Assembly (NCBI GenBank): GCA_963829355.1
Contig: CAWHHZ010000008.1
Coordinates: 97,075-161,074, forward strand
Length of the DNA: 64,000 bases
Source: an uncultured Acidobacteriota bacterium
GTDB taxonomy: Bacteria; Acidobacteriota; Thermoanaerobaculia; Gp7-AA8; JAHWKK01
Direction of reading: 5' to 3'
The translations under genes were made by a program, and so were the position numbers. The notes under the pieces were generated by a model. That model saw nothing but the letters and a program-made list of their open reading frames with translations. It did no database searches and was not told the origin of the DNA. Positions 1 through 64,000 of the stretch are shown here, one piece after another; positions within the stretch are counted from its first letter, which is position 1; the number at the start of each line of letters is the position of its first letter.

Positions 1-131
1 AAAACATCGCAGCGTGGCGCAGAGTCGATCACTACCGGTCCACTCTGCTGGAGGGCTCGGATCCATGGACACGCCGTTTCGAAGGGCTCCAACCCCTGTC
101 GGAGGCGTATCACTGGGAAAAGTCGAACGGA

Positions 132-914
132 GTGCTGCGAGCGGTCGAGCGCACGGCGTTGATCGATGCGCGGCAGTTGAGTCTCTTCTTTGCCGACAGC
201 GGCGTGTCAGTATTTGTGACCGGCACCGACGATTGGAGAGAACTTTCGATCTATCCCGGCGAAAGCACTCGCGCAACCCCCGAGCAGAAGAGTCTCCTGG
301 CATCACGGACAGACCTCTGGACATCCGCTCTGGCGTCGTACTTCCGGGCTCTCGAGTCGGTGTACGCCTACATGAAAGAGCGTCCGGATCGAGAGGGAGC
401 TCTTTTCACTCACGTCTTTCAGGAGTTCGTATCGGACGATGAGCTCGAGGCCGCGGCGGATCTCTCGGAAACGGAGATGGCTCTCGTCGACGATCTCAGA
501 GCCGCGATGGAAGAGGCCTGGTCGGTGCTGGAGCTCCCCCCGGAGGAGGCGCACTCCCTCAACGAGATCAGCTATCTCGTCCATGATCCCTTTCCATCAG
601 ACGTCGAGATCATCCTCCCGATTGAGCCGTCGCAGGTGGAAGGTTTCGAGCAGGGCGACGGCCGCTACCTCATTCGCAGAACCGGGCTGAAGGAGGCGTT
701 CGGAACACTCGAATCGACCTGGGCCACGCCAGACGTGCTGACCATCTGGATCGATGCCGCCCTCGGGAGCACGAACGTCGAGATCGAATCGGTCATGTCC
801 TCTCCTCGATCAATCGACGTTCCATCGGCCGGCGAGATCGAGACCGCACTCGAAGAGATGCTGAAGCCGCTTCCCGTGTACCGCCTCCGATGGCGCGAGC
901 CGTCGACGCGCTGA
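132..914 (+). CDS. hypothetical protein (acidic, no recognisable domain; N-terminus may lie upstream of window)
   Basis: 260-aa ORF with no antisense competitor of similar length; I recognise no motifs. Not encapsulin-like when compared against the T. maritima shell sequence from memory. Confidence 0.3.
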   Translation: MLRAVERTALIDARQLSLFFADSGVSVFVTGTDDWRELSIYPGESTRATPEQKSLLASRTDLWTSALASYFRALESVYAYMKERPDREGALFTHVFQEFVSDDELEAAADLSETEMALVDDLRAAMEEAWSVLELPPEEAHSLNEISYLVHDPFPSDVEIILPIEPSQVEGFEQGDGRYLIRRTGLKEAFGTLESTWATPDVLTIWIDAALGSTNVEIESVMSSPRSIDVPSAGEIETALEEMLKPLPVYRLRWREPSTR

Positions 915-1017
915 ACCGGGCCGAGTACGACGCACGGAACGCTGACCCGTGACGGCAATCACGGTGCTCATCAATTCCCGGAGGGACCATTCAGACTGAA
1001 CACTGGAGGATCCTTCC

Positions 1018-1308
1018 ATGGCTGATGAACGTCACGAACCGGCACAGGAGTTATCCGAGAAGACCAGAGATCTGCACCGCGCGATCCGGTCGATCATCGA
1101 GGAGCTCGAGGCGGTAGACTGGTATAACCAGAGGATCGACGCTTCCTCGGATGATGAGCTGAAGGCGATTCTCGTCCACAACCGGGACGAGGAAAAAGAG
1201 CACGCTGCCATGCTTCTCGAGTGGCTCCGCCGGCGCGACGGCAAACTCGACGAGGAACTGCGCGACTATCTCTTCACCGAGGGATCGATCGTCGATCTGG
1301 AGGGCTAG
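1018..1308 (+). CDS. encapsulated-ferritin-like protein (EncFtn family), orphan
   Basis: The 96-aa protein 'HRAIRSIIEELEAVDWYNQRIDAS...ILVHNRDEEKEHAAMLLEWLRRRDGKLDEELRDYLFTEG' is near-identical in motif order to Rhodospirillum rubrum EncFtn ('HRAIVSVMEELEAVDWYDQRVDAS...ILAHNRDEEKEHAAMTLEWLRR...YLFTEG'). The ExxH ferroxidase residues are present. The protein ends right after 'TEGSIVDLEG', with no C-terminal targeting-peptide extension. Confidence 0.75.
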   Translation: MADERHEPAQELSEKTRDLHRAIRSIIEELEAVDWYNQRIDASSDDELKAILVHNRDEEKEHAAMLLEWLRRRDGKLDEELRDYLFTEGSIVDLEG

Positions 1309-2492
1309 CCCTCCCTGAGCCCGGTGTCCCATTCAGTTGGGGCGGTGATGAAAGAACGGTCGAGGTCGCGGACCGAGGCACATCCGAGGAGCTTCATGGT
1401 ACGCGTGATGTCGGTGCGCAGGATATCGATCGCCCGTGTCACGCCCGCCACTCCCGCCGCACCGAGTCCGTAGGCGTATGCGCGCCCGATCAGGACGGCT
1501 TGCGCACCGAGGCAGAGCGCCTTCACGACATCGCTGCCGCGCCGGATTCCGCCGTCGACGAGCACCTCGATCCTTCCATCCACGGCGGCAACGATCTCCG
1601 GCAGAATCCGCAGCGTTGGTGCAACCCCATCGAGTTGACGACCACCATGATTGGAGACGACGACGGCGGAGGCGCCGTGCTCGATCGCGCGCCGTGCGTC
1701 GTCAGCCGAGTGAGCTCCCTTCGCGATGATCGGACCCTGCCAGGCCTCTCGAATCCACTCGAAGTCATCCCATGAGACCATCGCCGATTCGAGCGCGGCG
1801 GAGACGTCCGCATACGGCATCGGACCATCCTCGAGCTCGATGTTGGGGAAGCTCATCAGACCGCCGTCCGCCAGAAACGAGGCGAGCCAGCGCGGACGTG
1901 CGAGGAACTGAGAAACGTGCGGGAGCATCGTGAACGGCGCTCCCGACACGAGCTCTCTCACTCCGTTGCGGATGTCGCGCTCACGCATCCCCGCGACGGG
2001 AGTATCGATCGTGACGACGAGCGCCGTGCAGCCGCACGCTTTCGCGCGCTCGATCGCGGCGCAGGCGACATCACGACCGCCAATGATGTAGAGCTGATAC
2101 CAGAGAGGTCCGCGAGTCGCCGCCTTCACGTCTCGCACAGCGCATCCGGAGAGCGTCGAGAGAGTGTAGATCGTGCCCGCCTCGCCTGCCACTCGTGCCG
2201 CGACCTCCTCACCTCGGGGATAGAACATCCTCGAACTGCCGACGGGCGCAAGGATGATGGGAATCTCGATATCGGTGCCGATCACGCTCGTACCGAGGTC
2301 GCAACTCTCCGTCGCGACGGCTGAGCGCGGGCGGAACATGACGTCATCGAAGACGCGGGAGTTCTCCCGCATCGTCCACTCTGCATCCGCGCCACCATCG
2401 ATGTAATCAAACACTGCGCGAGGAAGACGCTTCTTCGCAAGGCGTCTCAAATCCGCGATGTTGACTGCGTGGGTGCTGTCGATCCGGGCCAT
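1305..2492 (-). CDS. FMN-dependent alpha-hydroxy acid dehydrogenase (L-lactate dehydrogenase / glycolate oxidase family)
   Basis: 395 aa. Shows the family hallmarks 'RLPRAVFDYIDGGA', 'ILAPVG', 'LSTLS', 'NHGGRQLDG' and a C-terminal TIM-barrel FMN-binding region. Confidence 0.8.
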   Translation of the reverse strand: MARIDSTHAVNIADLRRLAKKRLPRAVFDYIDGGADAEWTMRENSRVFDDVMFRPRSAVATESCDLGTSVIGTDIEIPIILAPVGSSRMFYPRGEEVAARVAGEAGTIYTLSTLSGCAVRDVKAATRGPLWYQLYIIGGRDVACAAIERAKACGCTALVVTIDTPVAGMRERDIRNGVRELVSGAPFTMLPHVSQFLARPRWLASFLADGGLMSFPNIELEDGPMPYADVSAALESAMVSWDDFEWIREAWQGPIIAKGAHSADDARRAIEHGASAVVVSNHGGRQLDGVAPTLRILPEIVAAVDGRIEVLVDGGIRRGSDVVKALCLGAQAVLIGRAYAYGLGAAGVAGVTRAIDILRTDITRTMKLLGCASVRDLDRSFITAPTEWDTGLREG

Positions 2493-2668
2493 GTGCCGCG
2501 TGTTTTCCCTGAAGTGATTCTAACGGCATCGTGCCGATCTCGAGAATGTGACGTCGCAGCGGAGGCGACGGTACACCGAGCCCGGAGGTGAGCGTTCAAT
2601 TGACGGCGTCCGGAAGGTCGGACGATAATCGGCGATCCACAATATGTGCTCCAAACCAGGAGGTTTCG

Positions 2669-3586
2669 ATGAGATCCGTCCGTGTGTCGTGTCTGTCCCT
2701 GCTCATTGTTCTCATGGCTACCCTGGGCGTCGTGGGTGCTGACGCCGAAGAGTGTGGGTGGCTGCCGGTCGAACGGTTGAACGAAGCGTTCCCCGATCAG
2801 GCGCCATGGTCGACGATGGTCGGCGGCTCGATCGGCTCATGCAAGTTTCTCGGGAGCGGCTTGCCTCACCTCTTCTCCGCGACTCAGATCGTGAAGGCGA
2901 CGCCGAAAGAAGCTGAGGAGTACGTCAGCGCTCTGCGTGAGGGCATGAAGGAGAATTACGAGGTGACCGCAGCGCCGGAGCTCGGTGAGCTCGCCTTCCG
3001 CTACCGACCGCGCCCGGAGGTCGATGACAGCGGGCGTGCCGTCTTCTTCGTCGGACATCGAGACAGGGTCGTCGTGATGTCGTCGCTCAATTTCCAGAAG
3101 GCGATCACGGAGGAGCAGATGGTCGCGGCGCAGCCTCTCATTCACGCCGCACTCGCTCTGGCTGATGACGAGAAGGCGATCGAAGCCGCGACGAGTTGCC
3201 CCTGGTTCGACGAGACGGTTCTCGATGAGCTGTTCGGCGGTGCTTCCTACAGTGAGAATGTCTTCGGCGAAACGAGTTGTATGGCGAACGTCGACACGCG
3301 CGTGCTCATGGTCAAGATCCTCGAGACGGATAATCCCGCGGGGCTCATTGAATCGATGAGCAGCCTTGCAGGGGGTTCGTGCACGAGCGAGAGGTTGCCA
3401 GGCCTGGCCGGAGCGGCGGTGCTGGAGTATGCCTGCTCGAGCGGTAATCCACGAGCATCGGTGCGGCTGGCTGCCGGTGCCGCGATGATCGAATACACCT
3501 TCGCTCCCGGAGAGGAACCGACAGCTGAGGAGCGGGCTCTTCTGATCGAGCTGGCGCGGCATGCTCTGAAACGCGCCGGCGGCTGA
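2669..3586 (+). CDS. secreted hypothetical protein (Cys-containing)
   Basis: ORF 2588..3586. The likely start is the internal Met, which gives the signal peptide 'MRSVRVSCLSLLIVLMATLGVVGADA'. No recognisable domain. Confidence 0.4.
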   Translation: MRSVRVSCLSLLIVLMATLGVVGADAEECGWLPVERLNEAFPDQAPWSTMVGGSIGSCKFLGSGLPHLFSATQIVKATPKEAEEYVSALREGMKENYEVTAAPELGELAFRYRPRPEVDDSGRAVFFVGHRDRVVVMSSLNFQKAITEEQMVAAQPLIHAALALADDEKAIEAATSCPWFDETVLDELFGGASYSENVFGETSCMANVDTRVLMVKILETDNPAGLIESMSSLAGGSCTSERLPGLAGAAVLEYACSSGNPRASVRLAAGAAMIEYTFAPGEEPTAEERALLIELARHALKRAGG

Positions 3587-3742
3587 AGCTGCGGGAGCGG
3601 ATACCGCAGCTTGCCAGAGATCATGCGCCAGTCACTGCCCGGTCGCACGAAGATCCTCTCATCTCCGGTGACGGATGAGGCGCCCGCGCACTCCGGCGAG
3701 AAACGTGAGGTAGTAGCCGAGAACGATTCCACCGTGTTCAGC

Positions 3743-3811
3743 GACAATTAGACCTGCGGGCCAACGACAACTAGAACTGCGGGTCAACGACAATTAGATC
3801 TGCGGGGTCGG
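3743..3811. repeat. 3 tandem 23-bp repeats (GACAATTAGACCTGCGGGCCAAC-like); possible IS21-type multiple terminal repeats
   Basis: Direct reading gives gacaattagacctgcgggccaac / gacaactagaactgcgggtcaac / gacaattagatctgcggggtcgg, head to tail. They lie about 60 bp upstream of a truncated transposase-like HTH ORF. Confidence 0.8.
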
Positions 3812-3869
3812 ATCTCCACAGAACGACGCCGGGGTGATCGCGTAGAGTCCCCTCTCCGAAGGGAGGGCG

Positions 3870-4031
3870 ATGAAGTCACGCCGGCAAGTGGAGACACTGA
3901 TGAAAGAGTTGAGTGAGGGAGCGACGCTGGAGAGAGCGGCGCTGCGAGCGGACATGAGCGAGAACACGGCTCGCCGCTACCGTAATGGAGCCCCACCGCA
4001 GGGATCGCGGCCGGTGGAACGGGCGGGTTAG
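3870..4031 (+). pseudogene. IS21-family istA-like transposase fragment (N-terminal HTH only, 53 codons)
   Basis: ORF 'MKSRRQVETLMKELSEGATLERAALRADMSENTARRYRNGAPPQGSRPVERAG' fits the pattern of IS21 IstA N-terminal HTHs ('..G.si..IA...g.sE.TvrRYl...pPp'). It then terminates. It is preceded by the 3x23-bp tandem repeats, which would fit an IS21 left end. Confidence 0.4.
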
Positions 4032-4038
4032 GAGCCGG

Positions 4039-4272
4039 CTACTTAGTCGCGGATTTCTTTTCGGGAAGGGCCGAGATGACTGAGCGGAGGAACGTGTTTA
4101 CCGACTCGGCCGAATCGAAGACTTCCGCCACGTCGGGATCCAAGACCACTGCGACGGAGCCCTTCTCGAACTCCGCAGCGAAGCGGTTCGGTTTCGACTT
4201 CGAGTAGTCAAAGTCGTACTCATCGCGTATCTCGTCGGATCGTTCAGCGTTCCTCGTATCTTCGTCGCTCAT
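4039..4272 (-). CDS. brnA: BrnA antitoxin (RHH-type, BrnT/BrnA system)
   Basis: 77 aa with '...YDFDYSKSKPNRFA...GSVAVVLDPDVAEVFDSAESVNTFLRSV', typical of BrnA. ATGA start/stop overlap with upstream brnT. Confidence 0.7.
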   Translation of the reverse strand: MSDEDTRNAERSDEIRDEYDFDYSKSKPNRFAAEFEKGSVAVVLDPDVAEVFDSAESVNTFLRSVISALPEKKSATK

Positions 4273-4514
4273 GAGCAGTCACTTCTCTGGTTGAAAACAG
4301 CCGAATGCTGTTGGTTCTTTCCGTGAAGCATACCCGCAGGAGGCGTCCGCCTCGAATGACCGACGATGATCTCTCGCGACTCGCCCTCGGAATGATCGGG
4401 ATCATGATGAATGCGGGCGAGAGAATCGCCGAAAACAGTCAACGCCTCGGCGAAGGTTACTGAATGATCCCTGAGGTTCAGCGCCGCCTTTCCCGGATCC
4501 CACGTAAATTTCAC
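4269..4514 (-). pseudogene. brnT: BrnT toxin (DUF497), disrupted by a 1-nt frameshift
   Basis: The N-terminus 'MKFTWDPGKAALNLRDHSVTFAEALTVFGDSLARIHHDPDHSEGESREIIVG' matches BrnT. The conserved C-terminus ('GRLLRVCFTERTNSIRLFSTREVTAHERRRYEER') is readable only in the +1 frame from about codon 53. GTG start. Confidence 0.65.
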
Positions 4515-4558
4515 GCGGCGAGTCTACCTCGGAGAAACTGGAGCCCCTGACGGTAGAG

Positions 4559-4657
4559 CTGAGCCGCCAGCGCACGCCTCAGCAATGGTGCAAGATTGAG
4601 CAGTGGCAGCGCGTGCGCTGGCCGGCTCGAGCGACTTGTTATGCGGCCGTAGTTCAG
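4559..4657. repeat. 98-bp direct repeat copy 1 flanking hicAB; contains a 17-bp-stem hairpin (GAGCCGCCAGCGCACGC ... GCGTGCGCTGGCCGGCTC)
   Basis: About 93% identical to 5150..5248 over about 98 nt. The internal inverted repeat is read directly from the sequence. Confidence 0.85.
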
Positions 4658-4869
4658 ACCGCGATCCGCTCGACGGTAGACTGAGGCTCCGGAATTGGAT
4701 CTCCGTCCTCGCGAAGGCCTTCGAGGTGAAATTCGATCGCCTCGCGGATCAACTGGAGAGTTTCTTCGCGGGTCTCACCGACCGCAACGCAGCCGGGAAG
4801 ATCCGGTACGTAGGCGCCGAATCCTGTTTCGCTCGGCTCGACAATGACCACGTATTCCATTTCGATCAC
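4654..4869 (-). CDS. hicB: HicB-family antitoxin (UPF0150)
   Basis: 71 aa with 'YVVIVEPSETGFGAYVPDLPGCVAVGETREETLQLIREAIEFHLEGLREDGDPIPEP', the HicB N-terminal-domain signature. Confidence 0.7.
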   Translation of the reverse strand: MIEMEYVVIVEPSETGFGAYVPDLPGCVAVGETREETLQLIREAIEFHLEGLREDGDPIPEPQSTVERIAV

Positions 4870-5138
4870 CTCTTCTTCAGCCCCGCCTGCTTCAAAATGC
4901 TGTTCAGCGTCCCTGGCGGAACATCGAGACTTTCTTTCCCTGCCACTGTAACCGTTCCCGGCTTGGTGGAATGCCTGAACTGACGATGGCTTCCTCTGGT
5001 TCTAGCCCGTACACGAACCAGCGCCGAGGCGGCGGAGAGTCGTGCGGTTCCAGGCGCGCGAAGGCCTCCGTCATGATTTCTCGAACCTTCAACTCGAGGA
5101 AAGATACCAGCTTCGAGGCCAGCGTGCAGCAGGCGCAT
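4866..5138 (-). CDS. hicA: HicA-family mRNA interferase toxin (true start probably internal, giving about 60 aa)
   Basis: The C-terminal 50 aa 'RTRGSHRQFRHSTKPGTVTVAGKESLDVPPGTLNSILKQAGL' match HicA ('GSHHQFKHP.KPG.VTVPHPKKDLP.GT..SILKQAGL'). Classic hicA-then-hicB order with a 4-nt overlap. Confidence 0.65.
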   Translation of the reverse strand: MRLLHAGLEAGIFPRVEGSRNHDGGLRAPGTARLSAASALVRVRARTRGSHRQFRHSTKPGTVTVAGKESLDVPPGTLNSILKQAGLKKR

Positions 5139-5149
5139 AACGGTCGTGG

Positions 5150-5248
5150 CTGAGCCGCCAGCGCACGCCCCAGCAATGGTTCAAGATTGAGCAGTGGTAG
5201 CGCGTGCGCTGGTCGGCTCGAGCCACTTTGTTATGCGTCGTTGTTCAG
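5150..5248. repeat. 98-bp direct repeat copy 2 flanking hicAB
   Basis: See copy 1 (4559..4657). Confidence 0.85.
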
Positions 5249-5689
5249 CGCCGGCTGAAACTCGACGACAGCATCATCTCAGATTCGACGGGGATGTTCC
5301 CATTAGATGCAGGCTCGAACCGCCACCGTTTGAGCGCCTTCATAGCCTTGGCTCATTCGTCGTCTTCTCTGTCCGACAGATCGTGTCGGTACAGACGACG
5401 ACAAACCCGTCTCGCGGCCGCTGTGCTGTCGGCCGGACTGTGCACCGCAAGAGGGGCGGTTCAGGACGTGGCACACCATCGTAGTCTTCACGTCCTCGCG
5501 CGGGCCACTGGAACGGGATGACCTGTGAAAGAGCTCAAATATAGGTTTTCGGATGCCTTCGACCGCTAGGGAGAACTTCTGGTCCTTTCGCTGCAACGTC
5601 CTGGCCGTCTCCAGCATCTGGAAACGGCTGGGAGTGAAGATCGAAATCACTGCGACCTCGGGGACCAGGTCCTACGGTATCTATGCCTC

Positions 5690-7169
5690 TCAATGTCGCG
5701 CAGGACGCTGCCTGGCACCTCGCTCGTCCAGGACGAGTGTCGGCGTACCGATCGGGAGGATCTGCAGCGACTTCAGAAATTCGATCACGTCGTCCTGCTG
5801 GCTCGGGTCGAGATCGACGAAAGCATCTCTCGAGTCACGGGCATCTCCCCCGTGAAAGAGGATGGCATCAGTCAGCGTCGTCAGATCGCCTCGGTGTCCG
5901 TACGGGGCACTGCTGCCTGCGTCCCACAGCTTTCGGGTCAAAAACTCCTCGAGTGGGACCCCGCCCTGCATCACCTGTTCGTTGCAGAAGTGAGTCAGCT
6001 CATCGTCACACAGATTGTGTCGCTTCAGGTCCGTATACGCACGCACACGCGCCTTTCCGTCCGGCATCCTCTCGAGTCGCGGCAACTCACCCTCGCTCGT
6101 CAGGTCGAACGCGATCAACGCGTCCACGTCCTCGGGTCGCAGGTTTCCGGGAGGGTTGTACGGATTCGGTTCGCTGAACACTGGAGTGTCGAGCACCATC
6201 TCGGGGACGTGACAACTGCCGCACGAGATGCGCTCAAAGGTACTCTCGCCACGGATGATCGCCTCGGCTCGCAGCCGGTCATCCGGAATGAACTGCCCCG
6301 GTACGTTCATCGACGCCTGAAAGATCGTTGCGGCGGTGATGTCCCCCACCGTCAGCTCGTCGTAGACCCCATCCTGATCGAAGTCGTCCGTAGCGGTGCG
6401 CTGCGCCCCGAAGCGCTCCACCGCCTGCATACCGTGATGATGGTTGTACGCGTTATTGCTGAATTCTCGAATCGAAACGACCACACCCTTCTGGTGAAAT
6501 GGTCGGACGATCAGGTCCGTGTTCACACCTTCCACGGCGGTCGTGTCGACAGTTCCGTCAGGATATGCCGTGATCGATCCGAACGACACGCCCTTCGGCA
6601 TCAGTTCACTCGGTCACGGCTGTGCCGGTCTGTTTCGATTCCGCAAGCGCATTCTCACGGATCGCGATCATCTCGGTCGTCATCTCTCTCGCGAGCATCT
6701 CGATCGCGCCACTGCCCTGCATGCCGAGGGTGTTGCGCTCGTCGGAAAACTCCGGGCTCACCGACTCTGTGATGGGATCGAGGGTCTGCGCCAGAACGAA
6801 CACGTTCGCCACGATGTCGCCAGCTCCGCCGGCCACTGGATCGTTGTGGCATCCGGCGCAGGAGTTGGCTTCGGGTGCCGATGTCCGAATGAAGGCAGGT
6901 GCACTGCCAGGCAGACGCGCCAGTCCACCCCCCGTCGTTCCTGGCCGGCCCTGCCCATCGAACCGATTGAACTTGGCCACGAAGAGCGCCTTGCCAGCCT
7001 CCATCATCGAGCGGAGATTCAACGCTCCCGATTCGAGCTCACGCTGGTCCAGGTGCTCCTCAATCACTGGACCATCACCGATACTCGCCCCAAACAGCGA
7101 CAGCCCCGTTCCGATGAAGGCGATCAACACAAAACACACGACCAGCCTCTGCGTTCCCACAATACGCAC
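5690..7169 (-). pseudogene. di-heme cytochrome c / thiol oxidoreductase-like protein (DUF1111 family), split by a frameshift near 6602-6605
   Basis: N-terminal ORF 6606..7169 has a signal peptide and the first CxxCH ('CAGCH'). C-terminal ORF 5690..6601 has the second ('CGSCH') and is in a different frame 4 nt downstream. Together they make one roughly 490-aa DUF1111-type protein. Confidence 0.6.
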
Positions 7170-7533
7170 AATTCCCCCTCGATTGATGGATGATTTTCCG
7201 GACGACCGAGGCGGCAGTATAGCAGCAGCGATGACGGGCTCGACATGAGACCCAAACAGACGGACGCAGAATGAGAACCGAGGTGTCTCGTTGTCCTCTC
7301 AGATCAGCCAGAAGGAGACGGCGATCAATATCACTGCCGAGAGGCAGCCGATCGGAATGGGGATGCATCCGACACACCCGCGAACCTTCACTCGTTCCCC
7401 TTGATTCGGATTCATGCTTCGCTGCCATTGCAACGAGAGGGCCTCCGCCGGTGACTGTTCCATCTTCTCGAATCTCGTGATCTCATGAACGCAACGACTG
7501 CAGCATCCATGGTCGCCAACCGGGGAGAAGCGC

Positions 7534-9678
7534 GTGAGAGATTCGATCAAAGTGAGGCGCCGCTTATTGATTGTCGCCGGACTGCTCTCGATGACAGTCG
7601 CCATTGAGGCACAACCGCAGGCGGGGTCGGTCGATGCGGTCGTGAAGGCGAATCCCGATGCTGCTCCTTCAGTCGTCGTAACACTATCCCGAGACTGCCA
7701 CGAGCGCGCATCGTGCCGCCTGCTGTCGACCGCAAGCCACCATCCCGCTATTCTGCGACGCGCCTCAGACGTTCGTTACCGGGTTCAGGAATCGGAAGAT
7801 CCACAGACCACTATCGCCGTGCATGATCCGAGTGGCGAGCTGATCGCCAGTTGGAAAGGCGATCAGGATCCGGAATCGCTGCGCCGCATCTGGAACATGA
7901 TCGAGAACGCCCGCGAGTATCTCGTGGCGGCTGGTCGGAGTGCTCTGGAAGGCGACGTTGAGAAAGCGCTGCAACAGAGAGCTCTTGCATCATTCATGTT
8001 GGGAAATCTCGAGGCGGGCGAAGCTCGCTTGCAGCAGATGCTGCAAGGCTCACCCGAAAGCCGCCAGATCGCGTCGATATGGTCAATGCGTCTTGGGCTG
8101 CGGGAGGGCACCACACCAGATGAAGCCTTCCTGCTCGACCTAATCGAACGTGCCGAGACTGATTACGTCCGCTTCGAGTCGTGGATGCTCCTCGGCGAGC
8201 AGAGAGCTCGCGATGAACGGAACGAAGCCGCCATCGATGCGTTCCGTCAGGCCATGAAAACCGCCGGCACCGATGACGAGCGGAAGGTGGCGTGGCGTTC
8301 CCTCAGTGAGCTGACCGGCAGCAGCGGGTCCGTCGGCGGCCTGGGAGCATCGGGGAGTCTGATCGCGGGACAGCGCATCGTGCATTCCAGGTGGACCGGC
8401 AGCGACATCGAGTCAGTCACATATCGGCTGGATGGTCGCGACGTTGCGCGGGCCGAGACCGTACCGTATGTGGCTTCGATCGACTTTGGCCCTCTTCCGG
8501 AGCGACATGTCCTCGAAGTGTCAGCGCTCGATCCCAGAGGCAGCCAGGTCCGGAGCGAACAGCTCATCATCAATGGCTCGAGCCACGACCCTTCGATCCG
8601 CATGACCGTCTCCGCGGAGCAACCCGGCACCGATCTGTTCGAGGTCTCGCTCGTGGTCCGGATACCGGAGGACAGAACCGGCACTGTGCTTCTCGAGCTG
8701 GATGGACGCGTCATCCAGAAGTTCGACGCGCCTCCCTATATCACCAGGATCGGGGCTGACAGAAGCGGACCGGCCGTCCTGCGAGCCATTCTTCGACTGG
8801 AAGACGGCTCGGAGACCGAGGATGTGCGCCTCCTCAATGTCGAAACTCTCTCGATGCGCAGCGACGTACATCGCGTTGAAGTTCCCGTCTACTCGGATTC
8901 GCAGATCCGGGCCGATGAGCTGGTGGTGCTGGAGAACGGTCGCTCCAGACCGGTAAAGCGGCTGATCGCCGCGGGCGAATCACCTTTGATCGTCAGTCTT
9001 CTCATCGATGCTTCTTCCAGCGTGGCCGGAAACGTCCTCGATCTCGAGGAGGCCGCTCTGAGCTTCGTCGACTCACTCAATCCCGAGGATCAGGTGATGG
9101 TGGTTTCCTTCAACACGAATGCGCGAATCACGTTGTGGCCAACGAGCGATCGTATGAAGATCCGCCATGCAATCTGGAGCCTCCGAGCCGGAGGTCTGAC
9201 CGCTGTGAACGACGCGATCATTTCCTCACTGCTTCACATGCAGCCGACCGGGTCGAGGCGTGCCATCCTGGTGATTACGGATGGACACGACACCGCCAGT
9301 CTCTTCTCTTTTCACGAGATCGCAACCGTCGGCGAACGGTATGCCACACCCATCTATGCGGCAATCATGAATCCTCAGATTCCTGCGGGTCCACGAAAAC
9401 ATCGGATGCCTCGATCATCACCCGTGGTCGCCGCCCAGAATCAACTTTCTAGAATCGCAAGAAGATCCGGCGGTGCCGCACTGCAGCTCTGGTCCCCCTC
9501 TGACCTCTCGTCCCTCTCCCGAAAAATCAGCGATGATCTGGCAAAGCAGCATCTGCTCGTTTACGAGCCTGCTACAACGGGTCCATCCCTTCGATCGCTC
9601 GAGGTCTCCCTGAACACTGGCAAACGCCTTCGCGCACCCGAAGTTGTCACCTTCTCTCGGGAGGGGGCGGAAGAGTAA
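7534..9678 (+). CDS. secreted VWA-domain protein with N-terminal TPR-like region
   Basis: 714 aa with a signal peptide. The C-terminal VWA domain has the MIDAS motif 'LLIDASSSVAG...NDAIISSL...ILVITDGHD'. Confidence 0.6.
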   Translation: MRDSIKVRRRLLIVAGLLSMTVAIEAQPQAGSVDAVVKANPDAAPSVVVTLSRDCHERASCRLLSTASHHPAILRRASDVRYRVQESEDPQTTIAVHDPSGELIASWKGDQDPESLRRIWNMIENAREYLVAAGRSALEGDVEKALQQRALASFMLGNLEAGEARLQQMLQGSPESRQIASIWSMRLGLREGTTPDEAFLLDLIERAETDYVRFESWMLLGEQRARDERNEAAIDAFRQAMKTAGTDDERKVAWRSLSELTGSSGSVGGLGASGSLIAGQRIVHSRWTGSDIESVTYRLDGRDVARAETVPYVASIDFGPLPERHVLEVSALDPRGSQVRSEQLIINGSSHDPSIRMTVSAEQPGTDLFEVSLVVRIPEDRTGTVLLELDGRVIQKFDAPPYITRIGADRSGPAVLRAILRLEDGSETEDVRLLNVETLSMRSDVHRVEVPVYSDSQIRADELVVLENGRSRPVKRLIAAGESPLIVSLLIDASSSVAGNVLDLEEAALSFVDSLNPEDQVMVVSFNTNARITLWPTSDRMKIRHAIWSLRAGGLTAVNDAIISSLLHMQPTGSRRAILVITDGHDTASLFSFHEIATVGERYATPIYAAIMNPQIPAGPRKHRMPRSSPVVAAQNQLSRIARRSGGAALQLWSPSDLSSLSRKISDDLAKQHLLVYEPATTGPSLRSLEVSLNTGKRLRAPEVVTFSREGAEE

Positions 9679-11186
9679 TGATCGGCGCGGCGCTGGTACT
9701 CGCGCTTCTCCTTACTGACCGCGCCGGGCCGGCTGCGGACGAACGCTTCTCCGAATCGATCTCGGTGACTCGCTACGTCGTGGAAGTCGGAGTCACCGAT
9801 CATGCGGGGCGCGTTGCGGGAGAGCTCGGTCCTTCCGACTTCACCGTCGAAGTGAGCGGAATCCCCGCGAGCGTCGAAAGCGCCTTGTGGTTTGGCTCAG
9901 ACGGTGAGGCCGGGGCTCCGGAACAAGGACGTCACCTCCTGATTTTTCTCCAGTCGGACTTCGCCCGCAATCGAGCGCGCATGCTCGGACACATGACCTT
10001 CGTCAATTCGTTCGCACCTTCAATCGTGGCAATGCTGCGCCCGCACGATGAAGTCGCCGTCGTCTCGTTCGATTCGCATCTGCGCGTGCTGTCGGATTTC
10101 ACGAACGATGGGGACCGGATACTGGCTGCCGTCAAACGCTCTCTCAGCATCGGTGCAGGCGAGGCGGTGGTGGAAGCCGCGTCGGACGGAAGTCTCTCCA
10201 CTGCACTCGAAACGACGAAGAGATCAACCGACGTCGAAGGCGCTCTACTCGACATTGCTCATGCACTGCAGAAGGTGAACGGCGAGAAGGTCGTGATCCT
10301 CGCCGGGTGGGGGTTCGGGGAGACTCTCTGGCGCAAAGGAGGTGGTTCCGGCGTGACACTTCCGGACGCGTGGGGCCGTGCGGTGAAGATCTTCCAGGAC
10401 GAGCGAGTGAGGATCATCACCGTGAGTGCCGACACGGGTCAGCTTTCATACAGTCTGGCGATGTCCTCACGATCTACCGGTGGCGCGTTCGTTTCCTCTG
10501 CGGCGGGCTTCTCCACTCAGTCACTCGCCGTGATCGAAGGAGTCCTGACCGGCCGCTATGAACTGGTGCTGTCGCTTCCGGAAGCGCTCGAACCAGGAAC
10601 GCATGATCTGATGGTCACGGTCGAGGGAGGCCGGCACGTCGTCGCTCCCGCAACGATCGTGGTTCAGAGCTCCAAGGCGGCGTACAGCGAGTCGATTGCG
10701 CTACTGAACGCGGGTCTCGAAGCAGAAGCACTCGCCGCTCTGCAGCAATGGATCGAGAACGATACCCCTGACTCTGATTCTCTTCGTTCGCATCTGGATG
10801 AGCTGGCTCGGGGGGAACAGTGGCGAAGTGCTCTGGCTGTTGCTCTCGAGTTGGAGCGGCGTCACGAACTCGACGACACGACGACGAGAGAACTGATGCA
10901 GGCACGCGCGGGCGTAGAGCGCGCCGACCGTCTGGCGGCGCAGGAACGAATGACAGCCGCGAGACGTGACTTGTTGGAGGGTTCCAGAGAGCTCGCGAAA
11001 GAGCATCTCGACGAGGCGCTGAGGCTCTTCCCTGACTTCGCCGAGGCTCTCTACGAGCGGGGAATGCTTCTTCTTGCTGAAGGGGCCTTGGAGAGTGCAG
11101 CGATCGATCTCGAGAGGTGTCTGCGCCTGGAACCGGCCGGCATGCATTCAACGGATGTCCGCGCTCTGTTGAAACAGATCCGGTAG
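9678..11186 (+). CDS. acidobacterial-type VWA-domain protein (TIGR03436-like N-terminus) with C-terminal TPR repeats
   Basis: 502 aa. The N-terminal 'FSESISVTRYVVEVGVTDHAGRVAGELGPSDFTVEVSGIPASV' pattern is shared with the 1297-aa gene at 38517. TPR-like helices at the C-terminus. TAATG overlap with the upstream gene. Confidence 0.6.
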   Translation: MIGAALVLALLLTDRAGPAADERFSESISVTRYVVEVGVTDHAGRVAGELGPSDFTVEVSGIPASVESALWFGSDGEAGAPEQGRHLLIFLQSDFARNRARMLGHMTFVNSFAPSIVAMLRPHDEVAVVSFDSHLRVLSDFTNDGDRILAAVKRSLSIGAGEAVVEAASDGSLSTALETTKRSTDVEGALLDIAHALQKVNGEKVVILAGWGFGETLWRKGGGSGVTLPDAWGRAVKIFQDERVRIITVSADTGQLSYSLAMSSRSTGGAFVSSAAGFSTQSLAVIEGVLTGRYELVLSLPEALEPGTHDLMVTVEGGRHVVAPATIVVQSSKAAYSESIALLNAGLEAEALAALQQWIENDTPDSDSLRSHLDELARGEQWRSALAVALELERRHELDDTTTRELMQARAGVERADRLAAQERMTAARRDLLEGSRELAKEHLDEALRLFPDFAEALYERGMLLLAEGALESAAIDLERCLRLEPAGMHSTDVRALLKQIR

Positions 11187-11285
11187 GCGCTCCGCCTTTT
11201 CACCCTTCCGCTTCCGTGGCGTGACACTTTGCGTTCCAATGTTCTTCGATGGCTTGATCCTTTGGTGACGCGGCGGGACGCCGCA

Positions 11286-14200
11286 TCACATCGCGCGGGA
11301 CGCGCGACCCACACCACCTGCATCGAGATCGGGAGGCGATCCACGAGCGTTACGTTGCACCTTGACGGTGTTGTTGCGCCAGGCTGGATCGATCAGCAGG
11401 CGGCGCGGATCGATTCCGGCTGTGCCTGGCTCGAACGGGACGATGATGGTGACCTCGTGGCTGCCGGACGTGATCGGGTGCTGCCGGAGGTACAACAGCC
11501 TCGATCCGGACGCGTCATACACACCGATCTCGACGAGCTCGTTCATTGGCAGCACGGTCTCGGTCCCTTCCTCGTCCACCATCAGCTTCTCGGCGGTCAC
11601 GTCCATCGCAACTCGCCACGAGCCATCAGTGAGAGGTTCCGCGGTTGCCCGTCGCGTGGAAAGATTCCAGTATGTGTTGTGCTCGAACAGATCAGCGAGT
11701 AGGGGATGGATCGACGCGGGCGACACTGCGCGAAGCTCTCGATAGAGATCGAGCGAGGTGGGCAGCGCCCCCTCGGAGCCCGCGTATTGTTGAAGCATCC
11801 TGCGAAGCGCCAGATTCACACGCTCCTCACCGATCATCGTCCGCAGCGTGAACATCGCGAACGGTCCGCGTCGGTATGCGTCGAGCCAGTCACTCGCTGT
11901 CAATAGCGGCGCGTCGGCCATCGGTCGCGGTGCGAGATACGCTTCGCGCATCACGTACAGAAAGCGATCGAGATACTCCTTGCCGAACGTCGCCTCCACC
12001 ACGCCGAACGCGCTGTACCAGGCCAGGCTTTCGCTGAGCAGCGGCCCCCCTTCGACGTCCGCCGGGGTGAGCTGATTTCCCCACCATTGATGCGCGACCT
12101 CGTGTGCGACGACACCAAACAGAAAGTCCACGTCGCGCGGGTCCTTCTCCGGATTCATGAGACTGATCCCCTCGTAGTACCGGATGTTCATCGGATATGC
12201 GCGCAGTCCTGGCGACATCCCCGGCGCCGCGACGAGACGGATCTGGTCGTAGGGGTACGACCCGAACTGGCTCGTGTAGTACGCGAGTGACTCTTTCACG
12301 CTGCGCACCATCCGCTCCACGTTTCGGTCACTTCCCGGATCGTGCACAATCTCGATCTCGACGTCGTTCCATCGTGCCCGCTGCACCGCGTAGCCGGCAG
12401 AGAAGATGGCGTAGAGATTCCGAACCGGAGCGTCCGTCGCGTAGTGAAAGTAGCGGCGGCCATTCGCGCGCCATTCGCGCTGCAACGCACCGGGAGCGAT
12501 CGCAATCTGATCCTCGGCCGTTCCCACGATCACCTCGAGATCAATCATGTCGCGGTCCGCGGTTCGTCTCACGCGAGCATCGCGTTCCTCGAGCGGCGTG
12601 ACTTCCGGCCGCGGCGACAATTGATACGCTTCTCGATCGAACGCCTTCCGCAGACGCCGGTTCTCCTGATAGCCGATCGCAGGAATCCATTCGGTCGGCT
12701 CGAAGTAGGTCGCGCCGGGCAGCACTGCCTTCTGCGTCCCGCTGTTCGTAAATCCTCGCGGATCGTAGGTGATGTCGAAGCTGATATCGAGCTCGTCGCC
12801 CGGGAGCAAAGGGGGCTCAAGAGTGTAGATCGAGTGACCGAGATCGTCGTCCTGGAGCGTCGGGCGAGACGGCCGATCCAACTGCACGTCGCGAGTCTCG
12901 ACTTCCGAGGCAGTCGCCAGATGCAGTGTCTCGATCGGCTGCCCCGTATCGTTGACGAGGCGATACTTCCCATTGATCAGCGCCTTCTGCTCCCGCGGGT
13001 AAAGCTCGACCTCCAGCCGAACCGACTCGAGGCGTGGCTGCGCAACATGCTCGTATTGTCCGTACTTGATTTCGTAGCGCGCTCGCCGCTCTTTGCGCTC
13101 ATTGTCTCCGCGATAGTCGTTGAGGACGTTCGTGTTGTAGAAAATCGTGCCTCCTGCGATCCCCGTGAGCGCCAGGGCTACGGCGACGGTGACCGGAGAG
13201 ACCGATGAGAATCGTCGCCGGGCGCCGCGGAGGCGGACGGCCAGCCCTGGCTGGACCGAGCGCACCCACAGCAGGCGCGCCGCGAACATCAGCAGCAGCG
13301 CCCAGCCAAACCAGTACGCCTTGAAGAGAACGACCGGGCCGAGCGGCGAAAACCCGGTCATTGCGGAGTAGCTCCACCCGGGATCGGAACCGAAGATCAG
13401 GAGCTTGTGCTCGATACCGATCAGAGGCGCCGCGACCGTGAACGCGTAGGCCATGATCGCGATCAGGTACCCGAGGTACTTCTGATTCACGATCACCTGA
13501 ATGGCGATGGCGAGAGCGGCGAAGAGCAGGTAGTCGATCAGTTGATAACCGAAGAGGATCTTCAGGTAGGCCAGCGGGTCCAGACCGGCATGGCCCACTC
13601 TCAACTGGATCGCGATGCTGGTGAGCATCAGGAGTCCCTGAAACAGCGCGATCGCACATCCCAGGCCGAGCAGCTGTCCCCACAGGAATGCGGCATCCGG
13701 CACGGGCAAAGGGTCGACGATCAGGTTCATCCGCGCCTCCCGATCCCGCCAGACGAGCTCACCTGCATAGAGGATCGTGAGCAGGATGACGAGCGAGTCG
13801 TAGTGAAGCGTTGCTACTTTCGCGAGCAGGAGCGGCGTCTCGGGGACGAGAGGGACGCCGACATGCTCCATGAGCTCCGGGCCTGAAACGAAAAGCAGGA
13901 TGAGCGCGGCAACCGGAAGAAGCCAGATGCGGCCGCCGATGATCTGGCGGAACGACATGGCAGCAATCTCGAGCGCTTTGCGGAGTCGCGCGACCAGACC
14001 GAATGAGCGGTTCGCGACGGGGACGACGATCGCGGACTGCCGCGGCGCATCTTTCTCGATTGGCGCGCGCTTCCCCCGTAATCTCCGGGAGCTGCCCGCC
14101 TGCCGGCTGAAGCGAAACCATTGCGGGACGAGACCGAGAACCAGAGCCGTCCCACCGATCCAGAGCACCCGGTTCCAGAGAAGAGCGCCGCCGATCGGAA

Positions 14201-14897
14201 GCCCGAGCGTGCTCCGCTCCGCGGTGCTCCATGTTCGGATAAGGCTCGCGGTAGCCGCGAATCCGAGAGGATCGAGATAGGTAGCCAGAGTCCACTGACC
14301 GAGGACCCCTCCGACGATCGACCAGATCATGATGGAACCGAAGCCGAGCGCGACACTCAAAGTGAGGCCTGCCACCAGACGTTTCGAGAGAAGAGCCGCG
14401 GTGAACAGCAGGACGCCGGTGATGAACAGGTTCGGCAGAACGATGATCACGTACGGCGTCAGATATGACGAGAGCCGGAACGGCACCATGGCCGCGTCCC
14501 CGCGATCGCTGAGACTTACGGCAGTGAATGCTCCCAGAGGAATGAGGCTCAGAATGATCAGGCCGATGAGGAGAGCGCCGAAGAAGCGCCCGAAGACGTA
14601 CTGGCGCTCGCGGACGGAAGAACTGTAGAGCAGGGGCGCCGTGCCTGTCTGTGCATCCCGGCTTCCGGCATCGCCAAACAATGCGGCGAGCGCGACGAGT
14701 CCGAAGAGACTCGTGATCAGGACCGCGTTCAGGATGCTGACGGGAGCATTGATCGGAGTTCCACCCTCACGTGCCGTCGTCATGAAGTTCTGCATCAGGT
14801 AGAACGCGAGCACGTACATCGCCGCCATAAAGATCCACGTCATGCGCTGGCGGAACTGATAGAAGAGCTCGAATCTGATGACCTCGAGAAACTTCAT
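11286..14897 (-). CDS. ABC-2-type permease fused to M1-family zinc metallopeptidase (copy 1)
   Basis: 1203 aa. The N-terminal roughly 550 aa are polytopic ABC-2-permease-like. The C-terminal half is M1 gluzincin: 'VAHEVAHQWWGNQ...LSESLAWY' (HEXXH followed by the downstream Glu). No recognisable GAMEN exopeptidase motif. Homologous end to end with 20223..23795. Confidence 0.8.
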   Translation of the reverse strand: MKFLEVIRFELFYQFRQRMTWIFMAAMYVLAFYLMQNFMTTAREGGTPINAPVSILNAVLITSLFGLVALAALFGDAGSRDAQTGTAPLLYSSSVRERQYVFGRFFGALLIGLIILSLIPLGAFTAVSLSDRGDAAMVPFRLSSYLTPYVIIVLPNLFITGVLLFTAALLSKRLVAGLTLSVALGFGSIMIWSIVGGVLGQWTLATYLDPLGFAATASLIRTWSTAERSTLGLPIGGALLWNRVLWIGGTALVLGLVPQWFRFSRQAGSSRRLRGKRAPIEKDAPRQSAIVVPVANRSFGLVARLRKALEIAAMSFRQIIGGRIWLLPVAALILLFVSGPELMEHVGVPLVPETPLLLAKVATLHYDSLVILLTILYAGELVWRDREARMNLIVDPLPVPDAAFLWGQLLGLGCAIALFQGLLMLTSIAIQLRVGHAGLDPLAYLKILFGYQLIDYLLFAALAIAIQVIVNQKYLGYLIAIMAYAFTVAAPLIGIEHKLLIFGSDPGWSYSAMTGFSPLGPVVLFKAYWFGWALLLMFAARLLWVRSVQPGLAVRLRGARRRFSSVSPVTVAVALALTGIAGGTIFYNTNVLNDYRGDNERKERRARYEIKYGQYEHVAQPRLESVRLEVELYPREQKALINGKYRLVNDTGQPIETLHLATASEVETRDVQLDRPSRPTLQDDDLGHSIYTLEPPLLPGDELDISFDITYDPRGFTNSGTQKAVLPGATYFEPTEWIPAIGYQENRRLRKAFDREAYQLSPRPEVTPLEERDARVRRTADRDMIDLEVIVGTAEDQIAIAPGALQREWRANGRRYFHYATDAPVRNLYAIFSAGYAVQRARWNDVEIEIVHDPGSDRNVERMVRSVKESLAYYTSQFGSYPYDQIRLVAAPGMSPGLRAYPMNIRYYEGISLMNPEKDPRDVDFLFGVVAHEVAHQWWGNQLTPADVEGGPLLSESLAWYSAFGVVEATFGKEYLDRFLYVMREAYLAPRPMADAPLLTASDWLDAYRRGPFAMFTLRTMIGEERVNLALRRMLQQYAGSEGALPTSLDLYRELRAVSPASIHPLLADLFEHNTYWNLSTRRATAEPLTDGSWRVAMDVTAEKLMVDEEGTETVLPMNELVEIGVYDASGSRLLYLRQHPITSGSHEVTIIVPFEPGTAGIDPRRLLIDPAWRNNTVKVQRNARGSPPDLDAGGVGRASRAM

Positions 14898-14970
14898 GCC
14901 TCACCACCGGATTGTGGTTCGGGAGGGCGAGACGCCTGCCGGGCATGAGCATACGGGGGCGTCAAAATCT

Positions 14971-15934
14971 TCATTCTGTGCCGCCTTTGCGGAGGGCTGG
15001 AGCCCTCTGCGAGTCGTCCCTGGAGGGACGACCCCCAAGTCCGGACATCGTGCAGAAGTAGACGTCCTCGAGATCGGGCTCAACCTCTTCGAAGCCGGCA
15101 CCGGGGGGGCTGTTGCTGAAGACGTGCGCAACGGTACGTCCCGCGAGGAGCTTCGTCGAGATCACCTCGTGCTCGCGCTCGATCGCCTCGAGCTCTTCCT
15201 TGCTGATGATCGTGCGCCAGATGCGGCCGCGAAGCTCGTCCACGGCACCGAGCGGCTCCGCTTCCAGAAGAATTCGCCCCTTGTTGATGATTGCCATACG
15301 GGTACAGAGCTCGGAGACGTCCTCGACGATGTGGGTCGAAAGAATGACGACGCTGTTTTCACCGAGCTCACTGAGCAGATTGAGGAAGCGGACACGCTCC
15401 GCGGGATCGAGCCCCGCGGTCGGCTCGTCGACGATCAGGAGTTTCGGGTTGCCGAGCAAAGCCACGGCGACACCGAACCTCTGCCGCATACCGCCCGAAT
15501 AGCCGCCTAGTTTCTGCTTCCGGACGTCCCAAAGGTTCGTCTGCCGGAGCAGTGCCTCGACGACACCTTTTCGCTCGCCGCGGTTGATGATCCCTTTGAG
15601 AATCGCGAAGTGATCGAGCAGCTTCTCCGCGCTCACCTTCGAGTAGACCCCGAACTCCTGCGGAAGATAGCCGAGTGTCTTCCTCAGCTCGTCCTTCTGC
15701 CGCACGACGTCGATCTCTGCCGAGCCACGCTCCCCCGCTGTCGGGCTCCTGGAGCGTGGCAAGCGTCCGCATCAGCGTCGACTTGCCCGCGCCATTCGGA
15801 CCAAGTAGCCCGAACATGCCGCGCGGAATGGTCAATGAAACATCCTTCAGTGCCTCGACTCCGTTCGAGTAGGTCTTCGAAAGATTGTCGATGCGGAGCT
15901 CGAGAGGTCGTGGTGCGAGTGCCGGTTCAGCCAT
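14971..15934 (-). pseudogene. ABC transporter ATP-binding protein (copy 1), 1-nt frameshift in a C5/G5 homopolymer at 15732-15736
   Basis: The Walker A frame ('MAEPALAPRPLELRIDNLSKTY...GPNGAGKST...LQEPDSG') starts at the ATG at 15932-15934. The remainder ('EIDVVRQKDE...LSGGM...LLIVDEPTAGLD') is in ORF 14971..15762. Alignment with paralog 19130..20065 places an extra G in 'GACAGCGGGGGAGCG'. Confidence 0.75.
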
Positions 15935-16367
15935 GTTCGTCCTTTCATTTCCGAAATTCGCCTGCACTGGGGTACTACGTGGCGCCAACCATTCGGGTGT
16001 ACGAGGTGGGACGAAACCCCGATTTGACGTGACGGAGCCATGGCCGCACACGGTGAGGAGACAGCCGCAGTCGGGCCTGAACGAACGTGACTGGCATACT
16101 CGGGTGTCAATGAGGACGCGACGATCCTGGCACATTGTCTGGATGACGACGGCCCCGAGGAATTCGCGGAACAAACGCATCGTCGTCACCGGCCAGCGTC
16201 GTGCTGGCGGTTCGAGCTTCGAGACAAATTCATCCCGCCCGTCGCAGAGTTCGTCCCGCCAACGCGCCCTTACCGCAACTCCTGCCCTCGGGAGGAGCCC
16301 GAGTCTGGAATGCTGAGTTTCATGACGGAGACTCCACAGTCTGATGAGACTTGCCACCGACAGTCCC

Positions 16368-17573
16368 TCAAAGGCGGTCGATGACCAGCTGGGGGTCGAG
16401 CGCAGAGTCCGATGTATGAGTGGGCTTCCCCGCGCGGCCATGAACGTTCCCTCTCTCCTGTGGGATGAGAACCTCGCTCACCACGGCTCCGTCCTCGGAT
16501 CGCAGCTTCATCCACGCATCGTGTCCATAAAGGAGCTCGAGACGCCTTCGGGTGGACGAAAGCCCCACCCCCGTACCCGCGGGAGTTGTGATGCGTCGTG
16601 GAACAGGTCCGCGATCGATCACCTGCAACCGAAGCGATTCTCCATCGCCGAAGACCCGGACGACGATCTCTGCACGATCTCCGTCGGCCAGCGCGCCATG
16701 CTTGATGGCATTCTCCACCAGGGGCTGGAGCAGGAGAGGCGGAACGGGAATCTCCAGCAGATCATCGCCCGCCTCGAAGATGAACGTGAGGCGATCCCCG
16801 AACCGCATCTTCATCAGCTCGAGATAATCGTTCGCGATCCCGAGCTCCTCCGAGAGTGGAATCAGCGCAGCGGTGCGGATCTCCAGGCTCCGACGCAGGA
16901 GCTGGCTGAGCGTCATCAGCATTCTTTCTGCACTCTCCGGGTCGGCTTGAACGAGCGCGATGATCCCGTTGAGAGCATTGAACAGAAAGTGCGGCTGAAG
17001 GTCGGCCCTCAACTGTCGCAATTGAGCGCGATTGACCTCGGCTTCCAACTCCGTGGCAATCCGCTCGCGCTCGCGATTCTCACCCTGTACTCGCATCACG
17101 TTGGCGAGAGCGACGAGCCCCACCACAATCGCGATGTTCATGTCCAGCCGGAGCAGCCATGCCGCGACGACCTCTCTGGAATTCCAGAAAGTGCCCTGCA
17201 GAAGCTGTGAGATCACGGTGCCGATGACTTCCCTGCCGAGAGCGAGCAGAATGATGACTGGAATCAGAGTGAGTACCCTTCGCAGCCGATACGGCCTCTG
17301 AACCGGAAGTCGGTAGGCGATGAAGACGACGACCGGCGTGAGCACTGCCCACATCGCGCCTCGGATCAATCCGAGAAGAGCGGCGTCAGTCGGATGCACA
17401 TTGATCGTGCTGAAGGCGTCGAGCTTCCAGAACTCGATGCCGGTGACGAGCAGGCCACCGATCACCCAGAGCCCGAAGATCGTCAGGGCCTTGATCAAGA
17501 GATCGAAAAGTCTTGTGTGGAGCCGAGTCATCACATCTTCACGAGCTCGACAACAATGGGGGTCACCGGCCAT
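16368..17573 (-). CDS. LytS-type sensor histidine kinase (His_kinase/HATPase_c); probable start at Met15 (17531)
   Basis: Multi-TM N-terminus, then 'HFLFNALNGIIALV' (LytS/YehU-type H-box) and an ATPase domain 'LVENAIKHG...GTGVGL'. Confidence 0.8.
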   Translation of the reverse strand: MAGDPHCCRAREDVMTRLHTRLFDLLIKALTIFGLWVIGGLLVTGIEFWKLDAFSTINVHPTDAALLGLIRGAMWAVLTPVVVFIAYRLPVQRPYRLRRVLTLIPVIILLALGREVIGTVISQLLQGTFWNSREVVAAWLLRLDMNIAIVVGLVALANVMRVQGENRERERIATELEAEVNRAQLRQLRADLQPHFLFNALNGIIALVQADPESAERMLMTLSQLLRRSLEIRTAALIPLSEELGIANDYLELMKMRFGDRLTFIFEAGDDLLEIPVPPLLLQPLVENAIKHGALADGDRAEIVVRVFGDGESLRLQVIDRGPVPRRITTPAGTGVGLSSTRRRLELLYGHDAWMKLRSEDGAVVSEVLIPQERGNVHGRAGKPTHTSDSALDPQLVIDRL

Positions 17574-17690
17574 GTTTCACGAGGCCCTTCGTGTCATCCC
17601 GAGCACCCTTTATCCCAAAATGCCGGCCTCACGCATGCCAGACGGCTATCGGGGGAAATACTGGCGCGTGTCGGTCGGTAGTGGCCAGCG

Positions 17691-18422
17691 ATGCGTTTAT
17701 TGATCGTAGATGACGAACCGCTGGCTCGAATGCGAATTCGTGCACTCCTCTCCGAGGAAGTCGACGTAGAAGTCGTCGGCGAGGGGACCGATGGTCGCGA
17801 GGCAGTTTCACTCGTTCGCGAGTCGTCTCCGGACGTGCTCCTTCTCGACGTGCAGATGCCGCGAGGCAGCGGGTTCGACGTTCTTGATCGCCTGGGGGAA
17901 GCGCGTCCTCCCGTCATCATATTCACAACGGCTCACTCCGAGTTCGGTGCGCGGGCCTTCGATTTCAGCGCGACCGATTACCTCGTCAAACCGTTCGATC
18001 GTCAACGCGTACGACAAGCACTCGATCGCGCGCGCCGTCGCCTTGCTGGCGAGCCGGCGGAGCGTGGGGCAGTGTCCAGGGCGGCCTGGAAAGATCGGTT
18101 CGCGGTCCGAGTTCGTGGCCGGATCATCTTTGTCCGGACCTCAGAAATCGTCTGGATCGGGGCCGAAGGCAACTACGTTCGACTCCATACCGCGACTGGA
18201 TCGTATCTCGAACGCGATTCGATGAAGCACCTCGAGAGCTCGCTCGACCCGTCCTCATTTCTTCGTGTCCACAGATCGGCAATCGTCAGCGTCGAGCACA
18301 TCGTATCGATCGACTCGACATCCGACGGCTCGCTGCAGATCCAGATGTCCAGTGGTGAACGGGTGCCCCTGGGACCGAATTACCGAAAGAATCTTCAGGA
18401 CCTCGCCGGTACTCGGTTCTGA
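17691..18422 (+). CDS. LytTR-family response regulator
   Basis: Receiver domain 'MRLLIVDDEPLARMRIRALL...LLLDVQMP', then a LytTR DNA-binding domain ('FLRVHRSAIVSVEHI'). Divergent from the kinase gene. Confidence 0.85.
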   Translation: MRLLIVDDEPLARMRIRALLSEEVDVEVVGEGTDGREAVSLVRESSPDVLLLDVQMPRGSGFDVLDRLGEARPPVIIFTTAHSEFGARAFDFSATDYLVKPFDRQRVRQALDRARRRLAGEPAERGAVSRAAWKDRFAVRVRGRIIFVRTSEIVWIGAEGNYVRLHTATGSYLERDSMKHLESSLDPSSFLRVHRSAIVSVEHIVSIDSTSDGSLQIQMSSGERVPLGPNYRKNLQDLAGTRF

Positions 18423-18445
18423 GTCACGCCGCCCCAGGAGACAAC

Positions 18446-18763
18446 ATGATCGAGAACGAAACGACTGACCCTGTACCGATGATGATCACCTACCGGGCGA
18501 AAAAGGGCCACGAAGCTGCGCTTCTTCAGCTCGTGAGAAGCCACTGGCCCGTGATCAGAGATCTGGGGCTCGCCAGCACCACGCCGGCGCGCATATGGAA
18601 GACCACCGACCGCGACGGAAATGTCGCGTTCGTCGAGATGTTCGAGTGGCGCGACTCTTCGGCGCCGGACGTAGCTCACCAGACACCGGAGGTGATGGCG
18701 GTCTGGGAGCCGATGTCTGAGGTCATGGAGAGCATCGAGATCGCGCAGGCCGAGCTGCTCTGA
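18446..18763 (+). CDS. ABM-domain (antibiotic-biosynthesis-monooxygenase-like) small protein
   Basis: 105 aa. The ferredoxin-like ABM pattern ('MITYRAKKGHEAALLQLVRSHW...FVEMFEWRDSSAPDVAHQTPEVMAVW') lies 23 bp downstream of the LytTR gene. Confidence 0.45.
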   Translation: MIENETTDPVPMMITYRAKKGHEAALLQLVRSHWPVIRDLGLASTTPARIWKTTDRDGNVAFVEMFEWRDSSAPDVAHQTPEVMAVWEPMSEVMESIEIAQAELL

Positions 18764-19129
18764 GAACGAAATCGCCGCTTTCGTATGGCTGGTAAGCGCT
18801 CCACTCTCTGGCCCTGCGTGAAACAAGGGAGACGGGTGATCACGCCCCCACGTCTTTTGCCGGGAGGCGTACGCACGAAACGGCCAAAGCGACGGGCTGT
18901 CCTGCAGAGCTGACTTCAGCCTCCCGCCCGTCCCATGGACGACTCTCTCGGGATGAGTCGATCCCCACGCGGTGCGGACTCTCACCTCACTCGCACCATC
19001 TACAACGAGCGGATCGCGAGGTTCGAAGCTTTTTGTCACATCGACAAGGCACCTTCGTCACCAATTCTCGAACCCTATGCAACGGCGTCCGTATCCCTCG
19101 AGACAAAGTGACCATCTCAGGGGAGATCA

Positions 19130-20065
19130 ATGGACGACACTGACTGGACGAACGGCATGGAGCTTCGGATCGAGCATCTATCCAAAACCTACGGGAATGG
19201 TGTGAGAGCGCTCGATGACGTCACCCTGACGATCCCCCGCGGGATGTATGGATTACTGGGACCGAATGGCGCCGGGAAGTCGACGCTGATGCGCACGATC
19301 GCGACACTTCAGGAGCCGGATCAAGGTGAGATCCACCTCGGGACGATCGATGTCGTTCGCCAGAAAGACGAGGTTCGGAAAACACTCGGGTACCTGCCAC
19401 AGGAGTTCGGGGTGTACGCGAAGGTCAGCGCGATCTCCCTGCTCGACCACTTTGCAATCCTGAAGGGGATCACGAACCGTGGCGAAAGGAAGGACGTGGT
19501 CGAGGCGCTGTTGCGGCAGACGAACCTGTGGGGCGTCCGAAAGCAGAAACTCGGCGGCTACTCAGGCGGAATGAAGCAGCGCTTCGGCGTCGCCGTCGCT
19601 CTCATCGGGGACCCGAAGCTCCTCATCGTCGACGAGCCGACGGCCGGACTCGATCCTGCCGAGCGAGTGCGCTTTCTCAATCTCCTCAGCGAGCTCGGAG
19701 AGAACAGCGTCGTCATTCTCTCGACGCACATCGTCGAGGACGTCTCCGAGTTGTGCACACGCATGGCGATCATCAGCCGTGGGCGGATCCTGCTCGAGAC
19801 CGAGCCACTGCGTGCCGTCGCAGATCTGGAAGGGTCGATCTGGCGAGCGATCATCTCGCGCACCGATCTCAAGGCGATCGAGCGCGAGCAGGCGGTGATC
19901 TCCACAAAACTGCTCGCCGGCCGGACAGTTGTCCACGTGTTCAGCAACACCAGCCCCGGCGCCGGTTTTGAGCCGGTCACCCCGGACCTCGAGGACGTGT
20001 ACTTCAGCGCCATGACCGGACAGATCGGCCGGCTCGATGAGCCGTATACGGTAGTCATCTCATGA
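19130..20065 (+). CDS. ABC transporter ATP-binding protein (copy 2, intact)
   Basis: Walker A 'GPNGAGKST', signature 'YSGGMKQR' and Walker B 'LLIVDEPTAGLD'. About 85% identical to the frameshifted copy 1. Confidence 0.85.
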   Translation: MDDTDWTNGMELRIEHLSKTYGNGVRALDDVTLTIPRGMYGLLGPNGAGKSTLMRTIATLQEPDQGEIHLGTIDVVRQKDEVRKTLGYLPQEFGVYAKVSAISLLDHFAILKGITNRGERKDVVEALLRQTNLWGVRKQKLGGYSGGMKQRFGVAVALIGDPKLLIVDEPTAGLDPAERVRFLNLLSELGENSVVILSTHIVEDVSELCTRMAIISRGRILLETEPLRAVADLEGSIWRAIISRTDLKAIEREQAVISTKLLAGRTVVHVFSNTSPGAGFEPVTPDLEDVYFSAMTGQIGRLDEPYTVVIS

Positions 20066-20222
20066 TCAGCACGCGTCCGACAACTCATCTCGAGCCCAGC
20101 CCCAGCCGCGTCGGTGCGCTTCAGGGAAGCGTTCGCAAGCCAGCCATCGTACGAGCTCCCGCTACGCTGCACGATCCGGATGCAGCGGAATCTCGCGTGT
20201 CCGTCGCGGCGGAGGTGGTGCG

Positions 20223-23200
20223 ATGAGAAAGATGCTGGAGGTGTTCCGTTTCGAGCTTACCTACCAGTTGCGGCGTCTCTCGACGCTGGTCTATTTCGTC
20301 ATCGTTCTCGGCCTCTGCATCATGCTCATGCAGGTGATGGCCGAGGAGGAAACGTACTTCAATGCGCCCTACGTCGTCACGGTTGCGGTGGTGGTGGGGA
20401 GCCTGCTCGCGCTGCTGATCGTCGCCGCCTTCGCCGGGGACGCCGCGACACGGGACATCGAAGAGCGGATGCACCCGCTCTTCTACAGCTCACCCGTGGG
20501 GAAGGGCGCGTATCTGAGCGGGCGCTTCCTGGGAGCATTCGTCGTCAGCGCACTCGTCTTCTCCGCTCTTCCTTTCGGTGCACTCGTGGCGACGTGGATG
20601 CCGGGAGTCGAGCCGGAGACACTCGCCCCCTTCAGCGTCTCGGTGTATGTCGTGCCGTACCTTCTCTTTGCGCTGCCGAACGCATTCGTCGCGACAGCCT
20701 TGATGTTCGGTCTCGCGACGCTCACGCGCCGGTCGATCGCGAGCTATGCAGGTGCCGCGTTTCTCTTCTTCTTCTCCATGGTGTGCGGAAAACTCGTGGC
20801 GCCGCAGGTTGGCTGGAGCGTCGGAAAGCTACTCGATCCGATAGGCTACGCGACTGTCTGGGAGTTGTGGTTGTCGCTGAATCCGATCCAGAAGAACACG
20901 TTCGTTCTGACCCTGGATATGGCGCTGCTCAGAAATCGTCTGCTCTGGATCGGTTTGGGACTGGCGGTTCTCGGTGTGACGTATGCCCGGTTTCGATTCG
21001 CACACGGAGCCGCCTCCCGGCGACGAACATGGATTCGGCGGCAGCCGGCGGAGGTCGATGATCACGTCCGCCGGGAAGCCATCGCGGTACCGCCGACGAG
21101 ACGAGTCTTCGACGTCTCGACCCGCGCGCGGCAACTGCTCACGATCACGACACGCTCGTTCCGCGACCTTCATACGAGCCGGGTGTGGTGGATCGTTCCC
21201 CTGGTGGTCATCTTCTTTTTGTTGAATGCGCCGGAGCTGACGACGCTGGAGATGGGAACCCCCGGACCGATGACCACGGCACGCCTCCTGGGGTTCGTCA
21301 GTGGGGACGTGTCGGTGTTGCTGACGATCCTGATCGCCCTGCTCGCCGGAGAGCTCGTCTGGCGCGAGCGCGACTCGCGTCTTCATCCGCTTACCGACGT
21401 CACTCCGGTACCTGGATGGATTCCGGTGGCGGGCAAGTTCCTCGCTCTCGCCCTGATGCTCGCCGTAACCCTCGGCATCTTCCTCCTCGCAGGCGTCTAC
21501 CTGCAGACGGGCGTCGGTAGCGATCGAGTCGATCTGGCACTCTACGTTCAGGTCCTGTACGGACTCCAACTACCCGAATATCTGCTGATCGCCGCGCTTG
21601 CAATCGTGATTCACGTCGTGGTGAATCAGAAGTACGTCGCGAACGCCATCCTCGTGCTCCTTCCCGTCGTGAGAGAACACATCGGAGTCGACAGGCTTCT
21701 GCTCTACGGCAGTCTTCCGAAATGGGGGCACTCAGCGATCTCCGGTTTTGGTCCGGGCGTCGAAGCACGACTCTGGTTTACTCTCTACTTCGGCGGATGG
21801 GCGCTGCTCTTTGTGGTGGTGAGTCATCTCTTCTGGATCCGAGGCGAGGGAGGTGGCCTGAGGCGTAGAGGCGCGATCGCCCGGCGGCGCATGACGCGGG
21901 CGGCCGCCATGCTCGGCGCCGCCGGCCTTGCAACGATTGCCGGCGCCGGTGGCTTCATCCTCTACCAAACTTATATTCGGAACGAGTCTCCGTCGGCTGC
22001 CCGGATCGAGCAGCGGCGCGCGGAGTACGAGCGTCGCTACGGGCACTACGCGTCCCTCCCCCAGCCGGTTCCAACGGGGACGAAGCTACAGGTCGATTTC
22101 TACCCCCGTCGAGGCGAGGCCATGATTCGCGGGAGCTATCGTCTCGAGAATCGCAGCAACACGGCGATCGACGCGATCCATGTCGCCATCGCGGACGCGG
22201 CCAAAACGACCGTGGTGTCTTTCGATCGCGCCTCACGCGCGACGCTTACCGACGACGCGATGGAGTACAGGATCTACGCGCTCGATCAGGCGCTTGAAGC
22301 GGGCGAGTCGCTGCGTATGGATTTCGAGGTCGGTATCGAGACCAATGTGTTCAGCGATTACGTCCTCCCTCCAGCCGTGCGGAATGGTTCGGTGATCACA
22401 CACAAGCCGCGAGACGGTCAACATTGGCTGCCAATCATCGGATATCAGACGTTTCGGGAGCTCGACAGCGCCGTCCTGCGCAAGAAGTACGGACTTCCTG
22501 AACGCCCGCCTTACCCACATCTCGGTGACAACCCTGTCGGCAATGAGCAGAAGGGGTATGAACAGGTCCAGCTCGAGACGATCGTCGGCACCGACGCCGG
22601 TCAGATCGGCGTTGCCCCCGGGGAGTTGCGCCGAACGTGGACCGAGAATGGTCGCCGCTATACCCACTACGCCACCGACGCACCGATCAGCAACGCCTGG
22701 GCGATCACCTCTGCGGACTATGCGGTGCACCGCGCCGAGTGGACGTCACCGTCCGGCGAGACGGTCGACATCGAGATCTTTCACCACCCGACACACACGG
22801 CGAATCTCGAGCGAATGGAGCACAGCGCGAAGGCTTCGCTCGATTACAACACGAAGCAGTTCGGCCCGTACCCGTACCGACAGCTCCGGTTTGTGGAAAC
22901 ACCGAGCGCATCGTTCTGGCTGGGGATGAGTGCGTACAGCGGTCTGATCACGTTCCAGGAGGGCTTCTCACTCCTTAGGCCCGAAGATGACTCGCGAGCG
23001 ATCGATTTCCCGTTCGCCGTGGTAGCCCACGAAGTGGGACATCAGTGGTGGGGGCATCAGCTCACGCCGGCCCTCGTCGAAGGCGCGGCGTTTCTGGCGG
23101 AGAGTCTCTCCTGGTACAGCGGCATGCTCGTGGTGGAGGAGACCTTCGGCCGCGAGCATCTGCAGCGAATCCTCGACATGATGCGCGCGCAATACATGGG

Positions 23201-23795
23201 GCCGCACCAGCCGCGTGAGGTCCCGCTGCTTCGTGCCGTCGAGCAACTCGACGCCTATCGGGTGGGGCCGTTCGCGATGTACGCCCTGCGTGAAGCCGTC
23301 AGTGTCGACACTGTGAACGACGCACTGCGGAACCTGCTCGCGAAGTTCCCGCCGGGACGCGCACCGTACCCGACGACGCTCGACTTCTACGCGGAGCTGC
23401 GCACCGCGACTCCCCCCTCGATGCACTGGCTTCTGAAGGATCTATTCGAAGAGATCACGTTCTGGGATCTTCGTGCGAAGGGCATGGAGGTCGAGAGGGC
23501 GGAGACCGGTGGTCATCGCGTGAAATTCGAGGTGGAGGCTCAGAAGCTGAAGGGTGATGAAACAGGGACTGAGCGAGTCGTCCCCATGAACGATCCGGTC
23601 GAGGTGGTCTTCTACGACGGGGATGGCGATGCTGTCTACCGAAGGTCTCATCGCCTTCGCTCGGGAGCGCAGACGATCGAGGTCACCGTCGCTCGTCCTC
23701 CCGTGCGTGCGGCGCTCGATCCCGACCACGAGTTGCTGGATCGGAACACGGACGACAACGCGGTCGCGATCGGCAACGGGGCTCGCAATGAGTGA
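20223..23795 (+). CDS. ABC-2-type permease fused to M1-family zinc metallopeptidase (copy 2)
   Basis: 1190 aa. The N-terminus 'MLEVFRFELTYQLRR' parallels copy 1's 'MKFLEVIRFELFYQFRQ'. M1 motif 'VVAHEVGHQWWGHQ...LAESLSWY'. No GAMEN. Confidence 0.8.
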   Translation: MRKMLEVFRFELTYQLRRLSTLVYFVIVLGLCIMLMQVMAEEETYFNAPYVVTVAVVVGSLLALLIVAAFAGDAATRDIEERMHPLFYSSPVGKGAYLSGRFLGAFVVSALVFSALPFGALVATWMPGVEPETLAPFSVSVYVVPYLLFALPNAFVATALMFGLATLTRRSIASYAGAAFLFFFSMVCGKLVAPQVGWSVGKLLDPIGYATVWELWLSLNPIQKNTFVLTLDMALLRNRLLWIGLGLAVLGVTYARFRFAHGAASRRRTWIRRQPAEVDDHVRREAIAVPPTRRVFDVSTRARQLLTITTRSFRDLHTSRVWWIVPLVVIFFLLNAPELTTLEMGTPGPMTTARLLGFVSGDVSVLLTILIALLAGELVWRERDSRLHPLTDVTPVPGWIPVAGKFLALALMLAVTLGIFLLAGVYLQTGVGSDRVDLALYVQVLYGLQLPEYLLIAALAIVIHVVVNQKYVANAILVLLPVVREHIGVDRLLLYGSLPKWGHSAISGFGPGVEARLWFTLYFGGWALLFVVVSHLFWIRGEGGGLRRRGAIARRRMTRAAAMLGAAGLATIAGAGGFILYQTYIRNESPSAARIEQRRAEYERRYGHYASLPQPVPTGTKLQVDFYPRRGEAMIRGSYRLENRSNTAIDAIHVAIADAAKTTVVSFDRASRATLTDDAMEYRIYALDQALEAGESLRMDFEVGIETNVFSDYVLPPAVRNGSVITHKPRDGQHWLPIIGYQTFRELDSAVLRKKYGLPERPPYPHLGDNPVGNEQKGYEQVQLETIVGTDAGQIGVAPGELRRTWTENGRRYTHYATDAPISNAWAITSADYAVHRAEWTSPSGETVDIEIFHHPTHTANLERMEHSAKASLDYNTKQFGPYPYRQLRFVETPSASFWLGMSAYSGLITFQEGFSLLRPEDDSRAIDFPFAVVAHEVGHQWWGHQLTPALVEGAAFLAESLSWYSGMLVVEETFGREHLQRILDMMRAQYMGPHQPREVPLLRAVEQLDAYRVGPFAMYALREAVSVDTVNDALRNLLAKFPPGRAPYPTTLDFYAELRTATPPSMHWLLKDLFEEITFWDLRAKGMEVERAETGGHRVKFEVEAQKLKGDETGTERVVPMNDPVEVVFYDGDGDAVYRRSHRLRSGAQTIEVTVARPPVRAALDPDHELLDRNTDDNAVAIGNGARNE

Positions 23796-24031
23796 TCGAA
23801 AGGACGAAGCCGAAGGTGCTCATTGGGTGACGCACCTCCCCGGCCTGCCTCGAAACCGGAACCGGCCGGGACGTTCGCGACGCGTCCTCACTCGAGCGCA
23901 AGCTCGATCGCCTTTTCCAGATCCTCGTCGCTTCCCGCGGCGACGCCAGCAATCGTTCGTGTGACTTCGACGTGAGGGATCAGACCCACCCGCTGAATTG
24001 ACGTCCGTCGGCATGGCGGACATCCATAGCG

Positions 24032-24302
24032 GTGAACATGATCAGATTCTCACCGGGCAGCCTCGTGAAGCTGACGTTCCCGTTGGAGCCGGAGGTCGAT
24101 GACCTCGATCGAGCGGCGGCTGACGAAGCCGTTCTATCGGATTCATCGTTCCACGATCGTCAATGCAGACGCCGTTCACGAGGTCGAAACCGATCGTGCC
24201 GGCACGACCGCGGTGATTCTCAAAGACGGTACCCGACTCAGCTCGAGTACCTCCTACCGCGACAGCGTGGAGGCAATGCTGGAGGATTCAACTAGCTTCT
24301 GA
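24032..24302 (+). pseudogene. LytTR DNA-binding domain remnant (C-terminal fragment, receiver domain absent, internal frameshift)
   Basis: ORF 24099..24302 has 'TKPFYRIHRSTIVNADAVHEV...ILKDGTRLSSSTSYRDS' (a LytTR core). The upstream 'SLVKLTFPLEPEV' is in another frame. There is no room for a receiver domain before the stop of the preceding gene at 23795. Confidence 0.5.
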
Positions 24303-24312
24303 GTGGCCGTAG

Positions 24313-25238
24313 ATAGGGGTAGGGAGAGGCCCTTAGTTAGGCCTCCCCCTCCCTCCGAACCGGACGTGCGGATCTCCCGCATCCGGCTCTCCGGTTGGTG
24401 AGTTACCTGCGATAGGGCTGTCGGACGTTCGCGTGTTCTGCGCTGAGGATGAACAGACCGCGATCGGCAAAGAAGCGGTTGGGCCAGCGATAATGGTCGT
24501 GTCCTCGTCCACTGCGACGGCGGTGAGAGCGTCGGAACTTGCGTCTGCTCAGCACCGCCCGAAGGCGATACCGAACGTACTGATCAAGCTGCGTGAACGC
24601 ACCGCGTGAGCTGTGTTTGAAGAACGCGAACCATCCTCGCAGGACCGTTGCCTCCTTTGACCCCTCTTTCGAGGGCTTCCAGCATGCGTTCGGTCCAGAC
24701 TCGGGCTTCGACCCATGGCCATCGGCCTCGGATCTCTCCGCCGCGCTCTAGGTCTCCCACTGCTCGCGGTTGGTCTTGCTCTTGTCTGTCTGTCACGCAT
24801 TCACCTTCCTGCCCTCCTTTGCTCCACGCCCGTTACGACGCTTCCCAGCTCTTATGAGGGCTCTGACTTCCCGCCCACGGTCATCCGCCGCGGCGGGGGA
24901 TCCCCGGTTCACTACACTCGAACTTCCTACCGTTCTGTCTCCAACCACACCCATGACTCCCTCGGTCGCTTTCTCTTCACGCTCTTTCCCTCAGCGCCAG
25001 GGCTCTCCCTTAGGGCCGTTTCCCGTCTGCACCCACCGGGTCTTCGGGCTTCGGACAAACCCCGCAGCCTCGCCAGTCATAAATGCCGAATCGAGTTTCT
25101 CTCGTACGGACCGGTAGTTCACCTCCAGTTGCTCTCCACCCCGCCTTACGGCGACGCAGTTACTTTCGGTTGTCAGCCAGTGAGCGGCTGGCTGGAAGGG
25201 ACTCTCACCCTTCTGTTCAAGTGCGCTCCCGAGCGCAC
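24313..25238 (-). mobile_element. group II intron (about 926 nt) with internally deleted intron-encoded protein
   Basis: On the minus strand, the 5' end is GTGCG at 25238. Domain V is GAGCCGGATGCGGGAGATCCGCACGTCCGGTTC at 24389..24357. Domain VI is a helix GGGAGGGGGAGGCC/GGCCTCTCCCTACCCC with a bulged A at 24320, 7 nt from the 3' end '...CUAU' (24313). The IEP remnant at about 24440..24796 has 'RVWTERMLEALERGVKGG' (RT domain-0 N-terminus) joined directly to 'RGWFAFFKHSSRGAFTQLDQYVRYRLRAVLSRRKFRRSHRRRSGRGHDHYRWPNRFFADRGLFILSAEHA' (domain X / C-terminus), with the RT core missing. Confidence 0.75.
24357..24389 (-). ncRNA. group II intron catalytic domain V
   Basis: 33-nt hairpin with the AGC triad and two-nucleotide bulge. 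It matches the bacterial DV consensus GAGCCGUAUGCG...CGCACGUACGGUUC at 30 of 33 positions. Confidence 0.8.
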
Positions 25239-25359
25239 GGGGTCGGACGTCCTCGTCCGATGAGTCCCGGCGTCCTCGCCGAGGACCTCATGCTGCGCAG
25301 CGCCAACTTACGCGGAGCCGGGGACGGCTTCGCGCCATCGGACGGGGACGTCCGACCCC
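25239..25359. other. long hairpin (24-bp stem, 73-nt loop) immediately 5' of the intron insertion point and 17 nt downstream of the TPR gene stop
   Basis: GGGGTCGGACGTCCTCGTCCGATG (25239-25262) is the reverse complement of CATCGGACGGGGACGTCCGACCCC (25336-25359) with one mismatch. Confidence 0.7.
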
Positions 25360-25375
25360 CACTGCGGGCTGCACC

Positions 25376-27574
25376 TCACCACTGCGCCGCGAGATCGGGA
25401 CGGCCGAGACTTCGGTAGGCCTCGGCGATCATCGCTTTCGTCGAGGGTGATGGGTTGGAGGCCGAGAGGGCACGCATCGTTCGCTCGGCCTCGCCGGCAT
25501 TTCTCTGAAGAAGCTGAATCGCGGCGAGTCGGATGTACGCTTCCCTGTTCTGAGGGAACTCGTCCGCTTCCCGGCGGAACGCTCCCTTCGCCTCGTCGAG
25601 CCGGCCCTGGCGCGCAAGGATGTCTGCTCGGGTGAACGATTCACCAGCAACCCGATCTCCCGGCGTCGACTCCAGTTGTTCGAGGATTGCGAGCGCCTCG
25701 TCGAGACGACGCTGCGCCACCAGCGCCTGCGCGCGGACGACGAGTGCATCATCCCGCGTGGCGCTGTCGGCGAGTGCCGCACCGAGGGCCCCGTCCGCTT
25801 CGGCGGCTCGACCGATCCCGATCAGAGCACGTGCTCGCACCAGCGCGGCACTCGACGGATGCGCATCTTCGCGCGAGATCAGCGTGATCGAGTGCCTCCT
25901 GGAACTGACCCAGCTTCAGATACACCTCTGCAAGAGAGAGAGCTGTTCCCGGGGCGAGCAGCGGTGAAACGTCGATGGTTCTGCGGTACGCATTGACCGC
26001 GTCCTCATACCGGCCCGACAGATCGTACGCGCGGCCGAGAAGGGTCCATGCGTCCGCAAAGGCCGGATTTCGCGACAACGATCTTCTCGAGCGCGACGAC
26101 GGCGCTCGCACTATCGCCCTCCCGGATCGATCGGGTGGCCACCATGTAGGCTTCCAGATCACCGATACGCTCCTTTGGATCTGGCAGGGCGCCATTCGAG
26201 CTCGCACCTCCGCCACCGAGATACCCGAGCGCCGAGAGCTTCGAAGCTTCTTCAGACGAAATCGCGGTCGGAGCGGCGAGCGCGCGATCATACGTCAGCG
26301 AGCTCGTCCCGCATCGACGCGTACGTCCTTCGCTCGCCCGCGAGGATGTTGCGGGCCTCGCCCGGATCGCTCGACAGATCGTACAACTCCGGCGACGGTG
26401 CCTCGATGTAGTGGAACGTCGTGCCGACGAGCGACGCGAGATCGCTCCACCCGAGATGGATGCGCGGGTACATCGTCTCGCTGTAGATGCGACGTTCTTC
26501 AGCGTCGTCATCAGTGAGCAACGAATGCCCTGCGACCGCGGATGGATCGTAATCGAGACCGGCAAGCGTCGCGATCGTGGGAAAGATATCGATCAGTCCG
26601 ACGGGCCGTTCGACTCTGGTCGCCGCCTGCTCGGAACCGGCAAGTTTGACGAACAGCGGAACGTGGATCGCTTCGCGGTAGAGAAAGATTCCGTGCTCGC
26701 TCTCGCCGTGATCACCGAGACCCTCTCCATGATCGGACATGAAGATGATCGTCGCTCCGTCGTAGAGACCGCTCTGGCGGAGATGGTCGAGGAACCGCCC
26801 CACGTAGGCATCTGCCGTGGCAATTTCGCCGTCGTATGGACGGTCGGCGTACGCTTTTGCAAACGGCTCCCCCGGCTCGTATGGGGTGTGAGGCTCGAAC
26901 AGGTGGACGAACAGAAAGAATTGGTCGGAGCCAACTGAGTCGATCCACTCGAGTGCGGACGATACCGTGAGGTCACCGCTTCGCTGGATCTCTCCCACGA
27001 TCGCACCGGGCATACTCTCCATCTCGTCGTCGTAGTGGTCGAACGCGGCTCCGAGACCGGTCTCCTTCCGCAGTACGTATGCCGACACGGCTCCCCCGGT
27101 CATGTATCCCTTTTTCTTCAGCAACAGAGGCAGCGACGGCATCGTCGGATCGAAGCGGTATCCGAGGTTGTTGCGGACTCCAGTCGCCGCGGGGAGCCTG
27201 CCCGTGAGCATCGATACGTGCGAGGGGAGCGTGAGCGGGACCTGCGAGTACGCATTCTCGAACACGATCGAGTCGGCAGCGAGCGCATCGATCGCAGGCG
27301 TCTCGACACCCGTTGCTCCGTAGACCGGAAGATGATCGGCCCGCAGAGTATCGACAGAAATGATAATGACCGGACCGGAGGCGGCAGGCGAGGACACGTC
27401 CTCGCGGCCACAGGCGGACGTCAGGAGAAGCAAGAGGACGAAAGATGAAAGATGAAAGATGAAAGATGAAGGTCGTGGCACTGCGGGGATTTCATTGCTC
27501 ATCGTTATGCCTTCGCTCATAGCTCCGCCTCCATCGCTCCGCTCCGTCCTTTCATCGTTCATCTCATCGTTCAT
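25376..27574 (-). pseudogene. sulfatase-like hydrolase/transferase fused to TPR repeats (paralog of 27614..29701). The sulfatase domain ORF is intact and the TPR half is broken by about 3 frameshifts
   Basis: ORF 26288..27574 is the sulfatase domain ('IIISVDTLRADHLPVYG'). The linker and TPR regions align to the intact paralog but are spread over ORFs 26005..26565, 25749..26291 and 25376..25840 in three frames. Confidence 0.55.
27437..27471. repeat. (GATGAAA)x5 heptamer array, lying inside the signal-peptide codons of the minus-strand sulfatase gene
   Basis: The reverse complement encodes 'PSSFIFHLSSFV' of the ORF 26288..27574 N-terminus. Confidence 0.85.
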
Positions 27575-27628
27575 CTTTCATTCGTTCATCGTTCATCGTT
27601 CATCGTTCATCGTTCATCGTTCGTTCAT
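27550..27628. repeat. (CGTTCAT)n heptamer array (about 6 perfect units plus degenerate units)
   Basis: Direct reading. It overlaps the stop codon of 27614..29701 and the 5' region of 26288..27574. Confidence 0.85.
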
Positions 27629-29701
27629 CACCTGCCGTGCCTCGGCGGCGAGTGAGCGCATTTGCGGATCGTCGTTGGTCTCGATTGCCTGGTTGAGTAC
27701 AGCATCTGCCTCAGTGGCACGTCCCTGTGCGCCAGTGACAAGCGCCAGGTTCACCCATGCCATCCGATGATCGGGAAACGCGGTGACCTCCGCACGGAAC
27801 GCCTGCTCAGCTTCCGGTGTGCGCCGGAGCTGGAGAAGTGCCTGACCGCGACGGAACTCGAGCTCTCGAATCGGAGGCTTCGGACCGCTGGCAGTCTTCG
27901 CTCTCACCTGATTGAGAAGATCGAGCTCACGCGCGATTTCGCCCCGTTCATGCGCGATCAGAGACAGGAGCATGAGCGGTTCCGTACGCGAGGAATCCGC
28001 CGCCGCCGATGCATTCGCTGCTCGTTCGGCGGCCTCGGTATTGCCCCGGGCCATTTCGATTCGCGCGATCAGATCGTTCGCGATCGCAGGTGCGTAATCG
28101 AGCGCGAGCTCGGCATACGTCCTCGCCTCGTCATAACGTCTCATCTCGTACGTGACTGAAGAGAGCGCGAGCGCTGTTTGCGGATTCCCCGGCGACCGCT
28201 CCATCTGGGTCTCGAGGGCGCTGAGGGCCGTCGCGTAGTCTCCCTTCTTTCGGCTCGCCGACGAGATCAGACCCCACGCCTGCAGAAAGTCGGGATTCTC
28301 GGCGACGATCGAGCGTCCGATCTTCAGAGCCTGTTCGAGGTCGCCGCGCTGGAACGCTCCGGCCCCTTTCCCGAACTCAGTGAGGAGACCGATCTTGTCT
28401 TTTGGATCGGGTCGAGAGCCATCAGATGCGGCACTTCCACCACCGAGGTATCCGAGCGACTCGAGCTTCGCCAGATCCTCCGGATCCGCGACGGCTGGCT
28501 CCGAGAAGGGATGCGCAGCGACCGTCGAACGAAGCTGTTCGCGCATCGCCGCCACGAGCCGCCGCTGCTCCGCGGCAATGTTGTCCCGTTCCGCCGGATC
28601 GCGCTGGTAGTCGTAGAGCTCGACCACCGGTGCATCGATCAGGTGGTGACGATTGTCGATCTTCGAGAAGAGCTCGCTCCAGCCGTAGTGGAGCCGTGGA
28701 TAGAACGTCTCGCTGTAGATCGCGCGGTCCGCGGGGATCTCTCCGAGCAGATCGATCCCCTCCGGCTGGTCCGGCGGCTCGATTCCCGTCAGCGCGAGGA
28801 CTGTCGGGAAGATGTCCGTCAGAGACACCGGAGCAGCGACCGTCTCACCCGCGCGTCGATTACCGGGGAGCTTGACGAGAAGAGGAACCTGGATTGCCTC
28901 CCTGTAGAGAAACACGCCGTGCTCGAGCTCCCCGTGGTCCCCGAGTCCTTCTCCGTGATCGGACAGGATGACGATGAGCGACTCCTCGTAGAGGCTCTTT
29001 TCCCTGAGGAAGTCGAGAAACCGGCCCACGATCTCGTCCGACCGCGCGACCTCGCCATCGTAGGCATCGTCGACATCGGTGGCCCACGGTTCAGGCGGGG
29101 TGTATGGATAGTGAGGTTCGTAGATGTGGAGAAACCCGAAGATCTTCCGACCGGTGACTGAATCGATCCAGCCTTCCAGTTTCCCTGCCGACTCCTCGCC
29201 GTTTCTCTGCCACGAGCTGATCGTATCGACCGGCGCCTCGGTCATCTCGTCGTCGTAGAACGAAAAGCCGCGAGAGATGCCGGTATCGCTTCTCAGGACA
29301 TAGCTCGAGACCGCGGCTCCTGTCTGATAGCCACTTCGCTGAAGGATCTCCTGAATCATTGGGAGATCCTCACCGATCGTATAGCCGATGTTGTCGCGGA
29401 CACCGTGCCTGTACGGCTGGGCTCCGCTGAGGATCGTCGTGTGCGATGGCAGGGTCATCGGGACGCTGCTGAATGCACGCTCAAAGAGGATTCCATCGGA
29501 ACGGAATTGATCGATTGCCGGAGTCGCGACGGCGTCGTATCCGTAGACTGGAAGACGATCCGATCGAAGCGTATCGATCGAGATAATGAAGACCGGCGGC
29601 GGCTCGATCACCGTGGCAGGCGCTGGGTCTTCGCCGCCACAGTTGATCAGCAAGGCGAGGATGCTCAACGGCAGGAGCAGAGTGGACAGGCAATTTCTCA
29701 C
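27614..29701 (-). CDS. sulfatase-like hydrolase/transferase with C-terminal TPR repeats (intact copy)
   Basis: 695 aa, GTG start. Lipoprotein-like signal ('LLINCGG'). Alkaline-phosphatase-superfamily N-terminal domain. C-terminal roughly 280 aa are TPR-like. Confidence 0.75.
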   Translation of the reverse strand: MRNCLSTLLLPLSILALLINCGGEDPAPATVIEPPPVFIISIDTLRSDRLPVYGYDAVATPAIDQFRSDGILFERAFSSVPMTLPSHTTILSGAQPYRHGVRDNIGYTIGEDLPMIQEILQRSGYQTGAAVSSYVLRSDTGISRGFSFYDDEMTEAPVDTISSWQRNGEESAGKLEGWIDSVTGRKIFGFLHIYEPHYPYTPPEPWATDVDDAYDGEVARSDEIVGRFLDFLREKSLYEESLIVILSDHGEGLGDHGELEHGVFLYREAIQVPLLVKLPGNRRAGETVAAPVSLTDIFPTVLALTGIEPPDQPEGIDLLGEIPADRAIYSETFYPRLHYGWSELFSKIDNRHHLIDAPVVELYDYQRDPAERDNIAAEQRRLVAAMREQLRSTVAAHPFSEPAVADPEDLAKLESLGYLGGGSAASDGSRPDPKDKIGLLTEFGKGAGAFQRGDLEQALKIGRSIVAENPDFLQAWGLISSASRKKGDYATALSALETQMERSPGNPQTALALSSVTYEMRRYDEARTYAELALDYAPAIANDLIARIEMARGNTEAAERAANASAAADSSRTEPLMLLSLIAHERGEIARELDLLNQVRAKTASGPKPPIRELEFRRGQALLQLRRTPEAEQAFRAEVTAFPDHRMAWVNLALVTGAQGRATEADAVLNQAIETNDDPQMRSLAAEARQVMNER

Positions 29702-29778
29702 GCTGACACTAACGAGAGGATGGGGCTCTCTGCTTCCTGAGGAGACCCGCCCTCGCGGAGTCGAGCTCTACAGAAGGT

Positions 29779-29911
29779 GTCATCCTGAGCCGCCGGATCC
29801 CGCGAAGCGGGAGGAGGACGGTCGAAGGATCTCGTGGAGCCTACCGGCCCGAAGTTCGGCTCCAGTCAGGACGTACCCGATCCTTCCCCCGCGGAGCGGG
29901 GTCAGGATGAC
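29779..29911. repeat. nested inverted-repeat intergenic element, type A (GTCATCCTGAGC...CAGGATGAC)
   Basis: Terminal inverted repeats plus the internal 'CCCGCGAAGCGGGAGGAGG' motif shared with the copy at 42441. Confidence 0.7.
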
Positions 29912-30061
29912 AGTCCCTCTTGTTTCCAGTCATTTACGAAGAGGTTCATTAGAAGCGGCGTCATTCCCTCGTTCAAAATGACAGCCTGCTGACCCGGGTC
30001 ACGGTCAATCGGCGGGACGCCGACTGACATCGGGCGGGGACGCCCGACCCACACAGAGGCA

Positions 30062-30097
30062 CAAAAAAGGCCCCGGCGACTTCTCGTCGCCGGGGCC
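30062..30097 (-). terminator. rho-independent terminator of the TonB-dependent receptor gene
   Basis: GGCCCCGGCGAC-TTCT-CGTCGCCGGGGCC hairpin followed by T6 on the minus strand, about 30 nt past the stop at 30128. Confidence 0.7.
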
Positions 30098-30127
30098 GGT
30101 GTGGCTTACATCAGACTACTGGTCGAA

Positions 30128-33085
30128 TCAGAACCGCAGGCCGGCGGAGAACTGATACGTCCGCGGCTGCTGGTAGGAAAGCGAACTGGTGGCTTCACCG
30201 AAGCTCGCCCTCTTCTCCCAGTTGACGCCTTCAACTGGCGTCTCGGTGTAGGGGTTGAAGTCTTCGAGAACGCGGACACTCGTGCTTCCGGCGATCTGCG
30301 CCGACTCGTCGAACACGTTGATCACTTCACCCTGGATGAACAGGTCGAACTGACTGATGTTGAACACCCAGTTGAGGGCCAGGTCAGTCGCGCTCAGGTC
30401 ATCCCAGCGGTACTCGCCACGATCGCTGAAGAAGTAGGTCAGCGTGGACGGGCTCTGCTGGTACCCAGGGTTGTCGATGTAAGAACCGACATCGACGTTG
30501 GCGGACGCAGAGTACGGCGAGCCTGACTCGAAGCGCTCCATCACAGTGATGTTGAGGCTGCCGAGTGCGCCCAGCGGCTGGTCGTACGAAGCCCAGAGAC
30601 GGGCCTTGTGCGTCTGGTCCGTGAGGAGCAGACCGACCGGGTTGTGCTGCGCGAAGTTGCGGTACTCGACATACGTGTTCGTGTTGTCGGGACCCGGGCC
30701 GCTTCCACGTGTTTCACCTTCGGTATTTCCCTTGGTCTCGGACCAGGTGTAGTTGCCACCGAGGTTGAACTGCGGCATGACGCGATACATCGCCTGAAGC
30801 TGGACTGCCTGATACGTACGCGTCAGGTCGTTGGTGTTGCCGTATGTGACGATATCGAGGTCTCCGATGACCGGATCGCTGATGGAGTCACCAGGAGTCG
30901 TGTAGGTGGAGTAGAAGTCCGACCAGTCACGATCGATGAAATCGGCGCGGAAGAAGCCCTTCGTACCGATCTGCGTTCCGAAGCCGACAGTGAACTCGTC
31001 GGTGCTGGGCGAGAGGAGCTCACCGGTGAAACGCTGGTTGACTCCCGGGACGCCGGCAAAGAAGAGATGGCTGAGATTCTCGTAGCCGCAGTTGCCTGCA
31101 CCGTCACAGTCGTTGAGGAACCATGTGTAGACCTGCTCGAGAACATCGAACGGTCCAAGACCGCTGTTCTCTCCACCGACTTCAGGTCCTGCATACTCGA
31201 ACAGGAAGTAGGCCGGGTTTCCACCACCACCAGCGCCACCGACGGTCTCCTGAATGCGGGAGACGTACTTGCTGTAGCTGGCGTTGACGCGATAGCGACC
31301 GTCGCCGCCGATGTCGTAGATCAGTCCGAGACGCGGACTGACGTTCGAGTCCTTCGAGATCTGGTTTCCAGCGCTGTCGACACCGTCGTTCTTGTCATAG
31401 CGAAGGCCGAGGTTGAAGCTCCACTGGTTGCTGAGGTCCCACTTGTCGTTGATGAACAGTGAATCCGTTACGAAGTCAGATCCCTCGGAGAGCGTGAGGA
31501 TCGGGCTCCAGAAGATCGTGTCGCCAGGCGCCACCACCGGACGAAGCTCGCCGTTGGCGGTTCTGGTCGGTTCAATACCGCTGTAGGTGTAGACCTGGAT
31601 GTTCGCTCCCGACTGATAGTTGTTCGAGAGACGCGACTCGGCGAAGTTCTCGTAGCCGGCCACGATGTTGTGCGAGCCGAGGCCCGACGTTGCCAGGTAG
31701 TACGTACCCTTGAGGTTGTAGTACTCGTTTTCGCGAGACTCGTCATCACAGACGCCGCAGAAAATCGGCGCGCCCCAGGCTCCACCATAGGTGTAATCGT
31801 AGGCCCAGCTTCCGAGGGCGAGATCATGCGGATCGTTGAGATCCTGCGTGACGTAGTCGCCGCCGCTGCCGGAGAACACGAGGTCACGAGTGGAGTAACC
31901 GGCCTCGACGAGGAAGTTGCTCGAGAGAACACCGCTGTAGTTCGCGGTGATCATCTCGCGCGGGAGCTGACGGCCGTTGAGATCCATCGTCTCGAGGTTC
32001 CAGCAGCCGAACGCGCAATGAGGAGTCTGATCGACCGTGTAGTCGAGATACGATCCGACGAGGCTGTGGTTCTGGGTGAGCTGCCCCGTCAACTTGATCT
32101 CGTAACGCTCGTCAGTTTCGACGGTCGTCGGACGAGGAATCGTGGAGTTCGTGAAGAAGCCGGTGATGTCCTGCTCGAAGTAACGGCCTGCGGTGAAGAA
32201 CCACAGACGATCACGGACGACGTAACCACCGAGGGTGGCTTCGTAGACCTCGTTGAGGGAGCTGTCCTGCTGCGGCTCTCCAAACGGGGTCGTTTCGTCC
32301 CAAGAAGGGTCGGTGAAACTGTCGCGGAAGCTTCCCGAGAACTCGTTTCCACCCGACTTGGTGATCGCCGAGACGACGCCACCCGTGAAGCGGCCGAACT
32401 CTGCCGAGATCGCTCCACTCATGACCGAGGTCTCTTCGATCGCGTCCTCGATGAACAGGTTGTCGGTCTGCCCACGAACGTTCTCGTTGGTCACGGCACC
32501 GTTGACGAGGAACAGAGAGTCGAACGACATCGCACCGGAGATCGTGATGTTACCGCCCGGTCCGGTGGTCGTGACGCCAGGGGCCATGTTGGTGATGGCC
32601 TGAACGGTACGACCGATCGGAAGCTCTTCGACGATCTGTTCGGTGTAGTTGGACTGGATCTCGGTGGTCTCGATCACTGCCGGCGCTGCTGCAGTGACCG
32701 TGATGGACGAGGTCACCGCGGTGAGCTGCATATCCGCGTTGACGCGCTCCGACGCATTGAGTGCGACACGAGTCGTCCTGACTACCGGGGCCATTCCTTC
32801 CATCTCGAAGGTGACGGTGTAATTTCCAGGCGGAATCGACGGGAAGATGTAACTACCGTTGACGTCCGTGGACGTTACTCGTACACCCTGAAGACTGGGT
32901 GAGCTGATCGTGACCGTCACGCCCGGCAGATTCTCTCCGCCGTGCTCGACGCGTCCGCCCAGCGAGCTTGTGGTTCCCTGCGCGAACACCGTACCGGTGA
33001 CGAGCAGAAGCGCCACAATCACTACTGAAAAACGCTTCAAACTACTCATTAAAACCTCCTGTGAACGTTTAAAATCATCAGACAC
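30128..33085 (-). CDS. TonB-dependent receptor-like outer-membrane protein with N-terminal carboxypeptidase-regulatory-like domain
   Basis: 985 aa. The probable start is Met13 (33048), preceded by AGGAGG. Signal peptide, 'CarbopepD_reg'-like 'GGRVEHGGENLPGVTVTISSP...TDVNGSYIFPSIPPGNYTVTF', a long beta-barrel region and a C-terminal '...AGLRF'. Confidence 0.7.
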   Translation of the reverse strand: MSDDFKRSQEVLMSSLKRFSVVIVALLLVTGTVFAQGTTSSLGGRVEHGGENLPGVTVTISSPSLQGVRVTSTDVNGSYIFPSIPPGNYTVTFEMEGMAPVVRTTRVALNASERVNADMQLTAVTSSITVTAAAPAVIETTEIQSNYTEQIVEELPIGRTVQAITNMAPGVTTTGPGGNITISGAMSFDSLFLVNGAVTNENVRGQTDNLFIEDAIEETSVMSGAISAEFGRFTGGVVSAITKSGGNEFSGSFRDSFTDPSWDETTPFGEPQQDSSLNEVYEATLGGYVVRDRLWFFTAGRYFEQDITGFFTNSTIPRPTTVETDERYEIKLTGQLTQNHSLVGSYLDYTVDQTPHCAFGCWNLETMDLNGRQLPREMITANYSGVLSSNFLVEAGYSTRDLVFSGSGGDYVTQDLNDPHDLALGSWAYDYTYGGAWGAPIFCGVCDDESRENEYYNLKGTYYLATSGLGSHNIVAGYENFAESRLSNNYQSGANIQVYTYSGIEPTRTANGELRPVVAPGDTIFWSPILTLSEGSDFVTDSLFINDKWDLSNQWSFNLGLRYDKNDGVDSAGNQISKDSNVSPRLGLIYDIGGDGRYRVNASYSKYVSRIQETVGGAGGGGNPAYFLFEYAGPEVGGENSGLGPFDVLEQVYTWFLNDCDGAGNCGYENLSHLFFAGVPGVNQRFTGELLSPSTDEFTVGFGTQIGTKGFFRADFIDRDWSDFYSTYTTPGDSISDPVIGDLDIVTYGNTNDLTRTYQAVQLQAMYRVMPQFNLGGNYTWSETKGNTEGETRGSGPGPDNTNTYVEYRNFAQHNPVGLLLTDQTHKARLWASYDQPLGALGSLNITVMERFESGSPYSASANVDVGSYIDNPGYQQSPSTLTYFFSDRGEYRWDDLSATDLALNWVFNISQFDLFIQGEVINVFDESAQIAGSTSVRVLEDFNPYTETPVEGVNWEKRASFGEATSSLSYQQPRTYQFSAGLRF

Positions 33086-33202
33086 TGTTCTGCAACACCG
33101 CTATGCACATCAGCACGCATCCTGCCGGAGTGCCAGCAGCGCACAACTCTTTGTACTGCTTACGTTTAGACCGTTTTGTTACCGTTATTGGACCAGTCGC
33201 CG

Positions 33203-33218
33203 ATTCAAGATCTTGAAT
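33203..33218. promoter_or_regulatory. perfect 16-bp palindrome ATTCAAGATCTTGAAT in the long leader upstream of the TonB-dependent receptor gene
   Basis: Read directly. It lies in a roughly 600-bp comparatively AT-rich non-coding region (33090-33660). Confidence 0.4.
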
Positions 33219-33664
33219 GTGACACCGGAATCGGCACGGGAAAAACCCCGGATCGGGTCGAGGAACGGAATCTCGCGGCCTGTCTCAACCCGATTATGTC
33301 ACAGAATCGTGAACGGAAAACAAGGGCATCGATCAGACGGCGTCGAAATTCGGGGAGTTGTCCGGAAGTCAAGGGCGCGAGAAAGGCTAAGCAGCGCAAT
33401 CGTGTTACGGAACGGTAAACGCTCTCCTCCTTACCGGTTTTCGGAAGGGAAATTCAAACTGCCGAATTCGGGACCGCGAAATCGAGCAGAAAACGAGCCT
33501 CTGGTGACACTTCCGTCAAAGAGCTTCTACAAACAAAGGTCCATGGTGCGCGCGCGGCAGTCCGTGTGGACACCATCCTGCCGACTCCATCGGTTCGAAC
33601 GCCGCCAACAACAGGACCAGCCGAAGCTCGCCGTACAAGGAACAGGGCGCGCCGTCCGTCAATC

Positions 33665-33964
33665 CTAGTTGCCGCCCGGCAATGAAGGCGTTTCCTGAAC
33701 CGCACGTGATGCAGGAGGGATCTCACCGTATGAAGCCGCTGCCGCGCCGTGCTGGATATCGGCAGGAGCTGCGTCCTGGGCGACGTCCATGACCTCGGGC
33801 TCACCAATCGGTATGTCATCGGCAATGGAGTTATCTTCCTCCAGCTCCGTGCCGACGATCGGAGCCTCGTTGGCTGCGGCCTCTCTGATGGCAGGACCCT
33901 CTTCCTCGCAAGCCACGACGGCGACGGCCAACATCACTACCAGAAAGACTGATGATCTCTGCAT
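33665..33964 (-). CDS. small acidic lipoprotein (hypothetical)
   Basis: The internal start gives 'MQRSSVFLVVMLAVAVVAC' (lipobox-like), then an acidic, low-complexity sequence. Confidence 0.3.
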   Translation of the reverse strand: MQRSSVFLVVMLAVAVVACEEEGPAIREAAANEAPIVGTELEEDNSIADDIPIGEPEVMDVAQDAAPADIQHGAAAASYGEIPPASRAVQETPSLPGGN

Positions 33965-34259
33965 TCGCTGCCTCCTGCGGCTGGGAGTGCAAGCTCCACG
34001 CAAGGGCTGGTTCTCTTGATGCGGAGGAACACGGGGTCGCGTCGCAAATCACCCGACCGGCTCCTCTCTTCCACGGAAACAGAGACGGCCTTCGCGGCGC
34101 GGTCGCCACATTGCGGATCTGCGGCGTGGCAGCTGCCGATGCTGCCTCGACATGAGTTCGAAGAAACTGTCATTCCGAAGGAGCAGCTTCATCGCGACTG
34201 AGGAATCTGGCGGGGGGCCAGCCGCTTCCCCCGGAGGCCCGCTGCTCTGCCCCGGTGCA

Positions 34260-34358
34260 GTCATCCTGAGCGCCAGCGAAGGATCGCGTACGGCTGACTC
34301 TACGGAAAGTACGTGGCAGTCGGGACGCACCCGATCCTTCACAGCCTCTCAGGATGAC
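34260..34358. repeat. nested inverted-repeat element, type A (short version)
   Basis: GTCATCCTGAGCGCC ... CTCAGGATGAC with the internal CGAAGGATCGCGTACG core. Confidence 0.7.
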
Positions 34359-34703
34359 TGCACTTTCGTGGTCGCTGTCGAGGAACCCACTCCCTCCATT
34401 ACACTTCACCCGTGAGCTCTCGTGTGGAAGTGGCTGCCCGTCTGATCTGCGCTGCCCGGCGTCTGGTGGTCGTGACCGGTGCGGAGATCAGCGTCGCGAG
34501 TGGACTGCCGATGTTCGTCGGGACGTCGTATTCGGTCGGGATCACAGCCCTGGCGCTCGACGCTGCCCGAATGCTCTCGATTCCCGTCACTTCAATCGAT
34601 CCCGCGGGCAACGCGCCACCCGGGGCGATCAGCATCGAGCTGAACGCCGAGGACGCACTACCGCGAATCGTCCAAGAATGTCATTGAACCGAAAGCGGTT
34701 CAG

Positions 34704-35291
34704 ATGATGAGACAAAGAAAGGCGGTTCTCATGAAACTTCGAAATGTCATCGTTCCCTTATTCATCCTGCTTCTTCTCTCAACGCCGGCTTTTGCCGGAG
34801 AGCTGGCCGGTATCAAGATGCCGGAGCAGATCTCCGTGGGCGGGAAGGCACTCGAGCTCTCCGGGATGGGCCTTCGTAAGAAGCTCTTCTTCAAGGTGTA
34901 CGTTGCGGGACTCTACCTCCAGAACCCAACGAGTGACGCGGGAACCGTCGTCAGCTCCGACCAGATCAAGCAGGTCAACATGGTCATGATGCGCGACCTC
35001 GGGCGCAGCAAGATCACCGAAGCGGTCGAGGCCGGTTTCGAGAAGAACAACGCCGCGCAGATGCCGAAACTCCGGCAGCGTCTCGACAAGTTCAACGCAG
35101 GAATCCTCGACCTCGAGGAAGGTGATCACCTCACGATCACTTATCTCCCCGGTACCGGAACCGTTCTCGAAGGAAAAGGGAACGAGCGCCTCGTCATCGA
35201 AGGAAAAGACTTCGGCGACGCTCTCTTCTCGGTCTGGTTCGGCCAGCACCCGGTCGACGAGAACCTGAAAAGCGAGATGCTGGGGAGCTAG
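34704..35291 (+). CDS. chalcone-isomerase-like periplasmic protein
   Basis: Signal peptide, then 'KKLFFKVYVAGLYL', the characteristic CHI-like fold signature. Confidence 0.5.
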   Translation: MMRQRKAVLMKLRNVIVPLFILLLLSTPAFAGELAGIKMPEQISVGGKALELSGMGLRKKLFFKVYVAGLYLQNPTSDAGTVVSSDQIKQVNMVMMRDLGRSKITEAVEAGFEKNNAAQMPKLRQRLDKFNAGILDLEEGDHLTITYLPGTGTVLEGKGNERLVIEGKDFGDALFSVWFGQHPVDENLKSEMLGS

Positions 35292-35296
35292 AGCGG

Positions 35297-35333
35297 GGTT
35301 CAGAGGTTCAGGGTTCAGGGGTTCAGGGGTTCA
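35297..35333. repeat. (GGTTCAG)x5 heptamer array
   Basis: Direct reading, immediately after the stop codon at 35291. Confidence 0.85.
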
Positions 35334-35343
35334 ACTGAAAACG

Positions 35344-35485
35344 GTGGACGGGGAGGACGGGCGTGGACCCGGGTGGACGGAGTGGACAGAGACGTGGACG
35401 AAAGACTGGAAATGTCGCAGTGCCCATGGTCCACGTTTTTGTCCACGTCTCTGTCCACCCACGTCCACGCGTCCACGCCAGTCCA
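35344..35485. repeat. inverted arrays of GTGGAC (left) and GTCCAC (right) hexamer repeats, forming a roughly 55-bp imperfect long hairpin between convergent genes
   Basis: For example, GTGGACAGAGACGTGGACG (left) is the exact reverse complement of CGTCCACGTCTCTGTCCAC (right). Likely a bidirectional terminator built from repeats. Confidence 0.75.
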
Positions 35486-35506
35486 CGAGTTTGAGCTCTT
35501 GAACCC

Positions 35507-36682
35507 TCAGCGTGCGTCGTACTCGAGTGCGAGGAGCGCGAGATCGTCCTCGAGCTCGAGCGTTCCACGGTGGGCGTCGAGAGCGTCAACGACGCTGGGA
35601 CACGCGAGATCAAACTTTTCTTCTCGGGTCGACTCTGCCGCCTTGACGAGCCCCTCGATGCCGAACGGCTCTCCCGAGGAGTCAGCCTGCTCGATCAGAC
35701 CATCGGTGTAGAGGAAGAGGCGGTCGCCGCGGTCGAGGGTGATCCTCATCTCCTCGCTCTCCGGGCGTCTTCCGACCCCGACCGGCGGCCCTCCAGCCTC
35801 GAGCAGCTCGAACGTATCCTTCCGCAACAACACGGGAGGTGGGTGTCCGGCGTTCGCGTACACCACCTCACCACTCGCCGGATCGATCATCAGGAGCACG
35901 ATCGTGAAATACCTGTTGAACCGGCTCATCGGAAACTGGTCTTCGAGAGAACGAACGACCGCCTCGGGGGACGGCGCGTGAGAGCGGTCCAGAATGAATG
36001 CCGAGTGGAGCTCCTGAAGGATCGCCTGCGCGACTGAGATGGTCACGAGCGCGGGAGGGACTCCGTGACCTGCGACGTCGACCAGATACATCGCCCACCA
36101 CCCGTTCCCGACCGGGGCAACATTGAAGATGTCGCCCCCTATGTGCGTCGAGGGCGTGAACTCCCATCTGATCGCGAAACCCGGGATCGACAGCCCTGGC
36201 TGAGGAAGAAACGTCTGCTGCACCATGCCCGCGGAGCGCAGATCCTCTTCGAGCATCTCCTGCTTTTCGGTCAGATCCCGGTTCGCATCGGTGAGCGACT
36301 GTGTCAGTTGCCGGATACGAAGCTGCGTCTTCACCCGCGCGAGCACTTCCTCGCGTTTGAACGGCTTCGTGACGTAGTCGGCAGCTCCGAGATCGAGGCC
36401 GCGTACCTTCGACGGAGTGTCGTCGAGTGCCGTGATGAAGATGACCGGCAGGTCCTCGTAGTCATCCTGCGCCTTGATCCAGCGACAAAGACCGAAACCG
36501 TCGAGCGCCCCCGGGAGCATCACGTCGAGCAGCACCAGATCCACTTTCGTTGATCGAATCCACTTGAGCGCCTCGGAGGCGTCTGCGGCCTCGACGATCG
36601 AATAGCCCGCCGCGGTCACAATCTCGACGAGCGCCTTCCGATTTGCGGCAACATCCTCGACGATCAGGATCTGCTGACTCAT
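35507..36682 (-). CDS. response-regulator receiver fused to PP2C/SpoIIE-type serine phosphatase (RsbU-like)
   Basis: Receiver 'ILIVEDVAANRKALVEIV...VDLVLLDVMLPG', then a PP2C core 'GGDIFNV...YLVDVAGHG...LFLYTDGLIE'. Confidence 0.8.
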   Translation of the reverse strand: MSQQILIVEDVAANRKALVEIVTAAGYSIVEAADASEALKWIRSTKVDLVLLDVMLPGALDGFGLCRWIKAQDDYEDLPVIFITALDDTPSKVRGLDLGAADYVTKPFKREEVLARVKTQLRIRQLTQSLTDANRDLTEKQEMLEEDLRSAGMVQQTFLPQPGLSIPGFAIRWEFTPSTHIGGDIFNVAPVGNGWWAMYLVDVAGHGVPPALVTISVAQAILQELHSAFILDRSHAPSPEAVVRSLEDQFPMSRFNRYFTIVLLMIDPASGEVVYANAGHPPPVLLRKDTFELLEAGGPPVGVGRRPESEEMRITLDRGDRLFLYTDGLIEQADSSGEPFGIEGLVKAAESTREEKFDLACPSVVDALDAHRGTLELEDDLALLALEYDAR

Positions 36683-38196
36683 CCGCGCGAGTCCTCCGCG
36701 AGATGTGCGTCGCGAAGAAGATCGAACACCGTCTTGACGGGAGCAAACGTGAAGGCGGGCAGCTCGACAAAAATCGAGTTCCAGCCTGCCATCGCACCGT
36801 TCCAGAGTCCCGGATGCTCGAGGGCACGCAGCTCTCTGCCCTCGTGCGTCTTCTGCGCGACGAAGGCGGCATCATGATCGACGAACTTCGCCAGATCGTA
36901 CGGCTCCCCCTTCGGGTCCCGCACTGCACATGCGATGGCGACCGGATTGAAGTGGGTGGATGAGCCGAAGATCTTCCTCTGCTTCGAATCATCCATGTCG
37001 ATCTGCGACGACTCGACGATCTGGAGCGATTCCGATCCATCACGACCACGTACCCAGAACGGAGCCCCGCCCGGCTCTCCTTCGTTTCTCACGACGGCGC
37101 AAACACGCAGCGGATGCTGGAGAGCGTCACGGACGTGTCGTTTCATTGCTTCGACGTCATCGCGATCCCCTCGCCACGGGCGCCCGAATGTCTCGCTCAC
37201 AAACGCCAGTGCGCGCGTCACCGCCGTATCGCCATCCTCGTCGATCGAGCGGAGCGCATTGCGAACGCGATCCTCGACACGACCCAGGTAGCCGATCAGT
37301 ACCTGATACCAGCGAGCGACGGCTTCATGAGCGTGCTGCGGTCTCACGTTATCGATGTTCTTGATGAAGACGACATCGCCGTCGAGGCGACTGAGATTTC
37401 GCAACAGAGCGCCGTGCCCTCCCGGACGGAACAGAAGCCGCCTCTCATCAGTGCGAAACGGGTCCCCGGCCGGCGTGATGGCGAGAGTATCGGTGGAAGG
37501 ATGCTGAACGGAGAAGGAGACGCGCGGTGTCAGACCGCTCTCCTGCTCCACTTCGACCGCGACACGCTTTTCCTCGATCGAAAAGCGACCGAGATCACTC
37601 TGCGGAACGGTGAAATGGAGAGACATTTCACGGCCGTCTCCGAGAAACGTGACCCCTTCGCGAATCTGTTCTTCAAACGCGGTTCGCGCCTCGTCGCCGT
37701 ACCGGTGAAAGAGAATCAGCCCCTTCGCGAGGTCCGCATATCCGAGACCATCAGAAGTGAGGAGAAGCCGGATGATCGTCCGCTTCTCCTCATCGGAAAG
37801 GCCGGATTCGAAGGAGATGCCCTCCTGTAGCGTCCGCTCCTCGAGGTACCCAGCGAATGGAAACTCATCCAGATTGTCGATGAAGCGCTGCGGCGCGCCT
37901 GCGAGTGATTGGGATGGCTCGAGCGCCGGCATCAGCTCCGAGAACATTCTCGTTGCGGCTCCGGAAGCGGGAACGAACTTCTGCAACCGGCCTTTCCTGG
38001 CCATTTCCCCGGCTTTCTCGACGAGACTGTCCATCTCGGACTCCTCGATGATGACGATGCCGTCTCCCGCCGTCGCCGGACGGACGAGCTCCACACTGCT
38101 CGACGGTCGCCGCAGAAGATCGAGCTGACGTTCTGCTTCCTCCACCGTGATCTCCCGTCGTTCGAGCTCTTCCCTGTCGTGTTCGTTCCAGTCCAT
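36679..38196 (-). CDS. DUF4301-like protein with UDPGP-type nucleotidyltransferase motifs
   Basis: 505 aa. 'FVPASGAATRMF' (cf. LNGGLGTxMG), 'PGGHGALL' (cf. PxGHGD) and 'KNIDNV'. ATGA overlap with the RR-PP2C gene. Confidence 0.4.
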   Translation of the reverse strand: MDWNEHDREELERREITVEEAERQLDLLRRPSSSVELVRPATAGDGIVIIEESEMDSLVEKAGEMARKGRLQKFVPASGAATRMFSELMPALEPSQSLAGAPQRFIDNLDEFPFAGYLEERTLQEGISFESGLSDEEKRTIIRLLLTSDGLGYADLAKGLILFHRYGDEARTAFEEQIREGVTFLGDGREMSLHFTVPQSDLGRFSIEEKRVAVEVEQESGLTPRVSFSVQHPSTDTLAITPAGDPFRTDERRLLFRPGGHGALLRNLSRLDGDVVFIKNIDNVRPQHAHEAVARWYQVLIGYLGRVEDRVRNALRSIDEDGDTAVTRALAFVSETFGRPWRGDRDDVEAMKRHVRDALQHPLRVCAVVRNEGEPGGAPFWVRGRDGSESLQIVESSQIDMDDSKQRKIFGSSTHFNPVAIACAVRDPKGEPYDLAKFVDHDAAFVAQKTHEGRELRALEHPGLWNGAMAGWNSIFVELPAFTFAPVKTVFDLLRDAHLAEDSRG

Positions 38197-38336
38197 CTAC
38201 CATCTCCGTTCGATCCGCGCTGTTCGCCAGCGGTCATCCGCGATTCACAATTTACAGAGAGCATCGTGGATTCACAAAATGATCCCGGCCGTCAGACTCC
38301 CCACTTCAACTACAAGTTACTGAAAGATGATGACCT

Positions 38337-38450
38337 GTCATCCTGAGCCGCCGGAGCGCAGCGGAGGACGGTCGAAGGATCGCGTACGGCCCGACTCTCA
38401 GCCCGGAAAGTACGCGACAGTCAGGCCTTACGCGATTCGCTCAGGATGAC
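38337..38450. repeat. nested inverted-repeat element, type A
   Basis: GTCATCCTGAGCCGCC ... GCTCAGGATGAC. The inner perfect inverted repeat is CGAAGGATCGCGTACG / CGTAAGGCCTGACTG-like. Confidence 0.7.
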
Positions 38451-38516
38451 TGTCGCTTCTGCAATCGCTCCTGTCTCCGCGCGGCTCGTGAATTCTTCGT
38501 TACGGAGGACGCTCCG

Positions 38517-41500
38517 GTGCACTCTCATGACCGAGACTCTGACACTTGCGGAATTGAGGAATCGTGCTGCCGCTTCCGGAGAGATGAGATGAGGCAAATG
38601 GAGAGAATCATGTGCGTCCTTCCGGCCGTCCTTCTATGGGCGGTCTCGCTGCCGGCTCAGGAGCAACCCTCCTTCCGCGACAGTGTCGAGGTGCGCGTGA
38701 TCAATCTCGACGTCGTCGTGGAGGACGCGGCCGGGAAACCCGTCACGGGACTCTCCCCCTCCGATTTCGAGATCCTCGAGAACGGAAAGGTCCAGCCGAT
38801 CACGAATTTCGCGGAGTATCAATCGGGCACGTTCGTCGAGCCTCCCGAGGATGCTCCGGCAGCAACGCAGTACGTTCGTCCGGCGGAAACGCGCCAGCCG
38901 CGAACCATCGTGTTTCTGATCGATGCATTCAATCAGACGCCCAACGTGCGGGAGGAGCTGTTCACCCGCATCCGTGAGTTCACGCGTGACGGGCTGGAGC
39001 CGGGAGACCGGGCCGCCCTCTTCAATTGGCGCAAAAGCATCATGACCGTGGTGCCTCTCACTACCGATCTTCGTCTGATCGACCGGGCTCTATCTCAGAT
39101 GGGGGGGATGCAGCTCCCTGCCGAGGATCAGGCGATGGACGGAATCGTTCAGTTTCTCGAGGAGGCTGACGCGTTCGAGCAAGGGTTGGGCGACGCGGGA
39201 GCCTCATCTCTCGCGGCCCAGATGGAAACGACGATCCGCCATTGCGCCGAGGAGTACCTCTCGGAGATGGAAGGCAAGAGTATCGCCCTGCGCAGCATGA
39301 TTGATTCGCTGGCGGGAATCGAGGGCCGGAAAATACTCGTCTACGTCGCCGGACGCTTCCCCGCCGACACCGCCACGTACTGCCAGTCGATCCTCCGGAC
39401 CCCGGCGCTGGGTCCGGCGAACTTCACATTCCGTGCGGGGACTTTCAGCACCGATCGCCTCGTGGACAAAGTGACGGACGCCGCGAATGCTGCCGGCGTC
39501 ACGTTCTACCCCATCCGGCCGAGAACGAGTGCGCGCCGCACGACAGCGGTCGAGTACACGACCGAGTCGAGCACCGGAGCCAGCGAAGAGCTGGGCGACA
39601 CGCTCGTGATGATGAACGATGCCGACGCGCTCGCCACACTCGCCGAGAAAACCGGAGGCCGTCTCGCGGTGGGAGATCACCTCATCGACGAGCTCCTCCC
39701 TTCCATCCTCTCCGATCTCGACAATTACTATTCACTCGGCTATCGCGCGACCTCGGATGGAGGTGATCGGCAGCGAGACCTCACCGTCCGGATGAAGAAC
39801 CGTTCTCTCCGGGCCAGGGCCCGCGACGCCTTCGTCGAAAAGTCGCGACTCTCAGAAATCAAAGACCAGTTGATCGCCAATCTGTTCGGGGAGCCCCGAA
39901 AGGGTGACATCGAGCTCGATGTCATCGTCGGAGAGCCGGTCCCAGGCCGTCGTGGCCGCTCGACGCTTCCGGTGGAAGTGCGCATTCCGCTCGACCAGCT
40001 CATCTACGAGGGGCAGACTCCCGTCAGTGAGGTCCGCCTCCTCTCCGCCGCCGGAACGACTCCGGGATCCACGACCGAGATCTCCGAGACCGTGAAGCGC
40101 ATCGAGAAACCACCGGCCGACCTGGACGCTCCTTTCATTACCTGGAAAGTCGACCTCGTGCTGCCGGAGGGAGGAACGAAGGTCGCGTTCGGCGTCCTCG
40201 ACGAGGTCTCCGGCCTTGTTGGATTCGTGACAGTCGATCGGACGACCGAATCGATCGAGCGCGCTGAGGCCGCGGCCCTGGCAGGTCTGAGCGAGTGGGA
40301 ACGGGTCCTCGAAAAAGGCCACCGCAAGGGTAAGCCGCTCCTCGTCTACTTCCGGCCGGAGCCATGCTATCGCCGTGAAGGGTTCAACAAGATTCCGATC
40401 TGTGACCAGTTCGAGAGTGACGTTCTCAGCCATCCGGAAATTGCGCAGCGTCTCCAGAGCTTCGAGCTCATTCGCTGGACACCGGGGGTGGGACTCGCCG
40501 ACTGGCCGAAAGACCGGGCCGGTCTCGCCTTGATGAGAATCGACGGACAGCCGATCGTGCAGTGGACTGATCTTCTCGACGGCGCCAATCTCGCGAGGGT
40601 TCTCGACACGCTGATCCCGCACGCGCGGGAGTTCGTACGCATCAACGAACTGACCCGGCTGCACCGGATCGATGAGGCCGATCTGGCCACGGCGATGCTC
40701 AAGATCAGGTTCGGACTGCGGCGTGAAGCAATCGAGACACTCGAACGTCTGAAGAGAGAGAATCCGGAATTTCGCGAGATCTCGTCAGTGCGGCTCGCGT
40801 ATCTGGATGCCGCCGAAAACAGAGGCCGCGGCCTTCGGGAGCTTCACACCTTGATCCCGAAGCTTTCGGATCCTACTGCAGTCGGTGAAGGGTGGCTTGC
40901 GGTCGCTGCGCTCACCTCAGGGGAGGAGAAGCTTCAGGCTCTGCGCTCGGCTCTGGAAATCTCGCCTGACGGCAGCTCGCAGAAGATCATCGCGCAGAGC
41001 GAGCTCGATGCGCTGGTTGCTCCTGAGCCAGACCAGTCCGTCATTCAGGTCGCACCGGTACCGATCGCATCGGGTCGCACCGAGATCCGCACCGTCGTGC
41101 GATCGTCGAAGGTCGACTCGGTCGAGTTCGTACTCGACGGCCGCTCCATCGCGAAAGATGAAGCCGCTCCGTTTCGCGCGAGCGTCGATCTCGAGCGTCT
41201 GCCGGCGAGGCATGATCTGAAGGTCATCGCTCGGGACCCCCGCGGTTCCGTGATCGGAGAAGACGTCCTCGTGCTCAATGGCAACAGCGACTCGCTCTGG
41301 GTGAGATTCATCGCGCCCGAGCTCGATCAGGCCTCAGGCGAAACGCCGGTGGAGCTCGTGCTGCAGGTTCCGCAGAACCAGATGCTCAGATCGGTGAAAA
41401 TTGATCACGACGGCGATGTCATCGCGCTCGAGGGACCGCCCTACCGCACGAACGTCACGATTGACCCCGCTGCGGGAATCTCCGTGCTTCAGGCGACGGT

Positions 41501-42410
41501 CACACTGGAAAATGGTGAGACCGCGGGAGACACGAAGATTCTCAACGGCGCCGGGCTTGCCGAGACGACCGGTGTCCATCTGGTCGAGATTCCTCTCGTG
41601 CCAATGGGAAACCAGACCCCGAGGCTCGATCAGATCCGTCTGTTCGAGTCGGGCCAGGCGCGCGAGATCGAGGCTCTGATTGGTTCCGACGAGGCTCCGC
41701 TCACGCTCGGGCTCGTCATCGACACCTCCACCAGCATGAACGACCGTATCCTGGACGTGCAGTCGGCCGCCGTTACCTTCGTCGAACAGGTGCTCCGTCC
41801 CCAGGACCGCGGCTTCCTCATCTCCTTCGATTCCGAGCCTCATCTCGACGTGCAGCCGACCGCGGATCAGCCGCGCCTCGTCCGGGGGATCCGTGCGCTC
41901 TCCCCGGGCGGCAAGACGGCTCTGTTCGACGCAATGATGCTCGGCCTTCTGCAGTACGAGACTCTCGGCGGGCGCCGCGCGATGGTCGTGTTCAGCGATG
42001 GCGAGGACAGCATCAGCCGGTACAAACTCGAGGATATCTCCGAGGTTGCCAGAAGGACAGGAATCCCGATCTATCTGGTGCGTGCATGGTCCGAAGAGGA
42101 GCGGGAGCGTCTCGCACCGCAGAACGTTCCGACGTTTCGGAGCTCGTCGACCAACACGGTCCTGCAGCGGCAACAGCAACAGCGCCTGGAGCATCTGTCG
42201 CGTGAGACCGGCGGAACGTTTTTCGACCTGAGCTCGCTCTCGGCGATCGATGAAGTGTTCGCCGAGATCGGCCGCCTCGTCCGCCGCCAGGTGCTCCTGA
42301 CTTACCTCACCGAGACCAGCCCGAACCAGGAGTGGCGCCCGATCGAAGTGAGAGTCGAAGGTCGCGCCGAAGTCAAAGCACCTCAGGGCTACTACGCGAG
42401 ACCGAACTAG
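38517..42410 (+). CDS. giant secreted acidobacterial-type VWA protein (multiple domains); probable start at Met25 (38589)
   Basis: 1297 aa. Signal peptide 'MCVLPAVLLWAVSLPAQEQ'. TIGR03436-like N-terminus 'VRVINLDVVVEDAAGKPVTGLSPSDFEILENG'. The C-terminal VWA domain has a complete MIDAS motif ('LVIDTSTSM...GGKTALFDA...VFSDGED'). Confidence 0.65.
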   Translation: MHSHDRDSDTCGIEESCCRFRRDEMRQMERIMCVLPAVLLWAVSLPAQEQPSFRDSVEVRVINLDVVVEDAAGKPVTGLSPSDFEILENGKVQPITNFAEYQSGTFVEPPEDAPAATQYVRPAETRQPRTIVFLIDAFNQTPNVREELFTRIREFTRDGLEPGDRAALFNWRKSIMTVVPLTTDLRLIDRALSQMGGMQLPAEDQAMDGIVQFLEEADAFEQGLGDAGASSLAAQMETTIRHCAEEYLSEMEGKSIALRSMIDSLAGIEGRKILVYVAGRFPADTATYCQSILRTPALGPANFTFRAGTFSTDRLVDKVTDAANAAGVTFYPIRPRTSARRTTAVEYTTESSTGASEELGDTLVMMNDADALATLAEKTGGRLAVGDHLIDELLPSILSDLDNYYSLGYRATSDGGDRQRDLTVRMKNRSLRARARDAFVEKSRLSEIKDQLIANLFGEPRKGDIELDVIVGEPVPGRRGRSTLPVEVRIPLDQLIYEGQTPVSEVRLLSAAGTTPGSTTEISETVKRIEKPPADLDAPFITWKVDLVLPEGGTKVAFGVLDEVSGLVGFVTVDRTTESIERAEAAALAGLSEWERVLEKGHRKGKPLLVYFRPEPCYRREGFNKIPICDQFESDVLSHPEIAQRLQSFELIRWTPGVGLADWPKDRAGLALMRIDGQPIVQWTDLLDGANLARVLDTLIPHAREFVRINELTRLHRIDEADLATAMLKIRFGLRREAIETLERLKRENPEFREISSVRLAYLDAAENRGRGLRELHTLIPKLSDPTAVGEGWLAVAALTSGEEKLQALRSALEISPDGSSQKIIAQSELDALVAPEPDQSVIQVAPVPIASGRTEIRTVVRSSKVDSVEFVLDGRSIAKDEAAPFRASVDLERLPARHDLKVIARDPRGSVIGEDVLVLNGNSDSLWVRFIAPELDQASGETPVELVLQVPQNQMLRSVKIDHDGDVIALEGPPYRTNVTIDPAAGISVLQATVTLENGETAGDTKILNGAGLAETTGVHLVEIPLVPMGNQTPRLDQIRLFESGQAREIEALIGSDEAPLTLGLVIDTSTSMNDRILDVQSAAVTFVEQVLRPQDRGFLISFDSEPHLDVQPTADQPRLVRGIRALSPGGKTALFDAMMLGLLQYETLGGRRAMVVFSDGEDSISRYKLEDISEVARRTGIPIYLVRAWSEEERERLAPQNVPTFRSSSTNTVLQRQQQQRLEHLSRETGGTFFDLSSLSAIDEVFAEIGRLVRRQVLLTYLTETSPNQEWRPIEVRVEGRAEVKAPQGYYARPN

Positions 42411-42440
42411 GCCGCCGATCTTTAGGAAGATCCCACGCAT

Positions 42441-42594
42441 GTCATCCTGAGCCGCCGGATCCCGCGAAGCGGGAGGAGGCCTGCCCTGAGCGAAGCCGAA
42501 GGGACGGTCGAAGGATCGCGTACGATCCGACTGTCAGCACGGAAAGAACGCGACAGTCAGGACGTACGCGATCCTTCGCTTCGCTCAGGATGAC
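42441..42594. repeat. nested inverted-repeat element, type A (longest copy)
   Basis: GTCATCCTGAGCCGCCGGATCCCGCGAAGCGGGAGGAGG ... CGAAGGATCGCGTACG ... CGTACGCGATCCTTCG ... GCTCAGGATGAC. Confidence 0.75.
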
Positions 42595-42656
42595 ATGTGC
42601 CAAATGGTCCATTAGAAGGCGCCGCGAGAGCTGGGGACACCGCTGACAGCTCGGGT

Positions 42657-43220
42657 TCAGCAGCCGGGTACGCGCCGGTAGTGCATGGCGACCGCGCCGT
42701 TGCGGAGCGGCGTCGCTGAAACCAGCTCGAGCCGTCGCCTGCCGGGCAGCCCACTCTGGTACAGGGTCGGCCCGTGACCGGCGATTCTGGGGTGGACGAG
42801 AAATTTGTATTCGTCGATCAGATCCAGCCGGTCCAGTTCGGTCGCAAGCCTGCCGCTTCCGAGGAGCACGCCGGCAGGGGTCGTGTCCTTGAGTTTCTGC
42901 ACGCTCGCACGCAGGTCGCCGGTGATGTGGTGGCTGTTGGACCACGGGAAGTCAGTTCGGGTCGACGACACCACGTACTTCGGCTTGGCCTCCAGCTTGA
43001 CCGCCCACTCGCGCATCGCCGGCGGCGCCTCTTCGTCACCGCGGGCGACCGCCGGCCAGTAGGCCTCCATCATCTCGTAGGTGACGCGACCCCAGAGCAT
43101 CGCCCCGCCCTCGTCCATGAGGCGTGTGAAGAATGCGTGTGTTTCGTCGTCGGCGATCCCCTCCCGGTGGTCGACGCAGCCGTCCAGGGTGAGGTTGAGG
43201 CTGAAGGTCAGAAGTCCCAT
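42657..43220 (-). CDS. dihydrofolate-reductase-family protein (RibD C-terminal-domain type)
   Basis: 'MGLLTFSLNLTLDGCVDH...MLWGRVTYEMM...VLLGSGRLATEL...LIDEYKFLVHPRIAGHGPTLY', the YwjB/RibD_C pattern. Confidence 0.7.
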   Translation of the reverse strand: MGLLTFSLNLTLDGCVDHREGIADDETHAFFTRLMDEGGAMLWGRVTYEMMEAYWPAVARGDEEAPPAMREWAVKLEAKPKYVVSSTRTDFPWSNSHHITGDLRASVQKLKDTTPAGVLLGSGRLATELDRLDLIDEYKFLVHPRIAGHGPTLYQSGLPGRRRLELVSATPLRNGAVAMHYRRVPGC

Positions 43221-43737
43221 GCGTATTGACTCCGGCGTGTGCCCGGATCAGGTGCACCAACGCGATCGACATCTGTCATCGGGCCTACCGCTTCTTCCCC
43301 CCGACGCCAGGCACTGCCGTGACTTGGGTAATTCCTGTCTACCTTGCGGGCGGGCATGCTGGTCTCCTGTGCCTCGGAAGTGTGTCGGCCAACGATCCCC
43401 CGTTCACCGGCGCGGATACGCACCGGAGACGGTGAATTCATGCGTAATGGTACAGCGTGCCCGCGTCCGGTGGAACGGGTCGGTTGGCGGCAGGAGCGCT
43501 CAGGAGACGAGACCCACCACGACCATGAGCGCCCCGGCCACCGTGACAACCGCGCGAGTGTGCGACCGAGCGGAGCAAACTTTTTCTAAGGGCCTGCGCA
43601 TTCTTGACTGGATCTCGCACGAAAGGTGTGCAGATCTTTCCTCTCCGCCCGCCCATTTCTGGCAACCCGATTGCACATGTTATTAGGCATAACGGAGGCA
43701 GCAAGCCTCCCCTCATCAGAACGAAAGGAGAACAGAA

Positions 43738-43929
43738 ATGAAGGACCAAAACAGCAGAGAACGATCCATCCCGAGACATGGCGAGGAGAGCAGAACGGAG
43801 CGCGAAGGGTTCCGAGGTTCCTCACGGCCGGGACGCGAAGAGAGCCAAACCAGCCGCGAGAGAAGCGATCGAAGTGATCGGAACCGTTCGGACTCGCGTA
43901 CGAGTCCCGACAGTCGCGATCTCGAGTAG
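43738..43929 (+). CDS. small highly charged R/E/S-rich protein (possible stress hydrophilin)
   Basis: 63 aa. Strong SD 'AAAGGAGAACAGAAATG'. Followed by a perfect terminator hairpin. Low-complexity sequence. Confidence 0.35.
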   Translation: MKDQNSRERSIPRHGEESRTEREGFRGSSRPGREESQTSRERSDRSDRNRSDSRTSPDSRDLE

Positions 43930-43954
43930 CACATTGATCACTCCTGAACGCTGA

Positions 43955-43988
43955 AAGGCCGTGACATCGTCACGGCCTTTCTGTTCTG
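43955..43988 (+). terminator. rho-independent terminator
   Basis: AAAGGCCGTGAC-ATCG-TCACGGCCTTT followed by a T-rich tail. Confidence 0.6.
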
Positions 43989-44049
43989 CGGCGAGCGTTT
44001 CTTCCAGGGCTCACAGCAGATTGCCAACGCCGTTCGCCGCTTTCTCCTT

Positions 44050-44275
44050 CAGACGCTCCCACCACGACCGCTTTTTGATAGAGAAACAGGACGGTGACTC
44101 CAGCCTCCGCGCGTTCGCACAGGATCTCCCGCACCTCGTCGGCCAGATCTCCCTCGCGGTACCAGAACACGAACCATGTGATCAGCTTCTCCGCCCGGCG
44201 CAGTTCCTCGAACAGGCGCGGGTACGTCCCGTTCCCGATGATGAGCAGAACAACCATCAGAGTGATCGGGTTCAA
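44050..44275 (-). pseudogene. phospholipase-D / cardiolipin-synthase-like N-terminal fragment (no HKD motifs)
   Basis: 'TYPRLFEELRRAEKLITWFVFWYREGDLADEVREILCERAEAGVTVLFLYQ' resembles the pre-HKD region of Cls/PLD enzymes. The ORF then runs into non-coding sequence. Confidence 0.3.
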
Positions 44276-44377
44276 ATGGCGAACCAGTCATCAATGATGG
44301 TTCCTGTCCTGGTTGAACAAACCTCAGTGCTGAATGCTGAATGCTGATGGAGTGATTGGCCGGCGCGGCAGCCGGGC

Positions 44378-45346
44378 CTACTGTGAACCGGCAGCAACGG
44401 GAGTGGCCATCGCCTCCACGACGACGCTGAGGTTAGTCGCGGCAAAGGGCGCGCTGTCTGGTGACGCTCGAAGCCAGACGACGATCGTGTAGATACCGCG
44501 CCCTTTAGTCGGAGCCAGATCGAAAGAGATCGTGTCGCCATCGACGTCGAGTATGTGCCGCGGGTAATGGTGAAGCGCGGCATCCAGAGGTGATGCGACC
44601 CGCTCCCTCTCGAGTCTCAGCCACTCTCCGGGGAGGGAGTAGCTGTCGATCATGTTTGCACGCTCCCGCGTCAGCCGGTACGGCATCGGTTCGTAGTGCA
44701 CCGTCACTGCGTCGACATCGAGTCCCGGATCGAGAATGCGGGCGCGATATCGAAACGACTCGTCCCCGCGCAGTTTCTGCCGGACGACTTCCCATTCGAC
44801 ATATCGCCTCAGCAGTGCCTCGATTACGCGAACTTCCCGCCCACCCCACGACACGCCGATCCCGACATGAGTCGCATACGGATCGAGGATGGCCTTCCGG
44901 TGTCCGTCGCGGGGCGGGATCTCGGCGATCATCTCGCTGTGGGACCTCTGCGCGAGATCGGTGATGAGCTCCTCCGGAACGGGATCACGAGCGGACCACG
45001 AGGCGGCGTTCTCGAGCACCATGTCGTGGACCCCGTCAAATGAATAGCGCATGTAGGGAGAGAGGCCATCAGTCGTAAAGTGGCCGCGGGTCCCGGTCTC
45101 GACCTGCACTCCACAGTAGGTGTCGGCGACCGAGGACGCCTCCTCATCGAGAACCACCAGAGGAAGATGATGACGTGATCGGTCGCGGTTGATCCGGTCG
45201 AGCAGTTCGGTCCTCACCTCTTCACGAATCGGTTCCGCCCGGAGCGATTGCGTGAAGACCAGAACCGCGATGCACGCTACCCCGAGGGTGAGAAGTGATC
45301 CCGCCCGGCGCACGCCGTGTTCAACAGTTTCCGCAACCCAGCTCAT
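44378..45346 (-). CDS. CAP (CRISP/PR-1/SCP) domain secreted protein
   Basis: TM/signal, then 'LLDRINRDRSRHHLPLVVLDEEASSVADTYCGVQ...HFTTDG', the CAP-domain signature. Confidence 0.55.
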   Translation of the reverse strand: MSWVAETVEHGVRRAGSLLTLGVACIAVLVFTQSLRAEPIREEVRTELLDRINRDRSRHHLPLVVLDEEASSVADTYCGVQVETGTRGHFTTDGLSPYMRYSFDGVHDMVLENAASWSARDPVPEELITDLAQRSHSEMIAEIPPRDGHRKAILDPYATHVGIGVSWGGREVRVIEALLRRYVEWEVVRQKLRGDESFRYRARILDPGLDVDAVTVHYEPMPYRLTRERANMIDSYSLPGEWLRLERERVASPLDAALHHYPRHILDVDGDTISFDLAPTKGRGIYTIVVWLRASPDSAPFAATNLSVVVEAMATPVAAGSQ

Positions 45347-45350
45347 CGTC

Positions 45351-48300
45351 TCAACCCCGACCCGTCACATCCCCGCCACTGACCGGGAGCTCGATCGACA
45401 CCCTGAATCCCGGATTCAGATTTTCGGCGCGAATGGTACCACCGTGGAGCTCGATCGCCTTGCGGGAAATGGCGAGACCGAGTCCCGTTCCCGTCGATTT
45501 TGTCGAGAAGTACGGGTCGAAGATCCGCGCGAGGTTCTCGGGAGGAACCCCCTGCCCCTCGTCGGTGACCGTGATGATGAGCATGCCGTCCCGGCCTCGC
45601 GACGCGATCATGATTGCACCCTGATCGGCTGACTGCCGCGCATTCTCGATCAGATTGGCCATGACGCCCCGCAGCATCCGCTCGTCCGCCTCGATCCGCT
45701 CCGGTGTCGACGGGTCCATTTCGAGCCGCAGCGTCTCATCAGTTCCGTTGCCAGCCATGTAGTCATGCCTGAGCTCGGTCAGAAGCTCACCGACTGCCAT
45801 CGCTCTCAGTTTCGGCTTCCTCTCTGATGCGTAATCGCCGAAATCGCGCGCCGTCTCCCGCAGTGTCTCGACCTGTCGCAGGATACTCGTCGATACGGAC
45901 TCCACCATCTCCGGAAGCCTCTCGTCCCGTCTCTCGGCGAGCGTCCTGAGATGTTCGGTTGCGAGCTGAATCGGCGTCAGAGGGTTCTTGATCTCGTGCG
46001 CCACCTGTCTTGCCATCTCCGTCCATGCCTGCAGGCGGTTCGATCTGAGGATGTCCGTCACGTCCTCGACGATCAGCATCCGCTCTTCCGTTTCAGGAAG
46101 AGCCAGAAGAGCGATGCGGAATGCGCGGTCGGCTCCCTCGATCTCGAGCTCGATCTCCGAGCCCTCGAAGGAGTTCTGCCGGACGATTGCCACGATTCTG
46201 TCAGGCAGTTGATCCATCGTCAGGAGAGGATCACCGAAAAGAGCTCGAGCCGCGGCATTGGTGGCGACGACCTCACTACTTTCGTTGAAGACCACCACAG
46301 CCGAATCGATGTTCTCGAGCAGAGTTCGAAGTTTGTCGCGCTCGTAGCGGATCTCGTCCTGCTGTCTCCGGATCGACTGCGCCATCTCCCGGAAGGTGTT
46401 GACCAGAAGGCCGAACTCCGGATCCTTCGGGGCTTCTGGAATCTGATCGAACTCGCCCCGGCCGACTGATCGGGCGCTCATGACCAGGGCCTGTACAGGC
46501 CGCGATACCGAACGCGCGATCCATGTGGCGGTCAGGAGCGCGATCACGAGAATCAGGATGAGCACCAGGTAGATCGTCGTGGCCATGTCGTCCACTTCGT
46601 CACGGATCCTCTGCCCCTGAACGATCAGTGGCAACGCCAGTGTGTAGTTTTCACCGGCCGCGAGAAAGATCGGACTGTAGATCTCGAAGAAGCGCACGTC
46701 TCCCACCTGCCGGCGGTCGAGAACGAGTTGGGCTCCCTCGAAGACGACTTCCGAATAGACGGAGCCGGAAAGACGCGGCTCGTCCACCTGCGCACCGAAA
46801 AGATCGCGCCGGCTCGAGGCGATCACGTGATCGTCCTGGTAGAGATGAAGATCGTGTCCGACCACGCGGGCGAGCCACGTCAGAATCTCGTCATCGAGTG
46901 CCTCCGCCGGTGTCAGGTCCGGCTTGGAGGCCAGATAGTCCTCGATCACTCTCTGTGCAGCGCTCAGCGCCTCCTGTCCCCGTGCGAGAAAGGCCGTTTC
47001 GAGCCGGTCGGCGGTGTAGGCACGCGCAAGCACGACGAAAATGAGAACAGGGCCCATCGCCATGAGACTCATCATCAGAGCAGACCGCGCCTGGAACCGC
47101 ATCCGGCCGGGGAAGCCCTTGAGGGAAGCCGCCAACCCACGCAACGAAGGTCTCGCCGCGATCAACACCAGAAGCACCAGCGCCCAGACCGCGGTACTTC
47201 CCCACCGCCGGAGGTGCTGGCCCCATGTCGGCAGTTCGAGCGGGAACGCGAACAGCACGTTCTCCACTCGCTGCAGGTAGACGAGCATCGACTCCGGACT
47301 CGCCGGGCGGACCCAGAATCCGGTCGTCGTCCCGAGCCGATCGAGGTACCGCAACGGGCTCCTCTCGAGTCTGAACGTCGGGCTCCCGTACACCGAGCCG
47401 TCGATCTCGAACACGACCGGCGCCTCCGTCTGCTCGAGGGGTCCGAGCTCCACTCCCCGGCCATGCCGGTACAGCTCGCGATAGACGTCTGAAATCGTCG
47501 TCGATCCCGGGTCAAGTGGGTTCGCCAGGTAGACAACCCCTTCCCCCACTGTCTGCTCGCCATACTGCAGGCTGAACTCGTGACGGAGGAGCTCCCGGCT
47601 GAGCGCACCAAGCCGCAACTCGTCCCCTTCTTCCGGAGATGACGCAAACTGGGGAAGCCCGACACCGAAGCGGCTGATCATCTCGCCCGTGCTGTTCCGC
47701 AGCACGACGGCCGACGGTATCTGCCAGGATGGGAGATCGGAGCGGGACCAGAGAACGAACGCGAGATCGGTCGGATCCATCCGGCCCAACTCCTCGGGAA
47801 GCACCCGAGAGAGATCGACGGCGGTGAAATCCGTCTCGAGCGTGTTCCGGATCATCGTCAGAAGCTGACCACCCTCGCCCGCCACGAGTGGAGCGTACGT
47901 ATCGGAAACGAACTTCCGGACCGCGGCCTGCTCGAAGATCGCGACGGGTGGCTGTACGACGAGCGCGAGAAGGCACGCCGTGAGTGGAACGCGCACGAGA
48001 CGGTAATTGATCGTATACCGCACGACAAAAAGCGCCGCAATGGTCAGCACGACGACGAGCCACGCCCTCCAGACGTTCTCTGTCGGCGCTGCGAGAGCAA
48101 TCGCAGCGGCTCCCGCAATCACCGCCGACAACGCGGCTCCGAGGACTGATCTCCAGCGGGAAAGCTCACCAACGAGCTCGAACAGCGTCAGCGCCAGCAG
48201 GATCATCCCGGCGAGAAGGGTTGCCTGAACAAGACTCTCAGCCACCACGTGCTCAGCCACCGGCGACAAGCGCGCATTCTCGATCAGGTTTCTGACGAAG

Positions 48301-49274
48301 AGGACATAACCAGCCGAGCCCAGACCCGCGATCACTCCACTCGCAATCGAGTGGCCGCGAAGTGCTCGCGACAATGTCGAGATGATCAGAAAGAGTGCAG
48401 CAGCCGTCAGCAGCAGATCGAATGGGGAGCGGGCGAACGGGCCGAGCCAGCGCGAAGCGTAAGCCGCGAACCCGAACAGCTCCCATGGATCGTCCGGGAC
48501 GCGGACACCGAGGAGGGCGACGCGGGACGATGCAATGAGAACAGCCGCGACCACAGCCGATGATCGTGTGCCTCGTTGCCGGAGCTGCATGGCGAGGACG
48601 AGCAGCATCACGGCCAGAACAATCGAGATGGAGGTCCACGCTGCCGAGTCGATCCGAGCAGTGATCGAATCGAGACTTGCGGGCATGAGGTCGACCCATA
48701 CTGCCGCATTTTGCGTCTGGTCGAGACGTTCGCGCCGGACCCCTTCATCCCTGTAAAGAGCTCCGCCATGAATGTGAACCGCCTCGACCCATCGATCTTC
48801 CAGCAGCCATTCCGGACGAAGCGGCATTCGTTTGAACGCCGTCCCCCGCAGCTTCAGATCTCCGGCAGCCCACTCCCTCTCAGCGACGACATACAGGCTC
48901 GTCGTGTCATAGCAGTACGATTCACATCGATCGAATGGGAAATACTCTCCCCACCACGCAAGGAGATCGCCTCGGGCGTTCGAGAGCCGCATGCCGCTCG
49001 CAGCACCGGAATCGCTCCTCGACAGGATGCGGAACAGCTCCGCCCGGGTCCGCGGGTTTGCAGAGCGCTGCTCGAGCTCCTCGAGCTCATTATCGAGACC
49101 GTCTCTTGCCTCTGCCAGTCTCGACTCGAGGAGTGTGACCCGCTCGCTCAGCTCGTGCTCGATCCGTTCGCCCCATCCGCGCCGGATGTTCCAGATCGCT
49201 GCTCTCGAGACGAGGAAGATCGCCCCGGCAATGAGCAGCGCCGCAACGACGACGCGAACGGGGCGCTGGATCAC
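45351..49274 (-). CDS. large multi-domain sensor histidine kinase (NtrY-like HisKA)
   Basis: 1307 aa. Large membrane/periplasmic N-terminus, HAMP/PAS region, H-box '[22 protein letters not shown]' and HATPase '[14 protein letters not shown]...[18 protein letters not shown]'. Confidence 0.75.
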
Positions 49275-49699
49275 TTCTTACCGGACGAACGGATCGATGC
49301 GATCGACCATCTGTCCTCACGACTCTGCAGGGTCACGTACAGCTCGCGAACCTCTGACCCATCCCCTGTTCGAATCGTCCAGTTTGCGGTGACGTGGTAC
49401 TGCCCCTGTGCACTCACCTTGCGGGCACTGCTCACCTCGAATCCGGAAGGGCTGACTTTCTGGAACAGCTGTTCGAGCAGGTATGACGCCTGGTCGCGCC
49501 CGAAGAATCCATCTTCGCTCATCAGACCAGGAAACTGGAGCATCACCTGATCGCCAACACCCGCAACGATCGGCGCGCTCTCACCGCGCTCGAATCCCCG
49601 CGCGAGCGAGGACATCGCCGTATCGAGATCCCGGTAGCTTTCCGCAAACGCCAGGGGCGCAAGCAGGACCAAAATCACACTCATCGCAATCTTCTTCAT
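49271..49699 (-). CDS. periplasmic hypothetical protein co-transcribed with the kinase
   Basis: Internal start '[19 protein letters not shown]'. 4-nt overlap with the kinase gene start. Confidence 0.4.
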
Positions 49700-49837
49700 A
49701 TCGTGATCCGATTCCAGATCCGCGCCACTTCCATCAGTCATTGACGAGAGCGCAGAACTGCTTGATTCCATTGATTTTAACCGAATCCGACATCGAAACG
49801 CGAGTCACACGTGTCACTCTCCTGTCACCATACGAGC

Positions 49838-50506
49838 TCACTCTGTCCCGATTCCCGACCATCCGAGGCCGAGGCTCTGCGCCTCTTCGGTGAAGTCTTG
49901 CGGCACTGGAGCCTGGATCGACAGGCGCTCTCCGGTCTCCGGATGATTCATCGACAAGGTCCACGCGTGAAGCATCGGTCTCTTCTCTTCCTGTTCCGTT
50001 CCGTACAACCAGTCGGCGACCAGGGGATGACCGATCGACGACAGATGGACCCGGATCTGATGTGTGCGTCCGGTCATGAGCTCGATACTCAGGAGCGTGG
50101 CCCTGCTGCTGTGCGCAAGTGGCGTCAGACGCGTCAGTGCCCGCTTTCCACCCGCGCCAACCGCGAATGAGATCGGTCCGACACGCTCGAGCGGCGCGTC
50201 GATGAGCTGCGGCACCGCAAGCTCCCCCTCGACGAGTGCGAGATAGGTCTTGTGCACGTCCTTCCGCTCGAACGCACGCGTCACGCGCGGATTCATCTCA
50301 CTCTTTTTCGTGAAGAACATCACGCCGCTCGTCCCGCGGTCGAGCCGCTGCATGAGAAACACTTCCTCGCCGCGCTCCCGTGCCCGCTCGTCCATGATCG
50401 CGTGGAGGTTCGGCTCCTCAGCATCGTACGCCTGCTGGACCAGCAGCCCCGCGGGCTTGGCGATGAAAACGATGTAGTCGTCTTCGTAGAGGATCGGGGG
50501 GAGCAT
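49838..50506 (-). CDS. RluA-family pseudouridine synthase
   Basis: 'MQRLDRGTSGVMFF' (catalytic Asp motif), '...HQIRVHL'. Confidence 0.85.
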   Translation of the reverse strand: MLPPILYEDDYIVFIAKPAGLLVQQAYDAEEPNLHAIMDERARERGEEVFLMQRLDRGTSGVMFFTKKSEMNPRVTRAFERKDVHKTYLALVEGELAVPQLIDAPLERVGPISFAVGAGGKRALTRLTPLAHSSRATLLSIELMTGRTHQIRVHLSSIGHPLVADWLYGTEQEEKRPMLHAWTLSMNHPETGERLSIQAPVPQDFTEEAQSLGLGWSGIGTE

Positions 50507-50510
50507 ATCT

Positions 50511-50580
50511 GAACGATGAACGATGAACGATGAACGATGAACGATGAACGATGAACGATGAACGATGAACGATGAACGAT
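50511..50580. repeat. (GAACGAT)x10 perfect heptamer array abutting the rluA-family start codon
   Basis: Begins 5 nt upstream of the ATG at 50504-50506 (minus strand). It occupies the position where an RBS or promoter would be. Confidence 0.9.
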
Positions 50581-50661
50581 GAAACCGAACGCTTAATGGT
50601 GAGCTACGTTAGCCTATGAATCACCATCAGGCAAAGCAGCTCCAGACGCCGTTTTTCCTCT

Positions 50662-50691
50662 CATCGTTCAGCGTTCAGCGTTCATCGTTCC
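50662..50691. repeat. (CGTTCAG/CGTTCAT) heptamer array just 3' of the NamZ-like gene stop
   Basis: catcgttcagcgttcagcgttcatcgttcc. Confidence 0.8.
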
Positions 50692-50693
50692 AA

Positions 50694-51872
50694 TCACTCC
50701 TCGTACAACAGAAACTCCTCGCGCGCTTTCGCGAACGACCTGAGGGAGTCCTCCCATTCGTGGATCCAGGCGTCCAGATCCTCTCCGTTTTCAACGAGGT
50801 GACGGAAGCGGGCGGTTCCGGCGAGGAGATCGATCGCCAGACGATCGGCGACGAACTCGTATGGCTCGCGGCGCCAGTCGAACTTCTCCGGATCGAGATC
50901 ATGGGCGATCTTGATGCACCAGAGACCGGTGCGATATGGCTCGAAGGTGTTCCGGTCGGTGACGTGCAACTCGACACCGCCGCAGACTTTCCCCGCGTGT
51001 TTCTGAAACGTCGGCAGAAAGTAATGGGGCCTGAAGCGGACCCCTGGGAGCTCGAGATGATTCAGTGCCTCCGCGAGCCGGAAGGGGTCGAGCCACGGCG
51101 CGCCGAAGAACTCGAACGGATGAGTCGTACCACGTCCCTCGCTCAGATTGGTTCCCTCGACCAGACACATGCCGGGGTAAACGGTCGCCGTAAACACCGT
51201 CGGCATGTTCGGTGACGGAATGACCCAGGGCAGATCGGTGTCACCCCACCACATCGACCGTCGCCACCCGCGCATCGGCACCACGGTGAGTTTCGAATCG
51301 AGCTCAAAGGTTTTATTGAAATACCGGGCGAGCTCACCCGCGGTCATTCCATGCCGGGTAGGCAGAGGGAAAAGACCGACGAAGCTTTCGTATCCTTCCT
51401 CTCGCAGGTTTCCTTCGAGATGGATGCCGTCGATCGGGTTGGGGCGGTCGAGCACGATGACCTCGATGCCGAGCGGGGCCGCCACTTTCATGCAGAGCGC
51501 CATCGTATAGATGAATGTGTAGTACCGCGATCCGATGTCCTGAAGATCGATGACCAGCGCGTCGAGATTCGCAAGAAGTTCCGGTGGCGGCTCGAGTGCC
51601 TCCCGGCTCTTGCCGTAGAGCGAGTGAACGGGAAGACCCGTCAGCGGATCGCGCGAGCTCTCGACATGCGCCATATCCTGCTCCTCGCCCCAGATCCCGT
51701 GCTCGGGTCCGAAAAGCTGGACCAGCTTCCAACCCCTTCCCGCCTGGAGAAGCGACATCGAGTGCCGCAGGTCACGAGTTACGGCGCTCTGGTGGGTGAC
51801 GAGCCCGATCCTCTTGCCCATGATCGGCTTCGGGTTCTCGATGAGGACTTCCAGTCCGGGTACCACGCTCAT
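50694..51872 (-). CDS. DUF1343 / NamZ-family exo-beta-N-acetylmuramidase-like protein
   Basis: 392 aa. 'RIGLVTHQSAV...LFGPEHG' N-terminal Rossmann-like pattern and overall DUF1343 architecture. Confidence 0.7.
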   Translation of the reverse strand: MSVVPGLEVLIENPKPIMGKRIGLVTHQSAVTRDLRHSMSLLQAGRGWKLVQLFGPEHGIWGEEQDMAHVESSRDPLTGLPVHSLYGKSREALEPPPELLANLDALVIDLQDIGSRYYTFIYTMALCMKVAAPLGIEVIVLDRPNPIDGIHLEGNLREEGYESFVGLFPLPTRHGMTAGELARYFNKTFELDSKLTVVPMRGWRRSMWWGDTDLPWVIPSPNMPTVFTATVYPGMCLVEGTNLSEGRGTTHPFEFFGAPWLDPFRLAEALNHLELPGVRFRPHYFLPTFQKHAGKVCGGVELHVTDRNTFEPYRTGLWCIKIAHDLDPEKFDWRREPYEFVADRLAIDLLAGTARFRHLVENGEDLDAWIHEWEDSLRSFAKAREEFLLYEE

Positions 51873-51885
51873 GCATCTCTCCTTG

Positions 51886-52369
51886 TCAATGTCGGGTCTC
51901 GCCGCCCAGCAACTTCAATGCGTGCGGAATCAGGTCGATGATCGCCTCGAGATTCTCCACTGCACCATCACGACTGCCGGGCAGGTTGATCACCAGAGCA
52001 TCGCCGCGGACCGCCGCCTGTGCCCGCGACAGGGGAGCAAAGCGAGTCTTCTCGAGTGATCGAGTCCTCATCAGCTCTCCAAATCCGGGGAGGCGTTTCG
52101 TCGTCACCGCGTCGGTCGCTTCCGGTGTCACGTCTCTCTCTGCGATTCCCGTTCCGCCCGTGGTAATCACGAGCCGGCACCCGAAGCTCGTCGACAGCCT
52201 CGCGGATACGTGCCGAGATCTGATCGAGCTCGTCCGGCACGATGATGCGCTCGATTGGCTCGTACCCACGGTCCCGCAGCAGAGACTCGACTGCAGGACC
52301 GGACTCGTCCTCGAGCTCGCCTCTGGACGCGCGGTCACTGCATGTGATGACGATCGCTTTGATTTTCAT
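51886..52369 (-). pseudogene. molybdopterin adenylyltransferase MogA/MoaB-like, split by a 1-nt frameshift near 52185
   Basis: N-terminal frame 'MKIKAIVITCSDRASRGELEDESGPAVESLLRDRGYEPIERIIVPDELDQISARIREAVDEL'. C-terminal frame 'RLVITTGGTGIAERDVTPEATDAV...GDALVINLPGSRDGAVENLEAI'. Confidence 0.6.
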
Positions 52370-52445
52370 GCCTTCCGAATCCTGAATGCTGAAAGAAAGG
52401 CAACGAGCATTCAACATTCAACGTCCCAGCCCCCCTTCTCCAAAC

Positions 52446-52510
52446 CGACAACCGACAACCGCCAGAACTGCCGAGAACTGAGAACCGAGAACTGAGAATT
52501 GAGAACCGAC
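52446..52510. repeat. heptamer arrays (CCGACAA)x2 and (GAGAACT-like)x5 in the divergent mogA/queA intergenic region
   Basis: Direct reading. Confidence 0.8.
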
Positions 52511-52593
52511 TCTTCAGTATGACCCCTCAGCATTCCCCGTTCCACATCTCCGGCATATTCTTTCGGTTCTCTGCATTCAAGACACGCGTTCGC

Positions 52594-53652
52594 ATGAAAA
52601 AGAGTGACTTCAATTACGAGCTCCCCCAGGAGCGGATCGCGCAGGAACCACGCCAGCGCGGGAAATCGAGGATGATGCTGGTCGATTCCGGAGACGGCTC
52701 GATCGCGCACCAGCACATCGCAGATCTCCCCCGCCATCTCGTCCCGGGCGACGTTCTCGTTCTCAACGATACGCGGGTCATCCCCGCACGACTCTTCGCC
52801 GCTCCCAGGCCGGGAATGACCCGGCCGATCGAGATTCTGCTCGCGAAGCGTCTCGCGCCCCACCGATGGGAATGTCTTGCAAAACCGGCGAAGAGACTGC
52901 GTCCGGGCGACCATCTCCAGATATCTGAGCAATTGCAGGCCACGATTATCGAGAAGAGCGAGGGAGGAATCGTCGTCGTCGCGTTCAGTACGGAGAGCGC
53001 GAGTGAAGACGCCTTCTGGCAGGCACTCGAGGCCGCCGGACGAATGCCCCTCCCTCCCTACATTCACCGTCAGTCCGCATCGGATGCGATCGAAGACCGG
53101 GTCGCGTATCAGACCGTGTATGCCGACCGGCCCGGTGCGGTCGCGGCACCGACGGCAGGACTCCACTTCACCAGGGAAATCCTCGACGAGATCGAACAAC
53201 GCGGTGTCGAGATCGTGCGCGTCACCCTGCACGTCGGAATCGGCACCTTTCGCCCCGTGCAGGTCGACGATGTCAGAGATCACGTGATGGACGAAGAGTG
53301 GTACGAGGTCTCTCCCCCTGCTGCCGGGACGATCAACCGTGCCCTCGACGACAACCGTCGAGTCGTCGCGGTGGGAACGACCGCGGTGCGGACTCTCGAG
53401 AGCGCCACCGGCCACGATGGACGGCTTCAGCCCGGGGAAGGACGGACTCGGCTTTTCATCACGCCCGGCTACCGGTTCAGGGCTGTCGGCGCTCTGCTGA
53501 CGAACTTTCATCTCCCGGAGAGCACGCTTCTGATGCTCGTCTCGGCATTCGCCGGCCGCGATCTGGTGTTGCGCGCGTACGCCGAAGCGATCGCTGAGTC
53601 GTACGCGTTCTACAGCTACGGCGACTGCATGTTCCTGCCACGAAGAGCGTGA
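52594..53652 (+). CDS. queA: S-adenosylmethionine:tRNA ribosyltransferase-isomerase
   Basis: 'MKKSDFNYELPQERIAQEP...RMMLVD...VLVLNDTRVIPARL...LPPYIHR', full-length QueA. Confidence 0.9.
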   Translation: MKKSDFNYELPQERIAQEPRQRGKSRMMLVDSGDGSIAHQHIADLPRHLVPGDVLVLNDTRVIPARLFAAPRPGMTRPIEILLAKRLAPHRWECLAKPAKRLRPGDHLQISEQLQATIIEKSEGGIVVVAFSTESASEDAFWQALEAAGRMPLPPYIHRQSASDAIEDRVAYQTVYADRPGAVAAPTAGLHFTREILDEIEQRGVEIVRVTLHVGIGTFRPVQVDDVRDHVMDEEWYEVSPPAAGTINRALDDNRRVVAVGTTAVRTLESATGHDGRLQPGEGRTRLFITPGYRFRAVGALLTNFHLPESTLLMLVSAFAGRDLVLRAYAEAIAESYAFYSYGDCMFLPRRA

Positions 53653-53799
53653 CCCGCCCCCTGGGCCCGCGCAGGCGGGCCGTGACAAACGGAGCGCTGT
53701 GTCGCCCGCCTGCGCCTCGCTCCAGGCAGCGCTGCGCCACTGTCATCCTGAGCGATGGGACATCGCGTGACGACGCGCCTGAGAGACAGAAACAGGTCT

Positions 53800-53907
53800 G
53801 TCATTCCGAACGATCCCGCAAAGCGGGAGAGGAGGAATCTGGGGTGCAATGCAGGTCTGCCGCCCAGATTCCTCAGTCGCGATGAGGCCGCTCCTTCGGA
53901 ATGACAG
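53800..53907. repeat. nested inverted-repeat element, type B (GTCATTCCGAA...TTCGGAATGACAG); preceded by a type-A terminal fragment at 53742-53754
   Basis: Shares 'GAGGAGGAATCTG...AGATTCCTCAGTCGCGATGA..CCGCTCCTTCGGAATGACAG' with the copy at 57469. Confidence 0.7.
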
Positions 53908-54020
53908 GGAACGCCGAACCCGCATAGTTGCAGTACGCCATCCTTCGCTGACTCTCAGGACGACAAATTTTCGAACGGCTCCGGTTCAACCCGTGTTAGA
54001 ACCTTCCGAGGACTGACCGC

Positions 54021-54986
54021 TTGAATCGAAACCCCTTCTCCTGGATCGCCTTCGGACTGGTGTGCTTCGTATGGGGCACGACCTATCTCGCCATTGCCGT
54101 GGCGATCCGCACGCTGCCGGACTTCCTGTTCCCTGCGCTCCGATTCATTCTCGGGGGGTTCATTCTTCTCGCAATCTGTATCGCTGCCGGGCAGAAGCTG
54201 CCGCGGAGACCAAAGGACTGGCTCAATCTGACGATCATCGGCTTTCTCATGGTCGTCGTAGGAAACGTCGCCGTGGTGTTCGCCGAGCGCGATGTGCCCA
54301 GCGGTATCGCAGCGCTCATGGTTGCCACGGCCCCGTTCTGGATGGCCCTTCTCGAATCGTTCCGGAAGAACGGCGAAAGAATGAATCCGAGGAAGATCGC
54401 CGGCATGCTCGTCGGGTTCGGAGGCGTGGCGATTCTCGTGGCCCCCGCCTTCCGAGGGATCCTGTCGGCCGGATTTCTGGTCGGCGCCTTCGTCATTCAG
54501 ATCGGCAACTTCTCCTGGAACCTCGGAGCCTTCCGTTCAAAATACGCGATCCCGCGGGACATCCCTCCACTGGTCGCCGCGTCGATCCAGATGATCGCGG
54601 GCGGCATGATCGCCGGAGTCATCGGACTCGGACTCGGCGAGTGGCGCCAGTTTTCTTTTACGACGGATACATTTCTGGCGTTTCTCTACCTGGTCATCTT
54701 CGGCTCAGTCGTCGCGTACGGCGCCTACGTCTATGCACTCGCCCATCTTCCGACCTCGGTCGTGGCAACGCACACCTACATCAACCCCGTGATCGCGGTG
54801 ATCGCCGGCCGCGTTCTGCTCGACGAGCCACTCGGCTGGCGCGCCGTGCTCTCGATGGCGGTCATCTTTGCCGGCGTCGCGATCGTGAAAACCGATCGTT
54901 CCCATGTCCCGCAGACTTCCACCGGCATTCTCCCGCCGGTCGAACCGGCCGCTGATTCGCAGCGAGGAATGAAAATCAGGGACTGA
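54021..54986 (+). CDS. EamA/DMT-superfamily transporter
   Basis: 10-TM pattern with duplicated EamA halves ('WGTTYLAIAVAI', 'LAFLYLVIFGSVVAYGAYVYAL'). Confidence 0.8.
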   Translation: MNRNPFSWIAFGLVCFVWGTTYLAIAVAIRTLPDFLFPALRFILGGFILLAICIAAGQKLPRRPKDWLNLTIIGFLMVVVGNVAVVFAERDVPSGIAALMVATAPFWMALLESFRKNGERMNPRKIAGMLVGFGGVAILVAPAFRGILSAGFLVGAFVIQIGNFSWNLGAFRSKYAIPRDIPPLVAASIQMIAGGMIAGVIGLGLGEWRQFSFTTDTFLAFLYLVIFGSVVAYGAYVYALAHLPTSVVATHTYINPVIAVIAGRVLLDEPLGWRAVLSMAVIFAGVAIVKTDRSHVPQTSTGILPPVEPAADSQRGMKIRD

Positions 54987-55056
54987 CGAGGTCGCTGTTT
55001 CCGGCTAGGCATGCCTTCTGCTTTATTTCAAATAACATCAACAGAAAGGACATGTC

Positions 55057-56040
55057 ATGAACAGAAAGCTCATTCAGCTGGCGATCACGATGGTCGCGGT
55101 CATCCTGCTGGCAGGGTGCGGGTCTTCGGGACTCGGAGACATTCTCGGTGGCGGAGACAGCGGCACCGTAACCAACGAACAGAACATGGTCAGAGGAACG
55201 GTGGATCGGGTCGATACGCGGAACCAGACGATCGTTCTGAGAAACGCCGACACCTATCGTTCGAATCTTCAGAACGGCGGCGGCAGCGATACGATCTACC
55301 TCGACTACGACAGCAACACGACCGTAGCGTACGGCGGACAGGATTACAGTCCAGCCGCTCTCGAGCCGGGCGATCAGATCGAAGCGAGTGCTGCGATGGT
55401 GGGTAACAGGCTCGTGGCGGATCGTATCAGCGTCACTCACGACGTTTCGGGCAACGGCACCACGACCAGTCCTTCCACCGTGACTGATCTGCGCGGGCGC
55501 GTCACCGACGTCGACACGAGAAGCCGGACGCTCTCGGTCCAGCAGGATTCGTGGAACCGCACCGGGCAGACCTATCGCGTCAGCTATGAAAGCAATACTC
55601 CGGTCTACTGGCAGGGGCGAGTCTACAGTCCCGAAAACCTCGAGCGCGGAGACCTGATCCAGATCGACTTCCGCCAATCCGGAAACGTTCTGATCGCACA
55701 GGAGATCGAGGTGATCGAAAGTTCCTCGACCACCCAGGGCACAACGAACAGTTTCCAGCCGGATCTTCGCGGAACGGTTCTGAGCGTGGATACCCGCAAC
55801 AACACGATCACTGTTCAGCAGCCTACCTGGATGCAGAGATTCAGCACTGGCACGAACACGAGCAACAGCGTCACACTCCGGTATACATCTTCGACGACGG
55901 TCGAGTACAACGGCCAGCTCTATGCTCCCGAGAACCTCGAGCGTGGAGACACGGTGGAAATCGACGTCAGTGAGTATGGGAACACCCTGACGGCCGAAGC
56001 AATCGTGGTCACCAGTAACGCCCGCCAGTCGAACTTCTGA
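55057..56040 (+). CDS. lipoprotein with four roughly 70-aa internal repeats
   Basis: Lipobox 'LLAGCGSS'. Repeated 'RGTV..VDTRN.TI.V......R..Y.SNT.V.Y.GQ.YSP..LE.GD.I' units. Confidence 0.5.
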   Translation: MNRKLIQLAITMVAVILLAGCGSSGLGDILGGGDSGTVTNEQNMVRGTVDRVDTRNQTIVLRNADTYRSNLQNGGGSDTIYLDYDSNTTVAYGGQDYSPAALEPGDQIEASAAMVGNRLVADRISVTHDVSGNGTTTSPSTVTDLRGRVTDVDTRSRTLSVQQDSWNRTGQTYRVSYESNTPVYWQGRVYSPENLERGDLIQIDFRQSGNVLIAQEIEVIESSSTTQGTTNSFQPDLRGTVLSVDTRNNTITVQQPTWMQRFSTGTNTSNSVTLRYTSSTTVEYNGQLYAPENLERGDTVEIDVSEYGNTLTAEAIVVTSNARQSNF

Positions 56041-56061
56041 CGCGGCGGCAATCGAACGACA

Positions 56062-56090
56062 GGGCGGCTCTCCGGAGCCGCCCTTTTTTT
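56062..56090 (+). terminator. rho-independent terminator
   Basis: GGGCGGCTC-TCCG-GAGCCGCCC followed by T7. Confidence 0.75.
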
Positions 56091-56132
56091 GCCAGAACCA
56101 TGCATCGCCGCGGCGCCTGGCAAAAACCAGGT

Positions 56133-56244
56133 GTCATCCTGAGCCGCCGCAGGACGGCCGAAGGATCGCGTTCGGCCCGACTCTCAGGACGGAAAGTACG
56201 CGACAGTCAGGACGCACCCGATCCTTCGCTGCGCTCAGGATGAC
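56133..56244. repeat. nested inverted-repeat element, type A
   Basis: GTCATCCTGAGCCGCC...GGACGGCCGAAGGATCGCG...GCTCAGGATGAC. Confidence 0.75.
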
Positions 56245-56322
56245 ATATTCGTATTGACAAATCTGATCTGTGGCCTTATCTTCTATACATATTCGCTTGA
56301 ACGAATTCTCAAGAGGAGTCAG

Positions 56323-56799
56323 ATGAGTCAGACGGAAACCGCAGTAACCTTTCTCAAGCCCCACATCTCGATCAACGTCCGTAACCTGGAGGCGAGCCTC
56401 GATTTCTATCGACGCATGCTCGGTCTCGAGCCAGCAAAAGTGAGGACCGGGTACGCGAAGTTCGATGTCCAGAATCCACCACTGAACCTCGCCCTCAACG
56501 AGGTCCCTTCGCTCGAGGGGCCGGGAGCGCTCTCTCATCTCGGCTTCCAGGTCTCCACCACCGAAGACGTGCTCGCGATGCGTGCGCGCTGGTCGGAGGC
56601 GGGCCTGATTTCGCGGGACGAGATGCAGACGGACTGCTGCTATGCCACCCAGGACAAGACGTGGGTGAAGGACCCGGACGGAAACGAGTGGGAGGCGTTC
56701 GTGGTTCTCCAGGACAATCTTCCGGAGAACCAGGAGTATGCCGGGAGCTGCTGCTCCACCGTCACCAGCACATGCAGCACCACGGGAGGTGCGGCGTGA
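56323..56799 (+). CDS. ArsI/CadI-family VOC (glyoxalase-fold) metalloenzyme with vicinal Cys pair
   Basis: Collinear with Bacillus ArsI: 'HISINVRNLEASLDFYRRMLG...AKFDVQNPPLNLALNE...HLGFQVSTTEDV...TDCCYATQDKTWVKDPDGNEWEAF', including the As(III)-binding 'CC'. Cys-rich C-terminal tail. Confidence 0.65.
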   Translation: MSQTETAVTFLKPHISINVRNLEASLDFYRRMLGLEPAKVRTGYAKFDVQNPPLNLALNEVPSLEGPGALSHLGFQVSTTEDVLAMRARWSEAGLISRDEMQTDCCYATQDKTWVKDPDGNEWEAFVVLQDNLPENQEYAGSCCSTVTSTCSTTGGAA

Positions 56800-56810
56800 T
56801 CGAGATGTTC

Positions 56811-57416
56811 CTCAGCGGGATGATCGCCGGATACGGAATCGCGATACCGGTCGGCGCCATCGCGGTACTGATCATCGACACGAGCATGCGTCACGGTTTC
56901 CGCCACGGCTTTGCAGCCGGGGCGGGAGCCGCCAGCGCCGATCTGCTCTATGCTTCCCTGGCGGCGGGAGCAGGCGGCCTGCTCGCGCCGCTCATCGCGC
57001 CCGCAGCGTCGGTCATCGGCACGGTAAGCGGTCTCGTCCTCTTCCTCATGGCTCTGTCCGGGCTCCGCGCGCTCAGACGGGACGCTGCAAGCTCGGGAAC
57101 GCCCTCCGCGTCGGGGCGCTCGAGCCGATCGACCTTTCTCCGGTTCACTGCCCTGACGATCGTCAATCCCCTCACCGTCGTCTACTTCTCCGCGCTCCTG
57201 CTCGGAACGGGAGTCGGCCAGCTGACGACGCGCTCCCTGCTGGTGTTCATCGCCGGGGCATTCATCGCATCTCTGTCGTGGCAGACGATGCTCGCCGCGC
57301 TGGGAGCATGGGCTCACGTGGCAGCGGGAACCTCCTTCAGGCGTGTGAGTGGGCTTGTCGGCAATCTCGTCATCCTCGGCTTTGCCGTGACGACGCTGTT
57401 TCGCGCATGGGCGTGA
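56811..57416 (+). CDS. LysE/RhtB-family amino-acid exporter
   Basis: 'MFLSGMIAGYGIAIPVGAIAVLIIDTSMRHG' N-terminal LysE pattern, about 6 TM. Confidence 0.65.
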   Translation, partial: LSGMIAGYGIAIPVGAIAVLIIDTSMRHGFRHGFAAGAGAASADLLYASLAAGAGGLLAPLIAPAASVIGTVSGLVLFLMALSGLRALRRDAASSGTPSASGRSSRSTFLRFTALTIVNPLTVVYFSALLLGTGVGQLTTRSLLVFIAGAFIASLSWQTMLAALGAWAHVAAGTSFRRVSGLVGNLVILGFAVTTLFRAWA

Positions 57417-57468
57417 GCAATGGACATCTGAGCGCATTGAGAGCCTGGCCCTGGCCTGGCAGATTGCT

Positions 57469-57592
57469 GTCATTCCGCCTGCCCTGAGGAGCGAAGCGAC
57501 GTAGGGAACGAGCGAAGCGAGGAGGAATCTGTTGGGTGGACTCCACGCCGAGATTCCTCAGTCGCGATGAAACCGCTCCTTCGGAATGACAG
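57469..57592. repeat. nested inverted-repeat element, type B
   Basis: See the copy at 53800. Confidence 0.7.
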
Positions 57593-57736
57593 AATGAGCA
57601 GGCACTCGAAAGGGTGTGGGCACGAGGTAAAGGAGCTGAACGCACCCGCCCACCACTGAGGAGCCATCAAAAAAATGCGCAGGCCTCGAGGCCTGCGCAT
57701 CCGCCGGCTGATTGCCGGCACTTCCTTTTCTTCGAT

Positions 57737-58393
57737 TCAGCGCTTGCCGTAGTTCATCTCCGTGCCCTTCCTCTGGGCGATGATGTAGGCCTCGAGCGCG
57801 CGCATGTTCGGATCATCCGGATCGAGCTTCGGGCCTTTCACAGCCTGCTCGATGCACCAGTTGATCATGTCGCGAAGGTGAGCGACACGCCCCATCTGCA
57901 CCTGGAATTTCGGATATGTCTCGGGATGGGTATTCGACCCGTCGGGGTGGCACATGTCGCAGGAAACAGAGATCTCGCTCCCGAGCTCTCCGGCGCTATG
58001 AAACACCTCTGATCCGCGTACGACGAGCTTCAGCGTCTCATGCTCCCAGATCTTCGTGTCGAGCTCCGTGACTTTCCCGTAGGTATGTCCCGCCTGGTTG
58101 CCAATGACATCCGCGTTGTCGGCGGGCCTGACGATCTTGTGCTTCGACATTTCCTCTTCCATCCACCCGTCCTCGACGGGACGCTGCCACTGCGCATTCA
58201 GGTCCTGACTGACGGCGACGTCCTCGTCTCCGCCCGCCGCAGGTGCGGCCTCATTCGCCGGGACGTCCGTTGTGACACTCGCCGCGACGGGCGCCACGAC
58301 TCCCGTGCTGGTACGGGCGCATCCCCATACGATGACGGCCGCCGCGAGCAGCAGGAGCATCATCGAGCCAATTCTCATCTTCATCGTTTTCAT
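57737..58393 (-). CDS. c-type cytochrome lipoprotein
   Basis: Lipobox 'VIVWGCA'. Single CxxCH ('CDMCH'). Confidence 0.5.
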   Translation of the reverse strand: MKTMKMRIGSMMLLLLAAAVIVWGCARTSTGVVAPVAASVTTDVPANEAAPAAGGDEDVAVSQDLNAQWQRPVEDGWMEEEMSKHKIVRPADNADVIGNQAGHTYGKVTELDTKIWEHETLKLVVRGSEVFHSAGELGSEISVSCDMCHPDGSNTHPETYPKFQVQMGRVAHLRDMINWCIEQAVKGPKLDPDDPNMRALEAYIIAQRKGTEMNYGKR

Positions 58394-58404
58394 CGATCGT
58401 CTCC

Positions 58405-59529
58405 TCAGTAGCTCGCCAGGTTCGGTTTGGGAGGTGTCGCTTTCGCGCCGCGGCTCTTCACGTAGCTTCCGCTGACCTGGATCGGGTTGCGATTCCAGAG
58501 GTTGTAGACCTTGTCGACGAGGCCATCGGCGTGAACAGTCATCTGACCGTCCCCGAGGCCATCGTTGGTGTCGAACGGGTTCGCCCGATTCATCTGGATC
58601 GTCAGCTCCGGAAGCCCCTCGGGAGCATACGGCCAGGGCCAGGCCGTGGAGAGCATTCCGTGGAACTGAATGTTGCCGATCTGGTTGGTCAGCAACTGGT
58701 GTGTGTGCCCATGAATGACCGTGACACTGTCGAACGGTCTGAGGATTGCCTGAACCTCATCCGCATCATCCGTCCAGAAGTTCCACGGCTTGTAGTACTT
58801 GTAGAGAGGAGAGTGAGAGAACACCACCACGGGCTTGTTCTTCGGCACGGCCGCGAGGTCATTCGCCAGCCACTTCCTCTGCGGCTCACCCACCTTGAAC
58901 CGTCCCTGAGTACCATTGTCGAGTCCCGCGACGGTGAGCATCCGCTCCATCGGCGTCATCCCCCTGGCCGTCCAGAAGTCGTCCTCGTAAATGCTGTTGA
59001 GCGTGACGAAATGAACACCCTTGTGGTCGAACGAATAGTTCGGTGCACCGAACAGCTCGCGCCACTTCTCGCCCATGTCGAAGAACCAGTCGTGCTCACC
59101 GACCATCATTCGGACCGGGACCTTTACATTCCTGAGGATCTCTGCCCCCAGCTCCAGCTCTTCCGGTTTTCCGAGTTGCGCCAGATCTCCGCCATAGAGC
59201 ACGAAATCGGGTGCAGGCACCAGAGAATTGATGTCGTCCACGGCGCGAAGGAGCTGACGTACGAAGCGCTCGTTGACCACCTTCTCGTACAGGTGAGAGT
59301 CTGAGATGTACGCGATACGGAATGCCTCCCCACCCCCGGGCTCCTGAAAGAGAAGAGGCATGAAAGAGTGAGGATTGAAGAAGACGCCGTTGGTCGCAGC
59401 GGCCCCCATGGCGGCCATCGAAAGCTTCACGAAGTTACGACGGTCGAGATTCTTCAGGTCGCGGAAGACCTCGTCACGGGCTTCATAGTATTTGGTCTCG
59501 ACGCTCCTGATCTTCGGTCTCCGTGTCAT
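58405..59529 (-). CDS. Tat-exported calcineurin-like metallophosphoesterase
   Basis: Twin-arginine signal 'RRNFVKLSMAAMGAAA'. 'GDLAQLG', 'GEHD' and 'VIHGHTHQ' metallophosphatase motifs. Confidence 0.75.
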   Translation of the reverse strand: MTRRPKIRSVETKYYEARDEVFRDLKNLDRRNFVKLSMAAMGAAATNGVFFNPHSFMPLLFQEPGGGEAFRIAYISDSHLYEKVVNERFVRQLLRAVDDINSLVPAPDFVLYGGDLAQLGKPEELELGAEILRNVKVPVRMMVGEHDWFFDMGEKWRELFGAPNYSFDHKGVHFVTLNSIYEDDFWTARGMTPMERMLTVAGLDNGTQGRFKVGEPQRKWLANDLAAVPKNKPVVVFSHSPLYKYYKPWNFWTDDADEVQAILRPFDSVTVIHGHTHQLLTNQIGNIQFHGMLSTAWPWPYAPEGLPELTIQMNRANPFDTNDGLGDGQMTVHADGLVDKVYNLWNRNPIQVSGSYVKSRGAKATPPKPNLASY

Positions 59530-60929
59530 TGTCTGGCTCCTTCCTTGTGGTCCATGACGCGCTGCTCGAACGGCAGAACGCGTCCGGAAGCCATTGCCTC
59601 GTCCCGGAACGGTCGCTCTCTGCTCGCGATCTCGCGCTGCATCTCGAACTCCGCCTGGCTCTGCTCGGAAAAGCGTTCGTCGGTCATCGCAAACATCAGC
59701 GCAACGAGATCGTCAATCTCATCCTCGGTCAGACCCAGCGGCTCGATGCCGCCGTCGAGGAACGGGTTCGGCTCGCCCCCTTTGTTGTAGTGGTCGATCA
59801 CGTCCCACAGCGTGCGCATCGAGCCGTCGTGCATGTAGGGAGCGGTGAGAGCGACGTTGCGGACTGCCTGGGTCCTGAATGCGCCGATATCGGCCCGGTC
59901 CTTCGTCACGAGGAATCGACCGAGCTCCGACATATCCGTCTCGAGAGCGAGTCTGTCGATCGCCTCGACGCTGTCGGACTCCGAAAGAGTCGTAAGAGCT
60001 CGGCGGGCGAGATCCTCGAAGTTCTGCTTGCGGGCGGAGACACCGACATTGTGATACCGGTTGTCAGTGCCGACCGGACTGGTGGGATTGAGCATGTGGC
60101 AGCTCATGCAGCGGCCCTTGCCGTTGTAGAGCACCCAGCCTCGTTTTGCAGAGTCGGAAATCGCATTCTCGTTCCCGGCGAGATACTCATCGAACGGCGA
60201 TTGCAGAAAGACGAGCGTTCGCTCGAACGCGGCGATCGCACGGATCATATCGTCGTAGTTCGGTTCGCTCCCATACGCCTCGCGGAACATCCTGATGTAC
60301 TGCGGATCGTTTGCAATCGCAGCGAGCACGTGTGCCTTTTCGCCGAATCCTCCCTCGACCGGATTGATCGGAGGAAGAGCGGCCTGTTCTTCGAGACTCG
60401 GCACGCGTCCGTCGAGAAAGAGCTCCTGATAGAACATCGCGTTCATGGACGCGGGAGCGTTGCGCTTGCCGAGCTGGTTGTCGAATCCTTCAGAGGTCGT
60501 TCGCTGGTCCGTGAAGCCGCGGCTGACGTCGTGGCAGGTGGCACACGACACCGTCGCGTCCTTGCCGAGCCTGGTATCGAAGTAGAGCGTGCGTCCCAGT
60601 TCGACACGTTCCGGCGTCATCTGATTGTCGGAGGGCACCAGCAACTTCCAGATGTACGCGTCTACGCCGGAAGGGACGGCAGTCGCATCAACCTTCGGCA
60701 GGAGCTCATGCAGAAGAGTGATCTGTTCGTCCATGGCCAGTGAGCCGTGCGGCGCAAGTTTGTTCGGATCGATCTCGTCTTCGGTGTACGGACCGAATCG
60801 TCCCTGAGCGCCCAGGGATGATGTGATCAGCAGCACGAACGCCCATGTGAGGACGCCCCTGAACCAGGTGCTTTGACTGGGGGAGAGTTCCCTGCTCGTC
60901 ATCGAGAATCCTTTCTCGAGGCGGAGCAT
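59526..60929 (-). CDS. di-heme cytochrome c peroxidase (CCP/MauG family)
   Basis: Two CxxCH motifs ('CATCHDV', 'CMSCHML') with CCP spacing. Signal peptide. Confidence 0.85.
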   Translation of the reverse strand: MLRLEKGFSMTSRELSPSQSTWFRGVLTWAFVLLITSSLGAQGRFGPYTEDEIDPNKLAPHGSLAMDEQITLLHELLPKVDATAVPSGVDAYIWKLLVPSDNQMTPERVELGRTLYFDTRLGKDATVSCATCHDVSRGFTDQRTTSEGFDNQLGKRNAPASMNAMFYQELFLDGRVPSLEEQAALPPINPVEGGFGEKAHVLAAIANDPQYIRMFREAYGSEPNYDDMIRAIAAFERTLVFLQSPFDEYLAGNENAISDSAKRGWVLYNGKGRCMSCHMLNPTSPVGTDNRYHNVGVSARKQNFEDLARRALTTLSESDSVEAIDRLALETDMSELGRFLVTKDRADIGAFRTQAVRNVALTAPYMHDGSMRTLWDVIDHYNKGGEPNPFLDGGIEPLGLTEDEIDDLVALMFAMTDERFSEQSQAEFEMQREIASRERPFRDEAMASGRVLPFEQRVMDHKEGARQ

Positions 60930-61202
60930 CCGCAGACGGGAAGCATCGATGAATCGCAGAGACGCGATACAGGATGAATGACCACCACGTTCTTCCTCCG
61001 CTCTCGTTCAAGCGACCTGAGAGGTCGCAGTCCTATCGAACAGCATCGCCGAGAGCGCCACGGTGATCAGCTGCGAGAAAAACAGTATCCCAGAACCGAA
61101 CCATGCCGCAAGGCAAATGGTCACCAGGAAAGCTGCAGCCGAAATATCGGGCTTCCAATCTGCTTTCTGGTTCTTTCGGTCCAGCCGGACGAAAAACTCG
61201 TT

Positions 61203-62189
61203 ATGCGCGAAGCGACTCTTCCACCAACCGCCGTCTCCGAGGCGTCCGTTACCCTGCGGTTCGATCGCGAAACCGATGAGGGTCAGCTCTCCGATCGGAC
61301 TTTCCTGACGATCGGGACGGCGGGCTCACAGTTACCGCGGGCGGCGGGAGTGGTGCTGCCGGTCCCTTCGATCGGCCCGGGAAACGTGCTGGAGGTCTGG
61401 GAGTCGAGCCGCCCGGTATCGCGGATCCGGCACAACGGCATCAACGCAGCGTGTGCCGGAGGTTATCTTTTCGGAGCCGTAGCGGGACATCCCGAGGAGA
61501 AACTCTCGACCGCGACCGCAGAGATCTACAGCCGGATGCTCGAGCTCACACGGTCAGCCGGAATGCCTCACCTCGTACGGGTCTGGAACTACTTCCCGCG
61601 CATCAACGAGATTGAGTCGATCGAGCGTTACCAGGACTTCTGCAAGACGCGCTTCGAGATTTTCGAGTCCGCCCAGTACGACATGTCCCGGGACCTGCCG
61701 GCAGCTAGCGCCGTGGGCTCGGCGAGCGGCGCGCTCACCGTCGTCTTCCTCGCTTCGGAAGACAAACCCACATACATCGAGAATCCACGACAGATCAGCG
61801 CATTCCGCTACCCTGAAAAATATGGCCCACGCAGCCCCTCATTCTCGCGGGGCGCTCTTCTCCCGGATTCCCGTACTCTGTTCGTCTCCGGCACTGCCAG
61901 TATCGTGGGGCACGAAACCGTTCACGCGGGCGATCTACCGGCTCAGGTCGAGGAAACACTTCGCAACATCGACATCGTCATCGAGCGCGCGTTCGGGAAG
62001 GGAGCCTCGCTGCTGTCTCCACACTTCGAGAGCCATCTCAAAGTCTATGTACGCCACGCTGAGGACAAACTGGCCATCGCCGAGCGGCTCGAACGACTCA
62101 TCCCTGCCGACCAGGTGATCTACCTGCGCGCCGACATCTGTCGCAGCGATCTGCTGGTCGAGATCGAAGCCCTCGTCCGCAGAAGCTGA
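61203..62189 (+). CDS. chorismatase-like (FkbO/Hyg5 family) protein with C-terminal RidA/YjgF-like domain
   Basis: Roughly 328 aa from the internal Met. The C-terminal 'TLFVSGTASIVGHETVHAGDLPAQVEETLRNIDIVIERA' is RidA-like. Overall size and architecture fit TIGR04444. Confidence 0.4.
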   Translation: MREATLPPTAVSEASVTLRFDRETDEGQLSDRTFLTIGTAGSQLPRAAGVVLPVPSIGPGNVLEVWESSRPVSRIRHNGINAACAGGYLFGAVAGHPEEKLSTATAEIYSRMLELTRSAGMPHLVRVWNYFPRINEIESIERYQDFCKTRFEIFESAQYDMSRDLPAASAVGSASGALTVVFLASEDKPTYIENPRQISAFRYPEKYGPRSPSFSRGALLPDSRTLFVSGTASIVGHETVHAGDLPAQVEETLRNIDIVIERAFGKGASLLSPHFESHLKVYVRHAEDKLAIAERLERLIPADQVIYLRADICRSDLLVEIEALVRRS

Positions 62190-62198
62190 GAGTGCTGC

Positions 62199-62645
62199 AT
62201 GACGACCTGCGGGATGTGCGGAAACCCCTTTGACGCCGGGTCCGAGTGTCCCTACTGCGGAACGTTCCAGCATACGATGTCCTCGGGTACCTCGAAGCGC
62301 CGGCGCAGCATCGTGACGTTGAATCTCGAGACGGGAAAGCCGGGTGTCGAGGACGCACTGGGAAAACTCGATCGCGAGATCGCGGCGGCGAAGATGAAAC
62401 AGATCCGGCTGATCCGGGTCATCCACGGATGGGGCTCCTCGGGCTCAGGCGGCGCGATCAAGATGGCGGTGGCCGCCCATCTCCAGGGACTCCTGCGACA
62501 GCGGACGATCCGATCCTTCACTCCCGGCGACGGATATTCCGACTACACGAACGCCGGCCGGGACCTCCTGTCCGCGTACCCGTCGTTGCGCGCATCACTC
62601 AGGACCGACCGCGAAAATCCCGGCATCACGTTCGTCGAGGTGTGA
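62199..62645 (+). CDS. Smr-domain protein with N-terminal zinc ribbon
   Basis: 'CGMCGNPF...CPYCG' ribbon. Smr core 'LNLETGKPGVEDALGKLDREI...RLIRVIHGWGSSGSGGAIKMAV'. Confidence 0.65.
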   Translation: MTTCGMCGNPFDAGSECPYCGTFQHTMSSGTSKRRRSIVTLNLETGKPGVEDALGKLDREIAAAKMKQIRLIRVIHGWGSSGSGGAIKMAVAAHLQGLLRQRTIRSFTPGDGYSDYTNAGRDLLSAYPSLRASLRTDRENPGITFVEV

Positions 62646-62646
62646 C

Positions 62647-63921
62647 TCACCTCAGCAGGTAGATCACGTAGACCACGGCTGTCCCACCGAGGAGAGCCAG
62701 ACCAGCGTACGAGAGCGCGATGAGCGCGCGGCCGGGGCGGTGCTCGACCGGCACCTCGGGACCGGTCACTGCGCGAAGATTGAGATAGCCGAGAGCGGGC
62801 GCGACGAGGAACGACACGATCGTCGCGAAGTCGATCATCGTTGCGAGAGTTCCGGCGAAGAGACCGAGAACTGCGACCGTTCCGAGTGCGAGCGTCAGGA
62901 GCCCGCTCCAGTAGACGCCGCCCATCCCCTCGTCCGTGCTCCCTCCGAAGCGGCCCGAGGTCAGCACGCGCACAGAACGATCGATCGCACGAGGATAGCC
63001 GTCGATCACTGTGACGGCTGTGGAGAGCATTGTCGTGAGGACGGCGGTGGCGACGATTGGCATGGTCCAGCTACCGAGCACCCTGCCGTAGAGCTCGATC
63101 AGTTCCGCTGAGAAGCGGGTACCCTGCGGACTGAACATCTGTCCGGATCGGTGCATGACGGCCGCCCCCAGAATCAGAAACGCGAACGCCATGACCACTG
63201 TGCCGATGTAGCCGATCCGGAAATCGAGGAGAACATGCCTCACGCTGGCTCTCGATCCGCCAGACTGATCTTTCGCCAGCGTCCAGAGTGAGCTCCACAC
63301 CGCGATGTCGATCGCTGATGGCATCCACCCGACGAGTGCGAGCACGAAGGGGAACGGGATTCCGTCAGGACCGCCGATCGCGGGAATCAGTCGGAGCGTC
63401 GAGAAATCCGCTCGTGGCAGACTGACCACCGCTGCCGCGATCGTGGAAACCGCGAGGAGGACCAGAATGAACTTGATCAGCAGATCGAGCATTCGATACC
63501 TGCCGGCATACAGGAGCAGACCGCTGGCCAGACAAACGAGAGCACCCATCGCGGCAAGCGGCAACTCCAGACCGAATGCATACCCGAAAAGAAAGCTCGT
63601 CATCAGCACGATTGCCGATTGCACGATCAGTCCGGTCAGGATCGTGATCGCGATATAGAGCCACAGCGCCCACCTGCCAATTCTCCGGTAGCCCTCGACG
63701 AGGCTCTGGCCAGTCGCTGCCGCATAACGCGGACCGAACTCGAAGAAAGGGTACTTCAGTATGTTCGCGAGCAGGACGACTCCGGCGAGCCCGAACCCTG
63801 CCATCGCACCAGCTCTGGTCGACTGGACGAGATGCGATATGCCGATCGCCGCCGCGGCCCACAGCAAACCGGGTCCGAACGCGGACCAGAAGCTGTGCCT
63901 GCCGGAACTGACGTTTTCCAT
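62647..63921 (-). CDS. Nramp-related (NRMT-like) cation transporter
   Basis: About 11 TM. 'GPGLLWAAAAIG' and 'VGWMPSAI' align with Nramp TM1/TM6 but lack the canonical DPGN/MPH metal-site residues. Confidence 0.5.
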   Translation of the reverse strand: MENVSSGRHSFWSAFGPGLLWAAAAIGISHLVQSTRAGAMAGFGLAGVVLLANILKYPFFEFGPRYAAATGQSLVEGYRRIGRWALWLYIAITILTGLIVQSAIVLMTSFLFGYAFGLELPLAAMGALVCLASGLLLYAGRYRMLDLLIKFILVLLAVSTIAAAVVSLPRADFSTLRLIPAIGGPDGIPFPFVLALVGWMPSAIDIAVWSSLWTLAKDQSGGSRASVRHVLLDFRIGYIGTVVMAFAFLILGAAVMHRSGQMFSPQGTRFSAELIELYGRVLGSWTMPIVATAVLTTMLSTAVTVIDGYPRAIDRSVRVLTSGRFGGSTDEGMGGVYWSGLLTLALGTVAVLGLFAGTLATMIDFATIVSFLVAPALGYLNLRAVTGPEVPVEHRPGRALIALSYAGLALLGGTAVVYVIYLLR

Positions 63922-64000
63922 TCTCGTGCTTCCCTACGCCGTTGGAGAGAAGCTGAGCTTCGGATTTGCCCGAGACAGTTCCAGAAAATCACGAACTTCA

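Follow-up and report, generated by a model that had tools for sequence, protein, structure and literature searches.

The 64,000 nt of DNA analysed here (referred to below as the window) carry, close to their start, a small gene whose 96-aa product is a short, tail-less member of the encapsulated ferritin (EncFtn) family, of the type called s-FLP. The gene lies between a co-directional gene for a putative lipoprotein and a convergent gene for a dehydrogenase, and the following features were recognised:

3 to 914, plus strand: 3' part (about 304 codons) of the upstream gene, encoding a putative lipoprotein of about 362 aa; the frame is open from position 3.
1005 to 1010, plus strand: Shine-Dalgarno-like GGAGGA, 7 nt before the ATG, as read from the sequence.
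1018 to 1308, plus strand: s-FLP gene, 96 aa, stop codon included; ATG start (the sole start in its stop-to-stop frame) and TAG stop.
1099 to 1125, plus strand: codons of the helix-1 metal site, E28, E29, E31, W35 and Y36, placed by pairwise alignment to 5da5.
1177 to 1203, plus strand: codons of the helix-2 motif HNRDEEKEH with H54, E58, E59, E61 and H62, placed by alignment to 5da5.
1270 to 1305, plus strand: C-terminal tail YLFTEGSIVDLEG, where the folded core ends, with neither a linker nor a targeting peptide beyond it.
1305 to 1308: palindromic CTAG, in which the stops of the s-FLP gene (plus strand) and of the FMN-dependent dehydrogenase gene (minus strand) overlap.
1305 to 2492, minus strand: convergent gene for an FMN-dependent alpha-hydroxy-acid dehydrogenase.

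The s-FLP reading frame is genuine, intact and under strong purifying selection. Two metagenome contigs, L001 and L002, encode an s-FLP that differs from that of the window by one residue; in DNA they are 99.2% identical to the window over 2,470 nt and 96.5% identical over 1,310 nt, respectively. A comparison of the window gene with that of L002 gave 9 synonymous changes versus 1 nonsynonymous change (dN/dS of about 0.03), and dN/dS was 0.17 when the 78%-identical gene of L003 was used instead. A scan of the region upstream of the gene detected no sigma-70-like promoter, and the sole terminator-like match in the terminator scan at the gene was antisense, inside the gene and at chance level. 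There is zero intergenic space between the s-FLP gene and the convergent dehydrogenase gene; since the two stops overlap in CTAG, there is no room for a terminator or for the remnant of a tail.

The upstream gene is separated from the s-FLP gene by 103 nt, and the pair is conserved in both near-identical contigs. The original prediction had described it as an ORF of 260 aa that is not encapsulin-like. The latter half of this description holds, but the length has to be corrected, since the ORF is the 3' part of a gene whose start lies about 170 nt ahead of the window and whose product has a lipoprotein-like signal (...LLLTCLAC...), as seen in L001 and L002. Its N-terminus is visible in L001 (8795 to 9724), and a 362-aa protein is called in L002 (4293 to 5381). 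In L001, the loss of 1 nt from a run of C (window position 536) frameshifts the gene, probably through an assembly error. We also asked whether the upstream ORF could be a shell gene that has diverged; this was rejected, as the protein matched no Pfam or NCBIfam family, gave no phmmer match with encapsulin and has a lipoprotein-type signal in L001. The downstream gene had been predicted to be a convergent gene for an FMN-dependent hydroxy-acid dehydrogenase, and the match of its product to PF01070 (E = 1.9e-126) leaves that assignment in place; the protein does not reach the cutoff of any specific NCBIfam model.

Before the window start, 9 kb of L001 hold genes for a DUF488 protein, hypothetical proteins, a dienelactone-hydrolase-like protein, an amidohydrolase-TPR protein and a histidine kinase. 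Within the window, two toxin-antitoxin pairs adjoin each other at 4042 to 4514 and 4657 to 5138 (both minus strand); one consists of a BrnT toxin (PF04365) and a small downstream partner without a Pfam match, the other of a HicA toxin and a HicB antitoxin (PF07927, PF15919). Two proteins of about 1,200 aa with a C-terminal peptidase-M1 domain are encoded at 11289 to 14900 (minus strand) and 20055 to 23792 (plus strand), the second of which also has weak ABC-2 membrane-domain matches. Genes for ABC ATPases (14974 to 15771, minus strand; 19112 to 20062, plus strand) adjoin them, and a LytTR two-component system lies between. Genes related to iron or peroxide are found far from the s-FLP gene: a di-haem oxidoreductase-like fragment at 5693 to 6601 (minus strand; PF06537, C-terminal part only), a di-haem cytochrome c peroxidase at 59529 to 61007 (minus strand; PF03150) and an Nramp-type metal transporter at 62650 to 63933 (minus strand).

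The 96-aa protein had been predicted to be EncFtn-like, and profile, sequence and structure comparisons all agree with this assignment. It matched the Pfam family EncFtn-like (PF22277) with an E value of 1.9e-41 and 140.2 bits (cutoff, 27), with residues 5 to 88 on profile positions 2 to 85 of 85. The match to the NCBIfam model TIGR04535 ("encapsulin-associated ferritin-like protein") reached 138.3 bits (cutoff, 125) and spanned profile positions 2 to 91 of 114, with positions 92 to 114 unmatched; since the coverage stops at position 91, the profile section for the C-terminal extension has no match. The best sequence matches in the PDB were NE0167 of N. europaea (3k6c, E = 3e-36, first of all), the EncFtn of R. 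rubrum (5da5, E = 9e-36) and also the EncFtn of H. ochraceum, and the protein is about 70% identical to both NE0167 and R. rubrum EncFtn. In addition, a weak match to a rubrerythrin Pfam family was found (E = 0.0012). Judged by these scores, the match to EncFtn is clearly far beyond chance. An AlphaFold model based on an alignment of 32 sequences (mean pLDDT, 84.8) has helices at residues 14 to 42, 46 to 73 (long) and 75 to 86 (short), and all the matches listed in a Foldseek search of the PDB with this model were EncFtn structures (TM of about 0.8; rmsd, 1.3 to 2.0 Å). The best of them was 3k6c_A (TM 0.80/0.84, 71% identity), and 5da5 matched with about 70% identity. The predicted fold is that of EncFtn, with two long antiparallel helices and a short C-terminal helix.

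The HxxxEExEH motif is the described signature of EncFtn, and roles have been assigned to E32, E62, H65, Y39 and the entry-site residues (PMC11202242). The ferroxidase residues do align with those of R. rubrum EncFtn: E29, E59 and H62 of the window protein correspond to E32, E62 and H65, and Y36 corresponds to Y39. The entry-site residues E28, E31 and W35 align with E31, E34 and W38. These metal-site positions are invariant among 123 aligned family members, bar one W-to-L change, and the residues of the helix-2 motif (H54, E58, E59, E61 and H62) are invariant in 123 of 123 sequences. By alignment, every residue of the putative inter-subunit di-iron ferroxidase centre and of the entry site is kept in the window protein.

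The original prediction had further stated that the protein stops right after the ferritin-like core and lacks a localisation peptide, which we could confirm by aligning it with tailed homologues. The window protein ends YLFTEGSIVDLEG, 10 residues past the conserved YLF. In the 134-aa homologue P0070, which is 74% identical, the corresponding region reads YLFTEGSIVDLE-AEAMGGAADGGTAAPADT-SLGIGSLRRDD..., and the window protein is identical to it through YLFTEGSIVDLE. Beyond this shared core, P0070 continues with a linker of 37 residues and SLGIGSLRR, and four more tailed homologues are likewise laid out as core, Gly/Ala/Glu-rich linker and SLGIGSLR. Aligned against these five tailed homologues, the window protein has no targeting peptide of the SLGIGSLK, LTVGSL or GGDLGIRK type. 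Read from these alignments, the tail is absent and not diverged, and the stop falls exactly at the boundary between core and linker. Moreover, the convergent gene starts at once after the stop, so no tail remnant can sit downstream. The position of the stop is essentially kept in relatives at 77 to 99% identity (P0001 to P0006). A recent truncation by a nonsense mutation or a frameshift was considered and ruled out, since the stop overlaps that of the convergent gene and relatives have kept the short length.

The ends of the short proteins are themselves variable. For s-FLPs a tail consensus, LFTD(E/N)KPIAHE, has been published, and the s-FLP tail is listed as a putative, uncharacterised signal (PMC11202242). 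The window counterpart of this consensus is LFTEGSIVDLEG. A variant with ...IVDLE... is common among short homologues and is often followed by a His-rich end; since this variant is so common, the published KPIAHE consensus covers only one subgroup. The KPIAHE type is one of several s-FLP tail types. His-rich ends such as ...IVDLEKHHHD, ...EIGHHHD and ...SHHSHDH were seen in many short homologues (among P0012 to P0117 and in L009, L015, L018, L035, L052 and L076) and look like an extra metal-binding feature.

EncFtn genes with a tail offered a positive control for the search for a shell gene. The stop of P0044, a tailed homologue of 131 aa that is 75% identical to the window protein, overlaps the start of a gene for a 268-aa protein of the Linocin_M18 family (PF04454) in L084. 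Used as the phmmer query, this encapsulin picked up all types of family-1 shell in the PDB: EncA of M. xanthus was found with E = 3e-11, a T=4 shell with 1.6e-9 and the P. furiosus fusion with 6.7e-5, and T=1 shells were found, too. With the same query we then searched the six-frame ORFs (≥ 60 aa; 9,895 in all) of the window, L001 to L003 and 80 genome loci of relatives, and at E ≤ 10 the only family-1 encapsulin found was the query itself. Pfam scans of the roughly 40 largest ORFs in the 64-kb window detected no Linocin_M18 protein. An encapsulin gene just upstream of the window start would have changed the picture, but none is present in the 9 kb of the 99.2%-identical contig L001 that precede it. 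These data demonstrate that there is no shell gene within the approximately 73 kb examined around the s-FLP gene, in agreement with the earlier view that none adjoins it. Also, no second EncFtn gene was found in the window.

The original prediction implied that an EncFtn gene with neither tail nor shell gene is a rarity, and this is the point on which it failed. In a collection of 5.8 billion proteins, 113 of the 120 best database matches were 93 to 102 aa long, and only five of the 120 had a targeting peptide. When GTDB was scanned with a single genome for each species, at least 570 relatives were confirmed among 600 matched stretches, and the best 80 were examined. These 80 of at least 570 loci were 67 to 78% identical to the window protein and came mostly from Gammaproteobacteria, with some from Alpha- and Betaproteobacteria and scattered other MAGs. 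All 80 encode the short form, ending 1 to 7 residues past the position aligned with window residue 89 to 95. No shell gene was present at any of these 80 loci, each from a different species, in 1.31 Mb of flanks (±10 kb); the flanks extended at least 1.5 kb downstream in 76 of the 80 and at least 9 kb on both sides in 50. Since short forms are recognised as s-FLP (PMC11202242) and dominate the best matches, the form seen in the window is not unusual. The closest organism-named relatives of the QueA protein encoded in the window (52519 to 53652, plus strand) are from Thermoanaerobaculia or Acidobacteria, with about 60% identity, whereas the closest relatives of the s-FLP (among the best 80 of at least 570 species relatives) are gammaproteobacterial, with up to 78% identity. 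This taxonomic disagreement would be compatible with horizontal transfer of the small s-FLP gene.

Short and tailed forms are not far apart. Their cores are up to 86% identical in the alignment of 123 sequences, and the two forms are thus interleaved rather than deeply split. In a library of representatives at 50% identity, 1,249 EncFtn clusters were found at E ≤ 1e-3, and the best 150 of these comprised short and tailed forms and a few shell fusions: about 57 were short and at least 25 had the tail motif, a split that is only rough, since many representatives are metagenome calls with a frameshift or a wrong start. Three proteins (P0342, P0383 and P0386) are EncFtn-encapsulin fusions, one of which, with 386 aa, consists of the core followed by a full shell-like sequence. 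EncFtn-encapsulin fusions have been described mainly from archaea. The NCBI label "encapsulin-associated ferritin-like protein" is attached to short, tail-less proteins from Sneathiella, Neptunomonas and Bowmanella (P0049, P0051, P0052 and P0058). As this name follows the TIGR04535 profile and not an observed shell, it may point to encapsulins that have not been demonstrated.

The class to which the window protein belongs is already known and structurally solved. Eren et al. (2024) define four classes of these proteins, s-FLP among them (PMC11202242). The s-FLPs were first classed as non-encapsulated, and a crystal structure (3K6C), unpublished and of the apo form, shows a decamer (PMC11202242). 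A full-text search gave no further papers on s-FLPs beside this one and the preprint of Giessen and Silver (10.1101/085266), and no published account of the genomic context of s-FLPs was found in the literature. The window protein fits the definition, with a core of 96 aa versus about 95 to 100 aa and without a long disordered C-terminus. NE0167, the protein of structure 3K6C and the type example of an s-FLP in Eren et al. (2024), has 95 aa and the same di-iron ligands, and both proteins lack a disordered C-terminal extension and a targeting peptide. The differences between the two are small: the window protein is one residue shorter at the N-terminus, has Ser for Cys in the DACKD segment and ends in ...TEGSIVDLEG, in contrast to the ...KPIAHE type that represents the s-FLP consensus. 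Moreover, the host of NE0167 is betaproteobacterial, whereas the source of the window appears to be related to Thermoanaerobaculia. R. rubrum EncFtn (Rru_A0973, 5DA5), the classical encapsulin cargo with a tail (FLP-TP), shares with the window protein the fold and identical ferroxidase-centre and entry-site residues. However, it has 140 aa with a disordered tail of about 40 residues that ends in SLGIGSLK, and the shell gene is adjacent; neither applies to the window protein. P0070 and P0044 have cores 74 to 78% identical to the window protein, followed by a Gly/Ala/Pro linker and SLGIGSLR, and P0044 is in turn followed by the Linocin_M18 gene that has no equivalent at the window s-FLP. Non-targeted Flp proteins have been described near archaeal Flp or Flp-fusion encapsulin operons (Giessen and Silver, 10.1101/085266). 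Like the window protein, they have no targeting peptide, but they are encoded near a shell operon, which neither the window protein nor its best 80 relatives are. The window protein is an ordinary further member of the s-FLP class.

Among the clustered ORFs within 5 kb of the short gene in 83 loci, no family occurred in more than 9 loci, and the top recurrent neighbours, leaving out antisense and overlapping-frame artefacts of the s-FLP gene itself, were generic sensor kinases. In 4 of the 80 species, a tight co-directional run was found in which genes for a rubrerythrin (PF02915; about 140 aa) and a CCG-domain Fe-S oxidoreductase (RFO; PF02754) are followed by the s-FLP gene and a DUF3501 gene (PF12007). 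These runs are located at 8044 to 11155 in L012, 8124 to 10957 in L065, 8135 to 10918 in L026 and 7498 to 10318 in L036, and partial versions occur in three more loci (L044, L048 and L078). A cluster of "aerobic-type rubrerythrin", RFO and DUF3501 has been tied to peroxide defence (Cardenas et al. 2016, PMC5114695), and no paper that names an EncFtn-like member of it was found in the literature. Rubrerythrin and s-FLP are both small di-iron proteins of the ferritin-like superfamily, but rubrerythrin is a four-helix bundle in one chain, whereas the site of EncFtn is built between two chains. The genes of this cluster flank some close relatives of the window s-FLP and are absent at the window locus; neither the CCG-domain Fe-S oxidoreductase nor DUF3501 has a homologue in the 64 kb. 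In essence the short gene stands alone, and the rubrerythrin cluster is its one meaningful minority context.

What could an EncFtn do in the absence of a capsule? It has been reported that EncFtn without its shell is catalytically active and stores no iron (PMC11202242). By analogy with the characterised proteins, the window protein is probably a soluble Fe(II)/peroxide detoxifier that is free in the cytosol, a decameric ferroxidase that hands Fe(III) to another acceptor. It would undergo metal-dependent assembly into a D5 decamer, five dimers joined as a ring and each dimer interface holding a di-iron site, and would oxidise Fe(II) with O2 or H2O2, as suggested by the EncFtns of R. rubrum and H. 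ochraceum and by the decamer of NE0167. The Fe(III) formed might go to another sink, such as chelators or a ferritin, bacterioferritin or Dps whose gene lies elsewhere; alternatively, a partner might re-reduce the site. Since such a ring has no cavity, storage of the product would be impossible, which argues for a soluble detoxifier rather than a storage protein. However, EncFtn without a shell gives insoluble Fe(III) in vitro, which seems a poor outcome for a cell lacking an acceptor. Furthermore, the neighbours in the window (lipoprotein and FMN-dependent dehydrogenase) give no hint of iron or redox stress, and the missing sigma-70-like promoter also speaks against this role. A related function, in which the di-iron site is redox cycled as in rubrerythrin and reduces peroxide or oxygen with electrons from a separate partner without being primarily a ferroxidase, appears unlikely to us. 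It would agree with the rubrerythrin/RFO/DUF3501 runs, with the role in peroxide defence proposed for that cluster (PMC5114695) and with the weak rubrerythrin match of the window protein, but the cluster occurs in only a minority of the 80 loci, has neither its CCG nor its DUF3501 gene in the window and already holds a rubrerythrin. Moreover, the characterised EncFtns turn over Fe(II) as their substrate (PMC11202242).

The protein could also be the cargo of a shell encoded elsewhere in the genome, loaded by an unrecognised signal in its last approximately 10 residues or in mixed decamers with a tailed paralogue. This possibility has been raised for s-FLPs, and an archaeal fusion makes do with a connector of only 8 residues (PMC11202242). 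Mixed rings are conceivable, since short and tailed cores are so similar, and there are known cases of secondary cargo whose genes lie apart from the shell operon; those remote cargos still bear a targeting peptide, however (bioRxiv 10.1101/085266). The tail of the window protein is the end of the folded core, for the same residues precede the linker in tailed homologues, and it does not fit the targeting consensus L/F-x-V/I-x-x-L/I quoted in PMC11202242. In addition, the window offers no second EncFtn gene as a tailed partner, a shell gene was near the short gene in none of the best 80 species loci, and in the one tailed homologue examined (P0044) the shell gene and the stop of the cargo gene overlap. 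Loading into a remote shell is therefore, in our view, quite improbable. The close tailed relatives at 74 to 78% identity and a stop placed exactly at the core/linker boundary would also be expected of a decaying, nonfunctional remnant of a former EncFtn-encapsulin operon, but the gene has dN/dS values of 0.03 and 0.17 and a good ribosome-binding site, its stop position is kept in P0001 to P0006, short forms exist in at least 80 species and the catalytic residues are invariant. The chance that it is a remnant is vanishingly small, and this reading is effectively refuted by the selection data.

The reading of the gene as a shell-less EncFtn homologue that ends with its core, and that may work as a free-standing ferroxidase, is supported by the data presented here. 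The locus itself carries little weight, as it adds one more s-FLP; some wider value lies in the survey of its relatives. All of the best 80 loci encode the short form, no shells are nearby, cores with and without a tail reach 86% identity and a minority of the genes sit in the rubrerythrin cluster; taken together, these results suggest that proteins of the "encapsulated ferritin" fold often do their work capsule-free. Tentatively, the tail-less forms may be the main, shell-independent branch of EncFtn, a widespread cytosolic di-iron enzyme for oxidative stress and iron detoxification that some lineages have tied into the rubrerythrin/RFO/DUF3501 peroxide-defence cluster; encapsulated forms may have arisen from it by gaining a linker and a targeting peptide. 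If this is the case, the family name and the NCBI label "encapsulin-associated" would mislead for most members. If the fold is often capsule-free, names of this kind, given on the basis of a profile, would be no evidence for an encapsulin in the genome.

Follow-up and report, generated by a model that had tools for sequence, protein, structure and literature searches.

What placed a hicAB toxin-antitoxin (TA) pair between two hairpin-containing direct repeats of about 100 nt, beside a brnTA pair and the end of an insertion sequence? These features, all reported in a first-pass annotation, are present in the sequence of the window (the whole 64,000-nt stretch of DNA analysed here), and of the two origins proposed there for the repeats, site-specific recombination at a structured site, which would have moved hicAB as a cassette, is borne out both by the attC anatomy of the repeats and by the contexts of hicAB in contigs L060-L064. 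Integrons and orphan cassette clusters are well described, with TA cassettes as their best-known passengers. The integron integrase, IntI, is a tyrosine recombinase with a specific extra domain; it binds the folded bottom strand of attC and cleaves R' inside its conserved AAC triplet; recombination between two attC sites excises a circle, and recombination of attC with attI inserts it. Segment 4003-5236 is very probably what remains of an integron cassette array that has no integrase close by (CALIN), and the islet is thus a known kind of element that adds an example, not a concept. On the minus strand the array runs from the attC of an upstream cassette (5236->5135) through a hicA'-hicB cassette to a brnT'-brnA cassette; that brnTA, too, is a cassette of this array, next after hicAB and with its attC cut short, had been overlooked. 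The features are listed below.

3735..3815, plus: IS21-family left terminal inverted repeat region, starting 5'-TG, with three 23-bp direct repeats (3738-3806)
3870..4013, plus: istA', N-terminal HTH part (~47 codons) of an IS21-family transposase, remainder of the element deleted
4003..4036, minus: putative brnTA attC remnant, R'' TCCTAAC (4027-4033), L'' arm CCCGTTCCACCGG (4011-4023)
4039..4272, minus: brnA antitoxin gene, intact, 77 aa, weak Pfam BrnA_antitoxin match (E=0.064)
4244..4514, minus: brnT toxin pseudogene in two frames, switching at about 4349
4550->about 4005, minus: brnT'-brnA cassette, its attC reduced to the R''-L'' arm
4545..4644, minus: predicted left attC, hicAB's own, R'' GCATAAC (4638-4644), R' GTCAGGG (4545-4551)
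4654..4860, minus: hicB antitoxin gene, intact, 68 aa, Pfam HicB_lk_antitox (E=3.5e-14)
4866..5092, minus: hicA toxin pseudogene, TTG start at 5092
5140->4551, minus: hicA'-hicB cassette, 590 nt, with its own attC at the end
5135..5236, minus: predicted right attC, belonging to the preceding cassette, R'' GCATAAC (5230-5236), R' GTTATGC (5135-5141)
5237..5689, minus: upstream spacer of ~450 nt between a di-haem oxidoreductase gene and the right attC
43382-43493: putative third attC of the family, found by scan and model R1

Two predicted attC sites and the search for an integrase

The direct repeats (4558-4657 and 5149-5248) are 86% identical without gaps and 91% (92/101) with gaps, a little below the initial estimate of about 93%, and the 17-nt stem arm noted in them occurs, as described, exactly twice in 64 kb. 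Known attC sites are roughly 57-141 nt long, have a variable terminal loop and are conserved in structure above sequence, and those of one array are commonly alike. By the published description, bases near L'' are extrahelical, the central spacer is unpaired and R' of the bottom strand reads 5'-RYYYAAC-3' (PMC5027507). The anatomy of the sites agrees with this description: they are 100-104 nt in total, with an L stem of 23 bp, an unpaired spacer of 3-4 nt and two bulges (C and A on the minus strand, G and T on the plus strand) that lie 6 nt apart on the same arm, although the GCATAAC core departs from RYYYAAC at one position, with a purine at a Y. On these grounds both repeats are predicted to be integron attC sites and, as the two bulges share one arm, the plus strand of the window would be the recombinogenic bottom strand presented to IntI.

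The sites were scored with R1, a home-made covariance model that was seeded with the window's own sites, together with the four sites of contig L043, and used in place of the attC model of IntegronFinder. In the right site the R''/R' cores GCATAAC/GTTATGC pair over 8 bp, the single-stranded repeat folds at -41.7 kcal/mol (z = -6.8 against shuffles), and R1 gives 110.6 bits on the minus strand vs 41.5 on the plus strand; the site is also recovered by a generic attC scan of the window. The left site, by comparison, carries GTC in R' instead of the near-universal GTT and its R''/R' helix is unpaired; as the outer helix is broken, the repeat folds less well (z = -2.4 against shuffles), and its 96.9 bits under R1 are those of a site that is itself a seed of the model. 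The same GTC-type R' occurs in L043 (3708-3815) within an apparently healthy array and, having been seen independently in both places, might be tolerated by the integrase of this lineage.

Neither a motif scan nor tblastn with an Xer/IntI-like query (E<0.5) found a tyrosine recombinase in the 64 kb, a search that covers 59 kb upstream of the array (coordinates above 5236), and the element is for that reason filed as a CALIN, not as an integron. [quoted passage not shown] 2016, PMC4889954). The islet has two complete sites 591 nt apart plus one half site with no integrase found, and the window holds no complete integron with intI, attI and Pc beside the array. Like other CALINs, it places at least two same-orientation attC sites within 4 kb with neither intI nor an intI pseudogene detected nearby, its cassettes are unrelated to those of clinical integrons, and an IS element is associated with it; it differs in being very small (two complete sites and a half site) and visibly decayed, and in that the call comes from a home-made model in place of IntegronFinder. 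L060-L064 and L067-L071 yielded no integron integrase, nor was one found beside any member of the attC family in the retrieved DNA; as the arrays run off their contig ends, it is site anatomy and the literature that tie the family to IntI. Two recombinases were considered as IntI and set aside, that of L046 as it is paired with an IS91 transposase and falls below the integron-integrase cut-off, and that of L079 as a weak Xer-like fragment.

These observations bear on whether the array is dead or is instead a live satellite, arisen by secondary-site insertion or rearrangement, whose hicAB is excised and reinserted by an IntI from some part of the genome beyond the 64 kb. In half of the known CALINs the replicon also encodes IntI, and the cassettes may be moved in trans (PMC4889954). 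Structurally the right attC has no flaw, the third site at 43382-43493 would suggest cassettes scattered in the genome, and the GTC-type R' of the L043 array shows that such a core can sit among apparently healthy sites. Excision of hicAB, however, needs the left attC, with its GTC triplet and broken R''/R' helix, and the conserved triplet is what provides micro-homology for strand exchange with other sites (PMC5027507); the truncated next attC, the abutting IS fragment and two dead toxins are signs of neglect, and no integrase lies within the 59 kb upstream. We therefore regard a live array as rather unlikely and prefer a decayed one. From such a remnant the hicAB unit could still be lost through RecA recombination between the 91%-identical attC copies, and an IntI supplied in trans could act on it, though poorly.

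Conservation of the attC family and mobility of hicAB

A different account would make the repeats a generic palindrome (REP-, MITE- or terminator-like) that flanks hicAB by chance and is unrelated to integrons. They are indeed GC-rich hairpins directly 3' of stop codons, and could as such be terminators, and the inner-stem pattern is generic enough that a search of genome contigs returned 58 loci in many unrelated genomes with only two true relatives. R1-type sites, by contrast, occur in three copies only in the 64 kb, no Rfam family matches the repeats, and no T-tract terminator overlaps either of them. An alignment of 31 sites (MAFFT) shows compensatory changes in 21 of 31 stem pairs (14/28 with eight sites), 89% of cells paired vs at most 40% in slid controls, and a covariation of 0.387 vs 0.133 that was reached by none of 500 shuffles. 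Among the 31 members the AAC and GT of the cores are invariant, the third T is kept in >90%, the bulged A, which is T on the bottom strand, hardly varies and the arm with two bulges 6 nt apart is found in essentially all, while the loops vary in sequence and length; conserved AAC/GTT cores and same-arm bulges are features that terminators and REPs do not need.

The distribution of the relatives points the same way, as they always form co-oriented arrays at cassette spacing. L064 has nine near-identical attC sites, non-seed matches to R1, on one strand behind unrelated cassettes that encode HicAB (twice), MazE/PemK, DUF2442 and Unstab_antitox; L080 has at least eight significant non-seed sites; L067-L071 have 2-4 non-seed sites each, spaced about 400-650 bp; and L043 has four co-oriented sites with a brnTA cassette between two of them. 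Co-oriented, arrayed attC at the 3' end of cassettes are thus seen in the window, L064, L043, L080, L060 and L067-L071. Taken with the exact ending of hicAB cassette homology at G|TT, this makes a generic repeat very improbable.

The hicAB cassette begins at T(5140), inside the right attC, and its other boundary lies at G(4551)|T(4550) in the left attC. It is 82-96% identical in L060-L063 and 75% identical in L064, always with different neighbours; hicAB is found in at least four other contexts, on five contigs in all (L060-L064), with an attC after each (incomplete in L061 and L062, where the contig runs out). In L062 and L064 the similarity sets in precisely at G|TTATGC, and what precedes it there is also attC. 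The predecessor of hicAB is a different, short attC in L062 and no attC in L060 and L061. Such a pattern is that of an independently mobile cassette bounded at G|TT. A more distant hicAB lineage (P0066, L072-L079) has, as an observation aside, a different conserved 3' element and no R1-type attC.

Duplication on insertion, the second origin proposed at first for the repeats, does not hold, since the left repeat is hicAB's own attC and the right one that of the preceding cassette; whether pictured as a long duplication of the target site or as a hicAB unit doubled in tandem whose upstream copy decayed, it is hardly credible, for even though the repeat runs 11-12 nt past R'' and includes a TGA that matches the hicB stop in offset, we know of no transposon that makes a 100-nt target duplication, the 450 nt upstream of the right copy show no similarity to hicAB (blastn, tblastx), hicAB follows a different short attC in L062 and none in L060/L061, and near-identical attCs stand behind unrelated genes in arrays such as L064.

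The spacer at 5237-5689 presumably represents the decayed body of the preceding cassette. Its ORFs have no Pfam match, model R1 finds no attC there, and the cassette ahead of the right attC shows neither a recognisable gene nor an attC on its 5' side. An L''-like 13-mer at 5505-5517 (2 mismatches) is indistinguishable from chance, and candidate attC remnants at 5385-5530 and 3940-4045 were rejected as they have neither a fold nor a model match.

The host of the CALIN is probably an Acidobacteriota. The window encodes three acidobact_VWFA (TIGR03436) proteins, and among 185,579 species representatives true relatives of the sites were found only in an Acidobacteriota MAG. For attC sites of Acidobacteria there is a published taxon-specific model (Ghaly et al. 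2021, PMC8352920), and the islet sites may belong to that type, judging from the Acidobacteriota MAG relatives and the TIGR03436 proteins. A family of attC sites typical of Acidobacteriota-like soil genomes can be recognised from two repeats in raw sequence, and the 31 curated sites and their model may be used for annotating Acidobacteriota-like soil MAGs.

Inactivated toxins and intact antitoxins

Both cassettes retain the toxin-then-antitoxin order of HicAB and BrnTA systems, with genes overlapping or adjacent; HicB and BrnT score above the Pfam gathering score, HicA only over its C-terminal part, and BrnA weakly. They differ from those systems in that both toxins are out of frame and HicB is a short form (68 aa) without a DNA-binding domain. 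The hicB gene, whose true start is the ATG at 4860, encodes a protein 100% identical in four other contigs, all 25 nt differences being synonymous. The adjacent hicA, first taken to be intact, is not: compared with four close relatives, each with an intact 63-aa HicA, a patch at 5003-5074 contains 35 extra nt (12+11+12), which destroy the DGW motif and shift the frame, so that the N-terminal helix is no longer read together with the catalytic GSH motif. In agreement with this, Pfam and PDB matches of HicA cover only the C-terminal two thirds, from the GSH motif onward, and no intact HicA, a toxin with a double-stranded-RNA-binding-like fold, is found beside HicB in the window.

For brnTA the frameshifted toxin and intact antitoxin described at the outset are both confirmed. 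Relative to the homologue in L064 (71%), whose BrnT is intact, brnT has a 2-nt gap at about 4348/4349, and three-frame translation places its N-terminal half in ORF 4269-4514 and its C-terminal half in ORF 4244-4405; the Pfam BrnT_toxin match accordingly covers profile positions 1-48 of 77 only. BrnA aligns in frame with a 78-aa gene downstream of the L064 brnT and resembles BrnA of the L043 cassette. The window thus has no intact BrnT ribonuclease followed by BrnA, although the 2-nt indel could be an assembly error: the di-haem oxidoreductase (5690-7169) and sulfatase-TPR (25376-27574) genes are likewise split, so the assembly may contain erroneous indels, and by itself the frameshift of brnT could have arisen that way, which the 35-nt patch of hicA could not. 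Exact look-ups of BrnA and BrnT' for independent assemblies returned no record.

In chromosomal integrons, TA cassettes typically bring their own promoters (Richard et al. 2024, PMC13108822); a sigma-70 promoter scan across the islet found none. The islet resembles sedentary chromosomal integrons such as the Vibrio cholerae superintegron in that each type II TA pair forms a single co-oriented cassette with its own attC, and TA cassettes recur several times per array in L064, L073 and L080. It differs from the V. cholerae superintegron in that its toxins, HicA and BrnT, are inactivated, and in its probable Acidobacteriota host. With both toxins inactivated the cassettes have no means left to punish their own loss, and the present-day islet most likely has no role beyond, perhaps, the expression of two orphan antitoxins. 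That HicB and BrnA are kept by selection as such, immunising the host against cognate cassette toxins (anti-addiction), is distinctly doubtful. The idea presupposes that hicAB and brnTA cassettes circulate abundantly in the integrons of this lineage, and, if it were true, the cell could lose or exchange these cassettes without dying.

The IS21-family fragment and the distal end of the array

The brnTA cassette starts with TCAGGGGC after the left attC, where its L064 homologue has TTAGGTGGC; that homologue starts TTAGG and ends in a full attC. In the window the corresponding site would be reduced to one arm. Its R'' lines up with that of the complete attC which follows the L064 homologue, and the 13-mer of its L'' arm is shared, exactly, only with an attC (43467-43479); the L'-R' arm is missing, with a junction to istA' at about 4005-4013, and the remnant has neither a fold nor a match to model R1.

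The history of the islet may then be read as follows. The array would have been separated from its integrase, and an IS21-family element would have inserted at its distal side; a deletion that began within istA and ended in the loop of the brnTA attC may subsequently have removed the remaining IS, possibly taking further cassettes too. The R' of the hicAB attC would have changed from GTT to GTC, and hicA and brnT would both have been inactivated, leaving the antitoxins HicB and BrnA intact. Loss of the integrase, IS-mediated truncation, a core-site mutation and dead toxins beside intact antitoxins make up a natural end state of an array, one in keeping with the view that TA cassettes stabilise an array for only as long as their toxin is functional.

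The IS21-family fragment is evidently a remnant, not a transposition-capable member, as IstB, the DDE domain and the right end of IS21 are absent from the 64 kb. Members of the family encode IstA (HTH plus DDE) and the helper IstB and have 5'-TG...CA-3' ends. At the left end the fragment shares with them the 5'-TG terminus, multiple direct repeats (three of 23 bp), about 60 bp to istA and the IstA HTH, but it retains only about 280 bp. The three tandem 23-bp repeats are confirmed at 3738-3806; their core pattern occurs 3 times there vs 0.06 expected by chance, with no other copy in the window. Of the 53-codon IstA-like ORF initially drawn at 3870-4031, the first ~47 codons are real and the last ~6 are the antisense of the attC arm. 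Pfam, tblastn against plasmids and a word-indexed protein search gave nothing useful for this 53-aa ORF, and its identity was settled only by full HMMER against representatives. NF033546 (transpos_IS21) is its sole NCBIfam match (E=0.053, profile positions 2-42), and phmmer returned 18 matches, most of them N-terminus to N-terminus at 51-68% identity; these relatives themselves match NF033546 (P0128 at E=2e-22) and read on as ...PRTYRTRxDPF where the window sequence diverges. The proposal of a truncated IS21-family left end is thus upheld by the profile and the relatives, and also by L065, the contig of an IS21 IstA relative, in which the same end TGTTCAGCGACgATTAGACCTGC is followed by a second repeat and then by GGGGTCGG, within an unrelated flank.

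The repeats bracketing hicAB

The direct repeats of ~100 nt that the first-pass annotation had placed on either side of hicAB are present at 4558-4657 and 5149-5248, with an identity of 86% ungapped and 92/101 with one indel per side. The right copy is longer than first delimited, as GCATAAC (5135-5141) pairs with GTTATGC (5230-5236); inside this core pairing lie 3-4 unpaired bases, followed by a 23-bp stem with two single-base bulges, 6 nt apart and on one arm only. Folded as single-stranded DNA, the right copy reaches -41.7 kcal/mol (z = -6.8). Integron attC sites are characterized by R''/R' inverse cores with conserved AAC/GTT and an unpaired central spacer, as well as by extrahelical bases beside L'' and a variable terminal structure (PMC5027507), and agreement with this anatomy identifies the repeats as predicted integron attC sites. 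On the minus strand the bulged bases read C and A, so their plus-strand counterparts are G and T, like extrahelical bases G16 and T23 of the attC_aadA7 bottom strand (PMC5027507), which makes the plus strand of the window the predicted recombinogenic bottom strand. The cassette array reads on the minus strand, as do brnA, brnT, hicB and hicA. In the left copy, the L stem and R'' (4638-4644) are the same as in the right copy, and the outer helix does not form because R' is GTCAGGG (4545-4551). GTC for GTT at R' is found in two independent attC sites, this one and GTCAGGC in an Acidobacteriota MAG locus (L043, 3708-3815), the latter inside an array that otherwise looks intact.

An inner-stem pattern scan of 185,579 species representatives returned mostly chance hairpins, plus two genuine relatives from a single Acidobacteriota MAG. 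L043 carries four co-oriented attC sites, with a brnTA cassette between sites one and two. Compensatory changes occur in 14/28 stem pairs in an alignment of the first eight attC sites, from which we built a home-made covariance model (R1). The seeds of R1 include the window's own sites, and in the window R1 recovered only these three seeds, the two repeats and the following, with no other match at E < 0.1:

43382-43493, minus strand: third, solitary attC with a different type of sequence (R1 score 87.5 bits; it is itself an R1 seed)

This site sits between a 58-aa ORF (43500-43676) and a RibD_C gene (42657-43220). On DNA outside the model, R1 places an attC immediately 3' of hicB in three other hicAB contexts (L060, L062 and L063), at least 8 sites in a further hicAB/brnTA contig (L080), and 2-4 sites, spaced 400-650 bp, in each of five short metagenome contigs. 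In another hicAB context (L064) it finds nine sites on a single strand, behind HicAB (twice), MazE/PemK, DUF2442 and Unstab_antitox genes. When 31 attC sites are aligned (MAFFT), 89% of cells are paired vs at most 40% with slid partners, changes on both sides are seen in 21 of the 31 pairs, and the covariation score of 0.387 (0.133 in shuffles) is reached by 0/500 shuffles; AAC, GT(T) and the bulged A vary little or not at all. The attC relatives in an Acidobacteriota MAG and three window proteins with the acidobact_VWFA domain (TIGR03436) make an Acidobacteriota host probable; an attC model specific to this phylum has already been published (PMC8352920).

The hicAB cassette

4654-4860, minus strand: hicB (ATG at 4860, 68 aa)
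4866-5092, minus strand: hicA (TTG start at 5092)

Four other contigs encode HicB with 100% protein identity, and the 25 nucleotide differences between hicB and these relatives are all synonymous. Over the full hicA-hicB-attC unit, identity is 82-96% with those four contigs and 75% with L064, and the neighbours differ each time. Comparison in related loci, suggested as a check in the first-pass annotation, was made for this unit in L060-L064, and homology with L062 and L064 starts precisely at TTATGC, which is where the R' of the preceding attC has its G|TT crossover point; the window's hicAB cassette therefore extends from 5140 to 4551 (590 nt). In L062 another type of attC precedes hicAB, and in L060 and L061 there is none. 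Recurrence of the same unit among different neighbours bears out the suggested movement via a structured recombination site and points to hicAB as a mobile cassette. The alternative of duplication on insertion fails, as hicAB did not generate the repeats: one is the attC of hicAB itself, the other that of the preceding cassette. In L064, unrelated genes are as a rule followed by near-identical attCs.

An intact 63-aa HicA, (TTG)KVREIIRRLEKDGWALVRTRGSHRQF..., is encoded by 4/4 relatives. The window hicA carries 35 extra nt (12+11+12) between 5074 and 5003, of which the 11-nt piece stands where the DGW motif should be and causes a frameshift, so that the GSH-containing remainder is out of frame with the N-terminal helix; Pfam and PDB matches start only at the GSH motif. 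Judged by its reading frame, hicA is predicted to be dead, like brnT, with a slight chance of residual activity, since a 90-aa ORF from an ATG within R' holds the C-terminal two thirds of HicA. The first 12-nt insertion, GGCCTTCGCGCG (5057-5070), resembles a palindromic stretch, GAAGGCCTTCGCG, in hicB (4710-4723), a resemblance that may be accidental or may reflect templated patching.

Many contexts hold a more distant hicAB lineage (L072-L079), whose HicB is 75% identical. In place of an R1-type attC, another conserved element of ~80 nt lies 3' of hicB there, and homology between the contexts stops directly after GGTCGGCCA; L072 has a partial tandem duplication of this element beside an IS110-family transposase. 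In another hicAB/brnTA contig (L081, 1155-2084), an IS3-family element lies immediately 3' of hicB, at the expected attC place. L080 and L081 both have a brnTA pair downstream of hicAB with other genes between, the same order as in the window, and the sequences are only distantly related.

The brnTA cassette and the IS21 junction

4039-4272, minus strand: brnA
4244-4514, minus strand: brnT, in two frames
3870-4031, plus strand: 53-codon ORF, of which the first ~47 codons are the N-terminal part of istA

By sequence comparison, brnTA is the next cassette of the array. Its homologue in L064 (25-629, 71% identity) has TTAGGTGGC at its start and a complete attC at its end, and codes for an intact BrnT and a BrnA of 78 aa. 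In the window, the cassette starts TCAGGGGC, so GTC in the hicAB attC reflects a change from T to C within the first bases of brnTA. A 2-nt gap relative to L064 at ~4348/4349 splits brnT over two frames, in agreement with the frameshifted toxin described earlier. This indel might be an assembly error, because several other window genes are also split. A di-haem oxidoreductase gene is in 2 ORFs (5690-7169), and a sulfatase-TPR gene is in 3 (25376-27574), adjoined by an intact 695-aa paralogue (27614-29701); the window holds either many pseudogenes or assembly indel errors.

The brnA stop is directly followed by TCCTAAC (4027-4033), an R'' box, and by an L'' arm; the 13-mer of this arm, CCCGTTCCACCGG (4011-4023), recurs unchanged in the L'' of the 43.4 kb attC (43382-43493). 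A complementary L'-R' arm was absent by R1 scan and folding. On the other side, the three tandem 23-bp repeats noted at first reading are present at 3738-3806. A search of 1.84 billion representatives gave 18 relatives for the N-terminal 47 residues of the ORF on the plus strand; most align N-terminus to N-terminus at 51-68% identity, and the relatives match NF033546 (IS21 family transposase; best E = 2e-22). The contig of one relative (L065) has the same terminus, TGTTCAGCGACgATTAGACCTGC..., and two repeat units with an unrelated flank, thus placing the IS end at 3735. Together, the IstA relatives and the shared terminus support the proposed truncated IS21-family left end. IstA homology ends at ~4010-4013, exactly where the attC arm begins. 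As an interior point of the IS here abuts an interior point of the attC, the junction is a deletion endpoint and not an insertion site; the deletion would have removed the remaining IS sequence and the second attC arm, along with whatever lay between them.

Class of the array and further features of the window

No tyrosine recombinase was found in the 64-kb window by motif scan or tblastn, and the islet is thus a CALIN by the IntegronFinder definition (PMC4889954). No intI adjoining members of the R1-type attC family was seen in the DNA examined. The initial observation as a whole is confirmed, and the islet is a small, decayed integron cassette cluster of a well-known kind; chromosomal integrons typically contain, and are stabilised by, TA cassettes that have promoters of their own (PMC13108822). 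In an Acidobacteriota MAG locus (L046, 2331-4345), the attC of a brnTA cassette is followed, ~80 nt further downstream, by a tyrosine recombinase and an IS91-family transposase in the same orientation; against the integron-integrase model this recombinase reaches 198 bits, under the cut-off of 265.

Elsewhere in the window, a group II intron domain (Rfam RF00029; 24313-24391, minus strand) scores 58 bits, over the gathering score, and is probably an intron fragment, since the Pfam scan of neighbouring ORFs gave no reverse transcriptase. Positions 1018-1308 encode an encapsulin-associated ferritin-like cargo protein (TIGR04535, E=1e-40), downstream of a 260-aa ORF (132-914) with no family match. 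The acidobact_VWFA domain (TIGR03436) is present in three proteins (7534-9678, 9678-11186 and 38517-42410; best 293 bits).

Follow-up and report, generated by a model that had tools for sequence, protein, structure and literature searches.

Results

Organization of the locus

The stretch of DNA analysed here (64,000 nucleotides; the window) carries two homologous modules that face outward on opposite strands. ORF calls confirmed this originally predicted layout, coordinates included. Each module consists of an ABC ATPase gene (atp1 or atp2) and a gene encoding a fusion of an ABC-2 permease and an M1-type peptidase (fus1 or fus2). The genes of a sensor histidine kinase and a LytTR response regulator lie between the modules and are divergent, as had been proposed, with one refinement: the kinase gene runs in the direction of module 1 and the regulator gene in that of module 2, so that one member of the two-component pair stands at the head of each arm. 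A Logan contig (run ERR11718636), an independent assembly, was 100% identical to window positions 15807–24171.

Table 1. Features of the locus in window coordinates
Feature	Position	Strand	Details
fus1, ABC-2 permease::M1 fusion	11286–14897	−	1203 aa; ORF, Peptidase_M1 match
fus1 M1-type peptidase module	11289–13136	−	residues ~588–1203
fus1 HEVAH zinc-binding motif	12090–12104	−	H932 E933 H936; BLASTP alignment count, columns invariant
fus1 duplicated ABC-2 permease	13137–14897	−	residues ~1–587
atp1, ABC ATPase gene	14971–15934	−	one extra base, otherwise intact
atp1 frameshift site AGAG	15715–15718	−	four bases for three expected; between ...WLG and IDVV...
Spacer, kinase stop to atp1 start	15935–16367	−	433 bp; presumed module 1 promoter region
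Sensor histidine kinase	16368–17573	−	His_kinase (PF06580) + HATPase_c; Pfam, TM scan
Kinase/regulator divergent intergenic region	17574–17690		117 bp
Response regulator	17691–18422	+	REC + LytTR DNA-binding domain; Pfam 87.4, 86.1 bits
Small gene	18446–18763	+	105 aa; small conserved family
Spacer upstream of atp2	18764–19129	+	366 bp
Terminator-like hairpin	19010–19025	+	within atp2 upstream spacer
GTCAC-N17-GTCAC repeat	19035–19061	+	within atp2 upstream spacer; not significant
atp2, intact ABC ATPase	19130–20065	+	311 aa; ABC_tran 101.9 bits
fus2, fusion	20223–23795	+	1190 aa
fus2 two ABC-2 repeats		+	TM1–12; residues 1–540
fus2 TM13		+	residues 559–586 (TM1–13 = 20223–21980)
fus2 M1 module	21990–23792	+	residues ~590–1190
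fus2 GMSAY at M1 GAMEN position	22923–22937	+	residues 901–905; hmmsearch alignment to ERAP2
fus2 HEVGH...E960	23028–23102	+	HEVGH 936–940; zinc ligands and general base; aligned to ERAP2 active site
fus2 catalytic-type Tyr1012	23256–23258	+
LytTR-domain relic	24099–24299	+	last ~65 residues only; ~300 bp 3' of fus2
Truncated group II intron 3' end (domain V/VI) and upstream same-strand ORF	24313–24747	−

No LytTR-type repeat common to the two module promoters was recognisable. The spacer upstream of atp1 yielded no significant shared motif and no sigma-70 match, and the GTCAC-N17-GTCAC repeat upstream of atp2 was not significant (3 found, 1.04 expected).

To the right of fus2, the LytTR relic was detected by jackhmmer (E 1e-17) and by tblastn against the fusion-linked regulators of loci L077, L014 and L080 (E 6e-9 to 1e-6). 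The group II intron end next to it matched Rfam RF00029 with 58.2 bits (gathering score, 40). On the same strand, an ORF of 114 aa (24406–24747) contains LRGWxxFF...RWPNRFF and, as read by eye, may be a maturase C-terminus; an RT region was not evident upstream of it. The truncated intron marks a rearranged junction. Relic and intron at this junction indicate that the locus has undergone rearrangement.

Each fusion joins a duplicated ABC-2 permease to a predicted periplasmic module

The permease has the six-helix transmembrane-domain fold of NosY, PmtD, ABCG and Wzm. NosY was its closest structural relative, and ABCG, PmtD and Rv1217c were also among the strong matches. By profile, fus2 scored 24.8, 23.3 and 20.2 bits with ABC2_membrane-type models, just below their cut-offs of 27.2 to 31.6, and fus1 gave no ABC2_membrane match. 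As expected of an ABC-2 exporter, the permease gene adjoins that of its cognate ATPase.

The peptidase had been proposed to be extracytoplasmic, and the topology prediction agrees: hydropathy and the positive-inside rule, its only basis, gave 13 TM helices with ~40 K+R in cytoplasmic loops versus ~8 outside. The M1 module is thus predicted to be periplasmic and joined to the permease via the 13th membrane-crossing helix.

The two fusions were 40% identical over their full length (BLASTP), and each resembled proteins from other taxa more closely than it did its partner. Judging from these comparisons, they are ancient paralogues and not a recent duplicate caught in mid-divergence, as had been suggested. 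Paired paralogues of 30–54% identity were present at 7 other loci.

The M1 module retains the catalytic residues and has lost the GAMEN motif

Both M1 regions scored above the cut-off of 27.7 bits for Peptidase_M1 (Pfam PF01433; MEROPS family M1), with 35.7 bits for fus1 and 32.2 for fus2. Among 66 sequences, H936, E937, H940 and E960 (fus2 numbering) were invariant and Y1012 was present in 64; fus1 carries all invariant family residues. At the GAMEN position the family reads G[LM][TH][AS][HFY], with Glu or Asn in 0/66 homologues (column profile), and the fus2 model has a beta-strand there (residues 902–905). The claim that the zinc ligands are kept and the GAMEN exopeptidase motif is lost was thus borne out across the 66 homologues.

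In M1 aminopeptidases, the Glu of GXMEN binds the free N-terminus of the substrate. The fusions appear to share an N-terminal beta domain, a thermolysin-like catalytic domain (HEXXH...E, Tyr) and a following beta-sandwich with PepN, ERAP1/2 and PfA-M1, and with an M1 enzyme from Deinococcus radiodurans that has two domains (PDB 6a8z). The fus2 model ends with this beta-sandwich (residues 1078–1165). Unlike these enzymes, the fusion module is membrane-tethered and periplasmic (predicted), has GAMEN replaced, has 19 rather than 18 residues between HEXXH and Glu, and apparently lacks the helical domain IV. Because the GAMEN Glu is lost, as this helical lid appears to be, we expect an endo- or oligopeptidase with an open cleft rather than an aminopeptidase.

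The automatic NCBI annotation of the family as "ABC transporter permease/M1 family aminopeptidase" is therefore probably misleading in its last word, even though the fold appears to be that of M1. Proteins so named have the architecture and length of fus2, and those of Archangium and Hymenobacter were 45–46% identical to it over 99% of its length. The name records no function, topology, regulation or GAMEN loss.

The frameshift in atp1 lies outside the homopolymer

The original prediction held that atp1 is inactivated by a homopolymer frameshift and may be phase-variable. We mapped the reading frames by three-frame translation and the family consensus LQEPD.G.I.LG.[IL]DV (~85 cognate ATPases). 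The frameshift is real, but its site is not the G5 run (15732–15736): the upstream frame is right through this run and on through ...PDSGGAWLG (to 15719), and the downstream frame is right from IDVVRQK (15714), so the extra base lies within AGAG, outside any repeat tract. Phase variation is therefore unsupported. The window contains 72 G or C homopolymers of at least 5 nt. The N-terminal frame contains Walker A, and the C-terminal frame is an ORF of 263 aa (14971–15762) with an ABC_tran match; the database entry from this contig is only a 244-aa fragment (P0124). The extra base could be an assembly error.

The nearest NCBIfam models of the intact ATPase-2 were DrrA and GldA, and it was 83% identical to a repaired atp1 query (P0130). 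Since ATPase-1 has the one-base insertion, ATPase-2 probably serves both permeases. Sharing is plausible because other loci (L021, L048, L054 and L076) have a single ATPase gene with two fusion genes in tandem behind it.

A membrane-embedded kinase and a LytTR regulator

The kinase combines His_kinase (85.4 bits) and HATPase_c (31.1 bits) domains with an upstream sensor part of four TM helices whose loops are ≤ 23 aa (TM scan). It had no 5TMR_LYT domain (Pfam) and matched no NCBIfam model. All fusion-linked kinases checked have 4–8 TM helices connected by short loops, and none of them has a large external sensor domain. Domain content places the pair in the LytS/LytTR type, and we rejected an equivalog-level assignment of the regulator to BtsR (155 bits; cut-off, 246), its best NCBIfam match, or to LytR (136 bits; cut-off, 375). 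LytSR, BtsSR and YpdAB share the His_kinase and HATPase_c core and the REC + LytTR regulator; here, in contrast, the four helices are short-looped, 5TMR_LYT is missing and the two genes are transcribed divergently.

The 105-aa gene had been called ABM-like. It had no Pfam match even at E = 10, the ABM profile included, and the only hint in that direction is that JGI labels some of its 227 homologues "quinol monooxygenase YgiN". For two close homologues, an HTH_20 regulator comes next instead. The gene was absent from all 80 related fusion loci and is probably a passenger, not a conserved component of the system.

The ATPase–fusion unit is widespread and its regulators vary

Clustered at 50% identity, the fusion family comprises at least 1582 clusters reaching E ≤ 1e-30, from Acidobacteriota, Bacteroidota, Gemmatimonadota, Rhodothermota, Myxococcota and Chloroflexota. 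Nearly all of the top 150 matches aligned over the entire ~1200 aa, at identities as low as 28%; the fused architecture is, as far as these alignments tell, stable. Most of the carriers that the records name belong to soil-type genera or are metagenome-assembled genomes; these are protein-degrading organisms.

We compared 80 loci. The ATPase gene lies directly upstream of the fusion gene in 74 of the 75 for which that flank was available. A LytS-type kinase with a LytTR regulator was found at 27 loci, adjacent at 22: the pair directly adjoins the unit at 21 of 26 Bacteroidota loci and one of Blastocatellia, and lies within 10 kb at four more. The linkage proposed from this locus thus does recur elsewhere. 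Neither this survey nor the Peptidase_M1 search, the two tests that the original prediction set for its own refutation, refuted it. It does not extend to the organism's own class, Thermoanaerobaculia, where 0/23 loci have the pair adjacent, so that regulation by the LytTR pair would be a local arrangement. In this class, fus2 orthologues stand behind PadR and a membrane protein (8 loci and L084), and that of the nearest relative stands alone behind PadR.

Apart from regulators, the only recurrent neighbour was a Beta-lactamase/DUF3471 serine hydrolase gene (17 of 80 loci), which is directly beside the operon in ~8 and lies between the two-component pair and the ATPase gene in four phyla. In this window, neither a serine hydrolase gene nor peptide-uptake genes lie beside the modules. 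Precursor, biosynthesis, modification or immunity genes did not recur among the 80 loci, and in Bacteroidota the four-gene unit of regulator, kinase, ATPase and fusion stands alone.

Discussion

Relation to known systems

Peptidase-containing ABC transporters (PCATs) likewise have a peptidase fused to the transporter polypeptide. In PCATs, a C39 cysteine peptidase sits at the N-terminus, on the cytoplasmic side, of a type IV exporter whose ATPase is part of the same chain, whereas the fusions pair a type V permease with a periplasmic metallopeptidase. We rejected a PCAT identity because no Peptidase_C39 match was found, the M1 module is C-terminal and the ATPase is encoded separately.

NSR is a nisin-cleaving, membrane-tethered protease of the serine (S41) type that is separate from its transporter. 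BceB and NsrP are permeases of the FtsX type (type VII), and the regulators of both systems are OmpR-type. The clusters BceAB-BceRS and NSR + NsrFP + NsrRK, which make Firmicutes resistant to peptide antibiotics (PMC9169098, PMC7038271, PMC5583591), follow the logic seen here: each has a response regulator, a kinase lacking an external sensor domain and an ABC transporter that carries an extracytoplasmic module. The nsr cluster of S. agalactiae encodes the nisin resistance protein NSR together with an ABC transporter and the two components of a regulatory pair (PMC5583591). Here, by comparison, an M1 metalloenzyme is fused to the permease. A Bce-type identity was rejected, since the permease has the ABC-2 fold and not the FtsX-type fold with 10 TM helices and a large extracellular domain, and the regulator is LytTR rather than OmpR-type.

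NosY is a homodimer of 6-TM subunits, and NosD is a separate beta-helix protein for copper-sulfide cluster assembly. In contrast to NosDFY (permease NosY, ATPase NosF, periplasmic NosD; PDB 7o0y), the fusions join both permease halves in one chain and carry an M1 peptidase as their covalently linked periplasmic module. The phenol-soluble modulin exporter PmtCD (PDB 6xjh; PMC12623860) is from Firmicutes, has no peptidase domain and has separate permease subunits; it exports amphipathic peptides and confers immunity on the producer.

Proposed function

We propose that the two modules of the locus each specify a complete ABC-2 (type V) transporter. Each fusion polypeptide would supply both transmembrane domains (2 × 6 helices), the 13th helix and a periplasmic zinc metallopeptidase of ~600 residues, and the highly conserved ATPase encoded directly upstream would power it. 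The kinase, whose sensor is made of membrane helices only, and the LytTR regulator would presumably switch the modules on upon a signal at the membrane level. The transporter may then drive a membrane-active or hydrophobic peptide, or a lipopeptide, out of the cytoplasm or membrane, where on its exit it would be cleaved by the tethered peptidase. We give this explanation as a whole, an inducible defence that extracts and destroys membrane-active peptides, a probability of about 0.4.

Several points weigh against it. The sequence reveals no substrate, the two-component pair is not adjacent in the organism's own class, and the module promoters have no LytTR-type repeat in common. NosY serves cofactor assembly with a periplasmic partner, not peptide export. 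The recurrent serine hydrolase could equally mean turnover of cell wall or of D-amino-acid peptides. Finally, the fusion topology comes from hydropathy and the positive-inside rule.

Alternatively, no substrate is moved, and ATP hydrolysis toggles the tethered peptidase between inactive and active states, as NosFY acts on NosD and FtsEX on cell-wall hydrolases. We consider this rather unlikely: the classic mechanotransmitters FtsEX, MacB and LolCDE have a different (type VII) fold, and the true exporters ABCG, PmtD and Rv1217c also match the permease strongly.

Turnover of envelope peptides or nutrition seems improbable. The M1 module and the serine hydrolase would together degrade cell-wall-derived or environmental peptides, possibly containing D-amino acids, and both the recurrence of the hydrolase gene and the soil-type carriers fit this. 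The ABC part would then handle a hydrophobic product or anchor the enzyme. However, ABC-2 systems export and do not import; the hydrolase and peptide-uptake genes are absent beside the modules here, and membrane-sensing regulators suit stress better than nutrition.

We give similarly little credence to the view that module 1 is decaying, so that the inverted pair is a by-product of rearrangement, its symmetry meaningless, and only module 2 functions. The frameshift in atp1, the relic and truncated intron at the right-hand junction and the nearest relative's lone fus2 orthologue behind PadR would all agree with decay. Yet the fus1 ORF is full-length and retains all invariant residues, atp1 has no lesion beyond one base, which could itself be an assembly error, and other loci also combine two fusions with a single ATPase.

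In Firmicutes, bacteriocin and peptide-pheromone loci are under the control of LytTR regulators. Together with the PmtD-like permease fold and a peptidase predicted on the exit side, this could suggest that the cell's own precursor (bacteriocin or signal) is exported and its leader trimmed outside under a LytTR quorum circuit, as a trans-side counterpart of PCATs. We consider this very unlikely, because neither precursor nor biosynthesis, modification or immunity genes recur among the 80 loci, the regulator–kinase/ATPase–fusion unit stands alone in Bacteroidota and PadR replaces the two-component pair in close relatives.

Implications

The proposed extraction and destruction of membrane-active peptides may have a wider form, which we regard as doubtful: a phylum-spanning envelope machine in which the exporter's ATP-driven movements feed or gate the tethered periplasmic endopeptidase, giving Gram-negative soil bacteria resistance to membrane-active peptides. 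It would be wired to membrane-embedded sensors, which would be LytTR pairs in Bacteroidota and PadR with a membrane protein in Thermoanaerobaculia.

Each component taken singly (ABC exporter, M1 peptidase, LytTR system) is well known, but we found no study of a transporter with its own periplasmic metallopeptidase, and the literature yielded no experimental work or expression data on any ABC-2::M1 fusion. The family can be tested, as the four-gene unit is compact and Pontibacter, Dyadobacter, Hymenobacter and Mucilaginibacter are culturable hosts. If export and destruction proves true, environmental Gram-negative bacteria would have a new kind of intrinsic peptide-antibiotic resistance; if gating proves true, the fusions would be a new case of ATP-controlled proteolysis outside the cytoplasm.

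Organization of the locus

ORF calling placed seven genes across 11286-23795 (see the table). Two of them encode fusions of about 1200 aa, fus1 and fus2, in which an ABC-2 permease is joined to a C-terminal M1-type peptidase; atp1 and atp2 are the cognate ABC ATPase genes. The original prediction was largely correct in its observation of the locus, and its interpretation was reasonable as a hypothesis. Both checks that it named as able to refute it were carried out, and neither did so. The region 15807-24171 was matched with zero differences by a contig from Logan, an independent assembly of run ERR11718636, and the central part of the locus is therefore not an assembly chimera. By its named homologues, the organism belongs to Thermoanaerobaculia (Acidobacteriota). 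Two neighbouring VWA + TPR genes (714 and 502 aa; 7534-11186, + strand) lie immediately left of fus1.

Features of the locus and its right edge (window positions)
Feature	Position	Strand	Evidence or remark
fus1, 1203 aa	11286-14897	-	Peptidase_M1, 35.7 bits
atp1, frameshifted ABC ATPase gene	15934 down to 14971	-	ABC_tran (Pfam)
Histidine kinase	16368-17573	-	ORF; His_kinase (PF06580) + HATPase_c (Pfam)
Response regulator	17691-18422	+	Response_reg + LytTR (Pfam)
105-aa gene	18446-18763	+	ORF
atp2, intact ABC ATPase	19130-20065	+	ABC_tran (Pfam)
fus2, 1190 aa	20223-23795	+	Peptidase_M1, 32.2 bits
LytTR relic, last ~65 residues of the LytTR domain only	24099-24299	+	~300 bp after fus2
Truncated group II intron: 3' end (domain V/VI) and a 114-aa ORF	24313-24747	-	Rfam RF00029, 58 bits; abuts the LytTR relic

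Over their full length, fus1 and fus2 are 40% identical, and other genomes contain closer relatives of each (up to 72% for fus2, ~48% for fus1). For these reasons we rejected a recent duplication, and the proposal that the copies are in mid-divergence was abandoned. Since fusion pairs of 30-54% identity were present in seven other loci, the pair in the window represents a recurrent two-paralogue arrangement in inverted form. In four of these seven loci (L021, L048, L054 and L076) one ATPase gene precedes a tandem pair of fusions (44-54% mutual identity), an operon structure which implies that a single ATPase could serve two permeases.

The fusion proteins

The M1-like region of both fusions passed the Peptidase_M1 HMM (gathering score 27.7 bits); the ABC2_membrane models of Pfam scored slightly below their thresholds on fus2. 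Hydropathy analysis of fus2 gave 13 membrane helices, and its loops alternate between K+R-rich (5, 4, 2, 16, 4, 8) and K+R-poor (0, 0, 2, 1, 1, 4). This alternation argues that the N-terminus is cytoplasmic and that everything past helix 13 (residue ~586) is outside, so that the peptidase module of fus2 is predicted to be periplasmic. The two six-helix halves of fus2 are alike and share an R-[DE]-rich motif that follows the second helix in each. An AlphaFold model of the fusion, made with 66 homologues as input, was confident (pLDDT 85.8, pTM 0.83). In the model, the permease half has the type V (ABC-2) exporter fold, and the outer module comprises domains I-III of an M1 peptidase and lacks the helical lid domain IV. 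In Foldseek, ERAP2, PfA-M1 and PepN aligned with the C-terminal part over ~600 columns (E about 1e-19).

In aminopeptidases, the glutamate of the GAMEN motif holds the free N-terminus of the substrate. The GAMEN position of the 66 homologues reads G[LM][TH][AS][HFY], and this glutamate is absent from the fusions. H936, E937, H940 and E960 (fus2 numbering) are invariant in all 66 and Y1012 is present in 64, which indicates that the catalytic machinery is under selection. The original prediction, that the zinc ligands are kept and GAMEN is gone, thus holds throughout this set.

At E<=1e-30, at least 1582 proteins among 1.84 billion cluster representatives matched the fusion. Of the best 150, nearly all cover fus2 end to end (~1200 residues), at identities as low as 28%; judged from these alignments, the ABC-2::M1 fusion is old and stable. 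A literature search found no publication on the family. Deeper subfamilies were also seen: full-length fusions ~29-30% identical to fus1 and fus2 occur at L008:3571-7200 and L064:2775-6125, in both cases at loci shared with standard members.

The frameshift in atp1

A frameshift in the first ATPase gene, ascribed by the original prediction to a homopolymer, does exist: atp1 was read in two frames, and dropping any one base between them yields an otherwise intact protein of 320 residues. The G5 run at 15732-15736 was rejected as the site on aligning ~85 cognate ATPases, which after Walker A follow the consensus LQEPD.G.I.LG.[IL]DV[VL].QK. The upstream frame reads LQEPDSGGAWLG, in agreement with the consensus up to and including the G5 run, and the downstream frame agrees from IDVVRQK onward. 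The stretch between 'ggc' (15721-15719) and 'atc' (15714-15712), AGAG, is four bases long, one more than expected. This places the extra base outside any homopolymer, and the proposed phase variation is unsupported.

The Logan contig ends at 15807, short of the frameshift site; exact-sequence look-ups of fus1 and the ATPase fragment gave no matches, and the protein database held no intact ATPase of 100% identity. The extra base may be a true mutation or an error of assembly; in the former case it is plausible that atp2 (83% identical) serves both permeases.

Genomic neighbourhoods and regulation

We sampled 80 genomic loci, in which ORFs were profile-searched from the window proteins and all flanking ORFs were then clustered. 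The cognate ATPase lay directly upstream of the fusion in 74 of the 75 loci with that flank available. ATPases 72-78% identical to atp2 were found in Acidobacteriota, Bacteroidota, Gemmatimonadota, Myxococcota and Chloroflexota, and their permease partners are only ~40% identical; by this comparison, constraint on the cognate ATPase is unusually strong for a protein of its type. An ABC ATPase of a separate subfamily (Walker A region GAGKSTTLKVLMNLER...) recurs ~1-3 kb ahead of the cognate one in L008, L030, L036, L045, L051, L053, L073 and L075 (Acidobacteriota, Gemmatimonadota, Myxococcota), which suggests that the operon is accompanied by another ABC system.

The sole other strongly recurrent neighbours were LytTR regulators (27 loci) and PF06580 kinases (26 loci). 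The expected linkage of fusions to such pairs was borne out in Bacteroidota, where 21 of 26 loci carry the pair no more than 1 kb from the operon (divergently upstream in 17, downstream in 4), but not in Thermoanaerobaculia (0/23). The count was 1/17 for the remaining Acidobacteriota, and four more loci (Gemmatimonadota, Rhodothermota, Thermoanaerobaculia) have the pair within 10 kb. The sensor part of the linked kinases examined consists of membrane helices with short loops and nothing else. Thermoanaerobaculia loci of the fus2 type (L002-L005, L008, L009, L014, L017 and L084:7834-9011) carry before the ATPase a PadR regulator and then a ~258-aa polytopic membrane protein, in the slot of the window's LytTR regulator and small gene. 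Membrane-embedded sensor/regulator pairs of two different kinds are recurrently linked to the fusions.

The junction to the right of fus2 is rearranged. The LytTR relic there is closest to fusion-linked regulators of Blastocatellia, Thermoanaerobaculia and Gemmatimonadota loci. Upstream of the intron end, on the same strand, a 114-aa ORF resembles by eye a maturase C-terminus, with no reverse-transcriptase region evident nearby. The rearrangement fits a replacement of a PadR-type regulator by the two-component pair here. We do not count the 105-aa gene, noted earlier as ABM-like, among the components of the system: none of the related loci has it, and its small family elsewhere precedes an HTH_20 regulator. 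We therefore treat it as a passenger.

A repeat search, a sigma-70 scan and a GTCAC-N15-19-GTCAC search for LytTR boxes in the window returned nothing above chance, and the group II intron end, outside the modules, was the only known RNA element in the locus. Cytophagales, Chitinophagales and Sphingobacteriales share a highly conserved non-coding block of ~150 nt, which lies between the divergent kinase and ATPase genes (L046:8829-9045 and its counterpart in 14 other Bacteroidota loci; alignment A3). Among its conserved strings are ACAAAGATATTTTTTCC, ATCTACGAA, TTGGTCGATTAC and GCATATCG. Stops in all frames, the lack of an Rfam match and a weak consensus fold (-4 kcal/mol, two covarying pairs) led us to reject a gene or a structured RNA; the block probably serves as a common promoter and binding region for the regulator.

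Proposed function

The locus encodes two full ABC-2 transporters. Both carry a tethered metallopeptidase of the M1 fold, and its catalytic residues are conserved. Our tentative reading, with a probability of about 0.4, is that the unit is an inducible envelope defence: the transporter would expel a membrane-active or hydrophobic peptide, and the tethered open-cleft endopeptidase would cut it at the exit. This reading draws on the exporter fold, including its similarity to PmtD, which exports amphipathic peptides and protects against them (PMC12623860); on the loss of the two features to which M1 enzymes owe their exopeptidase character; on the self-contained regulator and transporter unit without biosynthesis genes; and on the precedent of Firmicutes clusters that combine a resistance protein, an ABC transporter and a two-component system (PMC5583591, PMC9169098).

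The main rival is a mechanical one, in which the ABC part would gate the peptidase in the way that NosFY acts on NosD; we consider it unlikely. Turnover of cell-wall or D-amino-acid peptides, jointly with a serine hydrolase, is rather improbable. A Beta-lactamase + DUF3471 serine hydrolase gene occurs in 17 of the 80 loci, in several phyla and often adjoining the operon (L054, L077, L080, L048, L014, L067, L044 and ten others), and none is within the window. It is also quite doubtful that module 1 is simply decaying, a reading compatible with the others; atp1 is split, and the catalytic residues of fus1 are conserved. Export-coupled maturation of the cell's own peptide is very improbable: flanking-ORF clustering across the 80 loci revealed no recurrent precursor peptide, modification enzyme or immunity gene. 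Anti-phage defence was rejected, as PADLOC returned just generic ABC-ATPase similarities.

Envelope defence remains our preferred reading of the unit. The architecture is already named by NCBI ('ABC transporter permease/M1 family aminopeptidase'), and what the window contributes is therefore a new arrangement of a known, uncharacterised family.

Follow-up and report, generated by a model that had tools for sequence, protein, structure and literature searches.

Paired direct repeats as probable operators of a LytTR-family regulator encoded between two ABC-transporter/M1-peptidase operons

In an acidobacterial contig, two paralogous ABC-ATPase genes flank a two-component system of the LytTR type, and each is preceded by a pair of short direct repeats. 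Are these repeats the DNA sites of the regulator encoded between them, and would binding there turn on both operons? In the 64-kb stretch of DNA analysed here (the window), the sites exist, are statistically exceptional and have the geometry of LytTR sites. We put the probability that they are operators of this regulator, activating both ABC-ATPase/M1-peptidase-permease operons, at roughly 85%; we infer the binding of this regulator to the predicted sites, its activating effect and the positions of the promoters.

The locus and its repeats

The presumed binder is a LytTR-family response regulator (17691-18422, plus strand; Pfam Response_reg, 9e-25, and LytTR, 2e-24), which retains the invariant DDE and D53 residues only if it starts at 17691. 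Its best NCBIfam models are BtsR (155.1 bits, curated cut-off 246) and LytR (136.5 bits, cut-off 375). Since both scores fall below the cut-offs, assignment as a BtsR (YehT) or LytR equivalog was rejected; the regulator resembles these proteins in kind and belongs to neither named family. Divergent from it lies a sensor histidine kinase of the LytS/YehU type (16368-17573, minus strand; Pfam His_kinase PF06580 and HATPase_c). A 105-aa open reading frame with no family match (18446-18763, plus strand) separates the regulator from the ATPase-2 operator.

Each target operon begins with an ABC ATPase. ATPase 2 (19130-20065, plus strand; Pfam ABC_tran) precedes an ABC-2 permease that a domain search showed to be fused to an M1-peptidase domain (20223-23795, plus strand). 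On the other side of the two-component system, ATPase 1 (14971-15935, minus strand), the reading frame of which is broken near 15717-15750 as assembled, is followed by a second such permease fusion (11286-14897, minus strand). Identity between the two ATPases is 80% in protein and 73% in coding DNA, and between the two permease fusions it is 40%. The reading frames at 24333-24800 might be taken for the remnant of a group II intron, a guess without Pfam support that we do not claim.

All four repeat strings proposed in the sequence-only reading were found where it had placed them: TTGTCACATCG (19033-19043) and TTCGTCACCAA (19054-19064) on the plus strand, and CGTCACGTCAA (16034-16024) and TTCGTCCCACC (16015-16005) on the minus strand. 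The best register of the half-sites is that of 9-mers, which form two direct-repeat pairs, both in sense orientation. The ATPase-2 pair is TTTGTCACA-N13-TTCGTCACC (19032-19062, plus strand; spacer 13, period 22); its distal half-site (19032-19040) differs at one position from the consensus TTCGTCACA, which comes from a homologous locus (L113), and its proximal half-site (19054-19062), 22 bp away, ends 67 nt before the ATG at 19130. The ATPase-1 pair is TCCGTCACG-N12-TTCGTCCCA (16036-16007, minus strand; spacer 12, period 21); its distal half-site is at 16028-16036, and its proximal half-site (16007-16015), 21 bp away, ends 71 nt before the ATG at 15935. These periods agree with the 21-22 bp proposed earlier, and the proposed distance of about 70-75 bp to the start codon holds for ATPase 1, with the ATPase-2 site slightly closer.

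Two further pairs in the window had escaped the sequence-only reading. One, TTCATCCCG-N12-TTCGTCCCG (16229-16258, plus strand), lies 110 bp beyond the kinase stop codon, inverted relative to ATPase 1 and with its centre 222 bp upstream of the proximal ATPase-1 pair. The other, TTCGTGTCA-N12-TTTATCCCA (17588-17617, plus strand), sits in the divergent intergenic region between kinase and regulator, stopping 73 nt short of the regulator ATG. LytTR sites have been described as repeats of 9-11 nt separated by spacers of 11-13 nt (PMC4847170); all four pairs consist of 9-mers, with a spacer of 13 at 19032-19062 and of 12 at 16036-16007, 16229-16258 and 17588-17617, and a regulator with a LytTR domain is encoded at the locus itself.

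Unrelated genomes carry the motif beside homologous regulators

At 56-60% identity, the closest homologues of the regulator come from other metagenomes. They have the same divergent kinase/regulator layout, which is found in loci L109-L117, and carry pairs of the TTCGTCACA-N12-TTCGTCACA type next to the kinase and regulator genes of their own loci. The kinase/regulator intergenic region holds an exact TTCGTCACA-N12-TTCGTCACA in L113 and TTCGTCACA-N12-TTCATCCCC in L109, each ending 76 nt before the regulator ATG. In an unbiased k-mer count over non-coding DNA flanking five divergent kinase/regulator loci, TTCGTCAC ranked first, as the top shared 8-mer, and occurred in all five. The weak pair at 17588-17617 aligns column for column with the strong L109 and L113 sites; its matrix score of 14.5, fifth in the window, falls within the range that controls reach, and it is probably a degenerate autoregulatory site. 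Among more distant regulator homologues (38-41% identity), the matrix scan found some without such a pair (L002-L004, L010 and L049). A search of reference genomes for orthologous loci by way of the regulator gave a best match of 46% identity and none with ABC/M1 neighbours.

The consensus TTCGTCACA-N11-13-TTCGTCACA was derived outside the window, from L113, and scanned on both strands with at most three mismatches in total. Its sole two matches in the 64 kb are the ATPase-promoter pairs, against a mean of 0.18 in dinucleotide shuffles, 0.7% of which contained two or more; control loci of similar G+C (1.41 Mb) gave none. The loci of regulator homologues (0.25 Mb) gave 15 matches, seven of them non-redundant, all with a 21-bp period and all adjoining kinase or regulator genes. 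A matrix built from 14 half-sites, none from the window, scores the ATPase-2 pair at 24.5, the highest value in the window, the pair behind the kinase gene at 22.5 and the ATPase-1 pair at 22.2, and the maximum across the control loci is 20.3. Together with the weak pair (14.5), these make up four of the five best pairs in the window, all four inside the 3-kb two-component region. Two sites outside the training set, one upstream of the regulator's neighbouring gene (L121, 24.0) and one just past its regulator (L007, 18.4), validate the matrix, and among spacings of 9-60 bp the high-scoring pairs peak sharply at 21 bp.

That two fortuitous pairs were simply picked from GTCAC and CGTC, common words in a genome of 61% G+C, is effectively refuted: single half-sites are indeed frequent (the window has 32 that score at least 10, about one per 4 kb over both strands), and relaxing the threshold to four mismatches gives 1.7 pairs per window in shuffles, but the stricter threshold leaves a clear excess, both pairs lie in sense 67-71 nt before paralogous start codons, the controls hold no consensus match, and three pairs scoring at least 22, a value no control pair reaches, fall within 3 kb.

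It is also very improbable that the shared repeats are functionless, undecayed ancestral sequence left by duplication of the ABC module. The similarity of the two ATPases does indicate that at least this gene was duplicated or homogenised fairly recently, but the two promoters are only 46% identical from site to ATG and 48% over 200 bp upstream, where shuffles give 45% (sd 3.5). Moreover, the motif fits a consensus from unrelated genomes without ABC/M1 modules, and neither of the two further sites in the window precedes an ATPase. The sequence-only reading had spoken of paralogous promoters; outside the half-sites no paralogy is detectable, and aligning the regions upstream of the two ATPases directly yielded nothing meaningful overall and is unusable as evidence for it. 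Flanks at random identity instead make the case for selection on the half-sites stronger.

The motif had also been expected to be conserved upstream of orthologous modules, and there the expectation failed. Orthologous ABC/M1 modules are numerous elsewhere (the closest at 67-72%), and the nearest of them (L107, L108, L027 and L123) have neither a two-component system nor the motif. The operator proposal is not refuted by this, because it is the regulator, rather than the target genes, that the motif accompanies, and motif discovery upstream of homologous operons would therefore give a false negative. The link between regulator and targets is seen in this genome only; ABC/M1 modules elsewhere are unlinked to this regulator clade. 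LytTR systems that adjoin ABC/M1 modules in four low-G+C loci (L033, L034, L040 and L043) were set aside: their regulators belong to another clade (about 30% identity), the conserved blocks in their intergenic DNA are not the same, and the TTCGTCAC pair is missing. As a whole, the proposal of LytTR operators is supported, by the presence of the same motif beside the genes of homologous regulators, by its absence from the controls and by the geometry of the sites.

Promoter geometry and the sense of regulation

In six cases the 3' end of the site lies 62-76 nt from the start codon (67, 71 and 73 nt in the window, 76 nt in both L109 and L113, and 62 nt in L117). A sigma-70 scan downstream of the sites found no consensus promoter. 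In the regulator promoters a GAAATAnTG block is conserved some 27-35 nt ahead of the ATG. It is plausibly their -10 region, which would place the centre of the proximal half-site near -56, similar to the activating sites of AgrA, whose promoter-proximal repeat has its centre near -60 relative to the start site (PMC4227749). In the gap that separates the kinase from ATPase 1, and in that from the 105-aa reading frame to ATPase 2, hairpins that might act as intrinsic terminators were no better than in shuffles (z of +0.36, -0.65 and +0.78), and read-through across both gaps is possible. An Rfam search returned nothing above chance.

The pairs resemble the AgrA sites at agr P2 and P3 of Staphylococcus aureus, as well as those of ComE and PlnC/D, in consisting of two imperfect direct repeats of 9 bp, spaced by about two turns of the helix. 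The spacers of agr P2 and P3 differ by one base, 12 against 13, and the two target promoters of the window vary to a comparable degree. The half-site sequences themselves are unrelated, that of AgrA being ACAGTTAAG and that found here TTCGTCACA. Further differences are the host, here a Thermoanaerobaculia-like acidobacterium, the targets, which are ABC/M1-peptidase modules here and quorum-sensing genes for AgrA, and the kinase, which here is of the His_kinase PF06580 type and divergent from the regulator. In the AgrA, ComE and PlnC/D systems the sites stand just upstream of activator-dependent promoters and are bound by a two-component LytTR regulator, as is predicted here, and a site occurs in the regulator's own promoter too (PMC4227749, PMC4847170).

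The kinase belongs to the same PF06580 family as that of Escherichia coli BtsR (YehT), the best curated model for the regulator, and YpdB binds a direct repeat (GGCATTTCAT) in the promoter of a transporter gene; transporters are the regulated genes in these systems as well. However, the regulator scores below the BtsR equivalog cut-off (155 against 246 bits), the motif differs, and the targets are ABC-2/M1-peptidase fusions rather than carbon-starvation or MFS-type transporters. With the Pseudomonas aeruginosa AlgR site (CCGTTCGTC) the motif has the hexamer TTCGTC in common. Identity with that site was rejected: the full 9-mer is unmatched, the contexts ACCTTCGTC and GGTTTCGTC agreeing at 7/9 and 6/9 positions in a register shifted by 3 nt, and descriptions of AlgR sites give single 9-mers rather than phased pairs. 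AlgR sites may be far upstream, in either orientation and enhancer-like (PMC4064291), which offers a precedent for the inverted pair at 16229-16258 and for the L114 and L121 sites, about 300 nt upstream. A literature search for the motif string returned primer sequences only.

Could the sites be genuine and yet repress, or be bound by another protein that recognises TCGTCAC repeats? No consensus promoter was found, leaders of at least 60 nt would put the sites over the core promoters, and AlgR, itself a LytTR regulator, represses some of its targets (PMC4064291). We nevertheless consider both variants unlikely, since the motif co-occurs with this regulator clade across phyla, which points to the cognate regulator as the binder, and since the putative -10 block would give the proximal half-site an AgrA-like, activating position. 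Analogy and position favour activation rather than repression.

If the regulator does activate both operons, the membrane kinase (16368-17573) would presumably phosphorylate it, and a regulator dimer would then bind head to tail to two 9-bp half-sites with the consensus TTCGTCACA, two helical turns (21-22 bp) apart, immediately ahead of the core promoter of each ABC-ATPase/M1-peptidase-permease operon. The weak pair in the regulator's promoter would probably serve weak autoregulation, and the inverted pair behind the kinase gene would probably act by distal enhancement. The latter has a counterpart of equivalent place and orientation in L113 (3279-3308); orientation relative to the nearest gene varies, and a site in L001 (5504-5475) is inverted as well. 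An alternative that we regard as rather unlikely is that the inverted pair behind the kinase gene, in the window and in L113, drives regulator-dependent antisense transcription into the kinase gene instead of distal enhancement. Were this true, negative feedback on the sensor would be built into the divergently arranged LytTR systems of the clade, and the sense sites would activate whatever cargo genes had been captured on either side.

A predicted recognition sequence for a clade of LytTR regulators

The paired repeats are very probably the DNA sites through which the neighbouring LytTR regulator activates the two ABC-transporter/peptidase operons. This is ordinary bacterial gene regulation, and existing knowledge of LytTR regulators is not overturned. 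What it provides is a recognition sequence, predicted as TTCGTCACA-N12-TTCGTCACA, for a so far uncharacterised group of LytTR two-component regulators, a clade found in Acidobacteriota and related uncultured bacteria, where regulatory sites are almost unknown, and a link, in this genome, between that clade and two copies of a widespread, unstudied fusion of ABC transporter and M1 aminopeptidase. The motif can be used for regulon prediction in metagenome-assembled genomes, and its distribution describes a regulator that has kept the same operator in lineages where its targets differ.

Paired half-sites beside a divergent two-component system

Reading of the sequence, together with an ORF listing and a Pfam scan, reveals a symmetric arrangement of genes. 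On the minus strand, a sensor histidine kinase of the PF06580 type (16368-17573) is followed after a 430-bp gap by ABC ATPase 1 (14971-15935, start ATG at 15935) and by permease 1 (11286-14897), a 1203-aa fusion of an ABC-2 permease with an M1-peptidase domain. Divergent from the kinase, on the plus strand, lie a regulator with Response_reg and LytTR domains (17691-18422), a 105-aa ORF without a family (18446-18763), and, 366 bp further on, ABC ATPase 2 (19130-20065) and a second permease/M1 fusion (permease 2, 20223-23795). That the ATPases share about 80% protein identity but their partner permeases just 40% is more suggestive of gene conversion, or of one ATPase having been replaced, than of simple duplication of the whole module.

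The coding sequence of ATPase 1 is split across two reading frames at 15705-15755 (minus strand), with residues 10-71 of the alignment to ATPase 2 in one frame and 61-301 in another; judged by eye, the shift comes from one extra nucleotide in CTCGGCAGAGATCGAC, outside any homopolymer, and means that ATPase 1 is a pseudogene or was misassembled. If the shift is genuine, permease 1 would depend on ATPase 2. Immediately 3' of permease 2, a 67-aa ORF (24099-24302, plus strand) matches the C-terminal two thirds of the LytTR domain alone (Pfam 2.7e-13, profile positions 36-97) and looks like a remnant of a second LytTR regulator; no Pfam family matches the ORFs next to it (24333-25263). For the regulator itself, the database protein (P0121, 230 aa) starts at 17730, 13 codons later than our ORF. 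Because the DDE acidic residues, invariant in all 14 aligned regulator homologues, are retained only with the start at 17691, the regulator is probably annotated too short in the database.

The four repeats from which the sequence-only reading had proposed LytTR operators upstream of both ATPase genes are all in place, and their best register is as 9-mers. The pair before ATPase 2 (19032-19062, plus strand) is TTTGTCACA-N13-TTCGTCACC, with a start-to-start period of 22 bp and 67 nt to the ATG at 19130, and that before ATPase 1 (16036-16007, minus strand) is TCCGTCACG-N12-TTCGTCCCA, with a period of 21 bp and 71 nt to the ATG. Both are in the sense orientation of their downstream ATPase. These pairs fit the textbook form of LytTR sites, which are 9-11-nt repeats with an 11-13-nt spacer and have no consensus common to all regulators (PMC4847170).

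The pairs are not a remnant of duplication: the ATPase coding DNA is 73% identical between the copies, while identity drops to 46% over the 67-71 nt from site to ATG and to 48% over the 200 bp preceding the two sites, against 45% (sd 3.5) expected from shuffled sequence. In this comparison the half-sites alone stand out, which indicates that they are under selection.

A motif that follows the regulator

The sequence-only reading had also suggested, as a test, conservation upstream of orthologous ABC operons, which proved uninformative. The permease/M1 module is widespread, being found at 80 metagenome loci and having homologues up to 72% identical, and no LytTR system lies near the closest relatives of copy 2 (72%, 67% and 66% identical, at L107, L108 and L027) or of copy 1 (67%, at L123); we therefore followed homologues of the regulator instead. 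The closest of these (56-60% identity; loci L109-L112, L113, L114-L116 and L117) have the same unusual divergent kinase/regulator layout as the window, with different neighbours, and their kinase/regulator intergenic regions hold the motif. L113 has an exact TTCGTCACA-N12-TTCGTCACA and L109 has TTCGTCACA-N12-TTCATCCCC, both directed toward the regulator gene and ending 76 nt before its ATG. An unbiased count of k-mers in non-coding DNA around five loci with divergent kinase/regulator pairs placed TTCGTCAC first, in 5/5 loci. At 9874-9924 (plus strand) L109 has three half-sites in 21-bp phase, CTCGCCACG, TTCGTCACA and TTCATCCCC, the first of them within the first codons of the kinase. It is the regulator that the motif follows, and not the ABC module, which is an important qualification of the operator reading.

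Searching with the L113 consensus (spacings 20-22, at most three mismatches per half-site and three in total) returned, on both strands of the 64-kb window, solely the two ATPase sites; dinucleotide shuffles gave a mean of 0.18 matches, with two or more in 0.7%. In control loci with comparable G+C (1.41 Mb) the same search found 0 matches, and in regulator-homologue loci (0.25 Mb) it found 15, of which 7 are non-redundant; all 15 have a 21-bp period and adjoin kinase or regulator genes. With a scoring matrix built from 14 half-sites, none from the window, the ATPase-2 pair scores 24.5 and the ATPase-1 pair 22.2, compared with 15.3 for a plus-strand pair outside the two-component region (59470-59500) and a control maximum of 20.3 over 1.41 Mb; a score of 22 was reached in just 2.5% of simulated windows. 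The matrix is validated by two held-out loci: L121 (24.0, upstream of an RHS-repeat gene adjoining its regulator) and L007 (18.4, directly 3' of its regulator). Over spacings of 9-60, the regulator-clade loci have 10 high-scoring pairs at 21 bp and no more than one at any other spacing; the distribution in control loci is flat.

The occurrence of the same motif at regulator homologues supports the LytTR-operator reading, to which we add two sites, and we put the probability that the pairs are genuine sites for the adjacent regulator at about 0.85.

Additional sites and promoter elements

A third pair, TTCATCCCG-N12-TTCGTCCCG (16229-16258, plus strand; score 22.5), lies 110 bp past the kinase stop, inverted relative to ATPase 1 and with its centre 222 bp away from the proximal ATPase-1 pair. 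A counterpart in the same place and orientation is present in L113 (3279-3308, 10 bp after the kinase stop), and L114 and L117 have a sense-oriented pair directly behind the kinase gene, before the next gene. From these positions a general plan of the clade emerges: one operator, in the divergent region, faces the regulator gene, and another, behind the kinase, faces or lies near the next gene. In the regulator promoter, a weak pair (17588-17617, plus strand; score 14.5) aligns in every column with the strong sites of L109 and L113. A GAAATAnTG...GGTA block, located 27-35 nt ahead of the regulator ATG and conserved in four loci (window 17655-17663, L109, L113 and L114), may be a -10 region or a leader element; if the former, the proximal half-site of the regulator promoter would be centred near -56, close to the reported AgrA geometry (PMC4227749). 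The same alignment puts the probable start of the L114 regulator about 45 nt downstream of the called one.

A scan of the ATPase promoters gave no sigma-70 consensus. Hairpins between the upstream genes and the operators were no better than in shuffles, so read-through transcription may occur.

The regulator is most similar to BtsR and LytR, and falls below both equivalog cut-offs. The AlgR core CCGTTCGTC shares TTCGTC with the window half-site, and AlgR, too, acts from distal and inverted sites (PMC4064291); however, the window half-sites do not match its full 9-mer, and AlgR sites, unlike those described here, are not phased pairs.

A proposal for regulation of the ABC/M1 operons

In the best-supported model, the kinase, on a presumed signal, would phosphorylate the regulator, a dimer of which would bind both half-sites of a pair on a single face of the helix and activate both ABC/M1 operons; the inverted distal pair and the weak, probably autoregulatory pair would modulate this. 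That the predicted binding activates, as opposed to any other effect, is fairly likely, though less certain than that the sites are genuine.

Four low-G+C, Bacteroidota-like contigs carry a LytTR kinase/regulator pair of another sort (about 30% identity), also divergently arranged, upstream of an ABC/M1 module of the same kind; in one of them (L040) a second ATPase lies on the opposite side, as in the window. Their intergenic regions (L033 1960-2210, L034 2506-2750, L040 4896-5160, L043 8784-9045) share the conserved blocks CTGCnAnTnCTTTGGCnG, GTCGAT and AGCnnTAGnATATCGCTTT, plus inverted TCGAC(C/G)A elements, and have no TTCGTCAC pair. ABC/M1 modules may have come under LytTR control on more than one occasion.
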